Positions 1 to 64,000 of a DNA stretch of 64,000 bases are shown here, in pieces. Position 1 is the first letter of the stretch. Each line of letters starts with the position of its first letter. The position numbers and the translations under genes were made by a program. The notes beneath the pieces were generated by a model. It saw only the letters and a list, made by a program, of their open reading frames with translations. It ran no database searches and was not told the origin of the DNA. Source of the stretch: a virus (taxonomy: Duplodnaviria; Heunggongvirae; Uroviricota; Caudoviricetes); IMG/VR virus record IMGVR_UViG_3300037510_000012, positions 21,267-85,266 of that record. One strand, 5' to 3'.

Positions 1-231
1 TGTAAGCGAAAGGGATACAATCTCTGTGTCGGACACAACCCAGGCCGTGACCTCGGTGCGACAATTGCGGCGGGTTTGCACAGAAAGGATATCCTCTGGG
101 CTTCCTATGAAGAAGGTATTGTTTATCCAGGATTGGCAAAGGATGCCGGTGACATGACGGACACTGAAATCCGTCAGTGCCTCAAGAATGCAGTTCCAAA
201 CTTCGTATATGAGGGTTGGCAAGTGTACTGA
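1..231 (+). CDS. 3' end of an upstream gene (partial), hypothetical
   Basis: Open frame from base 1 to the TGA at 229-231; no start in the window. Confidence 0.4.
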   Translation, partial: CKRKGYNLCVGHNPGRDLGATIAAGLHRKDILWASYEEGIVYPGLAKDAGDMTDTEIRQCLKNAVPNFVYEGWQVY

Positions 232-260
232 GGTACGGGAGGAACTTTCCTCCCAAGCTT

Positions 261-288
261 GCCTTTGCGAGAGCGAAGGTGGTACAAT
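261..288 (+). promoter_or_regulatory. sigma70-like promoter, -35 TTGCCT, -10 TACAAT (extended TGGTACAAT)
   Basis: TTGCCT-N16-TACAAT; the same GTGGTACAAT motif recurs at 18218-18227. Confidence 0.45.
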
Positions 289-343
289 AGTAGTTAGTAG
301 CCTCGGTAGTAGGCTCGAATATACATAGGAGATTACAAAACAA

Positions 344-1045
344 ATGGCAAAGGTTATTAAGGGACTCGCGTCCATTCAGGCAAACCAGAAGGCGCAGCAG
401 GAGCGTGCTGAGGCAGGTAACCGTCCTAAGGCGGAGTGGTTCAAGTTTCCGAAGGGTCAGTCTAATGTGACTGTTCGTTTCCTTCAGGAGCTTGATTCTG
501 GAATGGAGGGATACCGCGAGGACCGTGGAATCGGCTTTATTGCGACTGAGCACAATGCCCCTGGCCCTGATGGCTGGAAGCGTCGTGGTATGTGTACCAT
601 TGACGATGGAGCGTGCTACGCTTGTGAGCGTCACAAGTTGGACTACAAGGCTGGTTGGAGGCAGAAGCAGAACCTTTACATCAACGTTCTCGCTGACCTT
701 GGCGATGGACCTAAGGTTTACATTCTGACTCGTAACGGTAATTCTGCCTTTACTCAGTCTCTCATTGAAGAGGCTGTTCTTGAGGGTAGCATTACGAACG
801 CAAACTTCCGTATCACCAAGACTGGTGAGGGAACTTCCACGCAGTGGCTTCTTCGCCGTATGCGTGATGACCTGCTTGACGACAGCAAGGTTGAGGTCTG
901 GGACCTTGACAAGACTGCTGTGCGTGAGGTAGAGTACGAGAAGCAGCCGGAATACTACGGTGCTGTTGCCGACGAAGGCGATGCACCTGCGGTTTCTACG
1001 ACTAAGGCTTCTCCTTCCGTCAGCTCTGCTGACGACGAGTGGTGA
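344..1045 (+). CDS. hypothetical protein, possibly a gp32-like ssDNA-binding protein (CxxC/H zinc motif plus acidic C-terminal tail)
   Basis: ORF track; RBS GGAGAT upstream; CYACERH motif; acidic C-terminus SSADDEW; sits next to replication genes. Confidence 0.6.
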   Translation: MAKVIKGLASIQANQKAQQERAEAGNRPKAEWFKFPKGQSNVTVRFLQELDSGMEGYREDRGIGFIATEHNAPGPDGWKRRGMCTIDDGACYACERHKLDYKAGWRQKQNLYINVLADLGDGPKVYILTRNGNSAFTQSLIEEAVLEGSITNANFRITKTGEGTSTQWLLRRMRDDLLDDSKVEVWDLDKTAVREVEYEKQPEYYGAVADEGDAPAVSTTKASPSVSSADDEW

Positions 1046-1104
1046 TGTGATTTGGCTGGAACCCCCGCTGTTGATTCGGCGGGGGTTCTTTGCTATGATA
1101 AAGC

Positions 1105-1401
1105 ATGTACGAATTTTCAGAAGAGTATAAGAGATACATCGAGAGCGACCGATGGAAGCTTGTGTGTGCTAGATACTGGGCGAAGTTTGGCAGAAAGTGT
1201 CAAGCGTGTGGCTCAAGACAAAATCTGCACGTCCACCATAATACCTATGACAGATTCGGTCGGGAACGATTGTCAGACCTCACAGGAGTTTGTCAGCCAT
1301 GCCATAGAGCTATCCATGCGATTCATCGGCGGGATAGACGAAAGAGCCTCAGGTCTGTTACACTAAGCTTCGTAAACAAGAAGAGAATAAGTCGTCTGTG
1401 A
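1105..1401 (+). CDS. HNH endonuclease
   Basis: CQACGS...HVHH...CQPCH, the HNH Cys/His spacing. Confidence 0.6.
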   Translation: MYEFSEEYKRYIESDRWKLVCARYWAKFGRKCQACGSRQNLHVHHNTYDRFGRERLSDLTGVCQPCHRAIHAIHRRDRRKSLRSVTLSFVNKKRISRL

Positions 1402-1445
1402 CCCATAAGCCTATAAGCGTCACAGATTCATGAAAGGAAAAGGCT

Positions 1446-4400
1446 TTGGCATATACTGAACTACATTTGCACGACTACTATTCAACTCTGGATGGTCTTA
1501 ACTCTCCAGAGGAATACATGCAGCGCGCGAAAGAGCTGGGAATGACCCACCTTGCGCAGACTAATCACGGTACCCTTCTTGGTCACCGTGAATTCCAGAA
1601 GGCTGCCAATAACGCTGGAATCATTCCAATCCTTGGCGTTGAGGCGTACATTTCGCCAACCGACCGGTTTGACCGACGAGCCAAGGCTAAGCGTACTGAC
1701 GGTACAAACGTCTATAACCACCTTATCATTGTCTCTCAGAATGAGACTGGTTTGAAGACTCTTCAGACTCTCAATGAGAAGGCATGGATGGAAGGCTTCT
1801 ATAACAAGCCTCGTATCGATATGGAACTTCTTGAAGAGCACAACGAGGGTCTTATCGTTCTTTCTGGTTGTCTCAACTCGATGCTTTGTAAGGCGATTGA
1901 GGCAGGTAATTACGAAGAGGCTGAGCGTATTGCTCTGGAGTTCAAGCGTATTCTTGGTGACCGCTTCTACATTGAGGTGCAGGCTCACAACCCTGTGAAG
2001 ATGAATGAGGCTCTGTTCAAGATTGCTGACGACAATGGTATCAAGCCGGTCGTTACATCTGACTGTCACTATGCCCGTAAGGAAGACCTTTGGATTGAAG
2101 AGGCAATGCTTATTCTCTCGACCAATCCGAAGTTCAGCAAGGAGTACGACTTTAGCAAGTCTCAGAAGATGGACATGCTTGAGCGCTTCAATTACCTCTA
2201 TCCTGACCGTACCATGACGTTTGAGGAAATCCAGATTTACCTCAAGTCTGCTGAAGAGCAGCTTAATGATTTCCGAAGCCATGGATTCGACCGCGAGGAT
2301 ATCGTCAAGAACACTGAGGAAATTGCTTCTCGAATTGAGGAGTATCCTTTCCATCAGAACCTTGACCTTCTTCCGAAGCCTAAGAACGGTAACCCTGACG
2401 ACCTTCTGGAAAAGAAGGCGCGGGCGGGTCTGCGTAATCGTGGTTTGGACAAGAATCCAGAATACGTAGAGCGACTTGAGGAAGAGCTGGAGATTATCAA
2501 GTCTAAGGACTTCTCCACGTACTTTCTTGTTGTGGCGAATATGATTAAGTGGGCAAAGGACCAGGGAATTCTTGTTGGCCCCGGTCGTGGTTCTGGTGCT
2601 GGTTCTCTCGTGAACTACGCTCTCGGAATCACAGAGGTTGACCCAATTAAGTGGGGCTTGCTGTTCTTCCGCTTTATCAACCCTGAACGAAATGACTTCC
2701 CTGACATTGACACCGACTTTGAGGACCGTAGGCGTAACGAGATTAAGGACTACCTTACCAGGAAGTTCACTCATGTTGCATCTATTGCCACTGTAGGTTA
2801 CTTCAAGGATAAGGGTGTCGTTCGTGATGCTGCACGAGTTTTCAGAATTGACCCTAAGGAAACCGATGAGGCTCTGAAGACGATTGCAACATTTGAGGAA
2901 TACCAGACTTCATCTGCTACTGAGGAGTATCGTAAGAAGTATCCTGAGGTAGAGAAGTTGGCGAACGAGCTTCGTGGTCGTATTCGTCAGACTGGTATGC
3001 ACGCGGCCGGTATTGTAATCTCTAAGGAGCCTATTGCAAAGTATGCTCCAATTGAGACTGCTGCCGACCCTAAGGACAAGACAGCACCTAGGCGTGCGCT
3101 TGTTGCTTTGGACATGAATGAGGCTGCTGACCTTGGCCTGATTAAGTTGGATGCCCTTGGCCTTAAGACGCTTTCCGTTATGGGTGACGCAATCAAGATG
3201 ATTGAGAAGCGACACAATAGGAAGATTGTTCTTACTGACATTCCTCTTGAGGACCCAAAGGTTTACAACATGATTTCGGCTGGTCACACAAAGGGAGTCT
3301 TCCAGTGTGAAGCAACTCCGTATACTGGACTCATCATGAACATGGGTGGTGTTAATTCATTCGCTGAACTTGCTGCGTCTAACGCTCTTGTTCGGCCGGG
3401 TGCTATGAATACCATCGGTGCAGAGTATATTGCTCGTAAGAATGGCGAATCAGTCGTCACGTATCCACACGAGGATATGCGATGGTTCACTGAAGAGACG
3501 TATGGCGAGATTCTTTATCAGGAGCAGGTCATGCTTACCATGACTGAGCTTGCCGGAATGTCTATGGCAACTGCTGATAAGGTTCGAAAGATTATCGGTA
3601 AGAAGAAGGACGCTCGTGAATTCGACGCTTATCGTGACGAGTTTATTGAGGGTGCTTCAAAGAAGGTTTCAAAGGCTGTGGCTGAAAAGCTGTGGCACGA
3701 CTTTGAGGCTCACGCGGGTTACTCTTTCAACAAGAGTCACGCTGTTGCTTACTCGATGATTTCTTACTGGACTGCATGGCTGAAGACGTACTATCCTGTC
3801 GAGTTCATTTATGCTATGATGAAGAACGAAAACGACAAGGACGTTCGTACGACATACCTCATTGAGGCTAAGCGTATCGGCGTCAAGGTCAAGTTGCCTC
3901 ACGTCAATCACTCTGAACTTGACTTCTCTGTTGAGGACGATGGTATCAGATTCGGTCTTGCCAACATCAAGTTTATTTCTGACAACCTCGGAAAGAAGTT
4001 GATTGATGCTAGGCCGTATGAGAATTACGCAGCGCTTGAGGCAAAGGTCATGGAGAAGGGCAACGGACTGAACATCCGAGTGCTCAAGTCTCTGAACGCA
4101 ATTGGTGCAGCAACGTTCGTTGACAATCCAAAGCGTGGGGATGAACGGCATTTCTTCTACGAATACCTTAGCATCCCAGCGTTTGAAATTCCTGACATGC
4201 CACCGGGTGTTAATCAGCAGTTTACTCCACTCAGTGAATTCCGTGAAGATGGAAATAGCATCATCATGGGAATGGTCAAGAATGTAAAGCGCGGAAGTGG
4301 CTGGTCTCGAATTGAAGTTGTTGATGAAACTGGTGAGGCTTCGTTCTTCCACAAGGAAGACACGCTTATCGCTCCAGGCAATATGTATGCAATGCTTATC

Positions 4401-4736
4401 GCCAACAAGAGACTGGCACGATATGTAGAAATCAGCGATTTTGTCCGGGGTTCTAGTAACACATTCGTAAGATTCGTGTATACAAAGCATTTCACAACGT
4501 TGACCGATGGATTCTACTACGTTGTTTCCAATCAGACTCGAAAGACGAAGGCTGGAAAGAATATGGCAGACCTGGTGCTTGCGGATGCTGATAAGAACCT
4601 GTACTCTGTACTAGTGTTCCCACAGATGTTCCACAAGGCATACGGATTCTGTAAGGAAGGTGCCATTGTTGAGGCGACTATCAAGAAGACTCAGGATGGA
4701 GACAGCTACTTCCTTGACGAAGTAATTCCGCGTTGA
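1446..4736 (+). CDS. dnaE: DNA polymerase III alpha subunit (DnaE-like, with N-terminal PHP domain)
   Basis: 1096 aa; N-terminal HLHDYYS..DG PHP motif; finger region ~GxGRGSGAGSLV; TTG start after RBS AAAGGAAAAGG. Confidence 0.9.
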   Translation: MAYTELHLHDYYSTLDGLNSPEEYMQRAKELGMTHLAQTNHGTLLGHREFQKAANNAGIIPILGVEAYISPTDRFDRRAKAKRTDGTNVYNHLIIVSQNETGLKTLQTLNEKAWMEGFYNKPRIDMELLEEHNEGLIVLSGCLNSMLCKAIEAGNYEEAERIALEFKRILGDRFYIEVQAHNPVKMNEALFKIADDNGIKPVVTSDCHYARKEDLWIEEAMLILSTNPKFSKEYDFSKSQKMDMLERFNYLYPDRTMTFEEIQIYLKSAEEQLNDFRSHGFDREDIVKNTEEIASRIEEYPFHQNLDLLPKPKNGNPDDLLEKKARAGLRNRGLDKNPEYVERLEEELEIIKSKDFSTYFLVVANMIKWAKDQGILVGPGRGSGAGSLVNYALGITEVDPIKWGLLFFRFINPERNDFPDIDTDFEDRRRNEIKDYLTRKFTHVASIATVGYFKDKGVVRDAARVFRIDPKETDEALKTIATFEEYQTSSATEEYRKKYPEVEKLANELRGRIRQTGMHAAGIVISKEPIAKYAPIETAADPKDKTAPRRALVALDMNEAADLGLIKLDALGLKTLSVMGDAIKMIEKRHNRKIVLTDIPLEDPKVYNMISAGHTKGVFQCEATPYTGLIMNMGGVNSFAELAASNALVRPGAMNTIGAEYIARKNGESVVTYPHEDMRWFTEETYGEILYQEQVMLTMTELAGMSMATADKVRKIIGKKKDAREFDAYRDEFIEGASKKVSKAVAEKLWHDFEAHAGYSFNKSHAVAYSMISYWTAWLKTYYPVEFIYAMMKNENDKDVRTTYLIEAKRIGVKVKLPHVNHSELDFSVEDDGIRFGLANIKFISDNLGKKLIDARPYENYAALEAKVMEKGNGLNIRVLKSLNAIGAATFVDNPKRGDERHFFYEYLSIPAFEIPDMPPGVNQQFTPLSEFREDGNSIIMGMVKNVKRGSGWSRIEVVDETGEASFFHKEDTLIAPGNMYAMLIANKRLARYVEISDFVRGSSNTFVRFVYTKHFTTLTDGFYYVVSNQTRKTKAGKNMADLVLADADKNLYSVLVFPQMFHKAYGFCKEGAIVEATIKKTQDGDSYFLDEVIPR

Positions 4737-4740
4737 CGGG

Positions 4741-4764
4741 GCGGCCCTTCGGGGCCGCAAGCTT
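4741..4764 (+). repeat. hairpin-CAAGCTT intergenic element (representative copy)
   Basis: GCGGCCC-TTCG-GGGCCGC followed by AAGCTT, then TAAGGAGG and ATG 4782. Confidence 0.8.
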
Positions 4765-4781
4765 TTCTTGTAAGGAGGAAT

Positions 4782-4973
4782 ATGGCTGAGGAGCCTACAC
4801 AAATTGACCTTGCTCCATTTCTCGCGGCGGTAGTTGAAGAGGCTGGTGGGGAAGTAAGGATTCCATATGATGTATTCAGGAATCAGGTTGGCAGTAAGGC
4901 AATTGCGATTGATATTGAAGATGATGGTGCAACCATCGTTCTAAGTCTAGTTGAGGAGATTCCAAGTGAGTGA
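4782..4973 (+). CDS. hypothetical small acidic protein
   Basis: ORF track; RBS TAAGGAGG 8 nt upstream; follows a hairpin-AAGCTT element. Confidence 0.55.
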   Translation: MAEEPTQIDLAPFLAAVVEEAGGEVRIPYDVFRNQVGSKAIAIDIEDDGATIVLSLVEEIPSE

Positions 4974-5322
4974 TTACAGCATGTCAATGAATCAGTATCA
5001 GGACTATACCCTTGATACTGCAATGTATCCTGGTGCGGGTGAGGGTGACCTTCAGGCCATCCTTTATACTACGCTAGGTCTGGCCGGTGAGGCTGGAGAA
5101 ATTCCTAACAAGGTAAAGAAGATTCTCCGGGATGATAATGGTGTCCTGAGTGAAGAGAAGCGTAAGGCAATTCTTGACGAGATTGGCGACGTGCTGTGGT
5201 ACACTGCTCGACTGGCTCATGAATTGGGAGCGAGGCTTGGTGACATTGCTGAGGCAAATGTTGACAAGTTGGAGGACCGAGCAAATCGCGGGGTTATCCA
5301 GGGTAGTGGAGACTACCGCTAA
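4966..5322 (+). CDS. mazG: MazG-like nucleoside triphosphate pyrophosphohydrolase
   Basis: EAGE....IGDVLWYTARLA MazG core; GTG start 7 nt after GAGGAG (track ORF begins at TTG 4951). Confidence 0.7.
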   Translation: MSDYSMSMNQYQDYTLDTAMYPGAGEGDLQAILYTTLGLAGEAGEIPNKVKKILRDDNGVLSEEKRKAILDEIGDVLWYTARLAHELGARLGDIAEANVDKLEDRANRGVIQGSGDYR

Positions 5323-5339
5323 CCTGGTATAATCATAGT

Positions 5340-5540
5340 ATGATGAACGGCTACTTCCTCAGGGGAATCACAGAAGATAACATTTTGGTGTTCCGAAGTG
5401 ATGACCCTGAGGAGCTTCTGCGAATTATTAGGCGACTTTGCGCTAGCCGCGACAAACAAATAAGAGCGCTCGCACAGCAACTAGAAATCGACTGGAATAG
5501 TCGAGAAAATACAAGAAAAGGTAATAATCGTAACAGATGA
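5340..5540 (+). CDS. hypothetical protein
   Basis: ORF track only. Confidence 0.4.
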   Translation: MMNGYFLRGITEDNILVFRSDDPEELLRIIRRLCASRDKQIRALAQQLEIDWNSRENTRKGNNRNR

Positions 5541-6559
5541 GTTTTGAAGATTTCATGTCGAAATTGGACCCAAAGACGGCTAAGCGTCTTCAGGTTGCGC
5601 AGGAGATTGAGACTAAGCAGCTCCCTCTTGCGAGCATTGGTCTAACACACGCTCTGAATGGAGGAATCGGAACCGGCCGGGTTTCTACCTTCTACGGTAA
5701 TCAGAGTAGTGGTAAGTCCCTAGTTCTCATGCAGACAATTGGTTTGCTACAGAAGTTGGGTTATGTTTGCGTATATGCAGATGCAGAGGGTACCTACACA
5801 AAGGAATTCGGTAAGCGTCTCGGTATCAACAATGAAGAGTTGATTTATGTACGCAAGAAGTCTACTGGTGCAATGACTGACAGCATCATTCCTTATATTG
5901 AGGCTGGTGTTGACTTCATGGTCATTGACAGTATCAGTGACTTGCTTCCTGAGGTTTTCGTTGGAACTGATGGAAATGTAAAGGAGTTTGCTGACATGAA
6001 GCAGATTGGTGCTCACGCCAAGTCTATTACTGCCATGCTCAATGCAATTCACTATGCCAACGAAAAGACAGCGGTTGCAATGGTGAGCCAGACAACCACA
6101 AAGATTGAGGCAGCATACGTGCAGCAGGTTCCACACGGTGGGCAGAAGGTTCTATTTGGGTCTTCTCAAATTGTGAAGTTGACCTCAAGCAATACAGATG
6201 CAAAGCAGATTAAGGGTATGGTTCAGCAGGGTGATAGGCTAGTGGAAAAGCCTATTGGTCGTAGAGTTGACCTAATTGTTGAAAAGAACAAGTTGGGTCC
6301 TCAGCATCGTCGTTGTGCATACGATATGTATTACGATGGTCCCCAGGTCGGTGTAGACCTTGCTGGTGAGGTATTTGACCTTGCCGTTGATTTTGGTATC
6401 GTAAACAAGTCAGGCGCATGGTTCAATTACAATGACAAGACTGTTTATACACAGGGTCGTCCAGCCTTCCTTGAGGAGATTAAGCGAGATGATGAATTGT
6501 ACTCACAGTTGAAGAAGGAGGTCAACATCGCCCTGAATGGTGGTGTGATTGACGAGTGA
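5537..6559 (+). CDS. RecA/UvsX-like recombinase (P-loop ATPase)
   Basis: Walker A GNQSSGKS; YADAEGTYTKEFGKRLGI matches RecA FIDAEHALDPIYARKLGV; Walker B MVIDSIS. Confidence 0.8.
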   Translation: MSFEDFMSKLDPKTAKRLQVAQEIETKQLPLASIGLTHALNGGIGTGRVSTFYGNQSSGKSLVLMQTIGLLQKLGYVCVYADAEGTYTKEFGKRLGINNEELIYVRKKSTGAMTDSIIPYIEAGVDFMVIDSISDLLPEVFVGTDGNVKEFADMKQIGAHAKSITAMLNAIHYANEKTAVAMVSQTTTKIEAAYVQQVPHGGQKVLFGSSQIVKLTSSNTDAKQIKGMVQQGDRLVEKPIGRRVDLIVEKNKLGPQHRRCAYDMYYDGPQVGVDLAGEVFDLAVDFGIVNKSGAWFNYNDKTVYTQGRPAFLEEIKRDDELYSQLKKEVNIALNGGVIDE

Positions 6560-6747
6560 AATTCGGAGACTTTGTTGCTCAAAGTCAAGAGGCTGACAAG
6601 CCAGAAGGAATGCCTGTAGAAGGCGGATTCAGTTGCCAGACTTGCTATGAGCAGGTTGACGTTGCGGAGTATTTCCGCATTGAGAAAATTTTGAAGTGGA
6701 AGTGTTCGGAGGGACACATTTCCTATGTTGAGGAATTTGTTCTCTGA
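6556..6747 (+). CDS. zinc-ribbon protein
   Basis: CQTC...CSEGH; GTG start overlaps the upstream stop. Confidence 0.45.
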   Translation: MKFGDFVAQSQEADKPEGMPVEGGFSCQTCYEQVDVAEYFRIEKILKWKCSEGHISYVEEFVL

Positions 6748-6859
6748 GATTGTAGAGAACGTAAGTCTATTTCTCGGCGGTATGCTTTTGGGGGTGGCTT
6801 TGGGAATCATTGCCACCCTCATTGGCGTTACGGCTTATATGAATAAGGATAAAAATTAA

Positions 6860-7087
6860 ATGTGGTGGTCATGGATTTTGACCGCTGTCGGTGTGACAGG
6901 TCTGTATTTTGCAGGCAAGAACAATAAGATTGGTTGGGCCATCGGCATCTTTGCTCAGACCTTGTGGACAGCCTACGCTCTGACGACAGAGCAGTATGGA
7001 TTCCTGGTCTCAGCTTTTGCCTACGGCTGGGTTTATGTGAAGAACTACCTTGCATGGAGGAAAATTGAGCGAAGCGGAAGAGATTAA
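6860..7087 (+). CDS. small membrane protein
   Basis: Two hydrophobic helices. Confidence 0.5.
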   Translation: MWWSWILTAVGVTGLYFAGKNNKIGWAIGIFAQTLWTAYALTTEQYGFLVSAFAYGWVYVKNYLAWRKIERSGRD

Positions 7088-7373
7088 GCGAGACGGTGCC
7101 ACGCCAGTTAAGAATTCTGGGCGGGGTATGCACAAGGGTGATGCAATTCTTGAGCCGTTTCTGGTAGACTATAAGGAATACAGCAAGTCCTTTGGCGTGA
7201 CTCAGGAGATGTGGGCAAAGATTTCTACAGATTCCATTAAGAATGGACGTAGGCAGCCTGCACTAAAGTTGGTCATCGGTAAGGAAGGCGAGGTTCGTAC
7301 CCGTCTTTGGGTTATCGGTGACAAGATGTTCCATGAGATGCTAGAGGCATGGAAGGAAAAGTATGACGTGTGA
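7050..7373 (+). CDS. hypothetical protein
   Basis: ORF track; an alternative TTG start after GGAGG at ~7064 is possible. Confidence 0.45.
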   Translation: MHGGKLSEAEEIKRDGATPVKNSGRGMHKGDAILEPFLVDYKEYSKSFGVTQEMWAKISTDSIKNGRRQPALKLVIGKEGEVRTRLWVIGDKMFHEMLEAWKEKYDV

Positions 7374-7566
7374 ATATGAAGATGGCTGCTGTGACACATG
7401 CGACGGAAAGGGAACATCGAATGATGCCCAAACGAGTGGCAAGTGTTGGGATTGCAGAGGGACAGGTCACGTTCATGTAATCGTGGAGGTCAGAGGAGTA
7501 ATTACAGCAGACCAAATCAATCGTGAGATTGGTAGAATGATTCAACAGAGTTCGAGGTTTAGGTGA
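7363..7566 (+). CDS. Cys-rich protein with DnaJ-type zinc-finger repeats (CxxCxGxG)
   Basis: CDTCDGKG ... CWDCRGTG. Confidence 0.5.
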   Translation: MTCEYEDGCCDTCDGKGTSNDAQTSGKCWDCRGTGHVHVIVEVRGVITADQINREIGRMIQQSSRFR

Positions 7567-7892
7567 CAGACGAGAATCCACTAGAGACTGTCTCTGTTCT
7601 AACAGAGTTCAATGATTTGACTGAGTTCATGCAGGACGAGCAACTAGACCGTGCTCTTGAACTTGCCATCAAATGTATCGCGCAACCAGATATTGCTGCG
7701 GTAAAGGCTCCACGACTAATTGTTGAGCTTCAGGCAATTTCGTTCAAGTTCGCTGTGAAGGCTGTTGAGTACGCGACCATTAAGAAGGACCGGGCGGGTA
7801 CAGATAACAACCATCGCAAGAACGTTTATTACTCAACCAAGGAAGCACTAGACCGCTTGGTAGATGCATTGAAGTATGCCGCTAGGGCATAA
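7563..7892 (+). CDS. hypothetical protein
   Basis: ORF track; GTG start. Confidence 0.5.
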   Translation: MTDENPLETVSVLTEFNDLTEFMQDEQLDRALELAIKCIAQPDIAAVKAPRLIVELQAISFKFAVKAVEYATIKKDRAGTDNNHRKNVYYSTKEALDRLVDALKYAARA

Positions 7893-7953
7893 ACTAGTCA
7901 ACCAAGATTTCATGTGTTACAATGGTTACATAATAAACAATGATTGGAATTAA

Positions 7954-8736
7954 ATGAAGCGAGAGATTATTCAGGGTCTCAAGTTTCGTAAGCAGCCCGA
8001 GGGTTTCGATGCTAATGAGCTTTCCGAAATCCTTGAGGCTGCTTATCTGAAGCAGCGACGCCCTAACAAGCATACACAGAAGAAGACATTTTCACCTAGC
8101 ACTATCGGATATGGGCATGGCACATGCCCACGATATTGGTTCCTTGCCTTTACGGGCGGGATGTTTATTGACCAGGTAGATGCTCTAGGAATTGCCAACA
8201 TGTCCAATGGTACTCAGGCTCACGAACGTATTGAGAAGTTGTTTGATGACTCTGGGATTCGCCTAGGAAATGAGATTGAAATTACGATGGACAGCCCGCC
8301 TATTCGCGGGTTTGCTGACGTAGAAATCAATTGGAAGGGTGAAGAGGTAATTGGTGAAATCAAGACAACACGTCAGGAATCGTTCCTTGTACGTCAGTCT
8401 ACGATGAAGCCTACAGCCAATCACCTATTCCAAATTCTCATTTATATGAAGGCTAGGAATCGAAAGATGGGCTTTCTGTTGTATGAGAATAAGAATTCAC
8501 AGGAATTCCTCATTCTTCCTATTGAGATGAATGAACAGAACGAGAAGATTGTCAATAATGCACTTGAGTGGATGAGAGAGACATACAAGGCATATACAGA
8601 AGGCAATGTTCCAAACAGACCACTACAGAAGCGCAGCAAGATTTGTAAGGGCTGCCCATTCTATGATTGGTGCTGGAGTGACGATTCTCCTGAGGGAAAG
8701 ATTGATATTCCTGTAATGGAGGTTCCAAAGATTTGA
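7954..8736 (+). CDS. Cas4/RecB-like PD-(D/E)XK exonuclease with Fe-S cysteines
   Basis: N-terminal CPRYWF; C-terminal CKGCPFYDWCW four-Cys cluster; nuclease core D..EIK. Confidence 0.7.
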   Translation: MKREIIQGLKFRKQPEGFDANELSEILEAAYLKQRRPNKHTQKKTFSPSTIGYGHGTCPRYWFLAFTGGMFIDQVDALGIANMSNGTQAHERIEKLFDDSGIRLGNEIEITMDSPPIRGFADVEINWKGEEVIGEIKTTRQESFLVRQSTMKPTANHLFQILIYMKARNRKMGFLLYENKNSQEFLILPIEMNEQNEKIVNNALEWMRETYKAYTEGNVPNRPLQKRSKICKGCPFYDWCWSDDSPEGKIDIPVMEVPKI

Positions 8737-9014
8737 TTACGTGTGCATACGCTGAGTGTGGTCGTTTGTTTGAGGCAAAGACGCATAATCAGCGTTATTG
8801 TTCAGACGAATGTTGCCGAAAGGCGACCAACGCTCGTTTGATGGAGCAATACTACGAAAAGAAGGCTCGTAGACAGGGCCACATTCGTGTATGCAAGAAT
8901 GCTGACTGTAATACAAGACTGTCCAGATACAATGACAGTAATGAATGTCAGCGTTGTGCTTCGGCCAAGGAAACTGAGCGCCGTAAGCAGTTGCTTAATC
9001 TAGTAGGAATTTAA
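8733..9014 (+). CDS. zinc-finger protein
   Basis: Several CxxC pairs. Confidence 0.5.
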   Translation: MITCAYAECGRLFEAKTHNQRYCSDECCRKATNARLMEQYYEKKARRQGHIRVCKNADCNTRLSRYNDSNECQRCASAKETERRKQLLNLVGI

Positions 9015-9601
9015 TGTCACTTGTAGACCTAAAGAAAACTAAGGCGAGTAGGGTCATGGGCATTGACTGCTCGACTCACTCGCTTGCTTTTACCATCTTC
9101 TTCAATAGACGTCCCATCAAGTGGGGCAAGATTAATTTCGAAGGCGCTGACGTTTTTGACAGGCTGGAGGATGCAGCAAATAAGCTGCGGGCAGTCAAGG
9201 ACGAGTTTGATGTTGACTACATCGCTTTTGAGAGTGCCATCTTGGCTAGGACCAAGAACGCAGACGTGACAATCAAGTTGGCTATGGTGTATGGTGCTTG
9301 TATCGCAGAGCTTATGCGTAAGGGTGTCAAGGTCGTAACAGTCAAGCCCTTGACATGGCAGTCGTACATCGGTAATCCTAACTTCAAGCCAGCAGAGAAG
9401 CTAGCTCTGAAGAAGGAGTTCCCAGACAAGTCAGCTTCGTGGTACTCTACAAAAATCAGAGAGCTTCGAAAGCAGAAGACGATGGACTACTTCAATAAGA
9501 AGTGGCCGCACATGGAGCTAACAGATAATGATGTTGGTGACAGCGCGGGAATTGCCTATTACGCCTACTACAGTCTAACGACTCGTGGTAAGGTGGACTA
9601 A
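9014..9601 (+). CDS. RuvC-like Holliday-junction resolvase (possible)
   Basis: N-terminal MGIDCS resembles the RuvC/A22 GIDxG motif; sits among recombination genes. Confidence 0.5.
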   Translation: MSLVDLKKTKASRVMGIDCSTHSLAFTIFFNRRPIKWGKINFEGADVFDRLEDAANKLRAVKDEFDVDYIAFESAILARTKNADVTIKLAMVYGACIAELMRKGVKVVTVKPLTWQSYIGNPNFKPAEKLALKKEFPDKSASWYSTKIRELRKQKTMDYFNKKWPHMELTDNDVGDSAGIAYYAYYSLTTRGKVD

Positions 9602-9635
9602 GGCGCAGGGCTTCGGCCCAAGCTTAGGAGGAGAA

Positions 9636-9845
9636 ATGTCAGAATACATGGATTGTGATGCATGTGATTGGGTTGACATTGGGGTAGGAATGCAAATGGT
9701 TCGTCCTGACCATTTCTGCCGGGTTAAGAGTCATCGAATCGATGCTTATGCATACTATGATGAACTACGTGGTCAAGAACTTGTTGATGCAGTTGAGGAA
9801 AATTGGCCACCATTTTGGGACCCTGAGGCGGTGAGTGTAGATTGA
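9636..9845 (+). CDS. hypothetical protein
   Basis: ATG 10 nt after AGGAGGAG, directly downstream of the hairpin-AAGCTT at 9607-9625 (track ORF 9585 extends through the motif). Confidence 0.5.
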   Translation: MSEYMDCDACDWVDIGVGMQMVRPDHFCRVKSHRIDAYAYYDELRGQELVDAVEENWPPFWDPEAVSVD

Positions 9846-10330
9846 AGGTAGGAATTACTGGACATAGACCAGAGCGTCTTGAGGACCATGAAGATGCTGT
9901 TAAAGAGCTTATATCAGAAGCACTTCAGCAATTGAATGCCACCCGTCTTTATCAGGGAATGGCTGCTGGTGTTGACCTTTGGTCTGCTAAAGAAGCATGG
10001 AAGCTAAAGATTCCTTATGCTGCCGTGAAGCCTTGGGCTGGACATAAGCCAAGAGTAGCAGACCGTATTGAGTATGCTAAGGTTCTTAAGCACGCTACCG
10101 CAATTATTGATGTTGACCCATCAATCGAATACCCAGGAGCTTGGGTATACAACAAGCGAAATGAATTTATTGTTGATGAGGTGGGCACGATGATTGCCGT
10201 TTGGGATGGAAAGCCATACGGAGGTACATACAACTGCATCGAATACGCGTGGAAGAAGGCAATCCCAGTTTTGAGGATTGACCCTGAAGAAAGGGTTATT
10301 GAATATGTCAGCGAAGAAGTACCTTTCTAA
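9842..10330 (+). CDS. SLOG/DUF2493-like Rossmann-fold protein (DprA/Smf-related)
   Basis: MKVGITGHR N-terminus is typical of the phage DUF2493/YpsA SLOG family. Confidence 0.5.
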   Translation: MKVGITGHRPERLEDHEDAVKELISEALQQLNATRLYQGMAAGVDLWSAKEAWKLKIPYAAVKPWAGHKPRVADRIEYAKVLKHATAIIDVDPSIEYPGAWVYNKRNEFIVDEVGTMIAVWDGKPYGGTYNCIEYAWKKAIPVLRIDPEERVIEYVSEEVPF

Positions 10331-10453
10331 GGCTTGGCTTTATAGGCAATTTGTAGTCTTGAAAAGAGATGCTGATGCAATCGCAGAGGAATGCGGGGTA
10401 AATCGAAGAACGATTTATCGAAAACTAGAAGATTTTGGAATCGTAAAGAAAAG

Positions 10454-11095
10454 ATGATTGACAGATACAAGTATACAATCTTTAGCGTAGATGATTCTAG
10501 AGCGCACTATATTGAAAAGATGCGCCCTGTGCTTTCAAGTTTTATGGATGAAGTAGAAACATATTGTGTTGATGGCAGAATTCCAGAAGAGCTAAAGAAA
10601 GCACAAGAAAAGCATCCATATGAAGTGAAATATGATGCGAAGGTTGGACAGCTAGGAATCTGGTACACTGTGCTCAATGCGCTGGAGAATGCGCCAATCC
10701 TGACTCTAGAAGATGATGCGCTGCTGCATGAAAACTTCCCAGATAGGTTCGGATGGAATATCAGAGAGTGGCAGCACGATACCGACTTCTTCTCTTTGTT
10801 CCTTCCACGAGATAGTGACCATCTTTATGACGAAAATAGAGATAGGATAGGCCACTACACTTGTCGAACGTATCAGAGATACGGCGGGGTATCTATGTAT
10901 TACACAAAGCAGGGTGCTGAAAAGATTAAGGCTTTGCTTGAAAGAGATGGAATTACAGGACAGTACGATGATACATTGTACGCATACTCTAAGGCTGGTG
11001 AGCTTAACGGTTATTGCTCAATCCCATCACTACCTGACCTAGTTTATATCACAGGTCTAGAAGACAGTATCGTTCAGGAGACGGAATACGCATGA
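10454..11095 (+). CDS. glycosyltransferase (GT25-like, putative)
   Basis: Adjacent to a GT2 gene and a cytidylyltransferase gene; the in-frame ATG at 10391 is an alternative start. Confidence 0.45.
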   Translation: MIDRYKYTIFSVDDSRAHYIEKMRPVLSSFMDEVETYCVDGRIPEELKKAQEKHPYEVKYDAKVGQLGIWYTVLNALENAPILTLEDDALLHENFPDRFGWNIREWQHDTDFFSLFLPRDSDHLYDENRDRIGHYTCRTYQRYGGVSMYYTKQGAEKIKALLERDGITGQYDDTLYAYSKAGELNGYCSIPSLPDLVYITGLEDSIVQETEYA

Positions 11096-11748
11096 GAATT
11101 TTGGTTATTGTGCCTACTCGCGGTAGGCCAGACAATATCGTTCGACTCGACAGGGCGATGCTTGACACACAGGTTGATGTTGAGGTAATGTACTGTGTTG
11201 ACGAGGACGACCCAAGTCTTGCAGATTATGTGAGAACTGGAATCCCGCTGGTTATTGGAACACGAAAGAGGCTTGTTGGAACACTGAATGATGTTGCCAA
11301 AAGATTTGCTGACGATTATGATATCATCGGTTTCCTTGGTGACGATGTTGTTCCTCGTACAATGAGGTGGGACAATGCTATCCGTGACAACTTCAAGCCA
11401 AATATGGTAGCCTATGGAAATGATGGCCACCAGCGCGAGGGACTTCCAACCGGGGTGTTCCTTGACGCACGAATCGTAAGTGTGCTAGGGTACATGGTAG
11501 TTCCAACGCTGATTCACCTCTTCGCAGATAATTATTGGAAGACTCTTGGTGAAGCACTTGGTACGCTTACATACTTGCCAGATATTGACTTGGAGCACAT
11601 GCATCCGTATGCTGGTAAGGCAGACCACGACCAAACTTATGCCGAAGCAAATTCAGGTCCCGTATGGGAACATGATGAAAAGGCATTCAGGTGGTACGTG
11701 GAAAACGAACTAGCATTTGATGTGGAGATTCTAAGTCTAAATGAGTAA
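11092..11748 (+). CDS. glycosyltransferase family 2-like
   Basis: N-terminal ILVIVPTRGRP is a GT-A signature. Confidence 0.6.
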   Translation: MRILVIVPTRGRPDNIVRLDRAMLDTQVDVEVMYCVDEDDPSLADYVRTGIPLVIGTRKRLVGTLNDVAKRFADDYDIIGFLGDDVVPRTMRWDNAIRDNFKPNMVAYGNDGHQREGLPTGVFLDARIVSVLGYMVVPTLIHLFADNYWKTLGEALGTLTYLPDIDLEHMHPYAGKADHDQTYAEANSGPVWEHDEKAFRWYVENELAFDVEILSLNE

Positions 11749-12193
11749 TGTAGTTTATACTGGTGGAACATTTGATTTGTTCCATGAAGGTCACGTTGAA
11801 TTGCTCCGGTCCTGCAAGAGAATTGCGGGGCCGGATGGTCTTGTCGTGGTATCACTGAACACTGATGAGTTCATTAAGCGATTCAAGATTAATCCTCCGG
11901 TTCAGACGTACCGAGAGCGTGAGGTGGTGTTGACTTCCTGCCGATACGTTGATATGGTAGTGCCGAACGTTGGAGAAGAAAATTCAAAGTTGACTATCGA
12001 GAAGTTCATGATTGATAACAAGCGTGGCGTAGATATTGTTGCGATTGGCTCTGATTGGGCCGGACGTGACTACTATGGCCAAATGGGATTCACCAAGGCT
12101 TGGCTTGATAGTCTAGATATCACGCTTATCTATGTTGATAGGCGTACTGGAATGTCAACTACAAAGATTAAGGATAAGTTGAGAAATGGCTGA
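11741..12193 (+). CDS. cytidylyltransferase (TagD/glycerol-3-phosphate cytidylyltransferase-like)
   Basis: GTFDLFHEGH nucleotidyltransferase motif. Confidence 0.75.
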   Translation: MSNVVYTGGTFDLFHEGHVELLRSCKRIAGPDGLVVVSLNTDEFIKRFKINPPVQTYREREVVLTSCRYVDMVVPNVGEENSKLTIEKFMIDNKRGVDIVAIGSDWAGRDYYGQMGFTKAWLDSLDITLIYVDRRTGMSTTKIKDKLRNG

Positions 12194-12380
12194 TGGACAG
12201 CACTACTCCGCCTGGCCCGATGATGGTATGTATCGTGGAGTGAAGATTCCAGCACGTATCAAGGCTAATTGGAATAACGTTTCCGGCCGGTGGTGGAAGC
12301 AGGGTGTAGATGATACACTTGATGCTGTAGCAGAGACAGAGGTATCAGATATGCCTCAGTTTGGAAGGTTTTTCGGATGA
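12186..12380 (+). CDS. hypothetical protein
   Basis: ORF track. Confidence 0.45.
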   Translation: MADGQHYSAWPDDGMYRGVKIPARIKANWNNVSGRWWKQGVDDTLDAVAETEVSDMPQFGRFFG

Positions 12381-12865
12381 AAGAACTTGTATTTGTTGAT
12401 ACTGAAACTACGGGCCTTGATGCATCGTCTGATTACCTAGTTGAGCTTTCATACGCTCGACTTGATGGCGATATCAAGACGCTGTATTTTGGTGTCAAGG
12501 AGGTTCCTGATTTCATTGACAACCTCACGAAGTTTTACGAGCGGGGTGTCGATAAGATGCCAGAGGCGACAATGGATGAAATCAGAGAATTCCTGAATGT
12601 AATGGAAGGCAACACAATGGTTGCTGCTAATCCTGCATTCGATAAGGCGTTTCTTGAAGCAGAGGCTCTTTGGAGCGCTCACTACAGGATGCTTGACATT
12701 GAGTCATACGCTATGGCAAGGTTGGGTCTTGATGAGGTTCCTTCCATGTTCCAGATTGTAAAGGAACTTGAGAAGCGAGGCTATGTCTTGACACAGCCCG
12801 ACCACTCGTCATACAATGACGTAAAGGCCCTTCGAGAGGCATACAAGATTTTGAGGTATATGTAA
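12377..12865 (+). CDS. DnaQ-like 3'-5' exonuclease (DEDD)
   Basis: Exo I motif FVDTETTGLD. Confidence 0.75.
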   Translation: MKELVFVDTETTGLDASSDYLVELSYARLDGDIKTLYFGVKEVPDFIDNLTKFYERGVDKMPEATMDEIREFLNVMEGNTMVAANPAFDKAFLEAEALWSAHYRMLDIESYAMARLGLDEVPSMFQIVKELEKRGYVLTQPDHSSYNDVKALREAYKILRYM

Positions 12866-13429
12866 ATGCAAATTGTCGGTTTGAGCGGTTACGCAAGAGT
12901 CGGCAAGGATACGGCAGCCGAGGCTCTTTCGAGCCTCGGCTTTGTCCGTATTTCCTTCGCTGATAAGTTGCGAGACTTCCTGTATGAATTCAATCCAATT
13001 ATCGATGTTGAATACGAAATTGGCGGGGGTGCTGGAGTAAGGCTCCGTAGCATCATTGATTCATATGGATGGGATGGGTATAAGGAAACAATCTATTACA
13101 ATGAGATTAGAAGGAATCTTCAGGTTCTTGGAACAGAATGCGGTCGAAAGATTGTTAGCGACAACATTTGGGTAGATGCTTTGCTAGATGGTCTAAGTGA
13201 TGGCAAGTACGTCATTGCAGATGTTAGATTCCCAAATGAGGCTAATGGCATTCGTGACCGTGGTGGTAAGATTTACCGCATTGAACGTGATGGAATTGGC
13301 GCATTTAATGACCATCCATCAGAGGTGTCACTTGACCATTATGAATTCGACGGGTTTATCCATAACGATGGAACCCCAGCAGAATTTAAGCATAGTGTAA
13401 GGAGAAAGATTCTTGAGGGTAGGATTTGA
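12866..13429 (+). CDS. P-loop (deoxy)nucleoside monophosphate kinase-like
   Basis: GLSGYARVGKDT P-loop. Confidence 0.55.
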   Translation: MQIVGLSGYARVGKDTAAEALSSLGFVRISFADKLRDFLYEFNPIIDVEYEIGGGAGVRLRSIIDSYGWDGYKETIYYNEIRRNLQVLGTECGRKIVSDNIWVDALLDGLSDGKYVIADVRFPNEANGIRDRGGKIYRIERDGIGAFNDHPSEVSLDHYEFDGFIHNDGTPAEFKHSVRRKILEGRI

Positions 13430-13982
13430 TATCGATGGCGTAATGTACGATTTCGCTGAATCGCTTCGCCAATACATGAGGTACTTTGGTTATGACAAGA
13501 AGTATAAGATGTGTGAGGGTGAAGTCAGCGAATGGTACTTTTACCGTCATTGGGGCATGACAGACAGTGAGTTCGTAAACCACTGTCACAAGGGTGTGGA
13601 CGCAGGGTTCGTCTTTGCCCACGGAGGCACCCGTGACAATTCTTCTGACGCTGTGAGATTTGTGAAGGACCTAGGTCACTCGGTTCATATCATCACGGAC
13701 AGAAGTTTTGGTAGCACCCCTGAACGGTCCCACTTTGCCACTAGGCAGTGGCTCTATCTGAACGACATTCCGTATGATACGATTGACTTCTCTGCTGACA
13801 AGACGTGTCGAGAGACTGACATGTTCATTGAGGACAAGTTGGAGAACTATGATGCACTTGTAGCGGCGGGTGTAGACTGCTACCTTGTAAACAGGCCATG
13901 GAACATGGTTCCTGGAGATGACAGGAAGCGTATCAAGAGTATCCAAGAGTATGCTACAATTATTGGAAATCTTAGTGTTTGA
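13413..13982 (+). CDS. HAD-family 5'(3')-deoxyribonucleotidase/phosphatase
   Basis: FDIDGVMYDF matches the DxDG(V/T) HAD motif I; TTG start after TAAGGAGAAAG. Confidence 0.65.
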   Translation: MRVGFDIDGVMYDFAESLRQYMRYFGYDKKYKMCEGEVSEWYFYRHWGMTDSEFVNHCHKGVDAGFVFAHGGTRDNSSDAVRFVKDLGHSVHIITDRSFGSTPERSHFATRQWLYLNDIPYDTIDFSADKTCRETDMFIEDKLENYDALVAAGVDCYLVNRPWNMVPGDDRKRIKSIQEYATIIGNLSV

Positions 13983-14025
13983 CTTTTTGGTTGACTAAGA
14001 TTACAATTGTTTTAGAAAGGATAAA

Positions 14026-14202
14026 ATGCCAATTTATACATACTGGTGTCAGTGTTGCGATAACGACCAGGAGAAGATGGCGAAGATTGATGAAAGAGAC
14101 AATCAGCGCTGTGACACATGTGGCAACCGACTTGTTCGAGCCATTGATAAGCCTGGTGCAGTTTGGGCACCAACGAGCACTAGTGGAGGTTTGAGGGTAT
14201 AA
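14026..14202 (+). CDS. FmdB-like zinc-ribbon protein (58 aa)
   Basis: MPIYTYWCQCC...CDTCG; not in the ORF track because it is under 60 aa; stop overlaps the next start (TAATG). Confidence 0.5.
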   Translation: MPIYTYWCQCCDNDQEKMAKIDERDNQRCDTCGNRLVRAIDKPGAVWAPTSTSGGLRV

Positions 14203-14510
14203 TGGCACCAAGAACAAAGCAGGCGGCCAATCCAAATTCATGGTGGGAACATGCTTATGCAACTCACCCTGATATTGAGGCCACATACGAGTACGAGCAC
14301 AATGGAGATATCATGGTGCCCGGTACGAAGTTCAAGGTAAAATACAGTAGAGGTGAATTTAAGTTCCGTTGTCTAGCGACTAATAAGCGTACTGGTAAGG
14401 TATGGATTGACTGCATTGAGGTTGGTTCTGCTTTTCGGTCGTTCTACCCAGAAGCAATTAAGGGTGTCGTAAAGCCTAAGATTCGCAGGCGACGAACAAA
14501 GAAAGCATGA
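14202..14510 (+). CDS. hypothetical protein, basic C-terminus
   Basis: ORF track. Confidence 0.5.
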   Translation: MAPRTKQAANPNSWWEHAYATHPDIEATYEYEHNGDIMVPGTKFKVKYSRGEFKFRCLATNKRTGKVWIDCIEVGSAFRSFYPEAIKGVVKPKIRRRRTKKA

Positions 14511-14725
14511 GAAGATTTAATCTTGTAAGGAATGAAGACGAGTCCGGTGTCTCTGGCACCGGTACCGTCGCACAGGGAATCCAGTTTGATGATGGAACTT
14601 GTGCGATGCGATGGCTTACGGCTAAGGCTAGTGTAGCATTCTATGACTCCATTGGAGACCTAGAGGAAATTCACGGCCATGGTGGTAAGACAGTTATTGA
14701 ATGGATTGATACGGTAAATGTCTAA
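14507..14725 (+). CDS. hypothetical protein
   Basis: ORF track. Confidence 0.5.
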   Translation: MRRFNLVRNEDESGVSGTGTVAQGIQFDDGTCAMRWLTAKASVAFYDSIGDLEEIHGHGGKTVIEWIDTVNV

Positions 14726-15260
14726 CGAAGTTGAATTGCTCGACAGATATGAGCAAATCAATAAGGTTGCCCAACTATACATTAAGGGCACAACGAACCC
14801 AACTACTATTGCTAAGGAGTTGGGTATTAAGCGTGCCGAAGCAGTTGACCTCATTCAGGAGTGGCGAGAAATCGCACGGGGTAATGATGACATTAAGGAA
14901 CAGGCTGCCGAAGCATTGCAGGCTGGTATTCAGCATTACTCTTTGATTGTGGAACGCTTTTGGGAAACCGTCGAACAGGCAGATACCAACCAGGATTATA
15001 AGACAAAGAATGCCGTCCTAAAGAATATCGCTGATGTTGAAGCAAAGAAGATTGATATGCTTCAAAAGGCGGGTCTTTATGACGATGCTGCAATTGGTGA
15101 CGAGCTTGCTGAAATGGAAGAGAAGCAAGCTATCCTCATTAACATTCTGAAGGAAGTTACCAGTGATTGTGAACATTGTAAGTATGAAGTTGCACGTCGC
15201 CTAGCAAAGGTGACAGGCAAGACCGAACCAGTTACTATTCCTGGGGAGGTGACAAGCTAA
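14718..15260 (+). CDS. terminase small subunit (putative, HTH)
   Basis: Lies immediately upstream of the large terminase; helix-turn-helix-like N-terminus. Confidence 0.5.
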   Translation: MSNEVELLDRYEQINKVAQLYIKGTTNPTTIAKELGIKRAEAVDLIQEWREIARGNDDIKEQAAEALQAGIQHYSLIVERFWETVEQADTNQDYKTKNAVLKNIADVEAKKIDMLQKAGLYDDAAIGDELAEMEEKQAILINILKEVTSDCEHCKYEVARRLAKVTGKTEPVTIPGEVTS

Positions 15261-15278
15261 TTACCCTGCCACCGAAAG

Positions 15279-17114
15279 GTGGCGGGGCTATTGGCGTTTC
15301 TAATGTCATTTGATTTTAACGACCTACTAAATATCCTGGACGGTGAAGATTTTGAAGAGCGTCCAGTGACCATTGAAGAATTTGTGCAGTCTGAGGATTA
15401 CCTGGGGCTACCTCCCCTGTCCAAGTATCAGTACACCCTTATCAAAGCATCCACGCAGATTTACAAGCGTGAGACGTTGCATAACCTGTACGGGTTTGAG
15501 GAGGGTGAGAAGCGTTGGGCGCAGACCTGTAACGAAGTCATCTTCCAGCTTGGCAAGGGAAGTGGTAAGGACTACACTTCCACCATTGCCTGTGCTTACA
15601 TCGTGTACTTGCTGCTGTGTCTAAAGGACCCGGCCAAGTATTATGGCAAGCCACCAGGAGACACAATCGATATTCTGAACATCGCTATTAACGCACAGCA
15701 GGCTACGAACGTCTTCTTCAAGGGCTTCAAGAACCGCATCGAGCGTTCGCCATGGTTCACAGGAAAGTATGATATCAAGAATGGTCAGGTAACCTTTGAC
15801 AAGAATGTGAACGTTTATTCAGGTCACTCCGAGCGTGAGGCTTGGGAGGGATATAACGTTCTTTATGTTGTTCTTGACGAGATTTCCGGATTTGCTCTTG
15901 AATCTACTTCAGGAAATGAGCAGGCAAAGACTGCTGAGGCTGTCTATAAGATGTATAGAGCTTCAGTTTCATCACGATTCCCAGACTTTGGTAAGCTTGT
16001 GTTGCTTTCGTTCCCACGTTTCCGCGATGACTTTATTCAGCAGCGTTACAAGGCTGTAATTGCGGAGAAGGAAACAATTATTCGCAAGCACACATTTAAG
16101 CTGGACCCTGATTTGCCTGAGGGTACTGAAGGAAATGAGTTCTCAATTGAGTGGGAAGAGGACAACATTATCTCATACAAGACACCTAGAGTCTATGCAC
16201 TCAAGCGTCCTACATGGGAGGTTAATCCAACAAAGTCTATTGATGATTTCACTCGTGATTTCTTTGATGACCCGATTGATAGTTTGTCCAGATTCGCATG
16301 TATGCCGCCTGACGCTATCGACGCGTTCTTCAAGGACAGGCAGAAGATTGAGAAGGCTTTTTCTGCACAGGACACGCTAAATCCAGACAACACGTTCCGC
16401 CCCAACTTTATTCCGAACCCTGAGAAAAGGTACTATGTCCACGTAGACCTTGCTCGTGTTCACGACCATGCGGCAGTTGCTCTTGCTCACGTAGAAAAGT
16501 GGGAGCAGCGTAATATTGGTGGTAAGATGACGGAACCGGCACCGGTGGTCATTGTTGACCAGGTTCGTTTCTGGACACCATCCAAGACGAAGAACGTAGA
16601 TTTTACTGACATTCGAGAATATATCCTGAGTCTCAAGAGACGTGGGTTCAATATCCGTCTCGTTACATTTGACCGCTGGGAGTCTCACGACACCATGCAG
16701 TATCTTAACGAGCGCGGGTTGAAGTCAGAAAGGCTATCTGTGGCAAAGAAGCACTATGACGACTTTGCTATGGTTATTGCTGAAGAAAGAGTGGTTGGTC
16801 CAGTAAATGAACTTCTAATTGAAGAGCTTTTGCAGCTTCGTATTATGAAGAATGACAAGGTTGACCACCCTCGTAAGGGTTCTAAGGACCTTGCTGACGC
16901 GGTTTGTGGAGCAATCTTCAACGCTATCGCATATACTCCAAAGGAGGAGAATGAGGTAGTTGAGGTAAAGACTCTTGAATCTGTGAGACAGGAAGTTAGA
17001 AGAAACACTATCGATGAGTATGAGCAAATGAAGAGTGATGGTGTGATTCGTGCCCCGAAGCGGAAGATGCCGAAGGAGCTTGAGGAATATCTTGCCAGAA
17101 TCTCTACAATCTAG
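15279..17114 (+). CDS. terminase large subunit
   Basis: 611 aa; Walker A GKGSGKD; Walker B VVLDEISGF; C-terminal RNaseH-like nuclease. Confidence 0.85.
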   Translation: MAGLLAFLMSFDFNDLLNILDGEDFEERPVTIEEFVQSEDYLGLPPLSKYQYTLIKASTQIYKRETLHNLYGFEEGEKRWAQTCNEVIFQLGKGSGKDYTSTIACAYIVYLLLCLKDPAKYYGKPPGDTIDILNIAINAQQATNVFFKGFKNRIERSPWFTGKYDIKNGQVTFDKNVNVYSGHSEREAWEGYNVLYVVLDEISGFALESTSGNEQAKTAEAVYKMYRASVSSRFPDFGKLVLLSFPRFRDDFIQQRYKAVIAEKETIIRKHTFKLDPDLPEGTEGNEFSIEWEEDNIISYKTPRVYALKRPTWEVNPTKSIDDFTRDFFDDPIDSLSRFACMPPDAIDAFFKDRQKIEKAFSAQDTLNPDNTFRPNFIPNPEKRYYVHVDLARVHDHAAVALAHVEKWEQRNIGGKMTEPAPVVIVDQVRFWTPSKTKNVDFTDIREYILSLKRRGFNIRLVTFDRWESHDTMQYLNERGLKSERLSVAKKHYDDFAMVIAEERVVGPVNELLIEELLQLRIMKNDKVDHPRKGSKDLADAVCGAIFNAIAYTPKEENEVVEVKTLESVRQEVRRNTIDEYEQMKSDGVIRAPKRKMPKELEEYLARISTI

Positions 17115-17179
17115 GGGTTGACAGGGTACAGACGGGAGGGTTAGACTAGAAACTAATTAAAACAATTAGTAGCAAAGAG

Positions 17180-17419
17180 ATGAAGATTACTCTAGTTAAT
17201 ACTAATGAAGAATGTGCGTGCGTAGGGAAGCATATCCCAAAGCCTCACAAGCTCTATCAGGTTGACTATGACGGTGGGACAGTGTACGTTTGTCCTACTG
17301 CCTACTCCAACTTGGTAGCTCTTGAGGAAGAGTATGCAAAGTACGGCGGGCTTCCGCCCGGCTCTGTACGCAAGCACTATTCAGAGTTTACACATAACCT
17401 CTACCGCCTCTTGACATGA
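17180..17419 (+). CDS. hypothetical protein
   Basis: ORF track. Confidence 0.5.
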   Translation: MKITLVNTNEECACVGKHIPKPHKLYQVDYDGGTVYVCPTAYSNLVALEEEYAKYGGLPPGSVRKHYSEFTHNLYRLLT

Positions 17420-17469
17420 CGGCGGGTGAGGGCTTAAGCTTCTAACACATCGAACGAAGGGAAACGAAA

Positions 17470-17757
17470 GTGTCCACTGTTGAAGAGCGTTTTGAGCTTG
17501 CCAAGGGTGCTGTTGAGGCAGTCTCTCAGGTGACTAAGGACATGCACGCAATTGGTGTGTATGACGAGCCTGAGTACAAGGCTGCTGCGGTATTGCTTAT
17601 CACCCTGACTCGTGCTATGGTTGTTCTTGACCCTGAGGCGACGAGGCAGTACAGTAAGGAGTCTCTTGAGGCTGCTAAGACGGACATTCTTGCGAATCGT
17701 CCTGACCTTGCAAGTCTTTTTGAGAGTTCTAACAAGGTTGCTGGTCCTTACCTCTGA
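17470..17757 (+). CDS. hypothetical protein
   Basis: GTG start after AAGGGAAA. Confidence 0.5.
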   Translation: MSTVEERFELAKGAVEAVSQVTKDMHAIGVYDEPEYKAAAVLLITLTRAMVVLDPEATRQYSKESLEAAKTDILANRPDLASLFESSNKVAGPYL

Positions 17758-17845
17758 TTGCACAAATCGGCTGGTTATGGTAGACTGAAATTGCAGGTTG
17801 AGGCTAAGGCGTATAGACTTGCTATCGAGTGAGGCCGCTCGTAAC

Positions 17846-17926
17846 AACGGCCAATGTGGATATAGTGAAGTGGTATAACGGGTGTTTTGGGAACATCTGA
17901 CGTCGGTTCGATTCCGGCTATCCGCA
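17846..17926 (+). tRNA. tRNA, atypical (long D region; anticodon possibly TGG)
   Basis: T-arm GTCGG-TTCGATT-CCGGC; acceptor GTGGATA/TATCCGC; anticodon arm GGTGT-TTTGGGA-ACATC. Confidence 0.4.
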
Positions 17927-18111
17927 CGATGGGGAATGTGGAATCTCTCCAGGAGTATCAATCACCCCTATATTAATGGGGAGCGCATGAGAGGATACGA
18001 AAACGATACCTAGGGGACGCCCGGCGTAGTATTGTGTCGATTCCACAAGCTCATTCAATGTGCATTGAAGAACCTCGGTATAGGCACACCGGGCGAAAGA
18101 AGTGCCTGCTT

Positions 18112-18185
18112 CGGGATATGGCGCAGTTTGGTAGCGCGGCGCGTTTGGGGCGCGATGGACGGGGGTTCAAATCCCTCTATCCCGA
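18112..18185 (+). tRNA. tRNA-Pro(TGG)
   Basis: Acceptor CGGGATA/TATCCCG; D GCGC..GCGC; loop TTTGGGG; T-loop TTCAAAT. Confidence 0.65.
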
Positions 18186-18233
18186 CAACTGTTCAAGTCT
18201 GCAACATATATTTGAATGTGGTACAATTCTTAT

Positions 18234-18572
18234 ATGCAAACTGAAGCACAGAAGGCTGCCAAGGCAGCACATTATCAGGCAAATAAGGAAGCGTACAAAG
18301 CAAGATTTACAGCTCGTAAGCGATTGTTTTCTAGAATTGCGGTAGAGCTGAAAACGTTTAACCCGTGTATGGATTGTAAGAACTACTTCCATCCATGCGC
18401 AATGCAGTTTGACCATCGTCCAGGAACAAATAAGCTTTTCCATGTCTCTGATTATGGAAAATTTAGTTCAGTAGTAAAGTTTCTGGAAGAGATTGATAAG
18501 TGTGACCTAGTATGTGCAAACTGTCATGCAGTTAGAACATATACTCGGCGGGTTGAAGAAGACTCTCAATAA
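18234..18572 (+). CDS. HNH endonuclease
   Basis: CMDC...H..DH...CANCH; the first track ATG (18216) lies inside the TGGTACAAT -10, so a start at 18234 is preferred. Confidence 0.6.
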   Translation: MQTEAQKAAKAAHYQANKEAYKARFTARKRLFSRIAVELKTFNPCMDCKNYFHPCAMQFDHRPGTNKLFHVSDYGKFSSVVKFLEEIDKCDLVCANCHAVRTYTRRVEEDSQ

Positions 18573-18594
18573 ATTGCCATGCGAGGAAAGAGAT

Positions 18595-19116
18595 ATGAAT
18601 GACATAATGACACGCGAGGAGCTTATCCTTGCGATTGAGGCTAGAGACGGTTTAGACTGTTTCTTGTGTAAGAAGCCATTTTCTAAGGATGTAAATAGTG
18701 AATGGCATGAGGTAACCATTGACCACTGGTACCCACAGTCTGTAGCATATGCAGAGGGATGGACCTATGAGCAGGTCAATGACCTTTCAAACCTTAGAAA
18801 GGCTCACAGACCTTGTAATACTCAAAAGAGTGACATTGTTCCTAATCCAGATGGTACGCTTCCTGAGCGTCCAAAGAAGGATAGAACAATTCGGGTCCCT
18901 CGTCCAGTGTCATGTGATACTTGCATGAATGGTAGAATTCTTCTTCTTGGAGAGCTTTGCCCAGATTGTAATTCTGGACCACAACCGGCTGCATTTCCTA
19001 AGACGCTTCAGAAGCGACCAAAGGAATGTGACCACAGTAAGTTTCACTGTTGGATGTGTGTCATCGGACACATACCACGTAAGAGCGCTATCCAAGCGAT
19101 AATAATTGGAGATTAA
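18595..19116 (+). CDS. HNH endonuclease
   Basis: CFLC...H.V.IDH...N.....CN; RBS GAGGAAAGAG. Confidence 0.65.
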   Translation: MNDIMTREELILAIEARDGLDCFLCKKPFSKDVNSEWHEVTIDHWYPQSVAYAEGWTYEQVNDLSNLRKAHRPCNTQKSDIVPNPDGTLPERPKKDRTIRVPRPVSCDTCMNGRILLLGELCPDCNSGPQPAAFPKTLQKRPKECDHSKFHCWMCVIGHIPRKSAIQAIIIGD

Positions 19117-19475
19117 TGTCTGAGTGGGATTGGCCACTGGAGTCATTTAAGGATGAGCCTGACAAGATTGAGAAGCACTATGCTGAACGTTCGAAGTCAG
19201 GCTTTTCCACATTTGACTGGTGGAATTTTGATACATACATTGCTGGAGTTATCGGCCGGGCTGTGAGAGAATTTGCATACGGTCATGGTTACCACAGTGA
19301 CTTCACCAATATGGAAGATTTTGCGGCTTTTTGCAAGACAATCTACGAACCCCTTGAGTTTTACGCAAGCAAGGAGTACGGTAGACTTAAGTTCGATGAA
19401 CAGGCAGTCAAGTATGAAGAGGCTGTTGAGGCAATGAAGAAGTTTTCCGAGCGTCTTGGCGCTTGGTGGGACTGA
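19116..19475 (+). CDS. hypothetical protein
   Basis: ORF track. Confidence 0.55.
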   Translation: MSEWDWPLESFKDEPDKIEKHYAERSKSGFSTFDWWNFDTYIAGVIGRAVREFAYGHGYHSDFTNMEDFAAFCKTIYEPLEFYASKEYGRLKFDEQAVKYEEAVEAMKKFSERLGAWWD

Positions 19476-19476
19476 C

Positions 19477-19506
19477 TTGACAACCCCAGTCGTCAAGTGG
19501 TAAGGT
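19477..19506 (+). promoter_or_regulatory. promoter TTGACA-N18-TAAGGT at the head of the main tRNA array
   Basis: CTTGACAACCCCAGTC motif, shared with 26775. Confidence 0.5.
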
Positions 19507-19577
19507 AGTAACACGTCCACAGGAACCGACGAATTTGTTCCTCGCAGTTACATCTCTGCGATAGCAAAAGATGGCAA

Positions 19578-19649
19578 TGCTCATTGGTGTAATCGGCAGC
19601 ACACGGGTCTCTGGAACCTTTAGTCCGAGTTCGAATCTTGGGTGAGCAG
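19578..19649 (+). tRNA. tRNA-Gln(CTG)
   Basis: Acceptor TGCTCAT/GTGAGCA; D GTGT/ACAC; loop CTCTGGA; T-arm CCGAG-TTCGAAT-CTTGG. Confidence 0.55.
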
Positions 19650-19662
19650 CTTTGCAAAACAT

Positions 19663-19733
19663 ATCTCAGAGCGTAGGTTGTGTCGGTCGGTCTCCAAAAC
19701 CGACTCGTGAGAGTTCGAATCTCTCCTGGGGTG
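19663..19733 (+). tRNA. tRNA-Trp(CCA)
   Basis: Anticodon arm TCGGT-CTCCAAA-ACCGA; T-arm GAGAG-TTCGAAT-CTCTC; acceptor ATCTCAG/CTGGGGT with G-U pairs. Confidence 0.55.
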
Positions 19734-19734
19734 C

Positions 19735-19764
19735 TTGACTTCCAAGTCTTGGAGGTGCTAAGAT
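19735..19764 (+). promoter_or_regulatory. promoter TTGACT-N18-TAAGAT
   Basis: Sequence match. Confidence 0.45.
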
Positions 19765-19856
19765 GGTATATAGATTGAAGGCGCTGTTCTTCAAGTTCCG
19801 CCCGGTGGTTGACAAGCTACTGAGCAGATGGTACGTTAGAAGAACAAAGTAAGCAA

Positions 19857-19985
19857 CAAGCTTTCGGGTCGGCTGGATGAGGGTTATCTAACCTAAACAA
19901 TTATACAGTCAATGGTAATTCCTGGTGGATTCCAGGGAGTGTGGTGACTATAACACCTCTCCCTCGCCAATAACATATCCGAAAA
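19857..19985 (+). ncRNA. structured leader/sRNA unit U1 (5' AAGCTT-TCGGGTCGG ... AACATATCCG 3') immediately upstream of tRNA-Ile
   Basis: 5' GGATGAGGGTTATC pairs with 3' AATAACATATCC (5 bp + 5 bp); internal hairpins TCCTGG/CCAGGG and GGGAG/CTCCC. Confidence 0.35.
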
Positions 19986-19988
19986 CAA

Positions 19989-20063
19989 TGGGGTATAGCT
20001 CGGTCTGGTTAGAGCATTCCGCTGATAACGGAACGGTCGTCGGTTCAAATCCGACTGCCCCAA
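19989..20063 (+). tRNA. tRNA-Ile(GAT)
   Basis: D GCTC..GAGC; anticodon arm TTCCG-CTGATAA-CGGAA; T GTCGG-TTCAAAT-CCGAC. Confidence 0.7.
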
Positions 20064-20462
20064 CTTTATGGGTCGGATTCAGTAGTTTAACTTAAATCCA
20101 AACCGCGTGTCCTAGGTTCGAATCCTAGTCCCGGCTTTCTTGTCGGGGTAGCTCAGTGGCAGAGCAGTGGTCCTTAAAAAACACTATTGAAACAACATAT
20201 CCATTAAATAACTTAAAATTTGCGGGTCGGAAGAATTCAGTTATCTTTCTACCACAAACAATCAGAAAACCGCAGGTTCGACTCCTCGGAGGGATGAATG
20301 TGAGAGGTCACAGCTAGGCATGAAGCTTAGTGAATCCAGCTTCTGAATTCTATAATATATCCGCAAAAGCTTTGGGTCGGATGAAGACGTTTATCGTAAG
20401 TTCAACTCTTATCATCCCCCCTCATGGGGATGGGGCGTGGTGCCCACTCGTTTTCTACAACA

Positions 20463-20559
20463 TACCCATTATGGAAGGTCAATCCGATTGGCGACGGAAC
20501 TTGTCTTGAAAACAAGCGAGGTGTGAAAGCCCTTAGGAGTTCGACTCTCCTACCTTCCG
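20463..20559 (+). tRNA. tRNA-Ser(TGA), class II with a long variable arm
   Basis: Acceptor GGAAGGT/ACCTTCC 7/7; anticodon arm CTTGT-CTTGAAA-ACAAG; T AGGAG-TTCGACT-CTCCT. Confidence 0.6.
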
Positions 20560-20579
20560 CTTTACCCTAAGGAGTAAAA

Positions 20580-20765
20580 TTGACTGAGACAGAGAATGTC
20601 GGTCCTACATCGTATCAGCTAGCAATCATCCTTGCACTTCAGAGCAAGCATGTATACGCTAACACAGTTAGTTACGATGAGATTGCACGACGACGTAAGG
20701 CAAGCAAGCGAGCGCGGCTACAGCGCAGAACAAACAGAAGGCTTGACACGACACGTCGCTCGTGA
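20580..20765 (+). CDS. hypothetical small basic protein
   Basis: TTG start 5 nt after AAGGAG; lies between tRNA-Ser and tRNA-Asp. Confidence 0.35.
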   Translation: MTETENVGPTSYQLAIILALQSKHVYANTVSYDEIARRRKASKRARLQRRTNRRLDTTRRS

Positions 20766-20844
20766 TAAGGTTTTATTAGATGGTCGGCAAGCAGGGAAGA
20801 GAAGGCTACAGGAGCTTGAGCAACAACACCTTCCACCATCACAT

Positions 20845-20917
20845 GCGTCGTTAGTTCAGCGGTCAGAGCACTGCCCTGTCAAGGCAGAAGTCGCGGGTTC
20901 GAATCCCGTACGGCGCG
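20845..20917 (+). tRNA. tRNA-Asp(GTC)
   Basis: Acceptor GCGTCGT/ACGGCGC; anticodon arm CTGCC-CTGTCAA-GGCAG; T GCGGG-TTCGAAT-CCCGT. Confidence 0.85.
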
Positions 20918-20947
20918 CTTTCGTAAAGGAATAAAGAGGGAGTTCTA

Positions 20948-21148
20948 ATGGCACGAGTTAAGAAGTTTGACCTTGTTGAGCTTGACAAGGAAGGCTGGTT
21001 CTCTGCTAAGGTAAGTGGAAAGTTCCGGGGTTTGGTCGAGAAGACTGGACGAAGCAACTACACTCTTCACCTTGGCAAGAACGATGTAACTAACTTCAAG
21101 ACTAAGAAGGCTCTTGAGACTTGGCTCACCGAGAAGTGGGCATCATAA
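20948..21148 (+). CDS. hypothetical protein
   Basis: ORF track; RBS GGAATAAAGAGGGAG. Confidence 0.5.
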   Translation: MARVKKFDLVELDKEGWFSAKVSGKFRGLVEKTGRSNYTLHLGKNDVTNFKTKKALETWLTEKWAS

Positions 21149-21239
21149 TTAAATATTGATAAACGTTCGGGTCGGATGTAATTGCTTATCTATTATGGGA
21201 ATAAAACGCGATTACTCTAACATATCCGTTCTAAACTTC

Positions 21240-21395
21240 TAGCCCTAACAATTTCGGGTCGGAGTTTCTTGGTTACCTTACTATGCATGAGAAGTTGTCG
21301 GTTCGAATCCGGCCGGGTCCATTCATGGGCCTGTAGTTTAATTGGCAAAACTTACACCGAGGAACGTTTCATATCCGTCTTAATTGTTAGGGCTA
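21240..21395 (+). ncRNA. candidate Y RNA-like tRNA-mimic: a 14-bp terminal helix enclosing a tRNA-like T-arm module
   Basis: TAGCCCTAACAATT (21240-53) is the perfect reverse complement of AATTGTTAGGGCTA (21382-95). Inside are GGGTCGGAG, a T-arm GTCGG-TTCGAAT-CCGGC and tRNA-5'-half-like GGGCCTGTAGTTTAATTGGCAAAACT. It lies 650 nt upstream of the Ro60 gene. Confidence 0.4.
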
Positions 21396-21421
21396 AGCTT
21401 TTGTCTAGAAAAGGAGAGACA

Positions 21422-21607
21422 ATGCCTCGCTACGAGAAGAAGGTCAAGATTAACGCAAACCTCGTAAAGAAGTATGACGAGGAATACTACCGAGTCCTTG
21501 ACGATGTGCAGATGCGTGAGCTAAAGTTCAAGGGACATGTCCGGCCGGAAGGTAAGGTTGTTGAAACCAGGACACACATCATCAGCTATTACATTGAGGT
21601 GGATTGA
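21422..21607 (+). CDS. hypothetical protein
   Basis: ATG after AAAGGAGAG; the track ORF 21269 extends upstream into a structured-RNA region. Confidence 0.5.
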   Translation: MPRYEKKVKINANLVKKYDEEYYRVLDDVQMRELKFKGHVRPEGKVVETRTHIISYYIEVD

Positions 21608-21608
21608 T

Positions 21609-21974
21609 ATGCTTAACTGGCTTGGCCAGGACGTAAAGGTAGGCTCTGTGGTTTTTCGCGGGGCTCGGCAAGGTAACTCTTCCAGTCACAAGATTGGTGT
21701 GGTAGAGTCTCTTAACGAGAAGACGCGAAAGGCACGGGTGGCCTGGAAGTACGAGCTTGGTGTAGAGTGGATTCGTCCAGTCCAAGGACAGTCTTACTAC
21801 CTTGAGTGCCCACACAAGTTGAGTGAACGTGCAAAGGGGAGTCCTGACGTTGGTCCGCTTGTAGTTGTGCCCCATGGTCTGCTAACCTCAGCAGAGAACA
21901 TGATTAAGGGTGCAGAGATGGCTAAGGCACAGAATGTACCATCACATGAGGTTGACAACTTCATTCAGATTTGA
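21609..21974 (+). CDS. hypothetical protein
   Basis: Internal ATG after GAGGTGG; overlaps the upstream stop. Confidence 0.5.
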   Translation: MLNWLGQDVKVGSVVFRGARQGNSSSHKIGVVESLNEKTRKARVAWKYELGVEWIRPVQGQSYYLECPHKLSERAKGSPDVGPLVVVPHGLLTSAENMIKGAEMAKAQNVPSHEVDNFIQI

Positions 21975-22047
21975 TAATTTCATAGCCGGTAATACCGGCA
22001 AGCTTCCATAAACAATATGCCCAAAATGGGCCGAAAGGATTAGAAAA

Positions 22048-23664
22048 ATGTCTAATGCACTTGGTAAGTTTGCTGCTTCTCAGAAGCAGGAGCGCGTTGC
22101 TACGCCTCAGACAAAGCGTACCCCTGGTCGTACGGATGAGGTCAAGAACAACGCGGGCGGGTTTGTGTTCAAGGTAGACGACAAGTCTCGTCTTGAGCGC
22201 TTCCTGGTGTTGGGTACTGACAAGGGTACCTATTACGTTGGTGAGCAGAAGTTGACGGCTCAGAACATTTCCTTCCTGAAGGAGATGGTCCGTAAGGATG
22301 AGCGTCTGGTCGTGGACACTGCTGTTGACGTCTCTGTAAACGCTCGTGCGCTTAAGAATTCTCCTGCGCTGTTCGCTATGGCTCTGGTCATGACGGAGGG
22401 CAAGGACAAGGCTTACGCTCGTGAGGCCGTACAGAAGGTTGCTCGTACGTCTACCCACCTTTTCGAGTACGCACAGTACATCGATGACCTGGGTGGTTGG
22501 GGTCGAGCAAAGCGTCGTTCTGTCGCTGAGTGGTACGAGAACAAGTCTATCGATGCGCTTGCGTATCAGGCTGTGAAGTACCGTCAGAGGAACGGTTGGA
22601 CGCACCGTGACCTTTTCCGTCTTGCTCACCCTCAGGGTGTAGACCAGGGTGTTGGTAACTTCATCCTTGGCAAGGACGTTGAGGCTGAGGTGGAAATTCT
22701 TAAGGGCTTCGCTGCAATGCAGTCTGCGACTTCGGTCAAGGATGTTATTCGCACGCTGGAGACTTTCAAGAACCTTCCTTGGGAGACCATCCCTACTCAG
22801 TTCCTCAAGGATGTGAAGGTCTGGAAGACTCTGTTCTACAACGGTCAGCTTCGTGGCCAGGCTCTCATTCGCAACATTACTCGACTCGCTCGAATTGGTG
22901 CGTTTGATGACATGGTTTTCGCAACTGACTACGCGAACGCAATTGCTAACCAGGAAATGATTCAGAAGACTCGTCTTCACCCAATCAACTTCCTGAATGC
23001 GGTTGTTGTTCACGAGAGTGGACAGATTGACCGTAACGGTTACAGCATGTGGAGTGCCGGACGTAAGAAGGATTGGAAGTCTAACGGAAAGATTGTGGAT
23101 GCTCTCAATGAGGGATTCCACATGGCATTCAAGACTGTCGAGCCTTCTGGCAAGAGGACTCTGGTTGCGACTGACGTGTCTGGCTCAATGAGTCAGGCTG
23201 CCATCGGACTTGACCTCTCTTGTGCTCAGGTTTCTGCGGCTGTTGCTATGACGGTTGCGCGTTCCGAGCCTTACAGTGACATTGTTGGCTTCTCTAGCAG
23301 CATTGTTGACTTGGGCATTACCGCTAAGAGTTCTTTTGCCGACGCAATGCGTAAGGTGAGTAACAGGAACTTTGGTGGTACGGATGCGGCTGCTGCAATT
23401 AAGTACGCTAACCAGAAGGGAATTCAGGTTGACACCTTCGTAGTTATCACTGATAACGAGACGTGGGGCGGAAGCCAGAAGCCTTTCCAGGCACTTAAGC
23501 AGTACCGTCAGAAGACCGGAATTGATGCGCGTCTTGCGGTTCTCGGTGTGGCGTCTACGGACTTCACCATCGCTGACCCTACGGACCGTGGAATGATGGA
23601 CTTCGTTGGTTTCGATGCAAATGCGCCTAAGGCCCTCGCGGACTTCAGCGCTGGTCGTATCTGA
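22048..23664 (+). CDS. rsr: Ro60/Rsr ortholog (TROVE domain plus C-terminal vWA with a MIDAS motif)
   Basis: 538 aa; C-terminal vWA with DVSGSM MIDAS motif at ~370; N-terminal HEAT-like TROVE region; bacterial and phage Rsr genes usually sit beside Y RNA genes. Confidence 0.7.
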   Translation: MSNALGKFAASQKQERVATPQTKRTPGRTDEVKNNAGGFVFKVDDKSRLERFLVLGTDKGTYYVGEQKLTAQNISFLKEMVRKDERLVVDTAVDVSVNARALKNSPALFAMALVMTEGKDKAYAREAVQKVARTSTHLFEYAQYIDDLGGWGRAKRRSVAEWYENKSIDALAYQAVKYRQRNGWTHRDLFRLAHPQGVDQGVGNFILGKDVEAEVEILKGFAAMQSATSVKDVIRTLETFKNLPWETIPTQFLKDVKVWKTLFYNGQLRGQALIRNITRLARIGAFDDMVFATDYANAIANQEMIQKTRLHPINFLNAVVVHESGQIDRNGYSMWSAGRKKDWKSNGKIVDALNEGFHMAFKTVEPSGKRTLVATDVSGSMSQAAIGLDLSCAQVSAAVAMTVARSEPYSDIVGFSSSIVDLGITAKSSFADAMRKVSNRNFGGTDAAAAIKYANQKGIQVDTFVVITDNETWGGSQKPFQALKQYRQKTGIDARLAVLGVASTDFTIADPTDRGMMDFVGFDANAPKALADFSAGRI

Positions 23665-23716
23665 AACACTGCCCCCTCTTCGGAGGGGGCAAGCTTGTTA
23701 AAGGAGAACAGTTTGA

Positions 23717-24664
23717 ATGTTCATGTATAATGATGCGTATGTAACATACGAGCAAAGAGTAAATCACGAATATAAGGATGTTTATGCTGATGCATTTTCG
23801 CCACCATATCAGATGCTTGGTAGCGCTAGCATTGTCCACATCCTGAACGTTCGTAGTCTGGATGTTGAAGTTACAGTGACCGCTGAGACTGGCTACGGTT
23901 TTTCTCAGGCTGTCGTAATGTCGTGCCTAGCTGCTGCCGTCAAAAATATTGACGATGGCTACCTTTACACTCTGGTCCGCAAGAGGATTGAGAATCAGAT
24001 GGGGTTCGAGCTTGACGATTTTATTCCGGCCGGGGTTGCTAATCCAACCGACGTAGACCATTCTATTGATGGAACACATTGGAGATTCAACGTAATTGCA
24101 AGTCTGAATCACAAGTATGTTCGGAGACCAAAGTTCGAGCTTATCAAGAATGAGCATCAGTTCGGAATGGTCGAGATGAGGTTGAATTACTATTCTGGAG
24201 TACATCCCGGTCACATTAGTCTTCTGATTGAAGAGGGTGTTATCGCAGAAAGCGATTGGAATTCAGTTGAACATGCTCAGATGATGCTTTGGTATAAGGC
24301 TTATGAAGAGATGCCAATGCTTGCACCAGACCTATCCTACATGAGGTATACAGAAGGATTGCTAAACGGAAGTAAGTATCACACGGGCGGGTATTATGTT
24401 GATGCCCCCAATAAGGCACCAAACTTCTCAGGACCACTTGCCAAGCCTGCTGTTTCAGGGTATGGTAAGGATAGTAGGGTCAATGAGTTGCCGGGTGTGA
24501 AGGAAATGGTTACACATCCGCTAAGTAAGCAAAAGATGACTCTTGAACGTGCTATCATTAGTCTTAATGACCAGCACAAGTGGACAAGGGAACAAATCGC
24601 GGATTGGCTTGAAACCCTTGACATTGACATTACATTTAAGGTGAATACAGATGAACAAGATTGA
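23717..24664 (+). CDS. hypothetical protein
   Basis: ORF track; preceded by a hairpin-AAGCTT-AAGGAG element. Confidence 0.6.
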   Translation: MFMYNDAYVTYEQRVNHEYKDVYADAFSPPYQMLGSASIVHILNVRSLDVEVTVTAETGYGFSQAVVMSCLAAAVKNIDDGYLYTLVRKRIENQMGFELDDFIPAGVANPTDVDHSIDGTHWRFNVIASLNHKYVRRPKFELIKNEHQFGMVEMRLNYYSGVHPGHISLLIEEGVIAESDWNSVEHAQMMLWYKAYEEMPMLAPDLSYMRYTEGLLNGSKYHTGGYYVDAPNKAPNFSGPLAKPAVSGYGKDSRVNELPGVKEMVTHPLSKQKMTLERAIISLNDQHKWTREQIADWLETLDIDITFKVNTDEQD

Positions 24665-24857
24665 TGAGAAGGCAAAGGAACTTCAGGACACCATCAACGA
24701 GATTGGCATGAGCGTGCTTACGGGTTACACTCTTGCTGATGCAATTCGTGAGGGTTCCATGGTATCAAAGCAGGAGTATGGTTGGGGCGATGGGGCTACT
24801 GCATGTGCTCTTACTGCTGCTGTGATTGGTGCCAAGTCTCGTGGCTACGTCGATTGA
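24651..24857 (+). CDS. hypothetical protein
   Basis: ORF track. Confidence 0.45.
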   Translation: MNKIDEKAKELQDTINEIGMSVLTGYTLADAIREGSMVSKQEYGWGDGATACALTAAVIGAKSRGYVD

Positions 24858-24949
24858 CATTGCCCGAACTAAGTGTTAAGATGTAATAAGTCAGGTAGCA
24901 GTGGTTACTGCTCATAAGGAAGCGACGGTTGCTCGCCCGCCTGATTTAT

Positions 24950-25022
24950 GGTCCCGTAGCTCAGTGGATAGAGCAACGGCTTGCGGAGCCGTGTGTCGGA
25001 GGTTCGAATCCTCTCGGGACTA
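24950..25022 (+). tRNA. tRNA-Arg(GCG)
   Basis: D GCTCAGTGGATAGAGC; anticodon arm ACGGC-TTGCGGA-GCCGT; T-loop TTCGAAT. Confidence 0.75.
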
Positions 25023-25026
25023 CTTT

Positions 25027-25104
25027 GCCCCAGTATCGCCACTGGCTTCTAACCAGTCGTTAACAGCGTAATGGAGTATGCAGGTTCGAATCCTGTCTGG
25101 GGTA
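25027..25104 (+). tRNA. tRNA, atypical (possible TCT anticodon; D-arm unclear)
   Basis: Acceptor GCCCCAG/CTGGGGT 7/7; T GCAGG-TTCGAAT-CCTGT; internal hairpin ACTGG-CTTCTAA-CCAGT. Confidence 0.45.
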
Positions 25105-25276
25105 CGTGAGTCGTAGAGAACTAATTGTGATGTATGATGGTCTGAGCAATGAGGAAGAAGATGCTCTATTTGAAGCCATCGAAAACGTAATTTGTCCCGA
25201 CATTGAGGAGGAAGACCATTCCGAATCGTGTCGGCTTTTCTGTATGTCAATCAAAACAGTAGAAGAAAGTAATTAA

Positions 25277-25441
25277 ATGGATTGGTTGAGAAAAGATGAG
25301 AGGGTAGAAGTCATCGCAGGAGAATACGACGGTAAGCGAGGGAAGGTTACCAAAGTAATCTCAAATGACAGATATCTAGTCTCACTTAACGGAGGTTTTA
25401 CAGTTGAACTTCCGCGTAGGTCATTGAAGCGACTGGACTAA
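25277..25441 (+). CDS. small KOW/SH3-like protein (54 aa), member of a paralogous family
   Basis: Read by eye: MDWLRKDERVEVIAGEYDGKRGKVTKV...; under the 60-aa track cutoff. Confidence 0.45.
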   Translation: MDWLRKDERVEVIAGEYDGKRGKVTKVISNDRYLVSLNGGFTVELPRRSLKRLD

Positions 25442-25490
25442 GAATAATATGGATGGTAGGATACTCCTAAGAAGGTTTAGGAGGATGAAA

Positions 25491-26051
25491 ATGCCTAAGA
25501 GAAAGTTTTTCTATGATACCGAGTTTCACGAAGATGGTAAAACTATTGATTTGATTTCAATTGCTATGGTTCGTGGAGACGGTAAGGAATATTATGCTGT
25601 ATCATCTGATGCGGATTACAAGCGGGTTTTTGAGAACAGTTGGTTGATGAATCATGTTATGAATACAATCGACCATGTTGTTGTTGAAGACCATCACGGT
25701 GGCGGATATACAATTATCCCAAAGGGTCCTTTCGTAAGAACCAGAGAACAAATCCGTGATGAAATCCTTGAATTCGTAATGGAAAGTCAGGATGAATTTA
25801 ACGACCCTCATGGTGAGGCAAAGGCTGAGTTGTGGGCATGGTATGCTGACTATGACCACGTAGCACTTTGTCAACTGTTTGGTAAGATGATTGACCTTCC
25901 AACAGGTTTCCCTATGTTTACTAGAGATTTGAGGCAGCATTGGGAGTATAAGGGATATCCTGAGCTTCCAAGACAAGACGATGGTGAACACAACGCACTT
26001 GACGATGCACGTCACAACCTGGTAATGTATAACTACATGGAAGGTCTGTGA
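25491..26051 (+). CDS. DEDDh 3'-5' exonuclease (RNase T/oligoribonuclease-like)
   Basis: Exo I FYDTEF; Exo III H..ALDDARHN; start 6 nt after TAGGAGG. Confidence 0.6.
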   Translation: MPKRKFFYDTEFHEDGKTIDLISIAMVRGDGKEYYAVSSDADYKRVFENSWLMNHVMNTIDHVVVEDHHGGGYTIIPKGPFVRTREQIRDEILEFVMESQDEFNDPHGEAKAELWAWYADYDHVALCQLFGKMIDLPTGFPMFTRDLRQHWEYKGYPELPRQDDGEHNALDDARHNLVMYNYMEGL

Positions 26052-26056
26052 GAAGC

Positions 26057-26215
26057 ATGGAAGAGTATACTCTGACTTTGCAGTTGACTGTGAAGATTGA
26101 GGCACCAGACGCAGGTGACGCATTGGACGTAGCACTCGACACTTTTGGCAAGGGTTGCGCTGGTGGCGTGGATGTGGTAGAGTATGAGGTGTTGAAGATT
26201 GCTGAACCTAAGTGA
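26057..26215 (+). CDS. hypothetical small protein (52 aa)
   Basis: Translated by eye. Confidence 0.35.
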   Translation: MEEYTLTLQLTVKIEAPDAGDALDVALDTFGKGCAGGVDVVEYEVLKIAEPK

Positions 26216-26402
26216 ACTTGAAAAGGCCGGGGTTACGGTCAAGAAGTTCTGTGGCCTAGATATGAATGATATGGGTTGCACAGGAGAGGCAGTTGGTGAT
26301 ATCATCGCAGAGATGGAAGACGGAGTACAGATTCCAATTCCTGTATGCCAGCAACACCTTGACGTAATTCAGTCACAATATGATGTTGAAAGTCTAGGTT
26401 GA
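26199..26402 (+). CDS. hypothetical protein
   Basis: ORF track. Confidence 0.4.
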   Translation: MLNLSELEKAGVTVKKFCGLDMNDMGCTGEAVGDIIAEMEDGVQIPIPVCQQHLDVIQSQYDVESLG

Positions 26403-26439
26403 CACACACACGGACTCTTGCTATGATAGAAGAGTCAAT

Positions 26440-26512
26440 GGGGGCTTAGCTCATCTGGTAGAGCATCTGCCTTGCAAGCAGAAGGTGACCGGTTCAAGTC
26501 CGGTAGTCTCCA
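26440..26512 (+). tRNA. tRNA-Ala(TGC)
   Basis: G3-U70 pair; anticodon arm TCTGC-CTTGCAA-GCAGA; T ACCGG-TTCAAGT-CCGGT. Confidence 0.8.
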
Positions 26513-26774
26513 CTGGTCATATTTGACCTACAAGGAGGTATGCACTATGTTGTATACACTACTAGTAATCTTGGTAATCGTCATTATCTTGATGCTGATT
26601 TTCTAAGGAGGTTAGCATGAGAGGTAGCGACGTAGTATGGACCATCGCAGGAGTTCTTATCTGTATTGCTCTCATCGTATGGCTTGCAGATAACGTAAGC
26701 TTCTGATAGAGTAAAGCTCACGAACCTAGGTCGCCTCTGATGCAAGCTGCCTATCAAGTTGTAGTGCACTGCGC

Positions 26775-26804
26775 TTGACACCCCAGTCCTGGGTCGGGTA
26801 ATAT
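26775..26804 (+). promoter_or_regulatory. promoter TTGACA-N18-TAATAT upstream of tRNA-Lys
   Basis: GCTTGACACCCCAGTCCTGGGTCGGGTAATAT; the tRNA begins 9 nt after the -10. Confidence 0.5.
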
Positions 26805-26812
26805 GGACACAT

Positions 26813-26885
26813 GCTCCGGTAGCTCAGTTGGCAGAGCAGGCGGCTCTTAACCGTCGTGTCGGGAGTTCAAGTCTCCCTCGGAGTA
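26813..26885 (+). tRNA. tRNA-Lys(CTT)
   Basis: D GCTCAGTTGGCAGAGC; anticodon arm GGCGG-CTCTTAA-CCGTC; T GGGAG-TTCAAGT-CTCCC. Confidence 0.8.
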
Positions 26886-26907
26886 CGTAATATTGTAAAG
26901 TAAATTA

Positions 26908-26939
26908 AATCCCCGTTAGAATAATCTGGCGGGGATTTC
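26908..26939 (+). terminator. terminator-like hairpin after tRNA-Lys (AAATCCCCG...CGGGGATTT family)
   Basis: A homologous hairpin AAATGCCCCGCTGG...CGGGGATTTGTTGTTT sits at 49796-49835 after tRNA-Gly. Confidence 0.45.
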
Positions 26940-26964
26940 CTATTAAACAAACAAGGAGAAAACA

Positions 26965-27768
26965 ATGTTCGGTCGTCGTAAGGCTGCTTTCGTTCCCGAT
27001 ACCACCAAGCGTGTTCTTAAGACTGTCAAGGTTGTTAAGCGAGACCCTTCTACGGCTGCTGCGCCTGTTGACCTGATTAAGAAGGTTGGTGTTTCTTTCG
27101 AAAAGAAGGTTGAGTCTGCTGTTAATCTGAACAAGAATGTCAGTGGCCCTTCTCGCGGTGTTGTCTGGAATGTTATCGGTCTGCTTGATGAGTCGTACTC
27201 TATGGCTCCGTTCTTCAGTGATGGCACTGTTCAGGAGATTGTTGACCGTGTGCTTGCTTGGTCTGCCTCGGTTGATGCTGATGGCCTGGTGCCTTTCGGC
27301 GGATTTGCTGACAGCCACGTTTGGCACGGTGACGTTGACCTGACTAACGTTAATAACGTCGTTGCTACAAACGGCTGGTCGCCTTGGGGTGGTACCAACC
27401 TTGCTGACTCTCTTCAGGCTATCCTTGACATGGTTCGGGACATGGGAGATGCTTGGCAGGAGAACCCCATCCTTCTGTTCATTGTGACAGACGGTATGCC
27501 GTTCAATCGGGACCTTGTAAAGCAGCTTATTCAGGAACTTTCTCAGTACCCTGTCTTTATCAAGATTCTGCGGGTTGGCAATGACCCTGGTGCTAAGGCT
27601 TTCGTTGAGGACCTTGACAACATGGTTGGTGGTCGTCTGGTGGATAATGTTGAGGCTCCGGATGATGGTCTCCGTAAGGGAATGTCTGACGACAAGTTCA
27701 ATGCAGCGATGATTCACGACATGGACAAGTATGTCAACGATGCAACTGCGGTTGGCCTGCTTAGTTGA
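26965..27768 (+). CDS. vWA-domain protein (MIDAS DESYS)
   Basis: VIGLLDESYSM MIDAS motif; RBS ACAAGGAGAA. Confidence 0.7.
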   Translation: MFGRRKAAFVPDTTKRVLKTVKVVKRDPSTAAAPVDLIKKVGVSFEKKVESAVNLNKNVSGPSRGVVWNVIGLLDESYSMAPFFSDGTVQEIVDRVLAWSASVDADGLVPFGGFADSHVWHGDVDLTNVNNVVATNGWSPWGGTNLADSLQAILDMVRDMGDAWQENPILLFIVTDGMPFNRDLVKQLIQELSQYPVFIKILRVGNDPGAKAFVEDLDNMVGGRLVDNVEAPDDGLRKGMSDDKFNAAMIHDMDKYVNDATAVGLLS

Positions 27769-27821
27769 CAAGCCCTTGCTAGTCATGTAAGATATAAGAA
27801 CAAGGCGTCGAAAGACGCTAT

Positions 27822-27895
27822 GGCGGTATAGCTCAGTTGGTTAGAGCGTTCCCCTCATAAGGGAAAGGCCACTGGTTCGAGTCCAGTTGCCGCTA
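27822..27895 (+). tRNA. tRNA-Met(CAT)
   Basis: Anticodon arm TTCCC-CTCATAA-GGGAA; T ACTGG-TTCGAGT-CCAGT. Confidence 0.85.
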
Positions 27896-27896
27896 C

Positions 27897-27969
27897 TGCG
27901 CGGTAGTGAAGGTAGGTATCACGCGGGGCTCATAATCCCGAATCAGGAGTTCAAATCTCCTCTGCGCCA
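27897..27969 (+). tRNA. tRNA(CAT), second copy; initiator or Ile2 candidate with a 1:72 mismatch
   Basis: Anticodon arm CGGGG-CTCATAA-TCCCG; T AGGAG-TTCAAAT-CTCCT; position 1 U opposite 72 C. Confidence 0.65.
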
Positions 27970-27970
27970 C

Positions 27971-28046
27971 GGTCCTTTAGCTGAGATGGATTAGCGCGTG
28001 TCTGAAGAACACGAGAGGTATTAGGGTTCGATTCCCACAGGGACCA
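27971..28046 (+). tRNA. tRNA-Phe(GAA)
   Basis: Acceptor GGTCCTT/AGGGACC; anticodon arm CGTGT-CTGAAGA-ACACG; weak T-stem. Confidence 0.65.
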
Positions 28047-28199
28047 CATGGTTAATATCAAGAAGAAGCCATTGTATAAGGCTCAGTCCAAGATGGAAGC
28101 TGATTCTTGGATTGACAGCACCGGCAAGCGTATGTATCCTGGTCAAAAGCTAATCGTTCACCGGCAGGGTGACGAGTGGCACGTCTATAAGGGGTAAAA

Positions 28200-28352
28200 A
28201 TGGCACTATTTAAGAAGGATTCTAAGCCTGCAAAGACAGGCGATGATTCTACACCGGAAGAGAAGGCAGAGCAAGCCTTGAAGTTCCACACTGCATCTGC
28301 TAGGTTTGGTAAGGTCGGAAAGAGAGACAAGACATGGGAGCAGAGCAAGTAA
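28200..28352 (+). CDS. hypothetical small protein (50 aa)
   Basis: Translated by eye; RBS AAGGGG. Confidence 0.35.
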   Translation: MALFKKDSKPAKTGDDSTPEEKAEQALKFHTASARFGKVGKRDKTWEQSK

Positions 28353-28525
28353 CAGTCTACGATGAAACAATCGCTCGAATGGCAGTCCGGTTGGGCTTGA
28401 CAGTCGAAGAGGTTGATGCCATCATGGATATGTATACAGAAGAGTCCAAGCAAGTTCACATTGAGCGAGGCCACTTTAGGCCAAAGCCAAGGGTTGCATC
28501 AACTAACCGCACTGTGCTAGACTAA
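28334..28525 (+). CDS. hypothetical protein
   Basis: ORF track. Confidence 0.4.
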   Translation: MGAEQVTVYDETIARMAVRLGLTVEEVDAIMDMYTEESKQVHIERGHFRPKPRVASTNRTVLD

Positions 28526-28535
28526 GGAGAACAAA

Positions 28536-28724
28536 ATGGGATGCTGGGATATCGAGCCTAAGACTGAAGAGGAAATTCAGGAACAGGCAAAGAAGATGCT
28601 CAATCACCCACTTTACATCAAGTTTTTCAAGATTCCACAGGACGAAAGTTTTCAGGAAATCTCTGAAAAGATGATGGAAAATCCATCAACACGAGTTGAT
28701 TATCTCAGATTGATGGGAAAGTAA
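28536..28724 (+). CDS. hypothetical protein
   Basis: ORF track; RBS TAAGGAGAACAAA. Confidence 0.45.
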   Translation: MGCWDIEPKTEEEIQEQAKKMLNHPLYIKFFKIPQDESFQEISEKMMENPSTRVDYLRLMGK

Positions 28725-28746
28725 GTAAGACGCCCGAAAGGGCAAT

Positions 28747-28832
28747 GGATGTGTAACACGTAATTGGTAGCGTCGCGGCCTGTAAAGCCGTTGTCCGAAA
28801 GGGCTCTGGGGGTTCAAGTCCCTCCGCATCCA
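28747..28832 (+). tRNA. tRNA-Tyr(GTA), class II
   Basis: Anticodon arm CGGC-CTGTAAA-GCCG; long variable arm; T GGGGG-TTCAAGT-CCCTC. Confidence 0.8.
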
Positions 28833-28834
28833 CT

Positions 28835-28906
28835 GTGTCGGTAGCTTAATGGTAGAGCGTTGCGTTGTGGTCGCAATGGTTGCGGGTTCAAATCCCGTCC
28901 GACACC
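28835..28906 (+). tRNA. tRNA-His(GTG)
   Basis: Acceptor GTGTCGG/CCGACAC 7/7; anticodon arm TTGCG-TTGTGGT-CGCAA. Confidence 0.85.
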
Positions 28907-28908
28907 CC

Positions 28909-28980
28909 GGTCCTTTGTTGCGAGTGGCTAGCAATCGGTCTGCAAAACCGAATACGTGGGTTCGAATCCCACAAGGGCCT
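28909..28980 (+). tRNA. tRNA-Cys(GCA)
   Basis: Anticodon arm TCGGT-CTGCAAA-ACCGA; T GTGGG-TTCGAAT-CCCAC. Confidence 0.8.
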
Positions 28981-29344
28981 CTATACATTCTCCGCCTGAA
29001 TGTAGAAGGTAACCGCAAGTGTAAAACGCCTTGAAAGCGTGCCTGTGAAAGCGGAACGGGACTCCTCTAGCAGGGAGATTGAAACCATAGGGAATAGCCC
29101 GTATAGACCTATGGCACCACGGACTACGATGTGCTAGCATTGGTGGTGGTTCCGGAGAAGAGGCTAGTCACCTCCAACTGGGTATTATGGTAAGATGAGT
29201 TTCGGATGTTGGCTCTTGAAATACTAAGCATTCAGCGGGTAATGTGAGTTAGGCGGGGGAGCCTGCAAACCTCACAGAATGGCCAGGACTGATACATCCT
29301 CCCGTGAAACGTATTCAGAGCGTAAGCTGCTACTTACGCATCAT

Positions 29345-29417
29345 TCCCCTATAGCATAATCGGCAGTGCACCGGACTGTTAATCCGCAAAGTTCTGGTTC
29401 GAATCCAGATGGGGGAG
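29345..29417 (+). tRNA. tRNA-Asn(GTT)
   Basis: Anticodon arm CGGA-CTGTTAA-TCCG; T TCTGG-TTCGAAT-CCAGA. Confidence 0.7.
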
Positions 29418-29671
29418 CCACACGCACAGAATTGGGAAAAGAACGGATTTGGAAACCACGCAATAACCATGGTAAAGGTGGTGAAAGATGAAGGGGAGAT
29501 ACTGAAGAGCGGTGCGCCAAGACTATTATCTTGGTAAGGCACCCGCGTGGGACCAAGCTTAGTGGCATCGGTCGAGTGCCCATCTAGAACAATTCGTTTA
29601 TCCTGGTATACGCGCTTTCGCGGCGGATTGTTTGAAGATAAAGGGGTCACGCCCATTCGGCCTTTTTTAAT

Positions 29672-29744
29672 GCCTCCGTAGTGAAATGGACAATCACGCT
29701 AGTCTTCGGAACTAGAATTACGGGTTCGAATCCTGTCGGGGGTA
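29672..29744 (+). tRNA. tRNA-Arg(TCG)
   Basis: D GTGA/TCAC; anticodon arm CTAGT-CTTCGGA-ACTAG; T ACGGG-TTCGAAT-CCTGT. Confidence 0.75.
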
Positions 29745-29921
29745 CATGGCAAAGGAAGCAAAGGTAGGCTCCATCGTTTTGATTCTTACAGGAGAGGGCG
29801 AAGGAGATACTGCAACCGTAGATAGAGTTGACAGAAGTGGCAATATTCGGGCCAAGATGAATAGAGGTCCGAAGTCTGGCCAGTCTGTCTTGTCTCGAAA
29901 GGGAAATTACAGGGTGATTTC

Positions 29922-30095
29922 ATGATTAAGAAGAATGATAAGGTACGCATCTTATACGGAAACCGGGCGGGTGTAATGGCCAAGGTGCTCCGTGTGTATG
30001 ACACCAATAACATCAAGGCTAGGGTAATTACTGACGGACCCTTCAAGGGCGAAATCCTTGAGGTAGTCAGAGAAGGTCACTACGCCAAGGCTTGA
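29922..30095 (+). CDS. small KOW/SH3-like protein (57 aa)
   Basis: Translated codon by codon: MIKKNDKVRILYGNRAGVMAKV... Confidence 0.45.
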   Translation: MIKKNDKVRILYGNRAGVMAKVLRVYDTNNIKARVITDGPFKGEILEVVREGHYAKA

Positions 30096-30128
30096 CAGTA
30101 CGAAGCACAGACTGTAAGGTCTGTGTAT

Positions 30129-30200
30129 GCCCTTGAAGTTCAAAGGATGAACAACTCCCTCCTAAGGAGCAGGCTGCTGGTTCGAATCCAGTCAGGGGCA
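30129..30200 (+). tRNA. tRNA-Arg(CCT)
   Basis: Acceptor GCCCTTG/CAGGGGC 7/7; D GTTC/GAAC; loop CTCCTAA; T GCTGG-TTCGAAT-CCAGT. Confidence 0.7.
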
Positions 30201-30305
30201 CAAGAAAAAATATACAAGGCACAGGGGTTTGGCCCGTCCCCGAATCATGAGCCTTGGGTTCTCGTCCATAGAGAATTTAAGTCAACGGGCCTGCCAAGGA
30301 GTGAT

Positions 30306-30500
30306 ATGGCTAAGACAAGGAAAATGATTGGCGTCTACTTCGGCAATGATAAGAAAAAGAACTGGATTGGTTCTGCTCATAACAAAGCCATGGTAGAGTT
30401 GCTTATTGAAGCACATATGGGCGCTACTGGAAGAAAGCGCAATGAGTACAAAACGTTCAACTATACTGATGACCCTGAAAAATTGGGGCCACCAGACTAA
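30306..30500 (+). CDS. hypothetical protein (64 aa)
   Basis: Internal ATG after AAGGAG; the track ORF 30123 begins inside a tRNA. Confidence 0.45.
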   Translation: MAKTRKMIGVYFGNDKKKNWIGSAHNKAMVELLIEAHMGATGRKRNEYKTFNYTDDPEKLGPPD

Positions 30501-30779
30501 GGGGTAGCTTGGTTTCGACTTTGCTGGACGGGATATAAACGCAACCCTTCTTGGTCAAAGAAGTAAAACGGGCCAACCAAATAAATGCAAACTCTATGAA
30601 TGCATCTGCTTTCGCTCTAGCAGCGTAAAAGCCGGGTTTGTCGGGAACCTAGGAACAGAATCCCGACTAGTACAAAATGTGTAGATAATGTGTAAGACCC
30701 TTCAGTGTGATTGACAATGGTTGTAGAACGGTTATATGCTAGATAGTAAAGGACGCGGGTTCGACTCCCGCCTACTCCA
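30501..30779 (+). ncRNA. ssrA: tmRNA (ssrA) with tag reading frame ANSMNASAFALAA*
   Basis: 5' GGGGTAGCTTGGTTTCGAC...GGGATATAAACGCAACCC matches E. coli ssrA GGGGCTGATTCTGGATTCGACGGGATTTGCGAAACCC. 3' GGACGCGGGTTCGACTCCCGCCTACTCCA matches GGACGCGGGTTCAACTCCCGCCAGCTCCA. Acceptor has the G3-U70 Ala identity pair; tag frame runs GCA...GCT CTA GCA GCG TAA. Confidence 0.75.
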
Positions 30780-31561
30780 CACAGAAAGATATGGTAATGA
30801 GAGTAACAAATCTCTACATCTATGGTACTGTCGAGTACCTGCGTAGGCTTGAGGAAGACTACGTGTTCATGGGTAGACAAGTGAGACTTGAAGATGATAG
30901 GCTCATCGTGTTCGCGCTTCCCAGGAAGAAGCGAAAGAAGTCTCCCAGTAAGCAGCGCCGTAGGCGTTGACAGACAGGGTTGGAACCTGTTAAGGTATAA
31001 GTAGAAGGTCAGGCAGTCGGACAAGGCTTAGGCGAGTGAGAGTAGTTCAAGCGGTGGTAACTTAAATGCCCACTTAATGATGCTCAACAAATCGGTGGGA
31101 TGCGAGTGGACTAGTCCTGACCTTTTAAGCTTCAATCTGTGGATAACGAAAGGGGTCCGGCGTTCTGTGAACTGGCAGTCGGGTAGCCTGGCATGATACA
31201 ATAAACCTCTAGCGGGGTTAGTCACCCAAGAGTAAAGTTCATTGAGGGTGAGCAGATTGAAAACTAGGTTGCGAGAGGGACAACGGGTGTGCTAAGGTTA
31301 GGTACCGAATCAAGGCACCAAGGTAGATAAGGGGAGAACAGCAAAGGGTCTCCGTGTATCGCAACCAAGCTTTGCAGCAAGCAGGCCAAACGCTATAGAC
31401 AGGGATACAAGGTTCTGAAAAGATAACGCCCATTTGGCAGGGTAGAAAGTTATCACCTGATGCTATCCACGCTGCAACTATGGAGATGACCGGAAACTTC
31501 TCCATAAGCTTCCTTCGTACAAAGCTGTAGGAATAAAAACAAACACGAAGGGTATTAAAAT

Positions 31562-32446
31562 ATGTGGTACATTGGTTTCGCCAGTCTCTTTATTCTCGTC
31601 GGTCTGGTCGCTTTCGTAGTCGGTTTCATGACTAAGAATGACCCGAGCGTTCGAAAGGGGGCCTATGGTGTAACTGCCGCAATGGTTCTTCTGCTTGTGG
31701 TTGTCACTGCGTTTAATTCTGTGACTAAGGTTGATGCTCGTAACGTCGGTATTCAGACTGCTTTTGGTCGGTACCAGGGACAGCTTGACAATGGTCTTCA
31801 GATTATCGCACCTTGGTCTGAGCACGAGGATTTCTCGACGCAGATTCAGTACCTTGACCTTGATGGCGACAAGTGGGCTGATGGCGCTCCGGTCACGTTT
31901 TCTGGTGGTGGTCGTGGTGTTGTTTACGCTACTCCGCGTTGGTACATCAACAAGGAGGATGCTGGTCAGCTCTGGAAGAAGTACAAGACTCTTGACAACG
32001 TGAGTGACCGTCTTGTAAGGTCTTCTGTGAAGGACTCGTTCCGAGCCGTCATGACGGAGTACACCCCGAATGACGCTCGTACCAACGTTCGTGAGATTAC
32101 TCAGAAGGTCGAAGATGACCTTGCCCGTACGCTTGGTGATGATGGTATTAAGATTGACTCCATCAGCATCCGTGATATTCAGCTTGACGACCGTACTCAG
32201 GCTTCTCTCGACAAGATTGTTCAGGCGAACAACGACATTGAGCGAGCCAAGGCGGAGCAGCAGCGTGCTAAGATTGACGCTGAGACGCTGAAGATTAAGC
32301 AGAAGGGCGGTAACCTTACCGAGGGTGGTCTTACTGACAAGTGTCTCACGGTGATGGACAAGTGGGACGTCAAGAAGAATGGTAACCTTCCTGCGGGATT
32401 CTCCTGCAATGGTGTGGGTACTCCGTTCACTGTCACCAACAAGTGA
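31562..32446 (+). CDS. SPFH/band-7 (stomatin/prohibitin/HflK-like) membrane protein
   Basis: N-terminal TM helix; SPFH core; coiled-coil tail. Confidence 0.7.
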   Translation: MWYIGFASLFILVGLVAFVVGFMTKNDPSVRKGAYGVTAAMVLLLVVVTAFNSVTKVDARNVGIQTAFGRYQGQLDNGLQIIAPWSEHEDFSTQIQYLDLDGDKWADGAPVTFSGGGRGVVYATPRWYINKEDAGQLWKKYKTLDNVSDRLVRSSVKDSFRAVMTEYTPNDARTNVREITQKVEDDLARTLGDDGIKIDSISIRDIQLDDRTQASLDKIVQANNDIERAKAEQQRAKIDAETLKIKQKGGNLTEGGLTDKCLTVMDKWDVKKNGNLPAGFSCNGVGTPFTVTNK

Positions 32447-32451
32447 CAATC

Positions 32452-32475
32452 GCGGCCCTTCGGGGCCGCAAGCTT
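32452..32475 (+). repeat. hairpin-CAAGCTT element (identical stem-loop to the 4741 copy)
   Basis: GCGGCCCTTCGGGGCCGCAAGCTT. Confidence 0.8.
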
Positions 32476-32502
32476 ACCTGACAATTTACCTAAGGAGTTG
32501 AA

Positions 32503-32805
32503 ATGGCTACCGGCAAGGAGCGCGGCTACAAGGATTGGAAGCTCTCCAAGGAATTCAAGCGCAGTGCTCGAAACTACACTGAGACCGATGTTATGCCCGC
32601 TCGTAAGGTTCGACCCAAGAACGCCAAGAAGTGGTGCAAGAAGAAGATTGGTCGTGAGCACAAGTTTGAGAAGACCGGAATGACTTTCTTCTGGGCGGGT
32701 TACTTTCCTTGGCAGATTCGTGACGAATGGCGCACTAGCTACAAGTGTACTGACTGTGGTGCTACCAAGACCGAAAGCGTTTTTCGAGACGTTCCGGTTG
32801 ACTGA
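32503..32805 (+). CDS. hypothetical protein with C-terminal zinc knuckle
   Basis: RBS TAAGGAG; preceded by hairpin-AAGCTT. Confidence 0.55.
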   Translation: MATGKERGYKDWKLSKEFKRSARNYTETDVMPARKVRPKNAKKWCKKKIGREHKFEKTGMTFFWAGYFPWQIRDEWRTSYKCTDCGATKTESVFRDVPVD

Positions 32806-32839
32806 TTGGACACTCAATCTCTCACTGGTATAATGGAGA

Positions 32840-33286
32840 ATGAATCCATCAAGTTGGGAGGAAATTATGAGCGATACATTCCTAGAACAAATGGGATTTA
32901 AGTTCATTGCCGACCTTTTGACGGAAATCCGAAATGGCCAGTTGAGATTGGAGGAAATCATGGCAGACCTACAGACAGAAGTTGCAGAGCTTCGTGATGC
33001 AGTTTCAGGCGTATCAGCACGTGTTGATGCACTCGTTGGACCACTTACGGATGCCGTACGAGAGGCACAGGATGCTCTAGCAGCAGAGCGTGAGGCAGCG
33101 GCTAATCTAGCAGCAGCAGAAGACGCTGAGGACGTTGAGCAGAATCGTCAGCTAGATGAGGCTAAGGCAGCTACAGACGCAGCCCTAGCAAACGCTCAGC
33201 AGGCATCAGATGAAATTAGTGCGGAAACAGACCGTCTAAATTCAATTGCACAGCCAACCACAACTCCAGAAGAGCCACAGGCTTGA
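32840..33286 (+). CDS. alanine-rich coiled-coil protein
   Basis: RBS GGGAGGAAA; Ala/Glu-rich repeats. Confidence 0.55.
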   Translation: MNPSSWEEIMSDTFLEQMGFKFIADLLTEIRNGQLRLEEIMADLQTEVAELRDAVSGVSARVDALVGPLTDAVREAQDALAAEREAAANLAAAEDAEDVEQNRQLDEAKAATDAALANAQQASDEISAETDRLNSIAQPTTTPEEPQA

Positions 33287-33306
33287 TAATTAAATAACTT
33301 TCAGAA

Positions 33307-33335
33307 CCCCGCTTCGGCGGGGTTTCTGTTTTTGG
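33307..33335 (+). terminator. rho-independent terminator
   Basis: CCCCGC-TTCG-GCGGGG followed by TTTCTGTTTTT. Confidence 0.7.
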
Positions 33336-33342
33336 AGGATAA

Positions 33343-33525
33343 ATGAGAAAGTTCTACGCTATTGGATATGATGAAGCATCAGCACTAAAGGCATGTGTGA
33401 ATGGCTGGTACACAAACCAACCTTTCTGGCCTGAGTATGATACACTCCTTCCATATCTTGAGCAAGCAAAGAAGATTGTTCCTGAGATTCCATTGAGGAT
33501 TTACACAATCAAGGTTGGTGGATAG
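33343..33525 (+). CDS. hypothetical protein
   Basis: Follows the terminator at 33307-33335; RBS GGAGGATAA. Confidence 0.45.
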   Translation: MRKFYAIGYDEASALKACVNGWYTNQPFWPEYDTLLPYLEQAKKIVPEIPLRIYTIKVGG

Positions 33526-33787
33526 AATGTCAAAGAGCCGGAAGAAGTTTCTTTGCCTGGACTGTGGAGTTGATACGGGCCGGATTGGCGAACACTACAT
33601 GCTCATTGATGAGACGTGGCACTTGACAGGGCTTCGCAAGTATGGAATGCTCTGTATTGAGCACGTAGAGAAGCGCATCGGTCGTGAGCTTACGGCCAGT
33701 GACTTCAACGACTCGTACCTGAACAACGCTCGTACAGGTATCGTAAGCCAAAGACTTGCAGAGCGTATGGGTCTTATGGTAAGGTAG
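33515..33787 (+). CDS. zinc-finger protein
   Basis: CLDCG...C..H. Confidence 0.5.
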   Translation: MVDRMSKSRKKFLCLDCGVDTGRIGEHYMLIDETWHLTGLRKYGMLCIEHVEKRIGRELTASDFNDSYLNNARTGIVSQRLAERMGLMVR

Positions 33788-33809
33788 ATTTATCGCCCTT
33801 CGGGGCAAT

Positions 33810-33892
33810 GCACATATGGCGGAATGGCAGACGCGCTAGCTTGAGGTGCTAGTCTCAGAAATGGGGTGGGAGTTCGACTCTCCCTATGTGCA
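33810..33892 (+). tRNA. tRNA-Leu(GAG), class II
   Basis: Acceptor GCACATA/TATGTGC 7/7; anticodon arm CTAGC-TTGAGGT-GCTAG; T GGGAG-TTCGACT-CTCCC. Confidence 0.8.
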
Positions 33893-33893
33893 C

Positions 33894-34048
33894 GTCCTTG
33901 TAGCTTAAAAGGAAGAGCGCCGTAAAAACGGAGACGGGTCATAATAGGAAAGGTTGCGGATGCACCGAATGGCTCTAGTAGGGTCTGTAGGGAAGCGCGT
34001 TTTCCAAGCCTATTTACAGTGGTGTGAGTTCGAATCTCACCAGGGACA
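33894..34048 (+). tRNA. tRNA-like gene with an ~80-nt insertion between the D-arm and T-arm (intron-containing, split or degenerate)
   Basis: Acceptor GTCCTTG/CAGGGAC pairs 7/7 across 155 nt; D-arm GCTT..GAGC; T GTGAG-TTCGAAT-CTCAC; no canonical anticodon arm found. Confidence 0.4.
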
Positions 34049-34219
34049 CATGGCTTATCTAAGAGTAGGTGCACAGGTTACAATTTGTGAGAACTTCAAT
34101 AAGAAGGGTCGAAATTGGAAGAACGTAACTGGCTATATTCTTATGATGACTCGCAAGGAAGTGACAGTGCAAACAGAGTATGGTCAAATTATCGTACCTA
34201 GGAAAAAGGTGGTGGCTAA

Positions 34220-34495
34220 TTGAGCTACATTGTCTGGCGCGACCTTCTTGATATGGATGAGAATGACCCACTTTTCGAGCGGGTTAGCGGTCTTGATGAC
34301 ATTATCACTCAGAAATACCAGCAGGGTTGGGTAGAAGATGAATTCGGAATTGGCTGGACCATTGAACAGGCTGAGGAATACATGAAGGAAAAGGGTTATC
34401 CATGTATCTTTCCAGAGCCTAGTTGCTACAATACTCTACTTATCCTGGCATACATGATTAAGAATGGAGAAATTGACCTCAATGGGAATCTTTAA
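34220..34495 (+). CDS. hypothetical protein
   Basis: ORF track. Confidence 0.5.
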   Translation: MSYIVWRDLLDMDENDPLFERVSGLDDIITQKYQQGWVEDEFGIGWTIEQAEEYMKEKGYPCIFPEPSCYNTLLILAYMIKNGEIDLNGNL

Positions 34496-34652
34496 TCGAG
34501 ACGGATTCAAGAACGGTCAGAAGGTTTATATCCCTAAGATGGCTCAGTATGGTACCGTAAAGATGAAGCGTGGTGGTCTCATCAAGGTTAAGCCGTACAA
34601 GAGTAGTGATGAAATTTGGGTTCACCCTCATGAGATTGAGGATGGACGCTGA
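34464..34652 (+). CDS. small KOW/SH3-like protein
   Basis: ORF track; NGQKVYIPKMAQYGTVKMK. Confidence 0.45.
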   Translation: MEKLTSMGIFNRDGFKNGQKVYIPKMAQYGTVKMKRGGLIKVKPYKSSDEIWVHPHEIEDGR

Positions 34653-34666
34653 GCCCGAAAGGGCAT

Positions 34667-34756
34667 GGAAGTGTGGCTGAGTCCGGTTTAAGGCGCTTCA
34701 CTGCTAATGAAGTGGTTTCGTAAAGAGGCCCGCAGGTTCGAATCCTGTCACTTCCG
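34667..34756 (+). tRNA. tRNA-Ser(GCT), class II
   Basis: Acceptor GGAAGTG/CACTTCC 7/7; anticodon arm CTTCA-CTGCTAA-TGAAG; variable arm GGTTTCGTAAAGAGGCC; T GCAGG-TTCGAAT-CCTGT. Confidence 0.85.
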
Positions 34757-34770
34757 CTGGAGTTGATAAC

Positions 34771-34929
34771 ATGAAACTCTTCAAGAGAAAGTTTCCTTTT
34801 AAGAAAAAGGATTGTCCACACATGCATGTTCGTAATATCTACGGTGATGAAATCATTGCTGCTGGATGGCGTAGAAGTCAGTGTATGGACTGTAGTACAT
34901 TCTTTAAGAGCCTAAACGGAAAGGCATAG
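34771..34929 (+). CDS. small zinc-finger protein (52 aa)
   Basis: Translated by eye; CPH...C..C. Confidence 0.35.
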   Translation: MKLFKRKFPFKKKDCPHMHVRNIYGDEIIAAGWRRSQCMDCSTFFKSLNGKA

Positions 34930-34931
34930 AA

Positions 34932-35999
34932 ATGGTACACGTTTCGAAGATTTTCTCGCTCGATGCGTTGCAGAAGGATATCGATGCGGGATTGGTACGT
35001 TCACAGGTAAATGAGGATGGGACGCTCCGCATTTACAATTACACCGAAGAGGTTCAGTACAAGCGAATGTGGAATGACGTTACGCTGAATTGTCGTGGCC
35101 TTATTCTCGACAATTACATGCACGTTGTTGCTCGTCCATGGAAGAAGTTCTTCAATTTCGGTGAGCGTCCTCTTCTATTCAGCACTGACACTCCGGTTGA
35201 GGTGACTGACAAGAAGGATGGTTCATTGGGTATTCTTTATCGTCACCCAATGACCGGGGATTACCGAATTGCAACTCGTGGCTCTTTCTTGTCTGACCAG
35301 GCTATTCACGCTACAAAGGTCTGGGACAACAAGTACAGCCACATCGCACAGCCTTGGGATGGAGTTACATTCCTGTTTGAGATTGTGTACCCTGACAATC
35401 GCATTGTGCTGGATTACGGTGAGCTTGATGACCTAATCTTGCTGGGTGCCGTTCACAATCAGTATGGATGGTACTACGGTCCGAACGAGGCTGCTGGGAT
35501 GCTCAACTGGACTGGTCCTGTCACTGAGGTCTTTGAGTACCGGACCACGAACGACTGCTTCAAGGTGCACCGTTCAAATGCTGAGGGTCTGGTAATTCGG
35601 GCCGGTAGCGAGATGGTCAAGTTGAAGCAGGAGGACTACGTGGCTTTGCACAAGCTAGTCACAGGTCTGAACGAGCGTGCTGTATGGGAGCGCTTGAAGG
35701 CAGGCGAGACACGTGATAGTATCTGTGCATCGCTTCCCGATGAGTTCCACGGATTTGTTGACAAGGTTGCGGATGAGCTAGAGACAAAGTTCAACGAGAT
35801 TTACCACAGTTCCCACGTGGATTACTGTAAGGTGTTGAACATAATGCCTGGCAAATCAAGCATGAGTAAGGCAGACTGGCGTAAGATGTTCGCATCGCAC
35901 GCTGTTAAGATGCCTAACTACGACTTGATTTTCAACTACCTTGACAACCGTCCGGTACAGGAGTCTATTTGGAAAATGATTCGTCCTAAGGGCGAGTAA
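34932..35999 (+). CDS. ATP-dependent RNA ligase, T4 Rnl1-like
   Basis: Motif I KKDGSL (T4 Rnl1 is KEDGSL); motif III FEIVY; IV EGLVIR; V KLK. Confidence 0.7.
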   Translation: MVHVSKIFSLDALQKDIDAGLVRSQVNEDGTLRIYNYTEEVQYKRMWNDVTLNCRGLILDNYMHVVARPWKKFFNFGERPLLFSTDTPVEVTDKKDGSLGILYRHPMTGDYRIATRGSFLSDQAIHATKVWDNKYSHIAQPWDGVTFLFEIVYPDNRIVLDYGELDDLILLGAVHNQYGWYYGPNEAAGMLNWTGPVTEVFEYRTTNDCFKVHRSNAEGLVIRAGSEMVKLKQEDYVALHKLVTGLNERAVWERLKAGETRDSICASLPDEFHGFVDKVADELETKFNEIYHSSHVDYCKVLNIMPGKSSMSKADWRKMFASHAVKMPNYDLIFNYLDNRPVQESIWKMIRPKGE

Positions 36000-36038
36000 T
36001 TTTTCGGCGGGGTTCGCCCCGCCAAGCTTGGAGGAGAA

Positions 36039-36317
36039 ATGAAAAATCTGGATTATGAAAAAGTCATTGATGGATATAACGACCTTCGTGAAACATGCCT
36101 TGTAATTGCTAAGCTTAACGATGAGCTGATGGGTCCTGACAGATGGCTGAAGTTTGCCATCCAAGACTCGGATATCACGTTGATGTTTACAGAGCGAGGC
36201 ATCGTGTGCTATGGTAGTGCTTACACGACACAGACGATGGACAACGAACACTTCAGTTTCATGATTCCGTTTGAATATCTAGAGGAGTTTGAGGCAAATG
36301 CTAGAACTGGTGATTAA
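36039..36317 (+). CDS. hypothetical protein
   Basis: RBS GGAGGAGAAATG after a hairpin-AAGCTT. Confidence 0.5.
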   Translation: MKNLDYEKVIDGYNDLRETCLVIAKLNDELMGPDRWLKFAIQDSDITLMFTERGIVCYGSAYTTQTMDNEHFSFMIPFEYLEEFEANARTGD

Positions 36318-36717
36318 CCGGGGGATTCCTGGTAGTGGAAAGTCAACATATGCTCGTGAGTGGGTATTGAAGCCAGGAACCAGACGTGCTAGGGTTAATC
36401 GTGATGACATTCGAATGCAGCTCTATGGAGTTGAATTCGGTGTCCCGATTGAGGAGACTGTAGTAACGGCGGTTGAAGACCAGATGATTAACACCTTGCT
36501 TTCTGAGGGTGTCTCAGTCATCATTGATGACTGTAACATCAGTCAGCGATACATCAACAGGTTTACAAAGATGGGCGAGAAGCATGGCGCAGAGGTGAGA
36601 GTTAATCTCATCAACGTTGACCTTGCGACTGCTCTGGACCGGAATAGCAAGCGTGACCGTTTCGTTCCAACCCATGTAATTCAGGATATGTATAAGAGAC
36701 TTCAGGAGTCGCTGTAA
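36289..36717 (+). CDS. pnk: polynucleotide 5'-kinase (T4 Pnk kinase-domain-like)
   Basis: GIPGSGKSTYAREWV...VNRDD matches the T4 Pnk kinase domain (GCPGSGKSTWAREF...NRDD). Confidence 0.75.
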   Translation: MRQMLELVINRGIPGSGKSTYAREWVLKPGTRRARVNRDDIRMQLYGVEFGVPIEETVVTAVEDQMINTLLSEGVSVIIDDCNISQRYINRFTKMGEKHGAEVRVNLINVDLATALDRNSKRDRFVPTHVIQDMYKRLQESL

Positions 36718-36911
36718 TGTTTCTAGGAATTCTGGGCGGACTGCTAGTGACCTGGTTTCTCGCCGGGTTTTTCCTTGCAGGTGCTTGGGCCGGTATAGGA
36801 GGAGATAGATGGTATGACAGACTGTTTGGATGGTCTGTCAGCATTGTTTGTTTCCTTCTATGGTATTGGATTGTAGGCACCCACATCAATTGGGGAGGTT
36901 TGATTAAGTGA
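36717..36911 (+). CDS. small membrane protein
   Basis: Two TM helices. Confidence 0.45.
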   Translation: MFLGILGGLLVTWFLAGFFLAGAWAGIGGDRWYDRLFGWSVSIVCFLLWYWIVGTHINWGGLIK

Positions 36912-37129
36912 ACATTCCTGAGGCGGATTACTTTGATAACATTGAGGTAATGCCGCATGAAGAAGACTTCACTATGTGGAAGGTTGTTGGTGTCAGGGTT
37001 GACATTGACAATATCAAGATGACCACTCTTAAGGAGTACATCGCTAACAAGCCTCTTGCGGAAGCGTTCGTAAGATGGTACACTGATAAGTATTGGTCGG
37101 ACATGCTCGATGGTGCACAAGACTGTTGA
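36908..37129 (+). CDS. hypothetical protein
   Basis: ORF track. Confidence 0.5.
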   Translation: MNIPEADYFDNIEVMPHEEDFTMWKVVGVRVDIDNIKMTTLKEYIANKPLAEAFVRWYTDKYWSDMLDGAQDC

Positions 37130-37153
37130 GCAACTGCGGCTTCGGCCGCAAGC

Positions 37154-37183
37154 TTGACAACCACATCGGTTGTCTGTTAAGAT
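37154..37183 (+). promoter_or_regulatory. promoter TTGACA-N18-TAAGAT upstream of tRNA-Leu
   Basis: AAGCTTGACAACC ... TTAAGATAGAAT. Confidence 0.55.
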
Positions 37184-37199
37184 AGAATACATAACGCAA

Positions 37200-37283
37200 G
37201 CGGGTGTGGCGGAACTAGGCAGACGCGATAGGTTTAGGTCCTATTGTCCTTGTGGCGTGCAGGTTCGATTCCTGTCACCCGTA
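37200..37283 (+). tRNA. tRNA-Leu(TAG), class II
   Basis: Anticodon arm ATAGG-TTTAGGT-CCTAT; T GCAGG-TTCGATT-CCTGT; promoter TTGACA-N18-TAAGAT upstream. Confidence 0.85.
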
Positions 37284-37315
37284 CTTCAATCGTTGATACG
37301 AGGGAGTTAAATATA

Positions 37316-37489
37316 ATGCAGTTTAAGCGTGGAGATAAGGTTATGACTGGTGATGGCCATGAGGGTAAGGTCATTGCTACAGACGCACGTCGTGGCCTGG
37401 TTGCTGTGAAGGTCGAGAAGCCTGGTACAGTTGGTCGTAACAAGGGTGACGAGATTAGTTATCGAGAGTCCGAGTTGCGAAAGCGCTAA
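37316..37489 (+). CDS. small KOW/SH3-like protein (57 aa)
   Basis: ATG 8 nt after GAGGGAG; the track ORF 37244 begins inside a tRNA. Confidence 0.45.
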   Translation: MQFKRGDKVMTGDGHEGKVIATDARRGLVAVKVEKPGTVGRNKGDEISYRESELRKR

Positions 37490-37529
37490 AAAACAGGTGG
37501 GGTTCGCCCCACCAAGCTTAGGAGGTAAA

Positions 37530-37730
37530 ATGGCTAGGAAGGTCAAAAACGGTACTCCCGTAAGAGTGCATGACCCAAGAAACTTGAACGCCTCTTATAG
37601 GAACCAGCTTGGAATTATCAAGGATAGCACGAAACTAATTGGCGGGGTTTGGTCATATAAGGTCAAGCTAAACAGTGGTCGTGAAGCCTGGTTTGATGAG
37701 GGAGAGCTAAGAGTTCTAAAGAATACATGA
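37530..37730 (+). CDS. small SH3-like protein
   Basis: ATG after hairpin-AAGCTT-AGGAGG. Confidence 0.45.
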   Translation: MARKVKNGTPVRVHDPRNLNASYRNQLGIIKDSTKLIGGVWSYKVKLNSGREAWFDEGELRVLKNT

Positions 37731-37915
37731 AACTACCACATTACATTAGTAGATTGTCATGGCACCAGGGAGACCGGGTTATCGTGGCAGTTGGACAGTT
37801 CAAGGGCAAGCATGGTACAGTAACCATGAGAGCTGAAAAGGGAAACTATCTAGTCCTTCTCGATGGAGAGAAGCGACCAAGGAAGTTCCTCAAGGGAGCA
37901 CTTGACCCAGAGTAG
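37727..37915 (+). CDS. small KOW-like protein
   Basis: ORF track. Confidence 0.45.
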   Translation: MKLPHYISRLSWHQGDRVIVAVGQFKGKHGTVTMRAEKGNYLVLLDGEKRPRKFLKGALDPE

Positions 37916-37929
37916 AAAGATGGTATAAG

Positions 37930-38094
37930 ATGCCTAGAGAAGATTTGGCAGCCCCAGGGATGCCACCTAAGGCACTACATCCTGTAGACTGTGAAAAGGG
38001 TGGAAAGCATAGGCCAACCACCAGAGAAATGAAGCAGGAAAACGGACAACACTTGAAGTACAATTACTGTACTAAGTGTCGTAAGATTCCGTGA
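37930..38094 (+). CDS. small zinc-finger protein (54 aa)
   Basis: Translated by eye. Confidence 0.35.
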   Translation: MPREDLAAPGMPPKALHPVDCEKGGKHRPTTREMKQENGQHLKYNYCTKCRKIP

Positions 38095-38119
38095 AATACC
38101 GCCCCGTAAGGGGCATCAA

Positions 38120-38191
38120 GCCGGTGTAGCTCAGTGGGAGAGCGTCTGCCTTACAAGCAGAGGGTCGGGAGTTCAATTCTCTTCGCCGGTA
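38120..38191 (+). tRNA. tRNA-Val(TAC)
   Basis: D GCTCAGTGGGAGAGC; anticodon arm TCTGC-CTTACAA-GCAGA; T GGGAG-TTCAATT-CTCTT. Confidence 0.85.
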
Positions 38192-38308
38192 CGTTCAGAG
38201 GAATGACAGCGCTGGATTTCCTCAGCTTTGAAATTCTGGATGCATACAGAACGATAGGTGAATCGCAGAGGACGATTGGGGGCTGCGTTAAAAAACATCC
38301 CAAGGCTT

Positions 38309-38382
38309 GGCCGCGTAGCCCAATGGCAGGAGGCGACTCTCTCAAAAAGAGTACAGTGTGGGTTCGAATCCCACCGTGGCTA
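38309..38382 (+). tRNA. tRNA with anticodon CAA on a class-I (short variable arm) body
   Basis: Acceptor GGCCGCG/CGTGGCT; anticodon arm ACTCT-CTCAAAA-AGAGT; T GTGGG-TTCGAAT-CCCAC; CAA reads the Leu codon UUG but there is no long variable arm. Confidence 0.55.
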
Positions 38383-38408
38383 CTTCCCGAAACAAAAAGG
38401 AGAAAATA

Positions 38409-38621
38409 ATGCAGTTTACCCAGGTTGATGAAGACGCTTACAATGTTCTCGTGAATCTTAACACGATTTCTCGAATCGGTGAAGCGTTCGATGCTCTTGT
38501 TGCTTCTGGCAATGCTGACGAGCGGGATGAGGCTCTTCGTAACTCCTTCAATGGTGCTTATGCGAAGTTGTCTGAGCCTGAGACTGATGTGGTTGACGAG
38601 TCCGATTCCGGACTTGAGTGA
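38409..38621 (+). CDS. hypothetical acidic protein
   Basis: RBS AAAAGGAGAAAATAATG. Confidence 0.5.
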   Translation: MQFTQVDEDAYNVLVNLNTISRIGEAFDALVASGNADERDEALRNSFNGAYAKLSEPETDVVDESDSGLE

Positions 38622-38625
38622 CCGT

Positions 38626-38649
38626 GCGGCCCTTCGGGGCCGCTAGCTT
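38626..38649 (+). repeat. hairpin-TAGCTT element (same stem-loop, variant tail)
   Basis: GCGGCCCTTCGGGGCCGCTAGCTTTTT. Confidence 0.7.
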
Positions 38650-38668
38650 TTTGAGAGAGGGTAGGATA

Positions 38669-38896
38669 ATGTCCAAATGGATTCAGCCTGGTAACAGGAT
38701 TATGGACAAGGCGTATTTGCGCCATGGTCGCGTGACATACACAGGTGAGCAGCTTGTACTTGCATTGCTGCTACACACGAAGGGTAAGACCCGAAGAGGT
38801 CAGAATGAGCTAGAGCAGGTTGCTAAGATGCTTGATGACCCTAATATTAATAGAAATCGAAAGAGAACACCCCGTAGGAAGCCTAAGGCAGCCTGA
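38669..38896 (+). CDS. hypothetical basic protein
   Basis: After the hairpin-TAGCTT; RBS GAGAGGGTAGG. Confidence 0.5.
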   Translation: MSKWIQPGNRIMDKAYLRHGRVTYTGEQLVLALLLHTKGKTRRGQNELEQVAKMLDDPNINRNRKRTPRRKPKAA

Positions 38897-38924
38897 CGGG
38901 GTTTTCCCGTTTAAGGAGATAAAC

Positions 38925-39278
38925 GTGGCACAAATCATTATCAATCGCTCTGAATCCCGTTGTGGTAGTTGTGGACAAGGAGCTTTCATGGAAGAAACGG
39001 GACATTATACAATTGCAGGATACAAGAACAATGGCCTACCTGGTTGCGGTGAGGCTTGGGATGGTGTAAGCTCTGACTATCTCAACATCCCCGCGATGCT
39101 TGCGGCTGGTAGTGAAGGCTACTGGTTCGCTGAGAATTTGCGTGGGCTTCCTGTTTATGATGCAGCACATGCAGAGCCGATTGGAGTTTATGGTGGCCCG
39201 TCAAGAAAGAATGCGGAAGTGTCAGCGTTGCGGCGTCAGGCGGATATCTCCGTTTCTCAAGACAACGACGTGCGGTAA
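38925..39278 (+). CDS. hypothetical protein
   Basis: GTG start 5 nt after AAGGAG. Confidence 0.5.
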   Translation: MAQIIINRSESRCGSCGQGAFMEETGHYTIAGYKNNGLPGCGEAWDGVSSDYLNIPAMLAAGSEGYWFAENLRGLPVYDAAHAEPIGVYGGPSRKNAEVSALRRQADISVSQDNDVR

Positions 39279-39298
39279 CTGTCAAGCACTAGAAATTA

Positions 39299-39481
39299 TT
39301 GAAGGGATTCGTAATGGCGGATTGGTACAAGGACCACAATGTGAGTCCGGACGCAGTGAGTGAAGAAGAGTATCGTGATTGGCTTGCTGTGAACGTGGGG
39401 GTTGAAGAGGCAGACCGTTTCTGGTATGGTATTGACGATGCAGAGTTCCTAGGGGATGATGATTATGGCCGGGCTTCCTAA
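39299..39481 (+). CDS. hypothetical acidic protein
   Basis: ORF track. Confidence 0.4.
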   Translation: MKGFVMADWYKDHNVSPDAVSEEEYRDWLAVNVGVEEADRFWYGIDDAEFLGDDDYGRAS

Positions 39482-39698
39482 GAAGATGTACTATGTGCTT
39501 ATCAAGCCTGGTGGTAAGCCTCTAAGATATGGTAGAAAGGGTGGTGGCTCATACACCCTTGAGAATAACGCTCGTGGTCAGTATGAACACTTGAAGTCTC
39601 AGGGTTGCAAGGTTGAGCTTTACACTACCGAAGTTGAGTGGAACATGCTAGAGTCCAATGTAAACGAACCAATTGAAGGGCAGGAGCCTCTATGGTAA
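39456..39698 (+). CDS. hypothetical protein
   Basis: ORF track. Confidence 0.45.
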   Translation: MMIMAGLPKKMYYVLIKPGGKPLRYGRKGGGSYTLENNARGQYEHLKSQGCKVELYTTEVEWNMLESNVNEPIEGQEPLW

Positions 39699-40168
39699 CG
39701 TATGTCAAGGGTGATGCAACTAAGCCTCAGGGTGATGGCAGGAAGATTATCGCCCATGTTTGTAATGACGAAGGTGGTTGGGGCGCGGGATTTGTCCTTG
39801 CTGTGGACAAGTTGTCTTCGCAGCCACGAATCAGTTATCGAATGGCTTATGACCACTGGACTAAGGAAGAGGGGTTGACTTTCATCCCACTTGGATGGAC
39901 TCAGCTTGATTATGTTGGCAATAACATTTACGTTGCCAATATGGTTGCTCAGCATCGTACAATCCGTAGTGTTGAGAAGCCAATTTGTTACAAGAGCCTT
40001 GAGGTATGCCTGGAAAAGGTTGCTAAGAGTGCAATTGCTCTTGATGCTACAGTACACATGCCTCGCATCGGATGTGGACTTGCAGGTGGCGACTGGAATG
40101 TGGTAGAGTCAATCATCAACCGAACCCTAACGCTGAGGGATGTTCATGTCACAGTCTACGACCTTTGA
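39692..40168 (+). CDS. macro-domain protein (ADP-ribose / Appr-1''-p processing)
   Basis: VKGDATKP...IIAHVCNDEGGWGAGF and C-terminal RIGCGLAGG resemble MacroD/YmdB GDIT...NAAN..GGGGV and ISTGVYG. Confidence 0.7.
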   Translation: MVTYVKGDATKPQGDGRKIIAHVCNDEGGWGAGFVLAVDKLSSQPRISYRMAYDHWTKEEGLTFIPLGWTQLDYVGNNIYVANMVAQHRTIRSVEKPICYKSLEVCLEKVAKSAIALDATVHMPRIGCGLAGGDWNVVESIINRTLTLRDVHVTVYDL

Positions 40169-40379
40169 GCAGATTCCATTGTTTGACGTTGACGAAATTC
40201 CATGGGGATATTGCTATGACTGCTATCTCAAGGTGGAATTTGACATCAACCACAGACTTCCATGGTGTTCAAATTGCAGCAAGGAAGTTCATTCATATGA
40301 TTGGACAACGACTGCAAAGTTCAAGCCAATTCGTATCTCACCATCACAAGTGTTGAAGTCTAACACTGTACCCTGGTAA
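40140..40379 (+). CDS. zinc-finger protein
   Basis: CYDC...CSNC. Confidence 0.45.
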   Translation: MFMSQSTTFEQIPLFDVDEIPWGYCYDCYLKVEFDINHRLPWCSNCSKEVHSYDWTTTAKFKPIRISPSQVLKSNTVPW

Positions 40380-40444
40380 TCAGGGCGGGGTTCATAAAGA
40401 GCCCCGCAAGCTTCATTGGTTCGAAAACAAAGGAGATATAACCA

Positions 40445-42370
40445 ATGCGACCTAATGCAAATGTGGCTGAACGCAAGGGTGACCTTGGTGGCCAGAAGAT
40501 TGCAATGACGTTCGACCAGAATAGTCTTGCACATCTTATGTCGGTTATGACTGACCTGTATTCTGACCCTGAGCTTGCGGTAATTCGTGAGTACAGCACA
40601 AATGCGTGGGATTCCCACAAGGCTGCTGGGGTTACTCGTCCTATTGAGGTTACGCTCCCTAATGGTCTTTCTCCTTACTTCAAGGTCAAGGATTACGGCC
40701 TTGGTATGGATATTGACGACATTGAGAATATCTATTCTCAGTATGGTGCGTCAACGAAGCGTGACACTGATGACCAGGTTGGTATGCTTGGTCTTGGTTG
40801 TAAGTCTGCGCTGTCTTATACTTCCCAATTCACGCTTATTGCTGTGAAGGATGGAATGAAGTATAATGTAGCTATTAGCCGTACAGAGAATGGCTCCGGA
40901 GTCATGGAGGTTGTTCTTGCAACCGAGACTGACGAAGAGAATGGCGTTGAAATTGTCATTCCGGCTAAGCGTGGTAACAACTTTGCACACAAGGCAAATG
41001 AATTCTACCAGTTCTGGGAGAAGGGCAGTGTGCTTATTGATGGTGAAGAGCCTAAGTACATTTCTGGCCGGGAGGTCAAGAATGGAATTATGATGGTCTC
41101 TGACCTTTCCAAGGATTATCTTATCATGGGTAACGTCGGTTATCCTCTTGATGAGCGTCACCAGATTGGTGAGCGCAATTACTATTCCCGCTATGGCGTA
41201 GTGGCGCGGGTTGACATTGGAGACGTGAACTTTACGCCTTCTCGTGAATCCCTGCATTACACTAAGCGTACTGAGGACACAATCAATCGAATTCGGACTG
41301 AATTCAAGGCGGGTCTCGATGGTATTGTTGAGCGAGACGTTACGGCATGTGCAACTCAGGAAGAGGCTCTTACGACTTACCTTGAGTGGTACAATCTTCT
41401 TGGTGGTGGTTACAGCCGTTACAAGTTCCCTGAGGTTGAGTACCGGGGTAAGAAGGTTCCGATGAACATTCAGCACCCGTTCCTCTCCTACAAGGTGAAC
41501 CACACGCGGTATGCAGTTGATTCACACAACTGGATTGATATTAAGACTGCTCGTGATACCCCCATCATTTATGGGTTCGCTGGTGAAAAGATTAGCGGCC
41601 ATCAGCGTGAGAAGATGCGTACTTGGCGCACGCTCAATGGATTCACTTCTAGCAACATCCTGATTTGTGATGAACTGCCGGATGTTCTTGAAGAGGATTG
41701 GATTCCTGAGAGCAAGGTATATTCTTGGGAGGATGTTAAGACTGCTAAGGTTCCGGGACAGAAGTCTGGTCGTCCTGCTGCTGTTTACGATGTTTACCTT
41801 CCTGGTTCTACTCGTATCAAGCAGGTAAAGGCTGACGAATTCCCTGACGACGTTGAGATTGCCCTTGTGGCTCCGCGAGATGTTCCTAATTTCCGGACCG
41901 TTAAGGCTTTCCTTGAGGAGAAGACGGATGTTATGATTGTTCGACTTCAGCAGTACCGATGGGAAAAGTTCCGCAGGACATATCCTGACGCTAAGGACCT
42001 TACGTCATTCTTCAAGGAGATGTACGAGAGCGCAGTAAAGGGCCTTACCGATGAGGACAAGTTCAACCTTGGCCTTGACTATCGTGTCCGCAATCTGCTA
42101 CAGTCTCTTAATGAGACGGAGATTGAAGACCCGGAACTTGTAAAGGCTATCATTGCTGCAAAGCAGGTCAAGCCTAGTGATACTCTCAAGCGATATGAGG
42201 AAATGAAGGAAACCTATGGTACCTTTAACTTCGCTCGATATGGTCAGGCTGAAATTGACCGGGTTAACCCGCTTGAGCAGTACGTTCTTCTGAAGTACCA
42301 TTACTACGACATGGATGTTACGCACGCTACGGTTTATATCAATGCAGCGTACCACGCTTTCGTAAAGTGA
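40445..42370 (+). CDS. Hsp90/MORC-like GHKL ATPase
   Basis: Bergerat motifs: REYSTNAWDS (Hsp90 ELISNASDA), YGLGMD (DxGxGM), GMLGLG (GxxGxG). Confidence 0.7.
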   Translation: MRPNANVAERKGDLGGQKIAMTFDQNSLAHLMSVMTDLYSDPELAVIREYSTNAWDSHKAAGVTRPIEVTLPNGLSPYFKVKDYGLGMDIDDIENIYSQYGASTKRDTDDQVGMLGLGCKSALSYTSQFTLIAVKDGMKYNVAISRTENGSGVMEVVLATETDEENGVEIVIPAKRGNNFAHKANEFYQFWEKGSVLIDGEEPKYISGREVKNGIMMVSDLSKDYLIMGNVGYPLDERHQIGERNYYSRYGVVARVDIGDVNFTPSRESLHYTKRTEDTINRIRTEFKAGLDGIVERDVTACATQEEALTTYLEWYNLLGGGYSRYKFPEVEYRGKKVPMNIQHPFLSYKVNHTRYAVDSHNWIDIKTARDTPIIYGFAGEKISGHQREKMRTWRTLNGFTSSNILICDELPDVLEEDWIPESKVYSWEDVKTAKVPGQKSGRPAAVYDVYLPGSTRIKQVKADEFPDDVEIALVAPRDVPNFRTVKAFLEEKTDVMIVRLQQYRWEKFRRTYPDAKDLTSFFKEMYESAVKGLTDEDKFNLGLDYRVRNLLQSLNETEIEDPELVKAIIAAKQVKPSDTLKRYEEMKETYGTFNFARYGQAEIDRVNPLEQYVLLKYHYYDMDVTHATVYINAAYHAFVK

Positions 42371-42430
42371 TTGGTCGGCCCCGAAAGGGGCCAAGCTCCG
42401 GAAATGTCTAATATTAGGAGATAAAACAAA

Positions 42431-43438
42431 ATGAAGTATAATCTCGTTCAGGTTGAAGATGGCGGAGAGGCAAACCTTACCGTTGTCCACGATGGAGAGA
42501 TGTATGTGGCCACTGACACTCACCCTAATTTCGAGCGAATTGTCGCGGGTGTTGTCGCCGGAGATGAAAGTGTAGTTGAACTGTTTGATGTTCAGAAGAC
42601 TGCACAGAAGCGATTCGACAGGCTTTCCGAGCGTGTCACTGTTTCAAATGGTAAGGTCTACCTTGATGGTGAAGAGGTTGACAATGCACTTACCCAGCAG
42701 GTTATCAACTTTGTGAATAACGGAGTTGAGGACTTTAAGCCTCTCGTTGCTTTCTTCGAGAAGGTTGAGACTAACCCGAATTCTCACAGCCGAGTTCAGC
42801 TTTACGCTTGGCTTCGTGACCGTAACATTACCCTTACTGAGGATGGAAACTTCATCGCTTACAAGGGTGTGAAGGTCGAGAATGGCGAGTATTTCAGCAT
42901 TTCCACTGGAAAGGCAATTTCCAATGGTGTTGAGTACAATGGTGCAATTCCTAACCCGCTCGGTGCGATTGTTGAGATGCCTCGCTCTGAGGTTCAGCAC
43001 GACCCTAGCGTTGGGTGCCACACCGGTCTCCATGCTGGTACGTGGAATTACGCCAGTGGTTTTGCGCGGGGTGCGGTTCTGACCGTAGAGATTAATCCGC
43101 GTGACGTTGTTTCCGTTCCTACGGACTGTGATGCGCAGAAGTTGCGTGTCTGTCGCTACGTGGTTAAGGACGTGACTGAGACTGAGCTTGACACTCCGGT
43201 CTACAGCACTTACCCTGACCTTGATGGTTACGAGGATGAGGAGTACGACGACTACGGCTACGATTATGACGAGCCGGATGTTGACACAGACGAGCCTGTT
43301 GAGGTAGAGTCTGAGGACAAGGAAGGAACCGAGTCCACCGGTGTTGTAACTGCGGATGTTTCTAGCGCAATTACGTGGCGTCCTGTGGAGTCCACTTGGG
43401 CTCCGGAAGACCCCGATGCACCTTGGAACCGAGTCTAA
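42431..43438 (+). CDS. hypothetical protein with a long acidic C-terminal tail
   Basis: ORF track; follows the GHKL ATPase gene. Confidence 0.55.
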   Translation: MKYNLVQVEDGGEANLTVVHDGEMYVATDTHPNFERIVAGVVAGDESVVELFDVQKTAQKRFDRLSERVTVSNGKVYLDGEEVDNALTQQVINFVNNGVEDFKPLVAFFEKVETNPNSHSRVQLYAWLRDRNITLTEDGNFIAYKGVKVENGEYFSISTGKAISNGVEYNGAIPNPLGAIVEMPRSEVQHDPSVGCHTGLHAGTWNYASGFARGAVLTVEINPRDVVSVPTDCDAQKLRVCRYVVKDVTETELDTPVYSTYPDLDGYEDEEYDDYGYDYDEPDVDTDEPVEVESEDKEGTESTGVVTADVSSAITWRPVESTWAPEDPDAPWNRV

Positions 43439-43479
43439 TCGGTTCGCCCCTTCGGGGGCAAGCTTACTAAGGAGGAACA

Positions 43480-43638
43480 ATGACGGTAGCGGAATTGATT
43501 GCGAAGTTGCAGACGTATCAGAACCAGGATGCTATGGTTAAGGTCTTGGTTGACGACGGATGTGGTTGTTGTTCGAGTGGGGGAACTTACGAGGACATTG
43601 ATGTTGATGTAGTTGATGGAGAAATCCGAATCTCGTGA
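43480..43638 (+). CDS. small hypothetical protein (52 aa)
   Basis: AGGAGGAACAATG after a hairpin-AAGCTT. Confidence 0.4.
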   Translation: MTVAELIAKLQTYQNQDAMVKVLVDDGCGCCSSGGTYEDIDVDVVDGEIRIS

Positions 43639-43685
43639 TACACTAGCCTCTCCGGAGGCAAGCTTCCTAACGAAAGGAGATATTA

Positions 43686-44462
43686 ATGTCCAAGATTATG
43701 ATTCTGGGCGACGTTCACGGTGAGACAAAGTGGCTGGTGAACATGATTAACAAGGCCAGTCGAATGGGCGTCAAGAAGATTCTCCAGGTTGGAGATTTCG
43801 GAATCTGGACTCATGAGGCTGAGGGACACCGGTTCCTTGACCGCGCAAATGAGGAGCTTCGTAAGCATGGCATTAAGCTCTATTTCGTTGGCGGCAATCA
43901 TGAGAACTGGGACCACCTGAATTGGCACGAGAAGAATGGTGCTAAGGACTGGAATGGTCACACATTTATTCGGTCTCACATTCTTTACACTGGTCGGGTG
44001 AATCGCTGGACCTGGGGTGAGAAGGGTGAGGAGAAGGTCTTTCAGGCTGTTGGTGGTGCCTTTTCAATTGACCGGCGTCGGCGGGTTGTTGGAAAGACTC
44101 TCTGGCTTGATGAGGAGATTCCTGACCGGGTTGTTTATGGTCTGGAGAAGGCTGGTCGGAAGTGTGATTACCTTTTCACGCATGATGGTCCTAGCTGTCT
44201 TCCATTCGCAAATCTGAAGCCTGATATCGACTCTGATATGCACCGGCAGAAGATGGACCGAATTGGGCGGGCTACTCGGCCTAATCTTTGGTTCCACGGT
44301 CACTATCACAAGTGGATGGAGTACAGCTTTATGCACCAGGAGGGTTATTCCTTCGTGTATGGGCTTGACCGGGACTATCAGTTCTACTCTTACGCCATTC
44401 TTGATACTGCATCTGGTGACGTTGAGACTGCAACTGGTAAGATTATCGAGCACGGAAACTGA
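43686..44462 (+). CDS. calcineurin-like metallophosphoesterase (lambda-PPase/Pnkp-phosphatase type)
   Basis: GDVHG; GDFG; GGNHE motifs. Confidence 0.75.
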   Translation: MSKIMILGDVHGETKWLVNMINKASRMGVKKILQVGDFGIWTHEAEGHRFLDRANEELRKHGIKLYFVGGNHENWDHLNWHEKNGAKDWNGHTFIRSHILYTGRVNRWTWGEKGEEKVFQAVGGAFSIDRRRRVVGKTLWLDEEIPDRVVYGLEKAGRKCDYLFTHDGPSCLPFANLKPDIDSDMHRQKMDRIGRATRPNLWFHGHYHKWMEYSFMHQEGYSFVYGLDRDYQFYSYAILDTASGDVETATGKIIEHGN

Positions 44463-44548
44463 GATTTGCCATTTGAATAGTTATCCAATACAATGAAATG
44501 TATGGAGGTTAGTCCTCCGATAGATTTTTGAGGAGGTGTACTATTCAA

Positions 44549-44983
44549 ATGGCAAATGAAGAGAAGAACGAGTCACGCATTCTTTCAGCCGATGAGCGCG
44601 CTGCTGCTCTGAAGGAGTCTGACGCTAAGGCTGCAAAGGCAGACTACAAGCCTGTTACGGCTGTTGACGCTGTTGAGCCACACGGCCCACACGGTGTTGA
44701 GGAGGCTGCCGCTAAGCGTGCGAAGGACGCTGGTGTGACTGACCCTGCATTCGTTAATTACGCAGAGGCTCTAGAAAACTACCAGGCTCGTCCAGACGTT
44801 GAGCCACTAGACGAGCGTCGCGCTCGTGAGGGTGGACGTGATTTCCAGGCTGCATCTTTCCGCCGTGAAATTGGTGGAACGGACAACTCTGGAGTTACGA
44901 CTTCTGAGGATGTATCAACCGATTCAGGTGATGACAAGACAGCTAACAAGACTGCTGCTGTCCGTAAGCCTGCTGGTAAGTAA
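44549..44983 (+). CDS. hypothetical acidic Ala-rich protein
   Basis: ATG after GAGGAGG. Confidence 0.5.
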   Translation: MANEEKNESRILSADERAAALKESDAKAAKADYKPVTAVDAVEPHGPHGVEEAAAKRAKDAGVTDPAFVNYAEALENYQARPDVEPLDERRAREGGRDFQAASFRREIGGTDNSGVTTSEDVSTDSGDDKTANKTAAVRKPAGK

Positions 44984-45011
44984 GGTTTATTCTTTGTGGC
45001 GAAACCCGGTG

Positions 45012-45041
45012 TTGACAAAGCACCGGGTTTTTGCTTATACT
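45012..45041 (+). promoter_or_regulatory. promoter TTGACA-N18-TATACT upstream of tRNA-Lys, embedded in a terminator hairpin
   Basis: CCCGGTG-TTGACAAAG-CACCGGGTTTTT hairpin plus TATACT. Confidence 0.5.
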
Positions 45042-45052
45042 ATAACAACAAC

Positions 45053-45125
45053 GATTCCTTAGCTCAGTTGGTAGAGCAGCGGACTTTTAATCCGAAGCGC
45101 GTCAGTTCGAGTCTGACAGGAATCA
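45053..45125 (+). tRNA. tRNA-Lys(TTT)
   Basis: Acceptor GATTCCT/AGGAATC 7/7; loop CTTTTAA; T GTCAG-TTCGAGT-CTGAC. Confidence 0.8.
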
Positions 45126-45195
45126 CTATTGACACTCAGTTGTCAATCATGTTAAGATGTTTGTATAATGCAACTTAAGCGAAAGGTAAGGACTA

Positions 45196-45429
45196 ATGCC
45201 TAATCTCGATTACAAGGCAGCGCACCGATTTGTGCGGGAGCAGCGTCGGAATGGAAATGACGTTCGTTGGGAAGGCTGGGATATGGTATTCTGGAAGCCT
45301 ACTCGACATGGATTCACCAGCATTAACGGAGCGTTCAAGAACGGCCGTTGGGGTGTTGAGTCTCGAATTTCCGTCAATTCTGACGGGGTGTGGATGGTCC
45401 CGAATAAGAATGTCAAGTCTACTCGATGA
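45196..45429 (+). CDS. hypothetical protein
   Basis: ORF track. Confidence 0.4.
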   Translation: MPNLDYKAAHRFVREQRRNGNDVRWEGWDMVFWKPTRHGFTSINGAFKNGRWGVESRISVNSDGVWMVPNKNVKSTR

Positions 45430-45718
45430 ACTAGGACTAGACCCCGAAGATTTCCAGTGGCAAGACTTGGCTCTGTGCTCCAATATGCCAACATCTTTCT
45501 TCTATGATTCGTATGAGTCAGACCAAGAAACGGCAAAGGCAACAGACCAAGTCTGCCTTCATTGTCCAGTAATAAAGCAATGCTTTTTTGCCGGGTCAGA
45601 TGGAGAACACGGAGTTTGGGGTGGGGTTTACTGGAATGGTGCAGGTAAGCCCGATAAGAACAGAAATGCACATAAAACTGAACAGGTTTGGGTTGAAATC
45701 AGGAGCAAGGTCGAATGA
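45410..45718 (+). CDS. whiB: WhiB-like Fe-S transcription factor
   Basis: Four Cys (C..C.....C....C) and the G[VI]WGG motif (GVWGGV) diagnostic of actinobacterial WhiB. Confidence 0.7.
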   Translation: MSSLLDELGLDPEDFQWQDLALCSNMPTSFFYDSYESDQETAKATDQVCLHCPVIKQCFFAGSDGEHGVWGGVYWNGAGKPDKNRNAHKTEQVWVEIRSKVE

Positions 45719-45975
45719 GTCTATATACGAATAACGTACAGAAAATCTTTAAGACCATGAAGGCTCCGTATCCAAATTTCGTCGTGGATATTGTAGAATA
45801 TCATGACTACCTTGCACTGAGAGTTTACAAGGATAATATCGAATCGTTCAGCGACAATCATAAGATTGCACTCGCTGAATATCTCTATCAACTTAGAGAT
45901 GCAATTAGGTCCGAATGTAAATGCCACATTGAAGGAGTCGAAAATGCACCACCGTCTAGAGGAAGACCGCAATAG
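45715..45975 (+). CDS. hypothetical protein
   Basis: ORF track. Confidence 0.45.
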   Translation: MSLYTNNVQKIFKTMKAPYPNFVVDIVEYHDYLALRVYKDNIESFSDNHKIALAEYLYQLRDAIRSECKCHIEGVENAPPSRGRPQ

Positions 45976-46141
45976 TTATCCTCTTATTTACATCATTGAA
46001 GAGCGAGTGTGGGGGTTTCTCGTCCAAGAGAATGCCTACTTTTCCGAAGTGAAGTATAGCATTGGCGGTATTGAATATAATACTTGTCTGGAGAATGATG
46101 AATTCTTTATTCCAGACCAGATTGGATATGAGAAGGGTTAA
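45944..46141 (+). CDS. hypothetical protein
   Basis: Internal ATG 6 nt after GAAGGAG. Confidence 0.4.
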   Translation: MHHRLEEDRNSYPLIYIIEERVWGFLVQENAYFSEVKYSIGGIEYNTCLENDEFFIPDQIGYEKG

Positions 46142-46380
46142 TGAGCCAAGCGGAATGCAGTTCATGCGGGAAGCAGCACAATGACCTGAGAGCATATAAG
46201 TCGAAGTTGCTACTAGGTACAACTTTTCTTATGTGTCCACATTGCCGAGCCGGAAAGATGGAGCCGAGATTTGCCATCATTCTTGCTGGCAGGGCTCAGG
46301 GTGTTGATTCCGTAGTTGAGTATGTCAAGAATAGACGCTATTGCGGCAATGAGATTCTTGCCAAGGAATTGATGGTTTAA
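46141..46380 (+). CDS. zinc-ribbon protein
   Basis: CSSCG...CPHC. Confidence 0.5.
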   Translation: MSQAECSSCGKQHNDLRAYKSKLLLGTTFLMCPHCRAGKMEPRFAIILAGRAQGVDSVVEYVKNRRYCGNEILAKELMV

Positions 46381-46412
46381 CAACTAAAAACGGGCGGGTT
46401 TAGACCCGCTAC

Positions 46413-46484
46413 CCCTGGTTAGCTAATAGGTAAAGCAGCCGATTTATAGTCGGATATATATGGGTTCGAATCCCGTACCGGGGA
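46413..46484 (+). tRNA. tRNA-Ile(TAT)?
   Basis: Acceptor CCCTGGT/ACCGGGG; anticodon arm CCGA-TTTATAG-TCGG; T ATGGG-TTCGAAT-CCCGT. Confidence 0.55.
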
Positions 46485-46516
46485 CTTTTGACATTTAAGT
46501 ATACGGAAGTTATACT

Positions 46517-46951
46517 TTGATTATGTCCAGACTAGTGAACCTAGCTAAGGCTGTGTCAGAAAAGCCTACAGAGGCAATCGAGTACATCATTTCGATGGCA
46601 GTGTTCTTTGTAGGAATCTGGTTCCTAAGTCCTTTCTATAAGCCGTCTACGTCAGTTCAGTCACAGATTTGGGAAAGTACCCACATTCCTCAATATACTG
46701 GTGCTGTTCAGGCATTTCTAGCCGCGCTTCTATTCATTGCACTGGTCAGAAAGAATTGGGTGAGGAGGCAAGCGGTCCGTCGGCAGACAACGTTTGCCAT
46801 TTTTGTTCTTTACCTGTTTTATGGATTCTCTTCTACAATCATCCTTGGGATGGGGAGGGTTTCTTGGGTATCCACATTCGCAATTGCGCTAATCTCAGGT
46901 GTGGTGAACCTAAGGTTGAAGTGGGAGGAGGGTAATCATGCCGGAAATTAG
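46517..46951 (+). CDS. membrane protein (4 TM helices)
   Basis: Hydrophobic helices. Confidence 0.55.
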   Translation: MIMSRLVNLAKAVSEKPTEAIEYIISMAVFFVGIWFLSPFYKPSTSVQSQIWESTHIPQYTGAVQAFLAALLFIALVRKNWVRRQAVRRQTTFAIFVLYLFYGFSSTIILGMGRVSWVSTFAIALISGVVNLRLKWEEGNHAGN

Positions 46952-47237
46952 CCAGGCGTGGCTTGCCCTTATCGGGGCTGTTCTTGGTGGTTCAGGACTT
47001 AAGATTATCGAATATTGGCTAAACCGCTCGAAAGTGAGGGAAGATGCTGCTACGCAAATGCGTACTGAGCTTAGAGATGAAATCAAGTCTCTTCGTGAGG
47101 AATTGCGTACAGTTGAAGACGAACTAGACAAGTGGCGTGGCAAGTATTATGAACTAATGGATGAGTTCATGAAGGCCAAGGGCGACCTTGCAGAAGCCTT
47201 GCGTAAAGCACAAAGCAAGCCTAGTGAAGACTCTTGA
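46938..47237 (+). CDS. membrane-anchored coiled-coil protein
   Basis: N-terminal TM helix plus a coiled coil. Confidence 0.5.
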   Translation: MPEISQAWLALIGAVLGGSGLKIIEYWLNRSKVREDAATQMRTELRDEIKSLREELRTVEDELDKWRGKYYELMDEFMKAKGDLAEALRKAQSKPSEDS

Positions 47238-47320
47238 CCTAAGCTGCGAGCGAGCGGAGCGCTATATCTCCGCATTTTCTTTCTAAACGATTATGTAGTA
47301 GAATAGTTACTGATAAGGAG

Positions 47321-47611
47321 GTGCTAATTTTGGCATTTTACCAGGTAACATCATTCTATTATGATGAGACGACAGGAAACATTTTCATCCAGCTTGCAAA
47401 GGATGTAGACGTTTCATATACCCACCTACCAGAGGAGCAGCCACAGGACATTTTTGAAGCTCAGATTTTCCTAGATGGCGGAACAACCCTAGTTGGAAAG
47501 TATCGTCCATCAAGTGAAGATGGTACAGTTACAGGTGGTCACTACGGTCGTCAGGCGGGTGCATCACCAGACTCAGCAGTCGTTGCCCCACTTGAAGACG
47601 CTCCAGAGTGA
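47321..47611 (+). CDS. hypothetical protein
   Basis: RBS AAGGAGG. Confidence 0.5.
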   Translation: MLILAFYQVTSFYYDETTGNIFIQLAKDVDVSYTHLPEEQPQDIFEAQIFLDGGTTLVGKYRPSSEDGTVTGGHYGRQAGASPDSAVVAPLEDAPE

Positions 47612-47685
47612 GCTTGACAGACTCCTTGAAGGTCTGATAAGGTATTAAGTACAAGGTAAGGCAACCGCCAAAGAGTTGCCAACAT

Positions 47686-47761
47686 GCTCCGGTGGTCTAG
47701 TTCGGTCTAGGATACTGCACTCTCAATGCAGAGGTCACGGGTTCAAATCCCGTTCGGAGTA
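47686..47761 (+). tRNA. tRNA-Glu(CTC)
   Basis: Anticodon arm CTGCA-CTCTCAA-TGCAG; T ACGGG-TTCAAAT-CCCGT. Confidence 0.75.
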
Positions 47762-47922
47762 CAAGCATTGACAATCTAGTGTACTAGCGCTAGTATATAA
47801 AGAGAATCACGAAGTTGTCAGTGAATAGGTTGAGTAGCTACCATTACGAACGCTCAATAACCGCAGCGGATTTTCGGCCTTCAAATCCCGAGTTTACCGC
47901 TATAGAAAAGAAACCGGGACAT

Positions 47923-47997
47923 GCCCCGTTAGTCTAGCGGCCTAGGATTCCGGATTTTCACTCCGCGAGAACATCGGTTCGAATCCGATACGGGGTA
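47923..47997 (+). tRNA. tRNA-Glu(TTC)
   Basis: Acceptor GCCCCGT/ACGGGGT; anticodon arm CGGA-TTTTCAC-TCCG; T ATCGG-TTCGAAT-CCGAT. Confidence 0.75.
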
Positions 47998-47998
47998 C

Positions 47999-48193
47999 AT
48001 GGGACAAAAGGGAAAGACACCAAAGTATCACAGAGGTCAGAGAGTATATTCAAAGACCTGGGGGTGCAATGCTACGGTAGTTGCATCTGATAACACCAGG
48101 TCTTTCCAAACTGTTTTTTACATCATCAGACTTGATGGTGCTAAGCAAGACAGTTACAATATTCCGGAGCACCTACTTGCTCCACCAAGATAA
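47999..48193 (+). CDS. small KOW/SH3-like protein
   Basis: ORF track; starts 2 nt after a tRNA and has no RBS. Confidence 0.35.
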   Translation: MGQKGKTPKYHRGQRVYSKTWGCNATVVASDNTRSFQTVFYIIRLDGAKQDSYNIPEHLLAPPR

Positions 48194-48215
48194 AAACTAT
48201 GGGCTTCGGCCCTAT

Positions 48216-48286
48216 TCCGGTGTAGTCCAATGGTAGGACACCACTTTGCCAAAGTGGTAGCGCGAGTTCGATTCTCGTCACCGGGA
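48216..48286 (+). tRNA. tRNA-Gly(GCC)
   Basis: Anticodon arm CCACT-TTGCCAA-AGTGG; T GCGAG-TTCGATT-CTCGT. Confidence 0.8.
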
Positions 48287-48359
48287 CCATGAACAGGCAC
48301 ACCAGGTAATGCTGCACTGCCTGTCTCTTTTTGTCCGATTAACATAGTTAGGATTACAA

Positions 48360-48878
48360 ATGATTCAGCCTGGTATTCGTGTTCGAGTCCGTGACAACTA
48401 CGCTGGCGGACTTGACAACGTAGTGGGTCGTACTGGTAAGGTTCTTCGTGTCAGTCAGGATGGTCTTTACCTGCTTGACATTAAGGGTCGTCGTAAGGCT
48501 TCTTGGGGTGACTACACCTATGACCGTGAGGTTATTGTCAACGAGTCTGAAATTGAGACTGTAGACTTTGACCTGAAGGATGCCAAGGGTCGTAAGATTG
48601 AGCTTGGCGATGAGGTTGCCTATGGTCCTCTCGGTGGTGGTGTTATCATTGGAACGGTCGTTGACATTGACGAGCGTGAGGGTCGGTATGGTCGAAAGAC
48701 TGTGAAGTTCCGTCTTGAAACTAAGACGAAGGAGTTTTACACTGATGGTGGTGACCGTACGATTAGTGGTGCTAACGTTACTAGCTATCGCTGGTATGAG
48801 CACTCTGGTCGTTGTGTTGTCATCAGTAAGAATCCGATTAATGACAACGTATTTACAATTAAGGTTCCTACTTTCTGA
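48360..48878 (+). CDS. hypothetical protein (tandem SH3/KOW-like)
   Basis: ORF track. Confidence 0.55.
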   Translation: MIQPGIRVRVRDNYAGGLDNVVGRTGKVLRVSQDGLYLLDIKGRRKASWGDYTYDREVIVNESEIETVDFDLKDAKGRKIELGDEVAYGPLGGGVIIGTVVDIDEREGRYGRKTVKFRLETKTKEFYTDGGDRTISGANVTSYRWYEHSGRCVVISKNPINDNVFTIKVPTF

Positions 48879-49069
48879 TGGCTAAGAAGAAGCCGAAGCC
48901 AATTGGCTCAGGCAATTACACTGTTTGTAGAAAGTGCAGAGGCACTGGTCAGACATTCGATATCAAGAAGGCAAACAATCCAAAGGGTCAAGCGATTCTG
49001 TGGATTCCCTGCCCTGATTGTAAGGATGGTACCGGCCAGTCTAGAGGTTGGGTTGACGCAGAGCGTTGA
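48878..49069 (+). CDS. zinc-ribbon protein
   Basis: CRKCRGTG...CPDC. Confidence 0.45.
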   Translation: MAKKKPKPIGSGNYTVCRKCRGTGQTFDIKKANNPKGQAILWIPCPDCKDGTGQSRGWVDAER

Positions 49070-49081
49070 CATGTGTTAAGA
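49053..49081 (+). promoter_or_regulatory. promoter TTGACG-N17-TAAGAT
   Basis: GTGTTAAGATAGATACAT matches the -10 context at 37178. Confidence 0.45.
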
Positions 49082-49137
49082 TAGATACATCGGGTCGGAC
49101 GGTTGACAAATAATCCGACCTAACATACACTTAGAGT

Positions 49138-49587
49138 ATGAAAACGTGCTCTAAGTGTAAGCTTGAAAAGCCTCTTGAGGATTTTCCAAAGAAGGGTTTC
49201 GTAAAGGGTAAGCAAGTTTATCGTTCGGACTGTAAAGATTGTAAGTCCGAATTGGATAAGAAGGTTTATGCCAATACAGACCTAGAAAGACGAAGAATTC
49301 TACAGGCCGAAGCCACTAAGCGAAGGCTTGCTAATAACAGGAAATTGGTGTATGACTACCTGAAGAACCATCCATGTGTAGATTGTGGACAGGACAACAT
49401 CATTGTGCTAGAGTTTGACCACGTAAGAGGTGAGAAGACGCAAAGCATTTCAACAATGGTTGCTAGACATAGACCAGAGTCAGAAATCCTAGAGGAAATT
49501 GAGAAGTGCGATGTTCGATGTGCAAATTGCCATCGTATCGTAACGGCTCAACGTGGTGGTTGGAATGTACTTGACCACCTAGACTGA
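49138..49587 (+). CDS. HNH endonuclease
   Basis: CVDC...H...CANCH. Confidence 0.7.
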   Translation: MKTCSKCKLEKPLEDFPKKGFVKGKQVYRSDCKDCKSELDKKVYANTDLERRRILQAEATKRRLANNRKLVYDYLKNHPCVDCGQDNIIVLEFDHVRGEKTQSISTMVARHRPESEILEEIEKCDVRCANCHRIVTAQRGGWNVLDHLD

Positions 49588-49605
49588 ATGTGTTAAACTT
49601 GAATA

Positions 49606-49712
49606 TATCGGGTCGATTGGATAGGGTTATCTAACAATCAATTGGTGATGAGCCTTCGGGCAACCCTGCGGCGGGTATAGCCGCATCTCCCTTCCTCAAC
49701 ATATCCGATGTA
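49606..49712 (+). ncRNA. structured leader/sRNA unit U7, homologous to U1, immediately upstream of tRNA-Gly
   Basis: Shares TCGGGTCG-TTGGATAGGGTTATCTAAC at the 5' end and AACATATCCGA at the 3' end with the unit at 19857. Confidence 0.35.
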
Positions 49713-49715
49713 TTT

Positions 49716-49788
49716 GCGGGTGTAACTCAATTGGCAGAGTGCTAGCCTTCCAAGCTAGATGTTGCCGGTTCGACCCCGGTCACCCGCT
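49716..49788 (+). tRNA. tRNA-Gly(TCC)
   Basis: Acceptor GCGGGTG/CACCCGC 7/7; anticodon arm CTAGC-CTTCCAA-GCTAG; T GCCGG-TTCGACC-CCGGT. Confidence 0.85.
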
Positions 49789-49795
49789 CGAAACA

Positions 49796-49835
49796 AATGC
49801 CCCGCTGGTAAATAACTGGCGGGGATTTGTTGTTT
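49796..49835 (+). terminator. terminator-like hairpin after tRNA-Gly (same family as 26908)
   Basis: AAATGCCCCGCTGGTAAATAACTGGCGGGGATTT followed by GTTGTTTCT. Confidence 0.45.
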
Positions 49836-49853
49836 CTATGGTAAGATGGAGTC

Positions 49854-50051
49854 ATGGAAGAAATCGTATCCTACAGTTTTGCTGTAGACATTTACAAGAA
49901 TGAGTCTGGAACGTACACTTATGGTGTGTTCCAAGAGATTGAATCTGATGAAGAGGACGAACTACAGTTGCTTGAGTCTGGTGAGACTGATACACTAGCT
50001 GAAGCGGCAGAGGTTGCGGGCCGAAGCATCAAGACACTGTTCACTGTTTGA
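49854..50051 (+). CDS. hypothetical acidic protein
   Basis: ORF track. Confidence 0.45.
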   Translation: MEEIVSYSFAVDIYKNESGTYTYGVFQEIESDEEDELQLLESGETDTLAEAAEVAGRSIKTLFTV

Positions 50052-50071
50052 CTATGGCCCGAAAGGGTCAA

Positions 50072-50143
50072 TCCCCCTTAGTGTAATTGGCAGCACAACG
50101 GATTTTGGTTCCGTTAGTTCGAGTTCGAGTCTCGCCGGGGGAG
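50072..50143 (+). tRNA. tRNA-Gln(TTG)
   Basis: Anticodon arm ACGGA-TTTTGGT-TCCGT; T (T)CGAG-TTCGAGT-CTCG(C); acceptor TCCCCCT/CGGGGGA 6/7. Confidence 0.6.
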
Positions 50144-50164
50144 CTTCCATCGTAAAAAGGAGAA

Positions 50165-50404
50165 ATGATGGTTATTGCAGCAACTGTTATTTGGATTGTC
50201 GGATTTCTCTTCCTCCTGATTTTCGGAGGTGTGGTGATTGTTGATTCAGAGATTCATCATGAAGAGCCTTTCGAACAGTATTATGAGTCATGGGGTGGAG
50301 TCAGATTCTACTCCGTTGTATTCCTTGCGCTGCTCATTGCAACGTCTGTCTGGCCTATCACTCTGCTCACTATCTACATCGTAGCTCTTATTAGGAAGTG
50401 GTAA
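50165..50404 (+). CDS. small membrane protein
   Basis: Two TM helices; RBS AAAGGAGAAATG. Confidence 0.5.
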   Translation: MMVIAATVIWIVGFLFLLIFGGVVIVDSEIHHEEPFEQYYESWGGVRFYSVVFLALLIATSVWPITLLTIYIVALIRKW

Positions 50405-50405
50405 G

Positions 50406-50621
50406 ATGATTTTCCTGTGGATTTATTTGGCCGGGTTGACTGTCTGCATCATTGGTGGTACGGTTACAGCACTGTACGAGAAGCGCAAGTTCGGTGAAGA
50501 CAAGGTATCAGCTACCGCATGGGGTTCTATCGTCCTGTATTCTTTTTGGTGGCCATTCATCATGCTTCTCAATCTTATCTGCCTCCCCTTCGACATTCTT
50601 GAGAAGAGGCGGGGTCAGTAA
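50406..50621 (+). CDS. small membrane protein
   Basis: Two TM helices. Confidence 0.5.
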   Translation: MIFLWIYLAGLTVCIIGGTVTALYEKRKFGEDKVSATAWGSIVLYSFWWPFIMLLNLICLPFDILEKRRGQ

Positions 50622-50627
50622 GATATC

Positions 50628-50648
50628 GGGGGTTCGCCCCCAAGCTTC
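50628..50648 (+). repeat. hairpin-CAAGCTT element, GGTTCG-loop subtype
   Basis: GGGGGTTCGCCCCC-AAGCTT; related copies at 36006-36029, 37495-37519 and 43446-43465. Confidence 0.8.
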
Positions 50649-50668
50649 CATTACAAAAGGAGAAGATA

Positions 50669-51124
50669 ATGGATATTCTGTTCTGGATTTGGGTAGTACC
50701 GGCCGGATTCTTCACTACAATTTTCCTGCTGGTTGCACTATTCGCTTCGTTGATTAACATTCAGACAGGCGCTGTTCTTGGCGGATTGGCAATTGGAATC
50801 TTTGGTCCGCCTGTTGCTGTCGCTCTTGGTGCTCTCTGGCCTGTTACTTGGCCTCTGTTTTCACTTCTTGGTAAGCTGGATGAAAAGCGAACCGAAAAGC
50901 GCAATCAGGAATATGAGAAGCAGCTTGCTAAGGGAAAGAACTATGGCAAGTTGATGAAGATTACCGAGAGCTATCCTCACCTTCCCGATGAGTACCTTGG
51001 TGCTATCGTAAAGGTCATTCAGTGGCATGAGCCTGGCAAGCACAATGCTTACGTTGAGTTTATTGACCAGAAGATTCGCCCTGGTCGATTCTATTGGCGA
51101 CACTCCATGATGGAGGAAGTCTGA
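50669..51124 (+). CDS. membrane protein
   Basis: After hairpin-AAGCTT; RBS AAAGGAGAAG. Confidence 0.55.
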   Translation: MDILFWIWVVPAGFFTTIFLLVALFASLINIQTGAVLGGLAIGIFGPPVAVALGALWPVTWPLFSLLGKLDEKRTEKRNQEYEKQLAKGKNYGKLMKITESYPHLPDEYLGAIVKVIQWHEPGKHNAYVEFIDQKIRPGRFYWRHSMMEEV

Positions 51125-51167
51125 TAGAATGGGACTTCGGTCCCAAGCTTCCCGAAAGGAGATTGTT

Positions 51168-51467
51168 ATGGGATGGGTGTTGGTCGTTGCTATCCTGGCT
51201 GCGCTATGGTACCGTAGCAATTACAAGGGTGCCATGAAGATGTACGAGCATGAGCGTGAACTGAGTAAGCTTGCTAGTGGCGAAAACTACCGTCGTCTGG
51301 TAAGGTTCACTCATAACAACAGGAAGTACGAGGCTCGTATTCGTAGGTGGGATGTTCCTGAGTCAGACGAGAATGTTGCTGAACTTTGGTGCGTTGAAGG
51401 TTCCAATCCTGACGGATGGACACAGTTCTTTCTTTGGGATAAGGATGAACTGAAGTTCGTTGATTGA
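51168..51467 (+). CDS. membrane-anchored protein
   Basis: ATG after GAAAGGAG; the track ORF 51129 begins inside the hairpin motif. Confidence 0.5.
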   Translation: MGWVLVVAILAALWYRSNYKGAMKMYEHERELSKLASGENYRRLVRFTHNNRKYEARIRRWDVPESDENVAELWCVEGSNPDGWTQFFLWDKDELKFVD

Positions 51468-51517
51468 GAATCCGCCCGGTTTCGTAAACGGGCAAGCTTT
51501 AGTAATAAGGAGGAAGT

Positions 51518-51766
51518 ATGACCGCTTGGATTATGGGAATCTATTTCGTTGGTTTCGGCCTCTGTTTCCTGTTTCTGCTTGTTATGGCGGGAGTTGGCAA
51601 TAGTCCTGGCCTTGGCAGTTCACTTGGTTCTGAGGTAGTAACGTTCGTAATGCTCGGTTCCTTTCTGTGGCCTGTGCTTCTTGTAATTTCAATTATGGCT
51701 GGTGGCTGGTATGCCGTCAGGCGACTGCTTGGAAAGGAAAAGAATGGACTTCGTAACACTGCATGA
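51518..51766 (+). CDS. small membrane protein
   Basis: After hairpin-AAGCTT; RBS AAGGAGGAAG. Confidence 0.5.
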   Translation: MTAWIMGIYFVGFGLCFLFLLVMAGVGNSPGLGSSLGSEVVTFVMLGSFLWPVLLVISIMAGGWYAVRRLLGKEKNGLRNTA

Positions 51767-52358
51767 AATGATTCCTCGGGCAACCGGAGATAAACTTCAT
51801 GTGATGGAAATGAAGCCATATCCTAACATTACCCTCGCTATGCCGGGAAGGCATCAGAATGATACCGACCCTGTTGGCGGGGATTTTGTTGTTATGGTAG
51901 ATGATGTAAATATGGGTTGGGTAAAGCATCAGTTTACTCATGGCGACCTTTGGGATGACCTTGAGAGCAAGTTGATTGCCGACCCTATGAGTGCTAAGAT
52001 GCTCATGCGTGATTACGCGATGGTCGTTCGTGGTGCTGCGCCTGAAGACACAGCATGGGACTTTGAGAACGGTTTGGTTCCTGAGGACCTAGATGAGCCT
52101 TGGGACAATACGCTGTTGCCTCAAACGTTTCTGTACGCCGTTCAGTGCCTAGCTGTGGCTGAGCATCGACGCTACTGGAAGCACGAACGAGACGGAGGCG
52201 GAAGGTACTTGCCAGCACGCTTCTCCATGGGTATCATAGAAGGCAGATGGAAGGCAGAAGACGCCAAGGCTTATCAGTATCGTGGTCGTCAAGGGCTTGA
52301 GAATCTGATTAAGGAGAAGGGCCGTCCGACTTCTCTGAAGAAGTTTGCTGAACAGTAA
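51744..52358 (+). CDS. hypothetical protein
   Basis: Internal ATG after GGAAAGGAAAAG. Confidence 0.5.
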   Translation: MDFVTLHEMIPRATGDKLHVMEMKPYPNITLAMPGRHQNDTDPVGGDFVVMVDDVNMGWVKHQFTHGDLWDDLESKLIADPMSAKMLMRDYAMVVRGAAPEDTAWDFENGLVPEDLDEPWDNTLLPQTFLYAVQCLAVAEHRRYWKHERDGGGRYLPARFSMGIIEGRWKAEDAKAYQYRGRQGLENLIKEKGRPTSLKKFAEQ

Positions 52359-52404
52359 ATTTCGTGGGGTTTCGTAAAGAAGCCCCAAGCTGTATACTAG
52401 ACAC

Positions 52405-52674
52405 ATGGATGAAATTTGTGAGGAACTAGCGCACTGGTTTCTAGTGCATGATTACAAGTGGAAGTTTGATTACGGCCATGGCAATCCCGATGAAAAGGAT
52501 ATTGCAGCAGTAATCAAAAAGGCAATGCAACTGCTTAGTGTTGAAGAAACAGATACCAGACTTGAGGTTGGTAGGCTAATCTTCATGAAGAATGCTGAGC
52601 TTGGTCTAGTAGACATTTATGTTCACGCTGGGACTATTGAGGAGAATTCACTAAATGAGGACAGCAACGTTTGA
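52405..52674 (+). CDS. hypothetical protein
   Basis: After hairpin-AAGCTG. Confidence 0.5.
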   Translation: MDEICEELAHWFLVHDYKWKFDYGHGNPDEKDIAAVIKKAMQLLSVEETDTRLEVGRLIFMKNAELGLVDIYVHAGTIEENSLNEDSNV

Positions 52675-53077
52675 CTACACTGAGATGGCCGTAGTTGACA
52701 GCAGCTTTATCGACGCTGTTTACTACAACGACAAGAGCAGTGAGCTTGCCGTTTCAATGCTGAATGGCGACACGCATTTCTATGCGGATGTGCCTGCACG
52801 CGTTTTCTACAGCATGGTTGACGGTTCTTCCGCTGGTGCTGCCTATAACCGAGAGGTTAAGGACCAGTACACAAACATTGCGGGCGGACCTGTTCATGAG
52901 GTACAGTTTGTTGAGCACGAGGTTGGTGTAACCAAGCGCTTCAACGTAAAGGCTGTGGTAGTATTTCAGCAGTGGTTTGACGCTGAATCTGCTGCGGACG
53001 CTGCCAAGCAGATGGAGAAGTACATGGCTCCGAACTATGGCAACGTATCAATCACGGAGGTTAAGGAAGTTGGGTGA
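52655..53077 (+). CDS. hypothetical protein
   Basis: ORF track. Confidence 0.5.
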   Translation: MRTATFDYTEMAVVDSSFIDAVYYNDKSSELAVSMLNGDTHFYADVPARVFYSMVDGSSAGAAYNREVKDQYTNIAGGPVHEVQFVEHEVGVTKRFNVKAVVVFQQWFDAESAADAAKQMEKYMAPNYGNVSITEVKEVG

Positions 53078-53381
53078 GGTTCGTAAGGTCCGTACACTAA
53101 CGGAACTTCACGAAATTATGAACGACAATGATAAGGTCGTTCTTGACTTGGCTGCACCGTCATGGTGTGTTCCTTGTCAGAGGCTTGAGCCTCATTTTAA
53201 GAAGGCTGCTGAAAAGTCGGAGGCTGCGTTCGTTCAGGTAGATATTGAGGATGCCGAACAGGATATTCTCAACACCTATCCGACACAAAGTGTTCCAACG
53301 GTTCTTCTCTTGCAGAAGGGTGAGCCAACTGCTACGCTTAAGGGACGTACTTCGGTAGCACTTCTTAAGGAGATTGGGTAA
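53070..53381 (+). CDS. trx: thioredoxin
   Basis: WCVPC active site about 31 aa from a TTG start that follows GGAGG. Confidence 0.65.
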   Translation: MGEVRKVRTLTELHEIMNDNDKVVLDLAAPSWCVPCQRLEPHFKKAAEKSEAAFVQVDIEDAEQDILNTYPTQSVPTVLLLQKGEPTATLKGRTSVALLKEIG

Positions 53382-53388
53382 ATCTCGC

Positions 53389-53417
53389 GGGGGTTTCGTA
53401 AAGAGACCCCCAAGCTT
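53389..53417 (+). repeat. hairpin-CAAGCTT element, TTTCGTAAAGA-loop subtype
   Basis: GGGGG-TTTCGTAAAGAGA-CCCCC-AAGCTT; similar copies at 52366-52392, 56028-56059, 51474-51499 and 58674-58697. Confidence 0.8.
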
Positions 53418-53432
53418 CTCAACAAAGGAGAA

Positions 53433-53690
53433 ATGATGCTGAGCGATATTGACCTTCCTGAACTTCCTTCTGGATATCGATGGAAGTTTTATAGGAGCAA
53501 GGCAAGTGGGAGCGATATCTTGGCTATCCAGAAGCGCTGGCTTGGTGTTTGGTATAGCGAAGAAATCTCATTCCCTAGTATTTATAAGTCATATGGTGAT
53601 AGTAATGAGAAGGCTATTAAGAAGGCTGCACAGTCAGCTTTCAGACGATTCAATCAGGACTTCTCTCGATACTATGGTACTAAGCCGTAA
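53433..53690 (+). CDS. hypothetical protein
   Basis: After hairpin-AAGCTT; RBS AAAGGAG. Confidence 0.5.
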   Translation: MMLSDIDLPELPSGYRWKFYRSKASGSDILAIQKRWLGVWYSEEISFPSIYKSYGDSNEKAIKKAAQSAFRRFNQDFSRYYGTKP

Positions 53691-53708
53691 TTCTATAAAG
53701 GAGACATA

Positions 53709-53873
53709 GTGGCTAACATTGGTGGTGCTTCCCCTAAGAATCTGATTATGCGGGCAGAGTTGATGATTGATAGCCTGCCTGACTATAATGCAGACCTTAA
53801 GGCTGAAAAGGCTGAGTTGCTTCTTCGTCTTGCTGAGGCTAAGATGGAGTTCCTGAAGCAACCCGAGGAGTAA
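53709..53873 (+). CDS. small hypothetical protein (54 aa)
   Basis: GTG after AAAGGAG. Confidence 0.4.
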   Translation: MANIGGASPKNLIMRAELMIDSLPDYNADLKAEKAELLLRLAEAKMEFLKQPEE

Positions 53874-53932
53874 CACAATGGGCCGAAAGGCCCAAGCTTT
53901 CCTACTAACATACACAGAAAAGGAATAGGAAA

Positions 53933-54169
53933 ATGACTAACATTACCCCTGAGCAGGAGCAGCAGAGCCGCGATTTCGTTAAGGTTGCTGCGCTTGCAGC
54001 GGTTCACATTCAGGCAGTGAATGAGGCCGTGAAGTTGGGTGACATGGACCTTCTTCAGGGAAGCCTTGACTTCGGTAACGAGGTTTCCACCACGATTCTT
54101 TCTCAGATTCCTGAGGAGATTCGTATGGAGGTTCTGCTTGAGCTGCTTGGTTCCGCTCTGAGCATCTGA
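53933..54169 (+). CDS. hypothetical protein
   Basis: After hairpin-AAGCTT. Confidence 0.5.
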   Translation: MTNITPEQEQQSRDFVKVAALAAVHIQAVNEAVKLGDMDLLQGSLDFGNEVSTTILSQIPEEIRMEVLLELLGSALSI

Positions 54170-54183
54170 TATTGCAGTACAAT

Positions 54184-54214
54184 TGGGCTAGGGGAGAAAT
54201 CCCCTAGCCTTTTT
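54184..54214 (+). terminator. rho-independent terminator
   Basis: GGGCTAGGGGAGAAATCCCCTAGCC followed by TTTTTG. Confidence 0.75.
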
Positions 54215-54232
54215 GTATTGGAGGAAGCTTGT

Positions 54233-54457
54233 ATGTCCATTGAGAGATGGGAAAATGAAGGAGGATTTATCCAGATGACTCATTCATATTTTGACAGAAT
54301 GGGTTTTGAGGAAACACACGAAGGCAGTCAGACAGACTGTCCAACCAAGCAGTGTCGTAAGGAACGCGCCTACTACCGCAGGATTCCAGCGATGGACCCG
54401 TGGCCTGATGGTTCCGGGCCATACGGCACCGACCCATGGATGCAGGAGGGTATCTAA
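54233..54457 (+). CDS. hypothetical protein
   Basis: Internal ATG after GGAGG; follows the terminator at 54184-54214. Confidence 0.5.
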   Translation: MSIERWENEGGFIQMTHSYFDRMGFEETHEGSQTDCPTKQCRKERAYYRRIPAMDPWPDGSGPYGTDPWMQEGI

Positions 54458-54461
54458 ACAA

Positions 54462-54956
54462 ATGCACGTCGTACCAAAATTTGAAGGTGACCACTTCTTC
54501 CTGTCTAACTTTTACGAGGCTCCCATACGTTTTGTGATGGGTGATGAGATGGTGGTCATGGCTACTGGGGAGCACGCTTTCCAGGCTGCCAAGGGCAACG
54601 CCATCCTTGACAAGGCAGAGAAGATGAGATACGTTCTTTCTGTTGCCGATGCCCCAACACCTGCCAAGGCAAAGTACCTTGGTCGTTCAGTCAAGATAGA
54701 CCTTGACTGGTGGGAACGCATCAAGGTAGACTGTATGCGCGAAATTGTATTCCAGAAGTTTTTGCAGAACCCTGAGCTGAGAGTTAAGCTCTTGAATACA
54801 GGTGATGCTATGCTTGTGGAAGGAAATACCTGGGATGATAAATTCTGGGGGCGAGTAGATGGCAAGGGCTATAATAAGCTTGGTGTCATTTTGATGGAAG
54901 TGCGCGGATACTGGTATTGGCAGACACGTAGAAACAATCCGGAGATGGGGTCATGA
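54462..54956 (+). CDS. NADAR/YbiA-family protein (ADP-ribose N-glycosidase superfamily)
   Basis: FFLSNFY...EHAFQAAK and WGRVDGKGYNKLGVILMEVR match E. coli YbiA FSNFA...EHYFQAQK and WGDGGHGKGKNRLGYLLMELR. Confidence 0.75.
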   Translation: MHVVPKFEGDHFFLSNFYEAPIRFVMGDEMVVMATGEHAFQAAKGNAILDKAEKMRYVLSVADAPTPAKAKYLGRSVKIDLDWWERIKVDCMREIVFQKFLQNPELRVKLLNTGDAMLVEGNTWDDKFWGRVDGKGYNKLGVILMEVRGYWYWQTRRNNPEMGS

Positions 54957-55114
54957 GCGATAGACAGCCCAATTTTGCCGTGCGAGATGAAGTGGTGTAT
55001 CTAGGAATGCTGGGTATCGTAAAGCGAGTTCTTCCTGGCAGGGGTATAAGGTATGTCGTGGAATTCGAGCATGGTAGGCAGACAATTCCCGAAGGAAAGT
55101 TGAAGAGAGCGTGA
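54953..55114 (+). CDS. small KOW/SH3-like protein (53 aa)
   Basis: ATGA overlap with the upstream stop; RBS GGAG. Confidence 0.4.
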   Translation: MSDRQPNFAVRDEVVYLGMLGIVKRVLPGRGIRYVVEFEHGRQTIPEGKLKRA

Positions 55115-55278
55115 GTCAAAAGTATCGTAAGGCTCAGCGTCTTATTGCGTCCCGCCGTTATTTTCGGCGGGTTCGTAATAGATGGCGCAAATACGGTTGT
55201 TCGTGCGGAAAGCACAACATGAGAGGCGACAGATAGTCGCTAGGGTTAGGGAAATAGCCCTGAAAGGAAAATAAAATA

Positions 55279-55443
55279 ATGGAAAAGAAGCCTAAGTACA
55301 AGGTTGGACAAAGAGTGAAGTTCAATGGAGACACTGGTACCATTACGAAGGTCTGGACTACAGACAAGAATATGCCAAAGTACACTGTTGATTTCATCTT
55401 CCACACCCATGTACTAAGGGAAGACCAGATTAGAAAGGCGTAA
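55279..55443 (+). CDS. small KOW/SH3-like protein (54 aa)
   Basis: Translated by eye: KYKVGQRVKFNGDTGTITKV. Confidence 0.4.
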   Translation: MEKKPKYKVGQRVKFNGDTGTITKVWTTDKNMPKYTVDFIFHTHVLREDQIRKA

Positions 55444-55444
55444 A

Positions 55445-55720
55445 ATGTGTAACTGTCAGTGCCAATGCAATCAGACTAAGAAGGTTTTTGCAGTTGGCGA
55501 TGTTATTCATGGATTCTGTGGTGGACATTTCGGGCGGGATTCCTATTCGTGCAAGAAGGTGGAATACATTGGTCCTGATTACATCGTATTCCGCATCCTA
55601 AATGATTGGGGCGCTGGTGGTGTTACCATTTATTCTGGTACGCAAGAGGCGATTTATAGCGACCTGTCTGAGTATATGGAAAAGCCAGACTCCGAATACT
55701 ACGAGACTTGCGACTGCTAA
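55445..55720 (+). CDS. Cys-rich protein
   Basis: CNCQCQCNQ... Confidence 0.5.
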   Translation: MCNCQCQCNQTKKVFAVGDVIHGFCGGHFGRDSYSCKKVEYIGPDYIVFRILNDWGAGGVTIYSGTQEAIYSDLSEYMEKPDSEYYETCDC

Positions 55721-55828
55721 AAATCTTGGAGGGTAGCTCTTGACAAGCTACCCTCAAGCTAGTTAAACTAGAAAAAGAATAAAACAAGTTATAGCAAAGA
55801 GAAGAATATAGAATAGGTTAATATAATT

Positions 55829-56017
55829 ATGACTATTTCAGTTATGTTGGTTCTCGGTGCACTTGTTGCAATGTTCATCATCAAGGATGGACTTAACAAG
55901 TTCCAGGCCATTGTCCTCATTCTCTTTGGTATCTACCTTGGTGATACTGCTTTTGGTGGAAACCTGCATGAATGGACGGACAACTTTTTCCACATGATTT
56001 CTCAGATGAATTTCTGA
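55829..56017 (+). CDS. small membrane protein
   Basis: ORF track. Confidence 0.45.
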   Translation: MTISVMLVLGALVAMFIIKDGLNKFQAIVLILFGIYLGDTAFGGNLHEWTDNFFHMISQMNF

Positions 56018-56076
56018 GGTATCGTAAAGGGGCTTTCGTAAAGAAGGCCCCTTAAGCTTCCTAAAGGAGAGGTGAT

Positions 56077-56727
56077 ATGAGAGAGTATTCAAAGACCGAT
56101 AACCTTTACAAGCGTAACCCTAAGAAGAAGTCTGAGCTTATCGTCGGAGATTACACCCGGCCGGAATTCGCTCATATCGTTTCTTGGTGGGTTACCGAGA
56201 AGGTTGATGGTACTAACGTTCGTCTTTGGTTCGACAAGGACGAGAACAGTGAATATCGTGGGCGTACAGACAATGCACATTTCAGCCCGGTGCAGCATGA
56301 ATTCATGAACAACCTTCGTGATTCAATTAAGGAAGATGCAGTAAGCCTTATCCATCGTTTTGGGCTTGATGAGCTGCTTATCTTTGGTGAGCTTTATGGA
56401 CCGAAGATTCTTTCTGGTGGCAACTACTCTGACAGTCTGGAGTTCCGAGCGTTTGACATGATGGTTAACGATAAGGTATGGTTGCGACCTGACGCAGTTG
56501 AGGAGAACGCAGCAGACCTTGGGCTGACCATGGTTCCGAACCTTGGCATGATGACTACGGCTCAAATCTTTTTCATGGTAGCTGGCGGATTCAAGTCCAC
56601 CTTTGCCAAGAACAAGGATTTCGATGCTGAGGGTGTTATTGCACAGCCTGCGGTAAACCTGTATGACCAGCGTGGAGAGCGTGTTAAGTTCAAGTTGAAG
56701 CACAACGATTTGAAGCATGTAAGTTGA
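56077..56727 (+). CDS. ATP-dependent RNA/DNA ligase-like nucleotidyltransferase (Rnl2/DraRnl-type)
   Basis: Motif I KVDGTN; III FGELYG; V KFKLK. Confidence 0.65.
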   Translation: MREYSKTDNLYKRNPKKKSELIVGDYTRPEFAHIVSWWVTEKVDGTNVRLWFDKDENSEYRGRTDNAHFSPVQHEFMNNLRDSIKEDAVSLIHRFGLDELLIFGELYGPKILSGGNYSDSLEFRAFDMMVNDKVWLRPDAVEENAADLGLTMVPNLGMMTTAQIFFMVAGGFKSTFAKNKDFDAEGVIAQPAVNLYDQRGERVKFKLKHNDLKHVS

Positions 56728-56758
56728 AGTGTGTGATATTTCATGCTATGATTAATGC

Positions 56759-57235
56759 ATGATTACATTCACAGATAAGCACTGGAATAAAATTGCGATT
56801 ACCGGTCCAAATGATTGCTGGATTTGGACCGGTTCTTGCGATTCTAGAGGATATGGACAAATTAGAGTATCTAAAAATTACGCACCAAGGGTTACAAGAG
56901 TAATGTTGGCATGGGTTGATGGAATTGAAATTCCAGACAAAAATACGTTCGTTTTGCATTCATGTGATACACCCTCATGCGTCAATCCAATGCATCTGAG
57001 ATGGGGTTCTCACAAAGAGAATGTTAAGGATGCAGTAGGAAGAAAAAGATACAAGAATAATTTCAATATGCAGGGCGAGACGCATTGGCGTGCTAAGCTG
57101 GCAGAAAATGACGTTATTGAAATTCGTAATCGTCATGACAATGGAGAAAAGAAGCGGGCTCTGTCTACTGAGTATGGAGTCAGTTTTCAAACAATTAGTC
57201 ATATTGTAAATAGGGTCACATGGACCCATATCTAA
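56759..57235 (+). CDS. HNH endonuclease (HNH_3/AP2-like)
   Basis: CWIWTGSCDSRGYGQIRV...H..C....C.NP.H. Confidence 0.7.
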   Translation: MITFTDKHWNKIAITGPNDCWIWTGSCDSRGYGQIRVSKNYAPRVTRVMLAWVDGIEIPDKNTFVLHSCDTPSCVNPMHLRWGSHKENVKDAVGRKRYKNNFNMQGETHWRAKLAENDVIEIRNRHDNGEKKRALSTEYGVSFQTISHIVNRVTWTHI

Positions 57236-57246
57236 GGAGAAATAAA

Positions 57247-57453
57247 ATGGCTCAGATGCCTGAAGAGATGAAGAACCTTGGTGCCCTTATCGCAGTTTCC
57301 AAGATTATTGAGGTTTTTGGTAACCTCTGTGATGCTGCGGAGAAGGCCACTCCTGAGGTTAAGGCTTTCGTAAAGCCTTTCCAAGATGAGGTTGAGAAGT
57401 CAGCAGAGGCTCTTGAGGCTCTGTTTGGCAAGGGTTTTATGGACACTAAGTGA
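57247..57453 (+). CDS. hypothetical protein
   Basis: ATG after AGGAGAAATAAA. Confidence 0.5.
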   Translation: MAQMPEEMKNLGALIAVSKIIEVFGNLCDAAEKATPEVKAFVKPFQDEVEKSAEALEALFGKGFMDTK

Positions 57454-57497
57454 AATTGGGCGGGTTGTTCGTTGACCCGCCAAGCTTTGGAGGAAAC

Positions 57498-57695
57498 ATG
57501 GCTATTTACAAGTATGAGATTACTGTGGTAGAGTCAGAGCGTGGTTGGGGCAGAGACTCATGGACTGAAGAATTTGACACCCCAGAAAAGGCTCAGGAAC
57601 GAATTAACGAAATCAATTCAAAGAACAAGCCCGGTCCTGCACCAGACTATTACATGCAGGCGTACGACGAAATCCGTGCCGTTCGTAAGGATTGA
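57498..57695 (+). CDS. hypothetical protein
   Basis: ATG after hairpin-AAGCTT-TGGAGGAAAC. Confidence 0.5.
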   Translation: MAIYKYEITVVESERGWGRDSWTEEFDTPEKAQERINEINSKNKPGPAPDYYMQAYDEIRAVRKD

Positions 57696-57718
57696 CACAG
57701 CCACGACTAGGAGGTAGG

Positions 57719-57862
57719 ATGGCTGCAAAGTTGCCCGGACACAAGTGGCAAGTCACTGGTTCGGATAAGAAGAAGTCTGCTTTTGTGTATACCTGTCGCA
57801 AGTGCAAGTGTGTTACACTTAGTGGTGAGCCGCTACCGGCTCCGTATGATAAGACATGCTAG
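57719..57862 (+). CDS. small Cys protein (47 aa)
   Basis: RBS TAGGAGGTAGG. Confidence 0.35.
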   Translation: MAAKLPGHKWQVTGSDKKKSAFVYTCRKCKCVTLSGEPLPAPYDKTC

Positions 57863-57863
57863 C

Positions 57864-57893
57864 TTGACAACCAACAAGGAAGGTTGGTAGTAT
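57864..57893 (+). promoter_or_regulatory. promoter TTGACA-N18-TAGTAT (leaderless gene at 57901)
   Basis: AGCTTGACAACC again. Confidence 0.5.
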
Positions 57894-57900
57894 CTGAGAC

Positions 57901-58080
57901 ATGAGATACGAAGTGAGACCGGAAGAAACCAAAGACGGTCGGAAGGTGATAAAGCAATGGGTTATTTGGGATAACGTCGAGAACAAGGTTTTCGCGCGGT
58001 TCAGTAATCCAGAGCAGCCTACTGACATTGTTAACAAGTATCACGCTGCGCAAATGGCAGCCGAAGCAAGAGCGGAGTAA
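57901..58080 (+). CDS. small protein (59 aa), probably leaderless
   Basis: ATG about 7 nt after the -10 TAGTAT of TTGACA-N18-TAGTAT. Confidence 0.4.
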   Translation: MRYEVRPEETKDGRKVIKQWVIWDNVENKVFARFSNPEQPTDIVNKYHAAQMAAEARAE

Positions 58081-58082
58081 AC

Positions 58083-58463
58083 ATGATTGAGTATAACACC
58101 ACCTGTATTGTCGGTGGAAGTGAGATGCTTTGTGACCTTAAGTATGATGTTGATAGTCCTGCTGAGGTCAGCTTTACATTCCATACCCCCGACAAGTCTC
58201 CTGAGTGGGTTTTCTCAAGGGAGCTTCTTAAGGAAGCAATGTCTGACCGTGGAATGTCTGGAGAAGGTGACGTTCTTTTCTATGACCATGGTGATGCAGT
58301 CAGTATGCTTCTAAAGTCTCCGGAGGGAACTGGACTCGCCATTTTCCAGCGGGGTGTTATCAAGGAATTCGTTGAAGAAATCTACCATGAGGTAGAAGAG
58401 GACGACGACAAGTATTTCCTTCCAGACCAGGAACTTAAGGAATGGCTGGAAGGTTTGGTTTAA
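58083..58463 (+). CDS. hypothetical acidic protein
   Basis: ORF track. Confidence 0.55.
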   Translation: MIEYNTTCIVGGSEMLCDLKYDVDSPAEVSFTFHTPDKSPEWVFSRELLKEAMSDRGMSGEGDVLFYDHGDAVSMLLKSPEGTGLAIFQRGVIKEFVEEIYHEVEEDDDKYFLPDQELKEWLEGLV

Positions 58464-58499
58464 TAAGCTCTTGGGGGTACAATGGACTCAGGAGGCAAT

Positions 58500-58667
58500 A
58501 TGAATCTGGATTTCAGCATGAACCCTGGCTTGGAAGTATGGCTAGGAATTCTTCCACCACAATGGGATGACGATGACTTTGATGATTGGGAAGAGGAAGA
58601 CATGAGGGTTCAGCAAAAGAGACGAATCATTAAGATTCGCAAGTCAGATTTCAAGAGGAGTTCGTAA
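58500..58667 (+). CDS. small acidic protein
   Basis: ATG after GGAGGCAAT. Confidence 0.45.
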   Translation: MNLDFSMNPGLEVWLGILPPQWDDDDFDDWEEEDMRVQQKRRIIKIRKSDFKRSS

Positions 58668-58703
58668 AGGACTCGCCCCACGAAAGTGGGGCAAGCTTCA
58701 GGG

Positions 58704-58733
58704 GTTGACAAGGGGTCCCCCTCTCATCTAAGG
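58704..58733 (+). promoter_or_regulatory. promoter TTGACA-N18-TAAGGT (leaderless gene at 58742)
   Basis: Sequence match. Confidence 0.5.
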
Positions 58734-58741
58734 TGGTTCAC

Positions 58742-58945
58742 ATGCAGGTCGGAGGAATTTACAGGTTCCAGGGTGCATCTACCACGGTTCGTGTGGTAGG
58801 CTTTGAGCGTGTCGGATGGTTTCGCCGGTACGTCAAGTTCGTAACGCTGCATAATGGTCAGGTTTGTGGTCCGACACGTGAAGTTCTCGTAAGCTACGCA
58901 AAGAACAACTGGGAACCGGTTGACGTAGACCACTCGGTAGTGTAA
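58742..58945 (+). CDS. small SH3-like protein, probably leaderless
   Basis: ATG about 8 nt after the -10 TAAGGT of the TTGACA promoter at 58704. Confidence 0.45.
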   Translation: MQVGGIYRFQGASTTVRVVGFERVGWFRRYVKFVTLHNGQVCGPTREVLVSYAKNNWEPVDVDHSVV

Positions 58946-58983
58946 GGTAGTCATCATAACGACAAGCCAAGGAGGCTAACACA

Positions 58984-59334
58984 ATGAAGGTTTCGACTCG
59001 TGTCTCTCGCAAGGGCGGTATCTCCATCAAGAAGCTGGGGCGTCAGTCTCAGTCTCACAAGGCTGGCACGGTTGTCATGCGTAAGGTTCGCTTCAACGGC
59101 TCCATCCTGGGTGACCTGGTTGAGGAGTCTCAGAACCGCTACGTGCCTCGTGTGAAGTCTTCTGTCACCTTCACGTCCGATGGTGAGCTGAACATCGTTC
59201 AGGGTATCATGGACTGGGGTCAGGCTCGTTACATCAAGTCTCTTGGTGGTTACTACAACATCAAGAACGGTCAGCGTGTTGAGTCTGCGGAGTACGTCTA
59301 CATCGTTGGTGACAAGATTTTCTACACCAACTGA
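58984..59334 (+). CDS. hypothetical protein
   Basis: RBS AAGGAGG. Confidence 0.55.
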   Translation: MKVSTRVSRKGGISIKKLGRQSQSHKAGTVVMRKVRFNGSILGDLVEESQNRYVPRVKSSVTFTSDGELNIVQGIMDWGQARYIKSLGGYYNIKNGQRVESAEYVYIVGDKIFYTN

Positions 59335-59393
59335 TTGACACGCACCACCCAAGTCCTGTAAGGTATGACTACCGACAACGAAGGAGAAGGAAA

Positions 59394-59969
59394 ATGGCAA
59401 CTGAGCGTGAGTACCTGGTAACCCTTGGTCTGGCCAAGGCTGGTCGTGGCCGATTTTCGGCGGAAGCTAAGGCGGCCCTGGCAAAGGCTAAGTCTGAGGG
59501 AATGACGTTCGACATGACTGCTGCTGAGGTTGCGAAGGCAGAGCGTCAGAACAAGCCTCAGAAGGTTCGTAAGACTGTCCAGGCTGTGAAGGAGGTTCGC
59601 CCCTCTCAGGATGCCTACGACGCCAAGTCTGTGCGTTCCTGGGGTGAGCAGGTGGGTATGATTGAGCGTGGCAAGCGTGGTAAGCTTCCTACGGCTCTCA
59701 TCAACGCTTACCTTGCAGCGAACAAGACTGAGAAGAAGGTGACCGTTCGTCGGTCCGTTGGTAAGATTGACAAGGTTCGTGACGTTGCAGTAGGCTTCAC
59801 TTACGCTCGTCGTGGTCCGAAGGACCCTGCCTTTATCTCTGAGCCGCTGGTGGCTGTTCAGTCTTGCGGTTCCTGCTCTAAGGGTGTAGCGTACTGCAAG
59901 TGCCAGAGTGGTCCCGTCGCCCCGAAGTACCTTGGTGGTGAGGTTCTGCTTCTGACTCGTCCGGAGTAA
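59394..59969 (+). CDS. lsr2: Lsr2-like nucleoid-associated protein (two RGR-type DNA-binding motifs)
   Basis: RGKRGKLPTALINAYLAA resembles Lsr2 RGRIPADVIDAYHAA; the N-terminal GRGRFSAEAKAALAKA is similar. Confidence 0.55.
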   Translation: MATEREYLVTLGLAKAGRGRFSAEAKAALAKAKSEGMTFDMTAAEVAKAERQNKPQKVRKTVQAVKEVRPSQDAYDAKSVRSWGEQVGMIERGKRGKLPTALINAYLAANKTEKKVTVRRSVGKIDKVRDVAVGFTYARRGPKDPAFISEPLVAVQSCGSCSKGVAYCKCQSGPVAPKYLGGEVLLLTRPE

Positions 59970-60064
59970 AAGTTCCCCGGCTGGGGAGTTGACACAAGAC
60001 TCCCCAGCCTGATAGTCTTAGTACATCAAGGCAAGACAAACAAACTCTAAGGAGAATACAGAAA

Positions 60065-61087
60065 ATGCCCGCTGGTATCGAGACCTACAAGGAAATGGCC
60101 GCGTTCGCTTCTCTCCGTCAGCCTGCCTGGCACGACCTGGGAACCGTTTTCGATAAGCCTGTCTCTACCGCTGAGATGCTTGAGCTTGCTCACATGGCCG
60201 GATGGAACCTCCGCTTTGAGGACGCTTCCGACTGGATGCCCGGATTCACTTTCGTGGATGAGACGCTTCACGTGGTCCGCGATAACCCGTTCATTCCTGG
60301 TCAGAAGGATGTTCTCGGAACTGTTGGTGGTCGGTATAACATCTTCTCGAATGAGCAGATTTTCGACTTTGCCGACACTCTGACGGATGGTCGTCGTCGG
60401 TGGGAAACGGCCGGTAGCATTAAGAACGGCCAGAAGGTTTTCGCAACGCTTGTTGCAACCGATGACCTGGTTCTTGACCCGAATGGCTCTGGTGATGTTA
60501 TTCGCCGGTACATCATGCTGGTTTCGTCTCACGACGGTTCCACCACCATGATTGTTAAGATGGTGAATACGCGAGTGGTTTGCCAGAACACGCTCAACAT
60601 CGCTCTTGGCGAGAAGGGTGCAGAATTCAAGATTCGCCACACTCAGGGAATGGAAACCAAGATTCAGGATGCAAAGAAGGCTCTTGGACTTGCTACCATC
60701 TACGATGAGGTTTTTGAAAAGGAAATGCAGGCGCTCTTTGAGGCTGAGATGACTCTCACTCAGTTTGAGAAGATTGTCATGGATGTTTTCCCTGAGCCGG
60801 AAGAGGACGTTCGCGGAAGTCAGAAGAAGTGGGATGACAAGATGGACACCATTCTGAACATGTGGCAGAATTCCACTGGTTCGGTTGAGAATCTTCCGAA
60901 CAACGCTTACAAGGGCCTTCAGGTCCTTACCGAGCACAACCAGTGGTTCCGTGGAATTCGTAAGGACAAGACTGGTAACCCGAACACTGAGAACTTCCTC
61001 GCTGCGGGTGGCGGTTTCGACCTTAAGACGAATGAGTTCCGGACTGACATGTTCCTTCGAATGAAGGAATTCGCTCTCTCCGCGTAA
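60065..61087 (+). CDS. hypothetical protein (340 aa)
   Basis: RBS AAGGAGAATACAGAAAATG. Confidence 0.6.
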   Translation: MPAGIETYKEMAAFASLRQPAWHDLGTVFDKPVSTAEMLELAHMAGWNLRFEDASDWMPGFTFVDETLHVVRDNPFIPGQKDVLGTVGGRYNIFSNEQIFDFADTLTDGRRRWETAGSIKNGQKVFATLVATDDLVLDPNGSGDVIRRYIMLVSSHDGSTTMIVKMVNTRVVCQNTLNIALGEKGAEFKIRHTQGMETKIQDAKKALGLATIYDEVFEKEMQALFEAEMTLTQFEKIVMDVFPEPEEDVRGSQKKWDDKMDTILNMWQNSTGSVENLPNNAYKGLQVLTEHNQWFRGIRKDKTGNPNTENFLAAGGGFDLKTNEFRTDMFLRMKEFALSA

Positions 61088-61093
61088 TACCTA

Positions 61094-61119
61094 GCGGCCC
61101 CTTCGGGGGCCGCAAGCTT
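61094..61119 (+). repeat. hairpin-CAAGCTT element
   Basis: GCGGCCCCTTCGGGGGCCGCAAGCTTTTT. Confidence 0.8.
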
Positions 61120-61140
61120 TTTCCTAGGAAGGGAAAATAA

Positions 61141-61338
61141 ATGAATGAATTCGGCTGGTCGCTTATCGGTTCTGCTGTAGTTGGTGGCGGAATTACTATG
61201 GTTGCCAACGGTCATTTTGGTCAGCACTGGAATTTTCTGATTGTATCTGCTATAGTATTTGTTATCTACTGGCTGGTGCGTCTTGGTTTCGGTGATGATA
61301 TAGACTTTGACCTTAGTGACGTTAACCCGTTTGATTAA
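61141..61338 (+). CDS. small membrane protein
   Basis: After hairpin-AAGCTTTTT; RBS GGAAGGG. Confidence 0.5.
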   Translation: MNEFGWSLIGSAVVGGGITMVANGHFGQHWNFLIVSAIVFVIYWLVRLGFGDDIDFDLSDVNPFD

Positions 61339-61378
61339 GAAAGACCGGGGTTTCGGCCCCAAGCTGCAAGGAGGAAAT

Positions 61379-61717
61379 ATGGAAATGCTAAACGTATCCA
61401 AAACATTGGGTACGAAGGTGGTAGATGGTCGAGTATATTTCGACCTAGAACAATTGCTGTCCATTATGTATGATTCATGTAATGAGATGGCTGTCCTTGC
61501 TACCGAAACAAGGGACCCTGTACTGGGGACCATGAACCTAGGCGTAGCGAACATGTGCAAGGCTCTGGACGCCGTTCTAAGCCTCAAGAAGGAGGCTCAC
61601 GGTATCTGGGATGACCCTCGCCCCTGTGGCTCGTCTAAGCCTCATACAGAGCATCTACGCTCGGTAGGAAGCAAGATGGTTCGGTGTCCTGGGGTTGCTA
61701 AGCCAGAGGAAACCTGA
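61379..61717 (+). CDS. hypothetical protein
   Basis: ATG after hairpin-AAGCTG-CAAGGAGG. Confidence 0.5.
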   Translation: MEMLNVSKTLGTKVVDGRVYFDLEQLLSIMYDSCNEMAVLATETRDPVLGTMNLGVANMCKALDAVLSLKKEAHGIWDDPRPCGSSKPHTEHLRSVGSKMVRCPGVAKPEET

Positions 61718-61997
61718 TAAACTAAATACATGTTCGTTAGGTGATAGGACACCTTTTCTCTCAAAGGATTCCGGTACCTCTATCAGTCTAGTCAGGCGAG
61801 AGGCTAAGTAACAAGTCGGCTGTTATGCCGGAATCCATTCACTTTGGTATATGGTAATGTAAACTACTATGAATGGAGAAGAAAGATGCCCAACGTTTTT
61901 GATTACGATGACGAGTCCAACGACGTTCGCATTGAGGCGGATTCTCCGGAGGACAGCATTTACATTCGTGATGGACTTATCGATTTCTAGGAGTTAA

Positions 61998-62258
61998 TTG
62001 ATGACCGGACTTGAGAATACCAGTGATGCCGTAATTATTCAGCTTATTAGTAATCTTAAGTCCGGCATCCTTAAGGTTGCAGAAATGGGAGATGAGGCTT
62101 ACAAGTCTCGTGGACCCAAGGAAAACCCCCCGATTTCAGCAGTTGAAGTTAACATGAGTTTGATTGGCGCGTTTGAGCCTGAGTGCAAGAGGCGTGGAAT
62201 TGATGTTGATGCAATTGAGCCTGATATCCGGGAGATTAGTATTGTATGGACTTACTAA
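61998..62258 (+). CDS. hypothetical protein
   Basis: ORF track. Confidence 0.5.
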   Translation: MMTGLENTSDAVIIQLISNLKSGILKVAEMGDEAYKSRGPKENPPISAVEVNMSLIGAFEPECKRRGIDVDAIEPDIREISIVWTY

Positions 62259-62273
62259 GAAAAGGAAAAAACA

Positions 62274-62483
62274 TTGGCAATTGTACGTATCAGCACTATT
62301 CTGAAGAATGCTCCGTCTGTTGGTATCCAGTCTTGTATCTATGGTGTCGAGTGTGAAACCATTGAGGCTAATGACCCGGCCGGAATTGTCTTTGAACTAA
62401 TGGGAAGCCGAGAGAAGATTGCCAACGTTGTTGGCCGCACTGGTTCCCGCATTCTTAGTGTTGCTGAGCCTGTAGGTAAGTGA
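62274..62483 (+). CDS. hypothetical protein
   Basis: ORF track; followed by a terminator. Confidence 0.45.
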   Translation: MAIVRISTILKNAPSVGIQSCIYGVECETIEANDPAGIVFELMGSREKIANVVGRTGSRILSVAEPVGK

Positions 62484-62488
62484 GACTG

Positions 62489-62516
62489 CCCCGTCAGAAA
62501 TGGCGGGGTTTTCTTG
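62489..62516 (+). terminator. rho-independent terminator
   Basis: CCCCGTCAGAAATGGCGGGG followed by TTTTCTT. Confidence 0.7.
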
Positions 62517-62586
62517 TCTCACTGGTAGGTTGACAGACCTACCAAGCTTGCTGTAGAGTTCTTCTCAGAACGAAGGGAGACATAGA

Positions 62587-63267
62587 GTGTCCAAGGCAAC
62601 GTATCCTCTGGGTAAGCTGATGAAGCGTGACAAGGGTGTCTGCTGGCTTTGTAGGAAGCTTGTAGACCGTGACCATGCTACGCGTGACCACGTGATTCCG
62701 TACTCGCATGGCGGACCGAATCATGAGGCCAACCTTAAGCTTGCTCATCGTAAGTGCAACGAGAAGCGTGAGAACAAGGTCTTGATTTCTAAGGCTGAAA
62801 AGCTTACAATTCTCCTGAAGGTACAGAGCCACATGTGCTTTAGGTGTGTAAAGCCTTTGCACAGTGATGATGCAATGATTTCTCAGGACTGCCCGCGTGG
62901 CTCTCTTCGTGAAATCAAGATTGCAATTTGTAAGTCGGGATGCGAAAAGAACTATGGCATTCCCTTCCAGCAGCGTCGGAAGTTGAATGAGGTTCGCATC
63001 GCTAAGCGAATTGAGTCGAGAAAGAATAGGATTCCAATGGAAATGGTTGTTGCTGATTCTCTTTCTGCTGACCAGCTTGAGTCTGGCGATTACGTCAGGT
63101 TTTTCGCTGAGAATGCTCTTCGGTTCGGAATTGTCCGGGATGTAGTGGACAATGACGAATTCTTTACCATCACCCTTGAAGATGACGTTGAGGGAGATGT
63201 TGAAGAGTACGCGGTTGACCCTGAAACCGTGTTTTCTCTTCTTGTTCATGAGGCTGTTGCAGTCTAA
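62587..63267 (+). CDS. HNH endonuclease
   Basis: CWLC...DH.IP.S.GG.N...N...AH..CN; GTG after AGGGAGACATAG. Confidence 0.65.
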   Translation: MSKATYPLGKLMKRDKGVCWLCRKLVDRDHATRDHVIPYSHGGPNHEANLKLAHRKCNEKRENKVLISKAEKLTILLKVQSHMCFRCVKPLHSDDAMISQDCPRGSLREIKIAICKSGCEKNYGIPFQQRRKLNEVRIAKRIESRKNRIPMEMVVADSLSADQLESGDYVRFFAENALRFGIVRDVVDNDEFFTITLEDDVEGDVEEYAVDPETVFSLLVHEAVAV

Positions 63268-63353
63268 TTGAACGGGCGGGTTGACAAAACTCGCCCAAGC
63301 TTGCTAGTCTTCTTACATAAGCCCAATGAAGGGAGAATTGTAAGGAGAAGACT

Positions 63354-63740
63354 ATGCGTAAGAATTGGATTATAGGTGGCTCACTAGCCATCCTAACAGC
63401 ACTAGCCGTGCTGATGGTACTATTGCTGAGTGGCGACAGTCACCACAGTAAGTTTGACAATTACGAAAGGTATGCAAAGCAGGTAAACGTTGTTGATTGG
63501 TCAATCAGCGAAGATACTGCTAAGCAGTTTGCTGAGGCCAATTGCGATAAGCTCGCAGTAGGCGAAATGCCAGCAATTAAGTTTAGAAGCACTGACCATG
63601 TAAAGTCTAGTGCTGCTGTTCTAGCAGCCTATTGCCCAAACTCGCTTGACAATTTTGAGGCGGGTATTATTATGAAGTATCCAGAATACAAGAGTACAGC
63701 TCTCTACCTAAACGAAAGGCTTAAGGTTGATTCTCATTGA
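63354..63740 (+). CDS. secreted or membrane-anchored protein
   Basis: N-terminal signal/TM helix; RBS AAGGAGAAGACT. Confidence 0.55.
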   Translation: MRKNWIIGGSLAILTALAVLMVLLLSGDSHHSKFDNYERYAKQVNVVDWSISEDTAKQFAEANCDKLAVGEMPAIKFRSTDHVKSSAAVLAAYCPNSLDNFEAGIIMKYPEYKSTALYLNERLKVDSH

Positions 63741-64000
63741 GACTCTTGTCAAGGCAGTCTGTTACGGACTTGCGGCGGCTGCTGGTGTTGTGGTAGGGTT
63801 CTACCTGTTCATGTTTATGGCAACTCACGGATGGCTGGGATGAAGAAGAATAAGATAAAGGACCCTTGGGAAGAATTCTTTGAAGAACTAGTAGGTCCAT
63901 TCGTAATTGGTGGTGCCCTAGCTGCTCTTGCAATCTTTGTTCTTCCTCTGATAGGAATTGGAATCGGTATTGGCTACTGGATTTGGGGATAAGAGAATGA

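Follow-up and report, generated by a model that had tools for sequence, protein, structure and literature searches.

The Ro60 gene

Does a phage gene that resembles Ro60 come with Y RNAs of its own, and are the tRNA-like sequences upstream of it those RNAs? The question is raised by a Streptomyces siphovirus of the Gilson/Francob group, the source of the 64,000-nucleotide stretch of DNA analysed here (the window), whose gene set includes 32 tRNAs and a tmRNA. The original prediction had placed a Ro60 ortholog next to three candidate Y RNAs, and every sequence feature that it quoted is present in the window. Our main reading, to which we give a probability of roughly 85%, is that the phage carries a Ro60 ribonucleoprotein system consisting of a ring-shaped Ro60 and at least seven phage-encoded Y RNAs, together with a putative partner and putative processing and leader steps.

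The protein of 538 aa encoded at 22048–23664 (+ strand) had been proposed to combine a TROVE-like region with a vWA domain, and profile searches bear this out. It matches Pfam TROVE PF05731 (3.2e-37, 129 bits vs. a cutoff of 23) and, at residues 370–533, the Ro60-specific vWA model (vWA_Ro60, PF25045; 5.4e-56), and its translation contains LVATDVSGSMS, with the MIDAS motif DVSGSM in the DxSxS form. The best structural relative is 2NVO (6.6e-100, residues 19–537), and human/Xenopus Ro60 structures are matched from end to end (9NEN, 1.1e-87; 1YVP, 3.8e-85). The predicted product is a full-length Ro60 (Rsr) ortholog, with a TROVE/HEAT-repeat ring and a Ro60-type vWA domain; in related Streptomyces phages, its ortholog is already annotated as ‘Ro-like RNA binding protein’. 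A second vWA protein, which had been noticed at 26965, exists as well (26965–27768) and is vWA-TerF-like (2.4e-24).

A module shared by seven elements

Seven Y-RNA-like elements (E1 to E7) are found on the + strand, six of them at 19862–21395 and the seventh at 49607–49709. The six clustered elements lie 0.65–2.2 kb upstream of Ro60 and on the same strand, which is the adjacency of YrlA. Before this analysis, at least seven small RNAs of the window were unannotated; E1, E4, E5 and E7, as well as the shared motif, were also absent from the original prediction.

In the module common to all seven, the 5′ and 3′ ends are joined by a terminal helix of 5–8 bp, (Y)GGGU/AYCC(R). Next inward come a bulged C and a G.U pair, followed by an asymmetric internal loop (5′ GRNN, 3′ AACAU), and then a second helix of 7–10 bp, whose sequence varies between copies while its pairing is always kept. 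UUAUC then opens a variable domain at its 5′ edge; the motif is exact in five of the seven elements and replaced by UUAAC in E2 and UUACC in E6. Compensatory changes were found in the orthologs of E2, E3, E5, E6 and E7. The predicted Ro-binding site likely consists of the conserved helix, the bulged C and the second helix, rather than of the long 14-bp stem at 21240–21395 that had at first been proposed for this role.

The 5′ motif of the window copies (GUCGGCUG, GUCGGAUU, GUCGGAAG, GUCGGAUG (twice), GUCGGAGU and GUCGAUUG) was compared with the GNCGAAN0-1G of Chen 2014, which is matched by the sister-phage orthologs, reading GUCGAAAG or GUCGAAUG. Six of the seven elements have CGG at the position of CGA in the GNCGAA of bacterial Y RNAs and, therefore, the predicted binding geometry may differ.

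Evidence for a family linked to Ro60

The window has 14 copies of GGGTCGG vs. 4.6 expected, and six of these copies lie on the + strand inside 1.5 kb. A structural descriptor made up of the 5′ motif, the terminal helix and the second helix recovers the six clustered elements, while composition-matched random windows yield 0.85 hits per 64 kb, counting both strands; the clustering is far above chance expectation. Over 43 loci (L001–L043) and the window, the same descriptor yields 70 hits on the + strand vs. one on the − strand. Additionally, phages with a Ro60 of just 36–60% identity carry a relaxed motif (GGNCGR-N6-14-TTAHC) no more than about 1 kb upstream of the gene.

Two covariance models, R1 and R2, were seeded with elements beside the Ro60 genes of distant phages, excluding the clade of the window phage; with E-values that are rough because the calibration was shortened, they recover all seven window elements, E1 weakly. 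R1 finds a match 41 times across 30 loci, always on the Ro60 strand. The models also match three elements at the Ro60 locus of mycobacteriophage Bxz1, as well as bacterial Ro60 loci and Gordonia phage Sixama. The family of predicted Y-RNA-like elements is real and tied to Ro60. Sequence comparisons support the upstream RNAs as Y-RNA-like, largely as first proposed: the candidates are backed by the distant-phage models and the Bxz1 matches, the elements being seven instead of the three noted.

The individual elements

The variable domains differ widely. E2 and E6, as aligned to the YrlA model and to R2, carry a tRNA mimic of the YrlA type (T arm, hairpin, D arm), that of E4 is tRNA-like and degenerate, E1, E3 and E7 have other folds, and E5 has none. 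The three elements noted at first (E2, E3 and E6) had been said not to be canonical tRNAs, which agrees with ARAGORN and with Rfam (at gathering score), neither of which calls a tRNA there. They had also been credited with tRNA-like modules, which holds for E2 and E6 and not for E3.

E2 (20067–20205) starts 3 nt past the discriminator base of tRNA-Ile and contains the T-arm-like CCTAGGTTCGAATCCTAG plus GGGGTAGCTCAGTGGCAGAGC. It is matched by R2 over its full length (76.1 bits, E=1.1e-14), and compensatory changes affect 13 of its 31 consensus pairs (eight orthologs). The other YrlA-type element, E6 (21240–21395), has its core at 21253–21379 (R2, 55.9 bits, E=3.4e-10), with the T arm GTCGG-TTCGAAT-CCGGC and the D-arm-like GTAGTTTAATTGGCAAAAC. 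This core lies inside an extra 14-bp basal helix, in which TAGCCCTAACAATT (21240–21253) pairs with AATTGTTAGGGCTA (21382–21395). In the E6 alignment (A1, ten orthologs), 11 of 40 pairs are compensatory and 98.5% of cells are paired, as compared with 36–59% in slid controls; the observed value was attained by none of 500 shuffles on four of five measures and by one of 500 on the fifth. The outer helix is a real, covarying basal extension specific to this element. In phage Sham, the E6 core is annotated as a 62-nt ‘tRNA-Ser(cga)’.

Among the remaining elements, E5 (21166–21231) is a minimal Y RNA, made up of the Ro-binding module and a capping loop; it is matched over its full length by R1 (43.2 bits, E=7.6e-8) and scores 34.1 bits with R2, and four of its 13 pairs are compensatory (seven orthologs). 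E3 (20220–20366) has a T-arm-like hairpin (GCAGGTTCGACTCC) and a three-way junction, closed by the terminal helix UUGCGGGU/AUCCGCAA. Its match to R2 (37.2 bits, E=4.9e-6) is confined to the Ro-binding module, and eight of 36 pairs show compensatory changes (six orthologs). In E4 (20371–20470; R1, 25.0 bits, E=0.0012; R2, 30.0 bits, E=2e-4), the degenerate domain consists of a T-like arm, UAAGUUCAACUCUUA, and two hairpins; little covariation is seen because there are just four orthologs, all of them close. E7 (49607–49709; R1, 28.1 bits, E=2.4e-4; R2, 25.0 bits) lies 26 kb downstream of Ro60; in phages Faust and L023, a paralogous element precedes tRNA-Ile. E7 itself is kept upstream of tRNA-Gly in about nine related phages, and five of 25 pairs are compensatory when it is compared with Faust-type elements. 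The weakest of the seven is E1 (19862–19984), with 19.5 bits in R1 under default filters (E=0.023) and 8.9 bits with filters off. Its sequence, 5′ UUUCGGGUCGG...GGGUUAUCU and 3′ AACAUAUCCGAAA, encloses a multi-hairpin domain that is not tRNA-like, and it has orthologs.

The Ro60 mRNA leader

A circularly permuted version of the predicted Ro-binding module is found at 22010–22039 (+ strand), in the leader of the Ro60 mRNA, which reads AAACAAUAU-GCCCA-AAA-UGGGC-C-GAAAGGA. The 3′-strand motif comes first, followed by a loop-closed helix and the 5′-strand GGGCCGAA, and the module leads into the Shine-Dalgarno sequence AAGGA, 8 nt upstream of the AUG. At −50 to −5 of the Ro60 start, this design is present in 30 of the 43 phage loci, which are related to one another, vs. 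0.03 per 45-nt window elsewhere, and the helix sequences vary among lineages. As it is kept in many phage lineages, the leader is a candidate autoregulatory operator. Covariation in an unbiased MAFFT alignment is weak (two double-change pairs, attained by 101 of 500 shuffles), R1 gives just 11.9 bits (E=1.4), and the motif is absent or indistinct in Bxz1 and Sixama.

Operators that mimic the RNA ligand of the protein that they regulate include ribosomal-protein leaders, those of T4 RegA/gp32 and the MS2 coat protein operator. As in such operators, the copy of the presumed binding site in the Ro60 leader overlaps the ribosome-binding site; what sets it apart is its circular permutation, by which the helix is closed at the end left open in Y RNAs. 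From this conservation, it may be proposed that free Ro60 would bind the permuted module in its own leader and occlude the ribosome-binding site and, consequently, that Ro60 synthesis would match the Y RNA pool. A search of the literature did not find a published Ro60 autoregulatory operator.

Proposed function and alternative explanations

If the systems of Deinococcus, Salmonella and Thermus phage phiLo are a guide, the conserved module would be the part bound by Ro60, and the variable domains would tether Ro60 to differing partners or gate its access to them. The likeliest partner, purely by analogy, would be a 3′–5′ exoribonuclease such as host PNPase; during infection, the particle so formed would act on structured or damaged RNAs, degrading or repairing them. 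It is also conceivable, though unlikely, that these are genuine Y-like RNAs whose main job is independent of Ro60-guided decay, with Ro60 acting solely as a stabilising chaperone. For instance, the tRNA-like elements could act as decoys that divert tRNA-modifying enzymes or those host defence nucleases that target tRNAs. E2 and E6 do mimic the tRNA elbow, Ro60 is known to stabilise Y RNAs, and the heavy investment of the phage in tRNAs and a tmRNA is of the kind often read as countering tRNA depletion; however, just two or three of the seven elements are tRNA-like, and the known bacterial and phage systems indicate exoribonuclease tethering.

As to how the RNAs would be produced, four of the seven elements sit 3–6 nt from the end of a tRNA, a spacing that suggests release by tRNA-processing enzymes. 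tRNA-Ile(gat), at 19989–20064 (ARAGORN, Rfam), lies between E1, which ends 4 nt before it, and E2, which starts 3 nt after it; tRNA-Ser(tga), at 20473–20560 (ARAGORN), follows E4 after 4 nt, and tRNA-Gly(tcc), at 49716–49789 (ARAGORN), follows E7 after 6 nt. All three, on the + strand, are proposed processing anchors. In Sixama, Y-like elements and tRNAs alternate with a spacing of 2–8 nt. From this spacing, the Y RNAs would be co-transcribed with the tRNAs, their ends being set by RNase P and tRNA 3′-end processing. Neither promoter-like sites (nine vs. 6.5 expected) nor terminator-like sites (seven vs. 5.9 expected) are enriched. AAGCTT recurs beside several elements.

The close contact with tRNAs and the repeated AAGCTT could also be taken to mean that the elements are cis-acting spacers of the tRNA operon (nuclease entry sites, terminators or attenuators), discarded after processing and not trans-acting partners of Ro60. 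This is improbable, as E5 and E6 adjoin no tRNA, typical terminator U-tracts are absent, the linkage between the module and Ro60 holds in distant lineages with or without tRNAs, and the Y RNAs of metazoans, nematodes and bacteria have a Ro-binding helix similar to the module. Least credible of all is that the elements are decayed tRNA genes or fragments left by tRNA-island rearrangements, functionless and unlinked to Ro60, which would agree with their location within the tRNA cluster, with the T-arm-like hairpins of E2, E3, E4 and E6 (and the D-arm-like ones of E2 and E6) and with the annotation of the E6 core as a tRNA in one relative, but not with common 5′ and 3′ motifs and two outer helices that have no tRNA counterpart, with helices that covary, with a T arm that precedes the D arm (the YrlA order, reverse to that of tRNA), with the lack of a tRNA-like part in E1, E5 and E7, or with the presence of the module upstream of Ro60 in phages and bacteria without nearby tRNAs, e.g., L026 and Bxz1.

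Comparison with known systems

The reading of these RNAs as Y RNAs of a phage Ro60 can be set against several known systems. Chen 2014 (PMC4201824) described bacterial Y RNAs with a GNCGAA motif and a tRNA-like domain, and a passage of PMC12135203, citing that work, reports Y RNA-like ncRNAs in phages, including mycobacteriophages; the match of our phage-built models to the Bxz1 Ro60 locus is a likeness to both. As in YrlA (RF02553), the window elements are adjacent to Ro60 on its strand and have a 5′ motif that may be of the GNCGAA type, and in E2 and E6 the T arm precedes the D arm with a hairpin between them. The Rfam covariance search suggested along with the original prediction agreed in part: YrlA was found, far below its gathering score of 69 bits, at just two elements, E2 (29.0 bits, E=0.0014, 20079–20193) and E6 (28.5 bits, 21292–21352), and at gathering score it was found neither there nor in 15 other phage Ro60 loci. 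Unlike YrlA, the window has seven paralogs, mostly without a tRNA-like domain and interleaved with tRNA genes, and both strands of their Ro-binding helix as well as UUAUC are conserved, which is closer to the metazoan RNAs.

Metazoan Y RNA (RF00019) and nematode sbRNA (RF01656), the latter with a described UUAUC motif at the loop 5′ end (PMC4450293), share with all seven elements the terminal helix with its bulged C, the second helix and UUAUC, and also a 5′ strand of the GGUC(C)GA type. The Rfam models of both (gathering score, 38 bits) gave no match at E<=10 in 19700–22100, while related phage elements in L026 come close to that score with metazoan Y_RNA (31.7 bits) and nematode sbRNA (33.2 bits) and reach 43 bits with YrlA. 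By contrast with metazoan and nematode RNAs, the 3′ strand in the window is ACAUAUCC instead of CACUUGAC, the oligo-U tail is absent and expression would be of bacterial type.

In the Rsr–Y RNA–PNPase complex of Deinococcus radiodurans (RYPER), Ro60 is held to a 3′–5′ exoribonuclease by the Y RNA, which serves as a tether. Among solved structures, the window Ro60, an ortholog, is closest to 2NVO, and RYPER tethering is the source of the mode of action proposed above. In Thermus phage phiLo (NAR 2025, PMC12135203), it has been shown experimentally that Ro60 binds two upstream Y-like RNAs, Yrl1 and Yrl2, and the Ro60–RNA forms a ternary complex with host PNPase; tRNA is barely mentioned in that paper (two word matches). 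Both phages have a Ro60 with Y-like RNAs of stem-bulge-stem form just upstream, those of phiLo with a CGAA motif. They differ in that seven RNAs are found here vs. two, and in that binding is experimental in phiLo and predicted in the window phage. As phage Ro60 and Y RNAs are already known as a type of system, the seven RNAs of the window are new members of it, with some new features. The form of the system in this phage is unusually elaborate, with what seems to be a copy of the binding site in the Ro60 mRNA.

Y-RNA-like elements of the window

As judged from sequence comparison and predicted folding, the window is shown to carry seven structured, conserved and strand-specific elements (E1 to E7) that have a common module of the Ro-binding type and are linked to Ro60 family-wide. 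All of the sequence features that the original prediction had quoted upstream of the Ro60 gene are present, and the three candidate Y RNAs that it named are retained, but its set was too small and the motif that unifies the elements had been overlooked. The six plus-strand elements E1 to E6 start with (C/U)GGGUCGG and finish with (C/U)AUA(U/C)CC(G/A); the window holds 14 copies of GGGTCGG where 4.6 would be expected, and the six that belong to the elements lie within 1.5 kb. In minimum-free-energy folds, the ends of the elements pair (N)GGGU with AYCC(N); beyond an internal loop lies a second helix whose sequence is wholly different among copies while its pairing is always kept (for instance, UCAGUAGU/ACUAUUGA, AGAAUUCAG/CUGAAUUCU and GUAAUUGC/GCGAUUAC). 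This helix is followed by UUAUC (UUAAC in E2, UUACC in E6) and, then, by a variable domain. A structural descriptor that combines the 5′ motif with two helices, a perfect terminal one of 5 bp and a second one of 6 bp or more, recovers all six elements, while random windows of the same composition yield 0.85 matches per 64 kb on both strands. At this expectation, a further match at 44152-44381 and the minus-strand GGGCCGAAGCCC at 48210 were judged to be due to chance.

Two covariance models with hand-written seed structures were built solely from the elements of other phage clades. As several rows of the MAFFT alignments (nine minimal and five YrlA-like elements) were structurally misaligned, the seeds were reduced to six minimal elements from comparison loci L026, L037, L038 and L011 (model R1) and three tRNA-like elements from L022, L038 and L020 (model R2); the E-values are rough, since calibration was shortened. 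R2 alone matches E2 (20067-20205, +; 76.1 bits, E=1.1e-14), E3 (20220-20366, +; 37.2 bits, E=4.9e-6) and E6 (21240-21395, +; 55.9 bits, E=3.4e-10), which R1 never finds, even with its filters off, because the penalty for their large inserts is too high; thus, the second model is needed. Both models match E4 (20371-20470, +; R1 25.0 bits, E=0.0012; R2 30.0 bits, E=2e-4), E5 (21166-21231, +; R1 43.2 bits, E=7.6e-8; R2 34.1 bits, E=2.4e-5) and the distant E7 (49607-49709; R1 28.1 bits, E=2.4e-4; R2 25.0 bits, E=0.0026), which was first revealed by R1. The weakest element is E1 (19862-19984, +), matched by R1 (19.5 bits, E=0.023) and not by R2, and lost when the R1 filters are off (8.9 bits).

Weak R2 matches at 28774-28884, 33849-33928, 30712-30833, 38327-38453 and 46424-46523 overlap with tRNA genes or the tmRNA gene; these were set aside as cross-matches to T and D arms, and another at 33988-34143 (17.5 bits, E=0.12) was rejected because it has no 5′ module. 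At the gathering score, Rfam reports only tRNAs and tmRNA, and no Y RNA family, in the window and 15 other phage Ro60 loci. Likewise, five records of relatives carry no annotated non-coding RNA other than tRNAs at the element sites, and consensus scans of the window for promoters and terminators found no enrichment.

Covariation among orthologs

The alignment of ten E6 orthologs has a 40-pair consensus with double compensatory changes at 11 pairs, and 98.5% of its cells are paired, compared with 36-59% when the partners are slid. In 500 shuffles, the observed value was never reached on four of five measures and was reached once on the fifth. The 14-bp inverted repeat that had been proposed as the Ro-binding stem at 21240-21395 reads AGCCCCUAAUGAU/AUCAUUAGGGGCU in Gilson and AACCCCUGAAGAUU/AAUCUUCAGGGGUU in Faust; as it covaries, it is a real basal helix, but one that is confined to E6 and lies outside the conserved module. 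Compensatory changes are also observed at 13 of 31 pairs in E2, 8 of 36 in E3, 4 of 13 in E5 and 5 of 25 in E7, while scant diversity or poor alignment leaves little signal either way for E1 and E4.

The Ro60 gene and its link to the elements

Over 4 kb, the window shares about 90% identity with the Streptomyces phages Francob and Gilson and their relatives, siphoviruses of 128-131 kb in the Stanwilliamsviridae. The 538-aa product of the ORF at 22048-23664 had been taken for a Ro60 ortholog, and it is one: it matches the Pfam TROVE (3.2e-37) and Ro60-specific vWA (5.4e-56) domains, its translation contains the MIDAS motif (LVATDVSGSMS, which includes DVSGSM), and it aligns nearly end to end with the structures of Deinococcus Rsr (2NVO, 6.6e-100), human Ro60 (9NEN, 1.1e-87) and Xenopus Ro60 (1YVP, 3.8e-85). 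Given these matches and the existing annotation in relatives (“Ro-like RNA binding protein”), the gene call is correct, but it was already known; a 2026 genome note also lists the gene among those common to the phage cluster. Homologs are found in 358 phage records, including 212 from Mycobacterium, 115 from Streptomyces, 11 from Gordonia and 10 from Microbacterium phages.

A second vWA protein had been placed downstream, at 26965. It is present (26965-27768, +), but its domain is vWA-TerF-like (Pfam 2.4e-24) and has no Ro60 kinship, and the protein has no evident tie to Y RNAs. Separately, a 200-aa ORF 1.8 kb 3′ of Ro60 (25449-26051, +) has an Rv2179c-like 3′-5′ exoribonuclease domain (Pfam 3.2e-11), and its Gilson counterpart is labelled “Rnase H”. 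As bacterial Ro60/Y RNA particles act with 3′-5′ exoribonucleases, this protein could be a phage-encoded partner of Ro60 and the Y RNAs.

The comparison Ro60 loci were taken from IMG/VR (38 loci, 36-97% protein identity), GenBank phages and bacterial genomes, where a scan of contigs gave seven loci, mostly from MAGs. In most lineages, the relaxed motif GGNCGR-N6-14-TTAHC is found no more than about 1 kb upstream of the gene, on the strand that encodes Ro60, and almost never on the opposite strand. R1 gives 41 matches in 30 of the other loci, every one on the Ro60 strand. R1 and R2 also match three elements of the Bxz1 Ro60 locus, and a 2025 report (PMC12135203, citing Chen 2014) describes Y RNA-like ncRNAs from phages, including mycobacteriophages. 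In bacteria, R1 or R2 match at the Ro60 loci of Chthonomonas, Fimbriimonadia and Poribacteria.

Arrangement with tRNA genes

The window contains 32 tRNA genes and one tmRNA, all on the plus strand, and several of the elements lie close to them. E1 ends 4 nt before a tRNA-Ile, whose discriminator base lies 3 nt before the start of E2; gaps of 14 and 4 nt separate E2 from E3 and E3 from E4; and E4 and E7 end 4 nt before a tRNA-Ser and 6 nt before a tRNA-Gly, respectively. A similar arrangement is observed in the Gordonia phage Sixama (L052), where at least five Y-like elements lie 3′ of Ro60 (4895-5646) and a sixth upstream (2167-2231); three elements of the downstream set are interspersed, 2-8 nt apart, with tRNA-Arg, tRNA-Gln, tRNA-Ile and tRNA-Met in alternation. 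Y RNAs and tRNAs would be co-transcribed, with the ends of the former being generated by RNase P and the tRNA 3′-processing enzymes.

Two tRNA calls are marginal: a tRNA-Trp(cca) at 19663-19734 (29.1 bits, right at the Rfam threshold) and a 78-nt Rfam match at 25027-25104 (34.2 bits), directly after tRNA-Arg and without an ARAGORN call. In Streptomyces phage Sham (L005), the public 62-nt “tRNA-Ser(cga)” at 2907-2968 is the tRNA-like core of an E6-type Y RNA, and such mis-annotation may be common in actinophage records.

In addition, AAGCTT occurs 46 times in the window (about 20 expected; maximum of 32 in 200 random sequences), for instance, at 19858, 20367, 21395, 22000 and 23691. It often stands directly 3′ of a stem-loop (GGGCUAAGCUUUUG after E6, CCGGCAAGCUUCC before the Ro60 leader and GGGGGCAAGCUUGUU after Ro60) or, otherwise, just 5′ of a Y-like element, with the same pattern in relatives, and may serve as punctuation or as a terminator or processing signal.

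The Ro60 leader

The leader at 22010-22039, directly 5′ of the Ro60 start, is AAACAAUAU-GCCCA-AAA-UGGGC-C-GAAAGGA, where AAGGA is the Shine-Dalgarno sequence. Its order (the Y RNA 3′-strand motif, a terminal helix closed by a loop, and the 5′ strand GGGC-C-GAA) reads as a circular permutation of the predicted Ro-binding module. Because helix and loop lengths vary by lineage and MAFFT cannot align structurally, the leader was gauged by an enrichment count: of 43 mutually related phage loci, 30 have a hairpin with adjoining (C)CG(A/G)A between -50 and -5 of the Ro60 start, with a background of 0.03 per 45-nt window. The helix differs among lineages (GCCCU/AGGGC, GCCCC/GGGGC, GCUCAU/AUGAGC, GCUCAUG/CAUGAGC, CACGA/UCGUG and, in Microbacterium phage A3Wally, GCUCGU/ACGAGC), and its flanks persist, with ..AAC(C)UUG or ..AU on its 5′ side and CGAA and the ribosome-binding site on its 3′ side. 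An unbiased alignment shows weak covariation, and R1 reaches only E=1.4 at the site. The design is kept in Streptomyces and Microbacterium phages, many uncultured phage lineages and one bacterial locus; the Bxz1 and Sixama leaders have no clear copy of the permuted module.

In that bacterial locus (L047, a Fimbriimonadia MAG), CACUUGCCCAGAUUGGGCCGAAUC occupies the stretch from about 60 to 37 nt before the Ro60 start, and a Y RNA 3′ end runs directly into the 5′ motif GGGCCGAA before the ribosome-binding site. This instance may hint at an origin of the permuted module where two tandem Y RNAs adjoin. The leaders of four uncultured phages (L027, L028, L025 and L030) carry ..CCAACCUUG-GCUCAUG-GGUUU-CAUGAGC-CGAAUAAGGAG, and R1 and R2 find no separate Y RNA in the 700 nt upstream of their Ro60 genes; in L027, L028 and L025, the stretch 5′ of the leader looks protein-coding. 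The Y RNAs of these four phages, if any, are located elsewhere or have a different form.

Proposed mechanism

By analogy with established systems, Ro60 would bind the module, and the variable domains would tether or gate it towards partners, of which 3′-5′ exoribonucleases such as host PNPase are the likeliest, to handle structured or damaged RNA. The building of actinophage Y RNA genes into tRNA arrays would equip a phage with as many as seven Y RNAs whose effector domains differ. Additionally, Ro60 would repress its own translation by binding the leader module, which overlaps the ribosome-binding site, in competition with the Y RNA pool. We give this translational feedback about even odds; no paper on Ro60 autoregulation was found in our incomplete literature search. 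The joint reading of leader autorepression, a Y RNA battery matured within tRNA arrays and a Y RNA ancestry shared by bacteria, phages and animals is given a probability of roughly 0.4.

Ro60 is a major human autoantigen whose role in RNA surveillance is best understood in bacteria. One phage-borne Ro60 with seven Y RNAs of distinct effector domains would be a compact natural system for studying how Y RNA diversity redirects a single ring, and the leader motif offers a simple hypothesis for the coupling of Ro60 levels to Y RNA levels. Teaching collections are rich in Streptomyces and Mycobacterium phages that bear Ro60 (358 records).

Relation to known Y RNAs

Phages that encode Ro60 beside Y RNAs were already known in 2014 (PMC4201824), and such a system was shown biochemically in 2025 (PMC12135203); the one described here is a further member of this kind. 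In the literature searched, which was incomplete, we found no paper tying Streptomyces phages to Y RNAs and no description of the copy number and diversity of the elements, of the way in which they are built into tRNA arrays, of the metazoan-like signature or of the leader mimic.

The tRNA-like phage elements have the YrlA-like order of arms (T arm, hairpin, D arm). Rfam YrlA, proposed as a check of the candidates, does match E2 over the full model with 29.0 bits and E6 at its tRNA-like core with 28.5 bits, but both far under its gathering score of 69. Chen et al. (PMC4201824) described a 5′ GNCGAAN0-1G motif akin to the vertebrate GGUCCGA contacted by Ro60; the motif is GUCGAAAG or GUCGAAUG in sister phages, and six of the seven window copies have GUCGG. 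Related elements of phage locus L026 reach 43 bits with YrlA, 31.7 with metazoan Y_RNA and 33.2 with a nematode stem-bulge RNA family (gathering score of 38 for the latter two), and their GACUGGGCCGAAGGUCGUGGGUUAC...CUCCCACGGCCAUCACUUGCUCAGUC aligns to the metazoan Y_RNA consensus GGCuGGUCCgAagguaGUGGGUUAu...UCCCACugCUacACUuGACUaGCC. In addition, nematode sbRNAs carry UUAUC as a noted hallmark at the 5′ end of their loop (PMC4450293).

According to a review, there is no homology between the Y RNAs of bacteria and those of vertebrates. This view is weakened by the phage elements, which keep both helix strands and UUAUC; that phage and bacterial RNAs retain both strands of the metazoan Ro-binding helix together with this motif would argue for an ancestry shared with animals. 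The common helix and UUAUC signature bears on the homology of animal and prokaryotic Y RNAs.

Follow-up and report, generated by a model that had tools for sequence, protein, structure and literature searches.

The window, the whole 64,000-nucleotide stretch of DNA analysed here, comes from a Gilsonvirus-like Streptomyces phage with ~84% identity to Francob and Gilson. ARAGORN places 31 tRNAs and a tmRNA at 17856-50144, and within this array, as the preliminary description had it, lie genes for an RNA ligase, a polynucleotide kinase and a metallophosphoesterase (MPE), each of which matched a corresponding Pfam family (RNA_lig_T4_1, AAA_33 and Metallophos; Table 1). The sequence-level observations of that description were all confirmed; one correction to it is that relatives in GenBank already carry the names RNA ligase, polynucleotide kinase and metallophosphoesterase for these genes. 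The ligase and kinase genes run in the same direction, 290 bases apart, in a block bounded by two tRNAs, of which the upstream tRNA-Ser(gct) also precedes the ligase in Francob, Kenrey and BillNye. The 92-aa protein encoded between them occurs in every Loccivirinae locus examined, with a dN/dS of 0.05-0.17. A Ro60 homologue, an SPFH protein and a 3′-5′ exoribonuclease share the accessory region with the tRNA array. Phage RNA-repair sets of exactly such a kind have been described, occasional calcineurin-like phosphatases included (PMC7824862, PMC10264068).

Table 1. Features of the window bearing on RNA repair
Feature	Coordinates	Strand	Remarks
NT5C-type HAD nucleotidase	13413..13982	+	NT5C family, 8.8e-7
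tRNA-Ser(gct)	34667..34757	+	ARAGORN; 175 bases upstream of the ligase
Rnl1-family ATP-dependent RNA ligase, 355 aa	34932..35999	+	Pfam, PHROG and structure matches
Conserved 92-aa protein, PHROG 20718	36039..36317	+	between ligase and kinase; overlaps the kinase start
Stand-alone polynucleotide 5′-kinase domain	36298..36717	+	T4 Pnk-type
Two overlapping small ORFs (64 aa, hydrophobic; 73 aa)	36717..37129	+	
tRNA-Leu(tag)	37200..37284	+	ARAGORN; 480 bases downstream of the kinase; closes the ligase-kinase block
Macro domain protein, BT1257/SCO6735 (ALC1-like) class	39692..40168	+	2.5e-41 to BT1257
rIIA-like (40445-42370) and rIIB-like (42431-43438)	40445..43438	+	between kinase and MPE
Dbr1-like binuclear metallophosphoesterase, 258 aa	43686..44462	+	complete metal-binding set
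Rnl2-type RNA ligase nucleotidyltransferase domain, 216 aa, KVDGTN	56077..56727	+	PF09414, 2.3e-17

The ligase belongs to the Rnl1 family, as its KKDGSL motif I (aa 94-99) had led the preliminary description to propose. It matches Pfam RNA_lig_T4_1 at 1.8e-13 and, over its full length, PHROG 562 at 1e-73; its best solved sequence matches are the T4 Rnl1 structures (5e-15), whose fold it shares from end to end (Foldseek 1e-17, ~381 aligned columns), with an adenylyltransferase domain followed by an all-helical C-terminal domain. Motifs III-V, whose absence would undermine a repair reading, are present, and every residue essential in T4 Rnl1 is conserved: K94 of motif I, E150 of motif III, E218/G219 of motif IV, K230/K232 of motif V, together with R55, K72 and F74. 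The catalytic residues are invariant in 41 homologues, and the gene is under purifying selection (dN/dS 0.08-0.13).

The kinase is listed among the open reading frames from a TTG at 36289, the boundary also used at first; its true start is probably the ATG at 36298, predicted to yield an MLELV N-terminus like that of its relatives. Both the P-loop (GIPGSGKST) and the NRDD block recognised earlier are in place, as is an RNSKR block, and the protein matches Pfam AAA_33 at 1.3e-19, the T4 Pnk kinase domain at 4.5e-12 and Capnocytophaga Pnkp1 at 2.5e-10. Its K18, S19, D39, R42, R118 and R122 correspond to T4 K15, S16, D35, R38, R122 and R126, and it is under purifying selection (dN/dS 0.13-0.19). 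The protein terminates at the kinase/linker boundary, without the HAD phosphatase domain. Complete Pnkp proteins are found in BillNye (290 aa), Peebs (301 aa), NiceHouse (301 aa) and DirkDirk (306 aa), whereas the window and five Gilson-like loci have the kinase only, at 139-142 aa; the two small ORFs downstream of it fill the place that the Pnkp phosphatase domain occupies in relatives. Among Streptomyces phage records, the kinase is present in 133 and the phosphatase domain in 114, a difference that tallies with the 19 records whose kinase is at least 60% identical to that of the window. A Pnkp-type phosphatase was detected neither in the window nor in Francob 1-49000 or 80121-128799, and the window ORFs scanned against Pfam included no 2H, HD or Pnkp-like HAD protein. 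The Gilson-like lineage has lost its HAD phosphatase, the protein being cut off cleanly where the two domains meet. The loss leaves the removal of 2′,3′-cyclic phosphate and 3′-phosphate without an assigned enzyme.

The MPE has the look of an active, Dbr1-like phosphodiesterase. It matches Pfam Metallophos at 6.5e-11 and contains the GDVHG, GDFG and GGNHE motifs by which it had been classed as a calcineurin-like metallophosphatase. Seven residues (D37, N71, H72, H166, H204, H206 and H208) are invariant in 44 homologues, and a dN/dS of 0.04-0.09 marks the strongest conservation of any gene in the block. Assignment to the lambda-phosphatase/CthPnkp type was rejected in favour of the Dbr1-like branch, the debranching enzyme Dbr1 being the nearest solved relative. 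The family has no counterpart of the Dbr1 C-terminal domain, and its motif I has an Asp where that of Dbr1 carries a Cys.

The surroundings of the MPE point at least as much to rII as to repair. It lies 7 kb from the kinase, with rIIA and rIIB intervening; in BillNye, the macro-rIIA-rIIB-MPE block sits 11 kb upstream of the tRNA-Ser-ligase-Pnkp block, the opposite order to that of the window, and thus the MPE moves together with rII. Of the neighbours of this family, the most conserved are rIIA/B, adjacent and co-directional in 10 of 38 metagenomic MPE lineages (seven as rIIA-rIIB-MPE, three as MPE-rIIA-rIIB), while parts of Pnkp are adjacent in 3 of the 38. These three are independent: on contig L071 the MPE immediately adjoins Pnkp, on L093 it adjoins a stand-alone HAD_PNKP, and L079 has a cluster of MPE, kinase-only protein, ORF and Rnl1, in which the MPE and kinase reading frames overlap. 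At least three tRNAs lie within 5 kb of the MPE in 15 of the 38 lineages. No fusion of the MPE to a kinase, HAD or ligase was found in the top 150 family representatives. A Pseudonocardia prophage carries the MPE as a lone accessory gene in opposite orientation, and Francob encodes two more MPEs outside the window (genes 48 and 242). Since the MPE coexists with a complete Pnkp in most lineages (Peebs, BillNye, NiceHouse, DirkDirk and L071), it probably has a separate role of its own, and its link to the rII genes is at least as close as that to RNA repair.

Three further proteins had been drawn into the repair set. The macro domain beginning at 39692 is genuine, but its proposed tie to tRNA splicing through ADP-ribose-1″-phosphate is not supported: the protein falls into the SCO6735/ALC1-like class, and of those window ORFs that were run against Pfam, none was a Tpt1/KptA. 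The protein probably acts as an ADP-ribosyl hydrolase; its nearest relative, SCO6735, is a reported hydrolase of protein and DNA ADP-ribosylation. The protein at 13413 is a HAD, as claimed, but finds no support as an alternative repair partner: it is of NT5C type, shows no similarity to Pnkp phosphatase domains and belongs to nucleotide metabolism, its gene overlapping the last bases of one for a dNMP kinase (12866-13429). The second ligase-fold protein proved to be an Rnl2-type nucleotidyltransferase without the Rnl2 C-terminal domain, 20 kb off and unlinked to the kinase.

The interpretation favoured here, and considered fairly probable, is a T4-type RNA break-repair pair of ligase and kinase that has lost its phosphatase half, with an MPE that probably has its own role. 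Support for the ligase-kinase repair pair is good. The earlier parallel with T4 Pnk and Rnl1 thus stands insofar as both proteins are genuine homologues with complete catalytic residues, and falls short in the kinase, which is without a phosphatase domain. The kinase would phosphorylate 5′-OH RNA ends, and the ligase would join 5′-PO4 to 3′-OH via ligase-AMP and AppRNA intermediates. The substrate would likely be tRNA whose anticodon loop is cut by ribonucleases of the host in the course of infection; its repair would complement the phage's own tRNA supply and may serve counter-defence. Most anticodon nucleases leave 2′,3′-cyclic phosphate ends, which a kinase-only enzyme alone cannot prepare; the pathway may therefore be incomplete, host-dependent or intended for another substrate.

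How 3′ ends might be healed admits several answers. The MPE could open the 2′,3′-cyclic phosphate and remove the 3′-phosphate, replacing the lost HAD domain and completing a three-enzyme heal-and-seal set. That kinase and ligase remain under purifying selection after the loss suggests that some 3′-phosphatase is needed, and the complete active site of the MPE, the L079 cluster, and the positions of the MPE beside Pnkp in L071 and HAD_PNKP in L093 are consistent with this assignment. Precedents are the MPE-based healing by CthPnkp (PMC1920235), the kinase-Metallophos-Rnl1 fusion gp102 of Staphylococcus phage phiIPLA-C1C, and the few phage repair sets with calcineurin-like phosphatases (PMC7824862). 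However, the MPE of the fusion goes with lambda phosphatase and that of the window with Dbr1, hhalign relating the latter to the precedent at 54% probability over the N-terminal motifs only; its coexistence with complete Pnkp means that it did not originate as a substitute, and it follows rII, not the distant kinase, upon rearrangement. The three-enzyme set is accordingly possible but doubtful, and the MPE, although it ranks first among the window's candidates for 3′ healing, is a doubtful one in equal measure. Alternatively, the MPE may belong to an rIIA-rIIB-linked module or act as a lone counter-defence phosphodiesterase, its nearness to ligase and kinase reflecting a shared accessory region; it could, for example, hydrolyse 2′-5′ or cyclic phosphodiester signals or branched nucleic acids in the manner of Dbr1. 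This tentative alternative has a reasonable minority chance: co-directional adjacency to rIIA-rIIB in both gene orders, retention with rII in BillNye, the lone inverted gene of the Pseudonocardia prophage and the exceptional conservation all argue for it, whereas the rII link predicts no chemistry, and the two departures from Dbr1, the three lineages with Pnkp parts and the frequent nearby tRNAs argue against it.

Conceivably, the pathway is simply reduced, kinase and ligase acting only on 3′-OH breaks or borrowing a 3′-phosphatase from the host or elsewhere in the phage, with no dedicated partner. The clean domain deletion and the lack of Pnkp-type, 2H, HD or Pnkp-like HAD proteins within the regions and ORFs searched fit such a scheme, and the other Francob MPEs and hydrolases could serve; still, a kinase with no 3′-healing partner would then serve little purpose, and this one is conserved; the scheme is unlikely. 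Far less probable is a function outside repair altogether, with the ligase a tail-fibre attachment factor like T4 gp63 and the kinase acting on DNA ends or nucleotides. Many database relatives of the ligase are labelled "RNA ligase and tail fiber protein attachment catalyst", a point against repair, tail-fibre attachment being the other function of T4 gp63; T4 Pnk phosphorylates DNA as well. But non-catalytic assembly would not need the invariant catalytic residues, ligase-kinase linkage recurs in unrelated phages (T4, Peebs, BillNye, L042, L079 and L092), and the genes sit in the tRNA region, distant from the structural genes.

A close counterpart of the favoured ligase-kinase pair is found in T4, in which Rnl1 (gp63, rnlA) and Pnkp (pseT) repair tRNA-Lys to counter the PrrC anticodon nuclease. 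The ligases are of one family (29% identity) with all essential residues and a common two-domain fold, the kinases likewise (~32%) with common catalytic residues, and in each phage the ligase and kinase genes are no more than a few kb apart. T4 Pnkp differs in its C-terminal HAD 3′-phosphatase (D165, D167 and others); the window phage differs in its actinomycete host and in having these genes inside a 31-tRNA array. To our knowledge, no cognate anticodon nuclease has been described for that host. Dbr1, an RNA lariat debranching enzyme and 2′-5′ phosphodiesterase, shares only 16-19% identity with the window MPE (Entamoeba structures 4PEF/4PEH). The Capnocytophaga Pnkp1-Rnl-Hen1 complex, whose kinase domain is homologous to that of the window, follows the heal-and-seal logic proposed here (PMC4411300), albeit with a Hen1 methyltransferase that the window lacks and a ligase of a different family. 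Clostridium thermocellum Pnkp (kinase, MPE, ligase; Pnkp-Hen1 repair) and phiIPLA-C1C gp102 (kinase, Metallophos, RNA_lig_T4_1; 778 aa) are built from the three domain superfamilies that the preliminary description envisaged, and PHROG 8238, laid out like such a fusion, matches the window kinase at 8.7e-14 and ligase at 9.3e-14. The MPE in these is lambda-phosphatase-like, carrying GDxxDRG and matching 1G5B best (2e-5), whereas that of the window is a separate, unfused, Dbr1-like protein with GDFG, 7 kb away, which aligns with the fusion's over N-terminal motifs only.

BillNye (Wilnyevirus) and Peebs (Samistivirus), of sister Stanwilliamsviridae, share with the window the tRNA-Ser, Rnl1, small ORFs, Pnk and macro-rIIA-rIIB-MPE, at identities of 49-61% for the ligase, 49-58% for the kinase and 57-72% for the MPE. 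The gene set is already known and annotated, and the window holds a slightly unusual version of it, because the kinase has no 3′-phosphatase half and the MPE is at least as tied to rII. What is new here is a kinase that ends exactly at the domain boundary while the sister lineages keep full Pnkp, and a Dbr1-like MPE that moves with rIIA-rIIB, yet stands beside Pnkp parts in three metagenomic lineages.

The 9.5-kb region that carries the repair genes shares 82–84% DNA identity with Streptomyces phages Francob, Gilson, Emma1919, Kenrey and others, Kenrey being classified in Stanwilliamsviridae, Loccivirinae, Gilsonvirus. Records of these relatives already name the homologues RNA ligase, polynucleotide kinase, rIIA-like, rIIB-like and (metallo)phosphoesterase, and the genes of the region all lie on the + strand. 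The preliminary description had proposed that the ligase, the kinase and a metallophosphoesterase (MPE) constitute a tRNA heal-and-seal set within the tRNA array. Its sequence observations hold, while its interpretation survives only in part, for the ligase–kinase pair. "Embedded in the tRNA array" is an accurate description of the repair genes, because the tRNAs and tmRNA found by ARAGORN extend well to either side. Only 175 bases separate the end of tRNA-Ser(gct) from the ligase start, and 480 bases lie between the kinase and the start of tRNA-Leu(tag). A promoter and terminator scan gave no clear transcription-unit boundaries. The array also encloses an exoribonuclease, a vWA-TerF-like protein, the tmRNA and an SPFH/band-7 protein, which, with the repair genes, make up an island devoted to maintaining RNA and translation. 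A Ro60 homologue is encoded as well; mycobacteriophage DirkDirk and the phage contigs L046 and L051 likewise have Ro-like proteins near their MPE-family genes. A tRNA-like element, missed by ARAGORN and matching Rfam tRNA at 34.2 bits, starts 4 bases past tRNA-Arg(gcg), 1.4 kb beyond the Ro60 gene. Acceptor stem, anticodon arm and T arm are present, along with a 19-base variable region, but the D arm is almost absent; the element may represent either a degenerate tRNA or an RNA partner of Ro that resembles tRNA. Near the Ro60 gene, Rfam returned no Y-RNA family match, only this D-armless tRNA-like one.

Features of the window discussed in the text, with their positions
Feature	Position	Remarks
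HAD phosphatase	13413 (start)	NT5C family
31 tRNAs and tmRNA	17856-50144	ARAGORN
Ro60 homologue	22048-23664	TROVE domain 3e-37; Ro60 vWA domain 5e-56
ORF after Ro60 gene	23717-24664	315 aa; no family match
tRNA-like element	25027-25104	
Exoribonuclease	25449-26051	Rv2179c-like, 3'-5'
vWA-TerF-like protein	26965-27768	
tmRNA	30501-30780	tag ANSMNASAFALAA
SPFH/band-7 protein	31562-32446	
Ligase	34932-35999	Rnl1 family
Small protein between ligase and kinase	36039-36317	92 aa; PHROG 20718; overlaps kinase start
Kinase	36289-36717	probable start ATG 36298
Macro domain protein	39692-40168	SCO6735 type
rIIA-like and rIIB-like genes	40445-43438	rII-MPE block 40445-44462
MPE	43686-44462	258 aa
NADAR domain protein	54291-54956	5e-25
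Rnl2-type protein	56077-56727	216 aa

The sealing enzyme is the most firmly assigned member of the proposed set. The HMM search for an RNA ligase put forward in the preliminary description yields a match to Pfam RNA_lig_T4_1 at 1.8e-13, joined by PHROG 562 (1e-73, over aa 14–352) and, in a sequence search, by the T4 Rnl1 crystal structures (5e-15). Its KKDGSL was rightly read as an Rnl1-type motif I: K94, the lysine nucleophile of KxDGS, corresponds to T4 K99. Aligned by MAFFT to the RnlA of the T4 genome, the protein keeps R55, K72, F74, K94, D96 and G97, as well as E150 of motif III, E218/G219 of motif IV and K230/K232 of motif V, all of which match residues essential in T4 Rnl1. Absence of motifs III–V had been named beforehand as grounds for giving up the reading; all three are conserved, so it is not refuted on that count. 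The residues essential to Rnl1 in particular are R54, K75, F77 and K119 (T4 numbering), and the last of these is replaced by R116, a conservative change to an arginine that is invariant in the clade. An AlphaFold (AF2) model with a pLDDT of 92 displays a helical C-terminal domain, its helices spread across 234–349. In Foldseek, the model is closest to T4 Rnl1 (2C5U; 1e-17, ~381 aligned columns), with fungal Trl1, through its ligase domain, coming next. Against TIGR02308 the protein scores 74, short of the equivalog cut-off of 242, which places it in the family but not among orthologues of the T4 enzyme. As a member of the Rnl1 family, it is predicted to carry out ATP-dependent sealing of RNA with 3′-OH and 5′-PO4 ends, tRNA being the expected preferred substrate.

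The kinase, likewise correctly recognized as T4 Pnk-type, is a P-loop protein detected by Pfam AAA_33 (1.3e-19). It also resembles the T4 Pnk kinase domain (4.5e-12) and Capnocytophaga Pnkp1 (2.5e-10), with its catalytic residues K18, S19, D39, R42, R118 and R122 aligned to T4 K15, S16, D35, R38, R122 and R126. At 139–142 aa, it ends at the very point at which T4 Pnkp continues into the linker to its HAD phosphatase domain. The C-terminal HAD 3′-phosphatase (DxDxT, PF25109) is absent from the window protein, whereas sister phages have it. Complete Pnkps with DxDxT intact are encoded by BillNye of the same subfamily (290 aa), Peebs of the same family (301 aa), Rhodococcus phage NiceHouse (301 aa) and DirkDirk (306 aa). 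The kinase-only state is common to the window and five Gilson-like loci, all of which have two small ORFs, one hydrophobic, after the kinase. Searches by tblastn with the phosphatase domains of T4, Peebs, NiceHouse and DirkDirk found none (E > 0.1) in the window or in Francob 1–49000 and 80121–128799, the parts of that genome outside the window's homologous span. Database totals fit this picture: among Streptomyces phage records, the kinase is found in 133 and the phosphatase domain in 114, while the kinase reaches 60% identity or more to that of the window in 19. The kinase-only gene is not decaying, because its dN/dS against five relatives is 0.13–0.19, with dS near 1; the same comparison series gave 0.08–0.13 for the ligase. 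The small protein encoded between the two is kept in all Loccivirinae loci including BillNye (dN/dS 0.05–0.17), and may be an accessory factor of the ligase–kinase pair.

The third enzyme is indeed a calcineurin-like metallophosphatase, with a Pfam Metallophos match at 6.5e-11 and the full set of binuclear-site residues. Over the metal- and phosphate-binding motifs GDxHG, GD, GNHE, H, GH and GHxH, residues D9, H11, D37, N71, H72, H166, H204, H206 and H208 vary little or not at all among 44 homologues. Its placement among MPE branches matters because the MPEs known to heal RNA ends are, to our knowledge, of the lambda-phosphatase branch. The 2′,3′-phosphoesterases of this lambda-phosphatase/PPP branch, of which CthPnkp is the type, carry GDxxDRG, are closest to 1G5B and are usually fused between kinase and ligase. 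Membership of the window MPE in this branch was rejected: its motif is GDFG, not GDxxDRG, and it matches 1G5B at E 0.62 versus 1.7e-7 for Dbr1. By three methods, Dbr1 is the top match of the MPE core, at 16–19% identity and with searches in one direction only, followed by Aq_1956, CWF19L1, Lmo2642, purple acid phosphatases and Mre11. These matches came from profile and fold searches; a single-sequence PDB search returned none. Dbr1 has a C-terminal domain and a Cys in its first metal motif, whereas the window MPE has no extra domain, and its motif I reads GDVHG. The family numbers ~2,150 representative clusters at E ≤ 1e-30. Among its top 150 representatives, none is fused to a kinase, HAD or ligase, and the long proteins are tandem copies or bear LAGLIDADG, which is probably an intein. 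Some members are split into two matched stretches (representatives P0330 and P0362); the LAGLIDADG domain within P0330 suggests an intein insertion.

A phage enzyme of the CthPnkp kind does exist. In Staphylococcus phage phiIPLA-C1C, gp102 (3501–5837 of locus L094) bears the sole annotation "RNA ligase," but its 778 aa unite a Pnk-type kinase, a Metallophos domain that matches lambda phosphatase and an Rnl1-type ligase in one protein, a CthPnkp-like trifunctional architecture in a phage. The window MPE aligns with the gp102 MPE at an hhalign probability of 54% and only over generic N-terminal motifs. The three-domain logic of the original proposal is therefore precedented in phages, but the window MPE is another kind of enzyme.

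The genomic company of the MPE can be followed across phages. Throughout the Stanwilliamsviridae examined (the window, Francob, Kenrey, Peebs and BillNye), it always comes after rIIA–rIIB. In BillNye, the two blocks have changed places relative to the window, macro–rIIA–rIIB–MPE lying 11 kb upstream of tRNA-Ser–ligase–Pnkp; it is thus rII, and not the repair genes, that the MPE accompanies when the blocks are rearranged. Eighty IMG/VR loci that encode the family fall into 38 clusters at 60% identity, and rIIA–rIIB is co-directionally adjacent to the MPE in 10 of these, as rIIA–rIIB–MPE in seven and MPE–rIIA–rIIB in three (loci L014, L035, L038, L042, L044, L045, L046, L047, L067 and L091, besides the window). 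Adjacency in 10 of 38 lineages and in both gene orders suggests selection for it, and may offer a clue to what the rII genes do. Nine clusters have a kinase, HAD_PNKP or Rnl1 gene ≤10 kb from the MPE, and in three such a gene is its immediate neighbour; 15 clusters have at least three tRNAs within 5 kb. Locus L071 has a complete Pnkp and then the MPE; L093 has the MPE and then a stand-alone HAD_PNKP. The metagenomic phage contig L079 reads HNH, MPE, kinase-only protein, ORF, Rnl1, dNMP kinase. Its positions 1862–5217 are a tight cluster of the MPE, a 162-aa kinase-only Pnk whose ORF start overlaps the MPE gene end, a 316-aa ORF and Rnl1, and this is a second, independent kinase-only Pnk adjoining the MPE family. 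Ro60, SPFH, MPE, rIIA and rIIB follow one another in L046 and L051, the MPE, a band-7 protein and Ro of DirkDirk all fall within 5 kb, and in a Pseudonocardia prophage the MPE is a lone accessory gene. In sum, the family shares accessory neighbourhoods with RNA-repair and RNA-quality-control genes; it usually accompanies a HAD phosphatase instead of replacing it, and its tightest partner is rII.

Further proteins had been named as possible participants. The second ligase-fold protein is an Rnl2-type nucleotidyltransferase domain (PF09414, 2.3e-17; KVDGTN, EGVIA and KFKLK present), lacks the Rnl2 C-terminal domain and is conserved as Francob gene 211, unlinked to the kinase. The HAD phosphatase offered as an alternative partner shows no similarity to Pnkp phosphatases; it is NT5C-type and its gene overlaps that of a dNMP kinase, which points to nucleotide metabolism. 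Nor is the suggested Appr-1″-p link of the macro domain to tRNA splicing supported. The domain best matches BT1257 (2.5e-41) and Streptomyces SCO6735 (7.7e-39), and the Poa1p-type Appr-1″-p phosphatases only at aa 2–36 (3e-6). SCO6735 reportedly strips ADP-ribosylation from proteins and, where thymidine-linked, from DNA. NADAR and SCO6735-type macro domains represent two different ADP-ribosyl-hydrolase families, consistent with countering ADP-ribosylating host defences. Because a NADAR protein is present and no Tpt1/KptA was seen among the scanned ORFs, such a role for the macro domain is more probable than a part in handling a by-product of tRNA splicing. Francob encodes two further MPEs outside the window; that the one encoded by gene 242 is a gain specific to the kinase-only lineage is not supported, its family being present in 1,654 phage records. 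NiceHouse gene 199 (10257–10790 of locus L007; 177 aa), annotated "RNA ligase," has two H-x-T-L motifs, a pair typical of 2H (LigT-like) cyclic phosphodiesterases. It would represent another kind of 3′-end-processing enzyme in a related repair region; no window equivalent was found.

Taken together, the ligase and kinase probably make up a T4-like seal-and-5′-heal pair acting on infection-damaged RNA, most plausibly tRNA, from which the ancestral Pnk 3′-phosphatase has been lost. The kinase would heal the 5′ ends, and the ligase would then seal RNA, probably tRNA, damaged during infection, the 3′-phosphatase function of the ancestral Pnk having presumably disappeared in the Gilson-like lineage. 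Healing of the 3′ end could fall to the Dbr1-like MPE, to another phage hydrolase or to a host enzyme. For the MPE, one may point to its complete binuclear site and to the L079 cluster, and against it to its travels with rII and its frequent coexistence with a HAD phosphatase; it is a possible, if doubtful, healer. Another phage hydrolase is an option beside it; Pfam scans of 38 window ORFs revealed no 2H, HD or KptA domain. The host enzyme is the remaining option. It is unlikely that a Dbr1-like stand-alone MPE took over the healing of RNA 3′ ends after loss of the Pnkp HAD domain, and did so independently in the L079 phage.

The current reading of phage tRNA arrays and RNA-repair enzymes is that they counter bacterial immunity based on tRNA cleavage, and the window is an actinophage example in which tRNA supply and ligase–kinase repair stand side by side. 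It also provides a natural experiment, in that close relatives differ only in whether Pnk keeps or loses its 3′-phosphatase half, so that genetics can ask directly which other protein, if any, performs the 3′-end healing of RNA. That the MPE repeatedly turns up next to rIIA–rIIB, Ro60/SPFH and parts of Pnkp is a testable lead on an abundant family.

Phage RNA-repair sets comprising tRNAs, Rnl1/Rnl2/RtcB, Pnk, HAD phosphatases, TROVE proteins and, occasionally, calcineurin-like phosphatases were described by Iyer and colleagues (PMC7824862), and phage tRNAs have been argued to counter host tRNases (PMC10264068). The concept is thus already in the literature, and the set in the window is of a known, already annotated kind. 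Its noteworthy feature is a natural kinase-only Pnk, accompanied in at least two lineages by a Dbr1-like phosphodiesterase. Were 3′-end healing by this enzyme true, the rII genes would be tied to RNA-damage defences, because the same MPE is conserved beside rIIA–rIIB, and the enzyme would be a third unrelated means of healing RNA 3′ ends, besides the HAD domain in T4 Pnkp and the lambda-phosphatase-like domain in CthPnkp.
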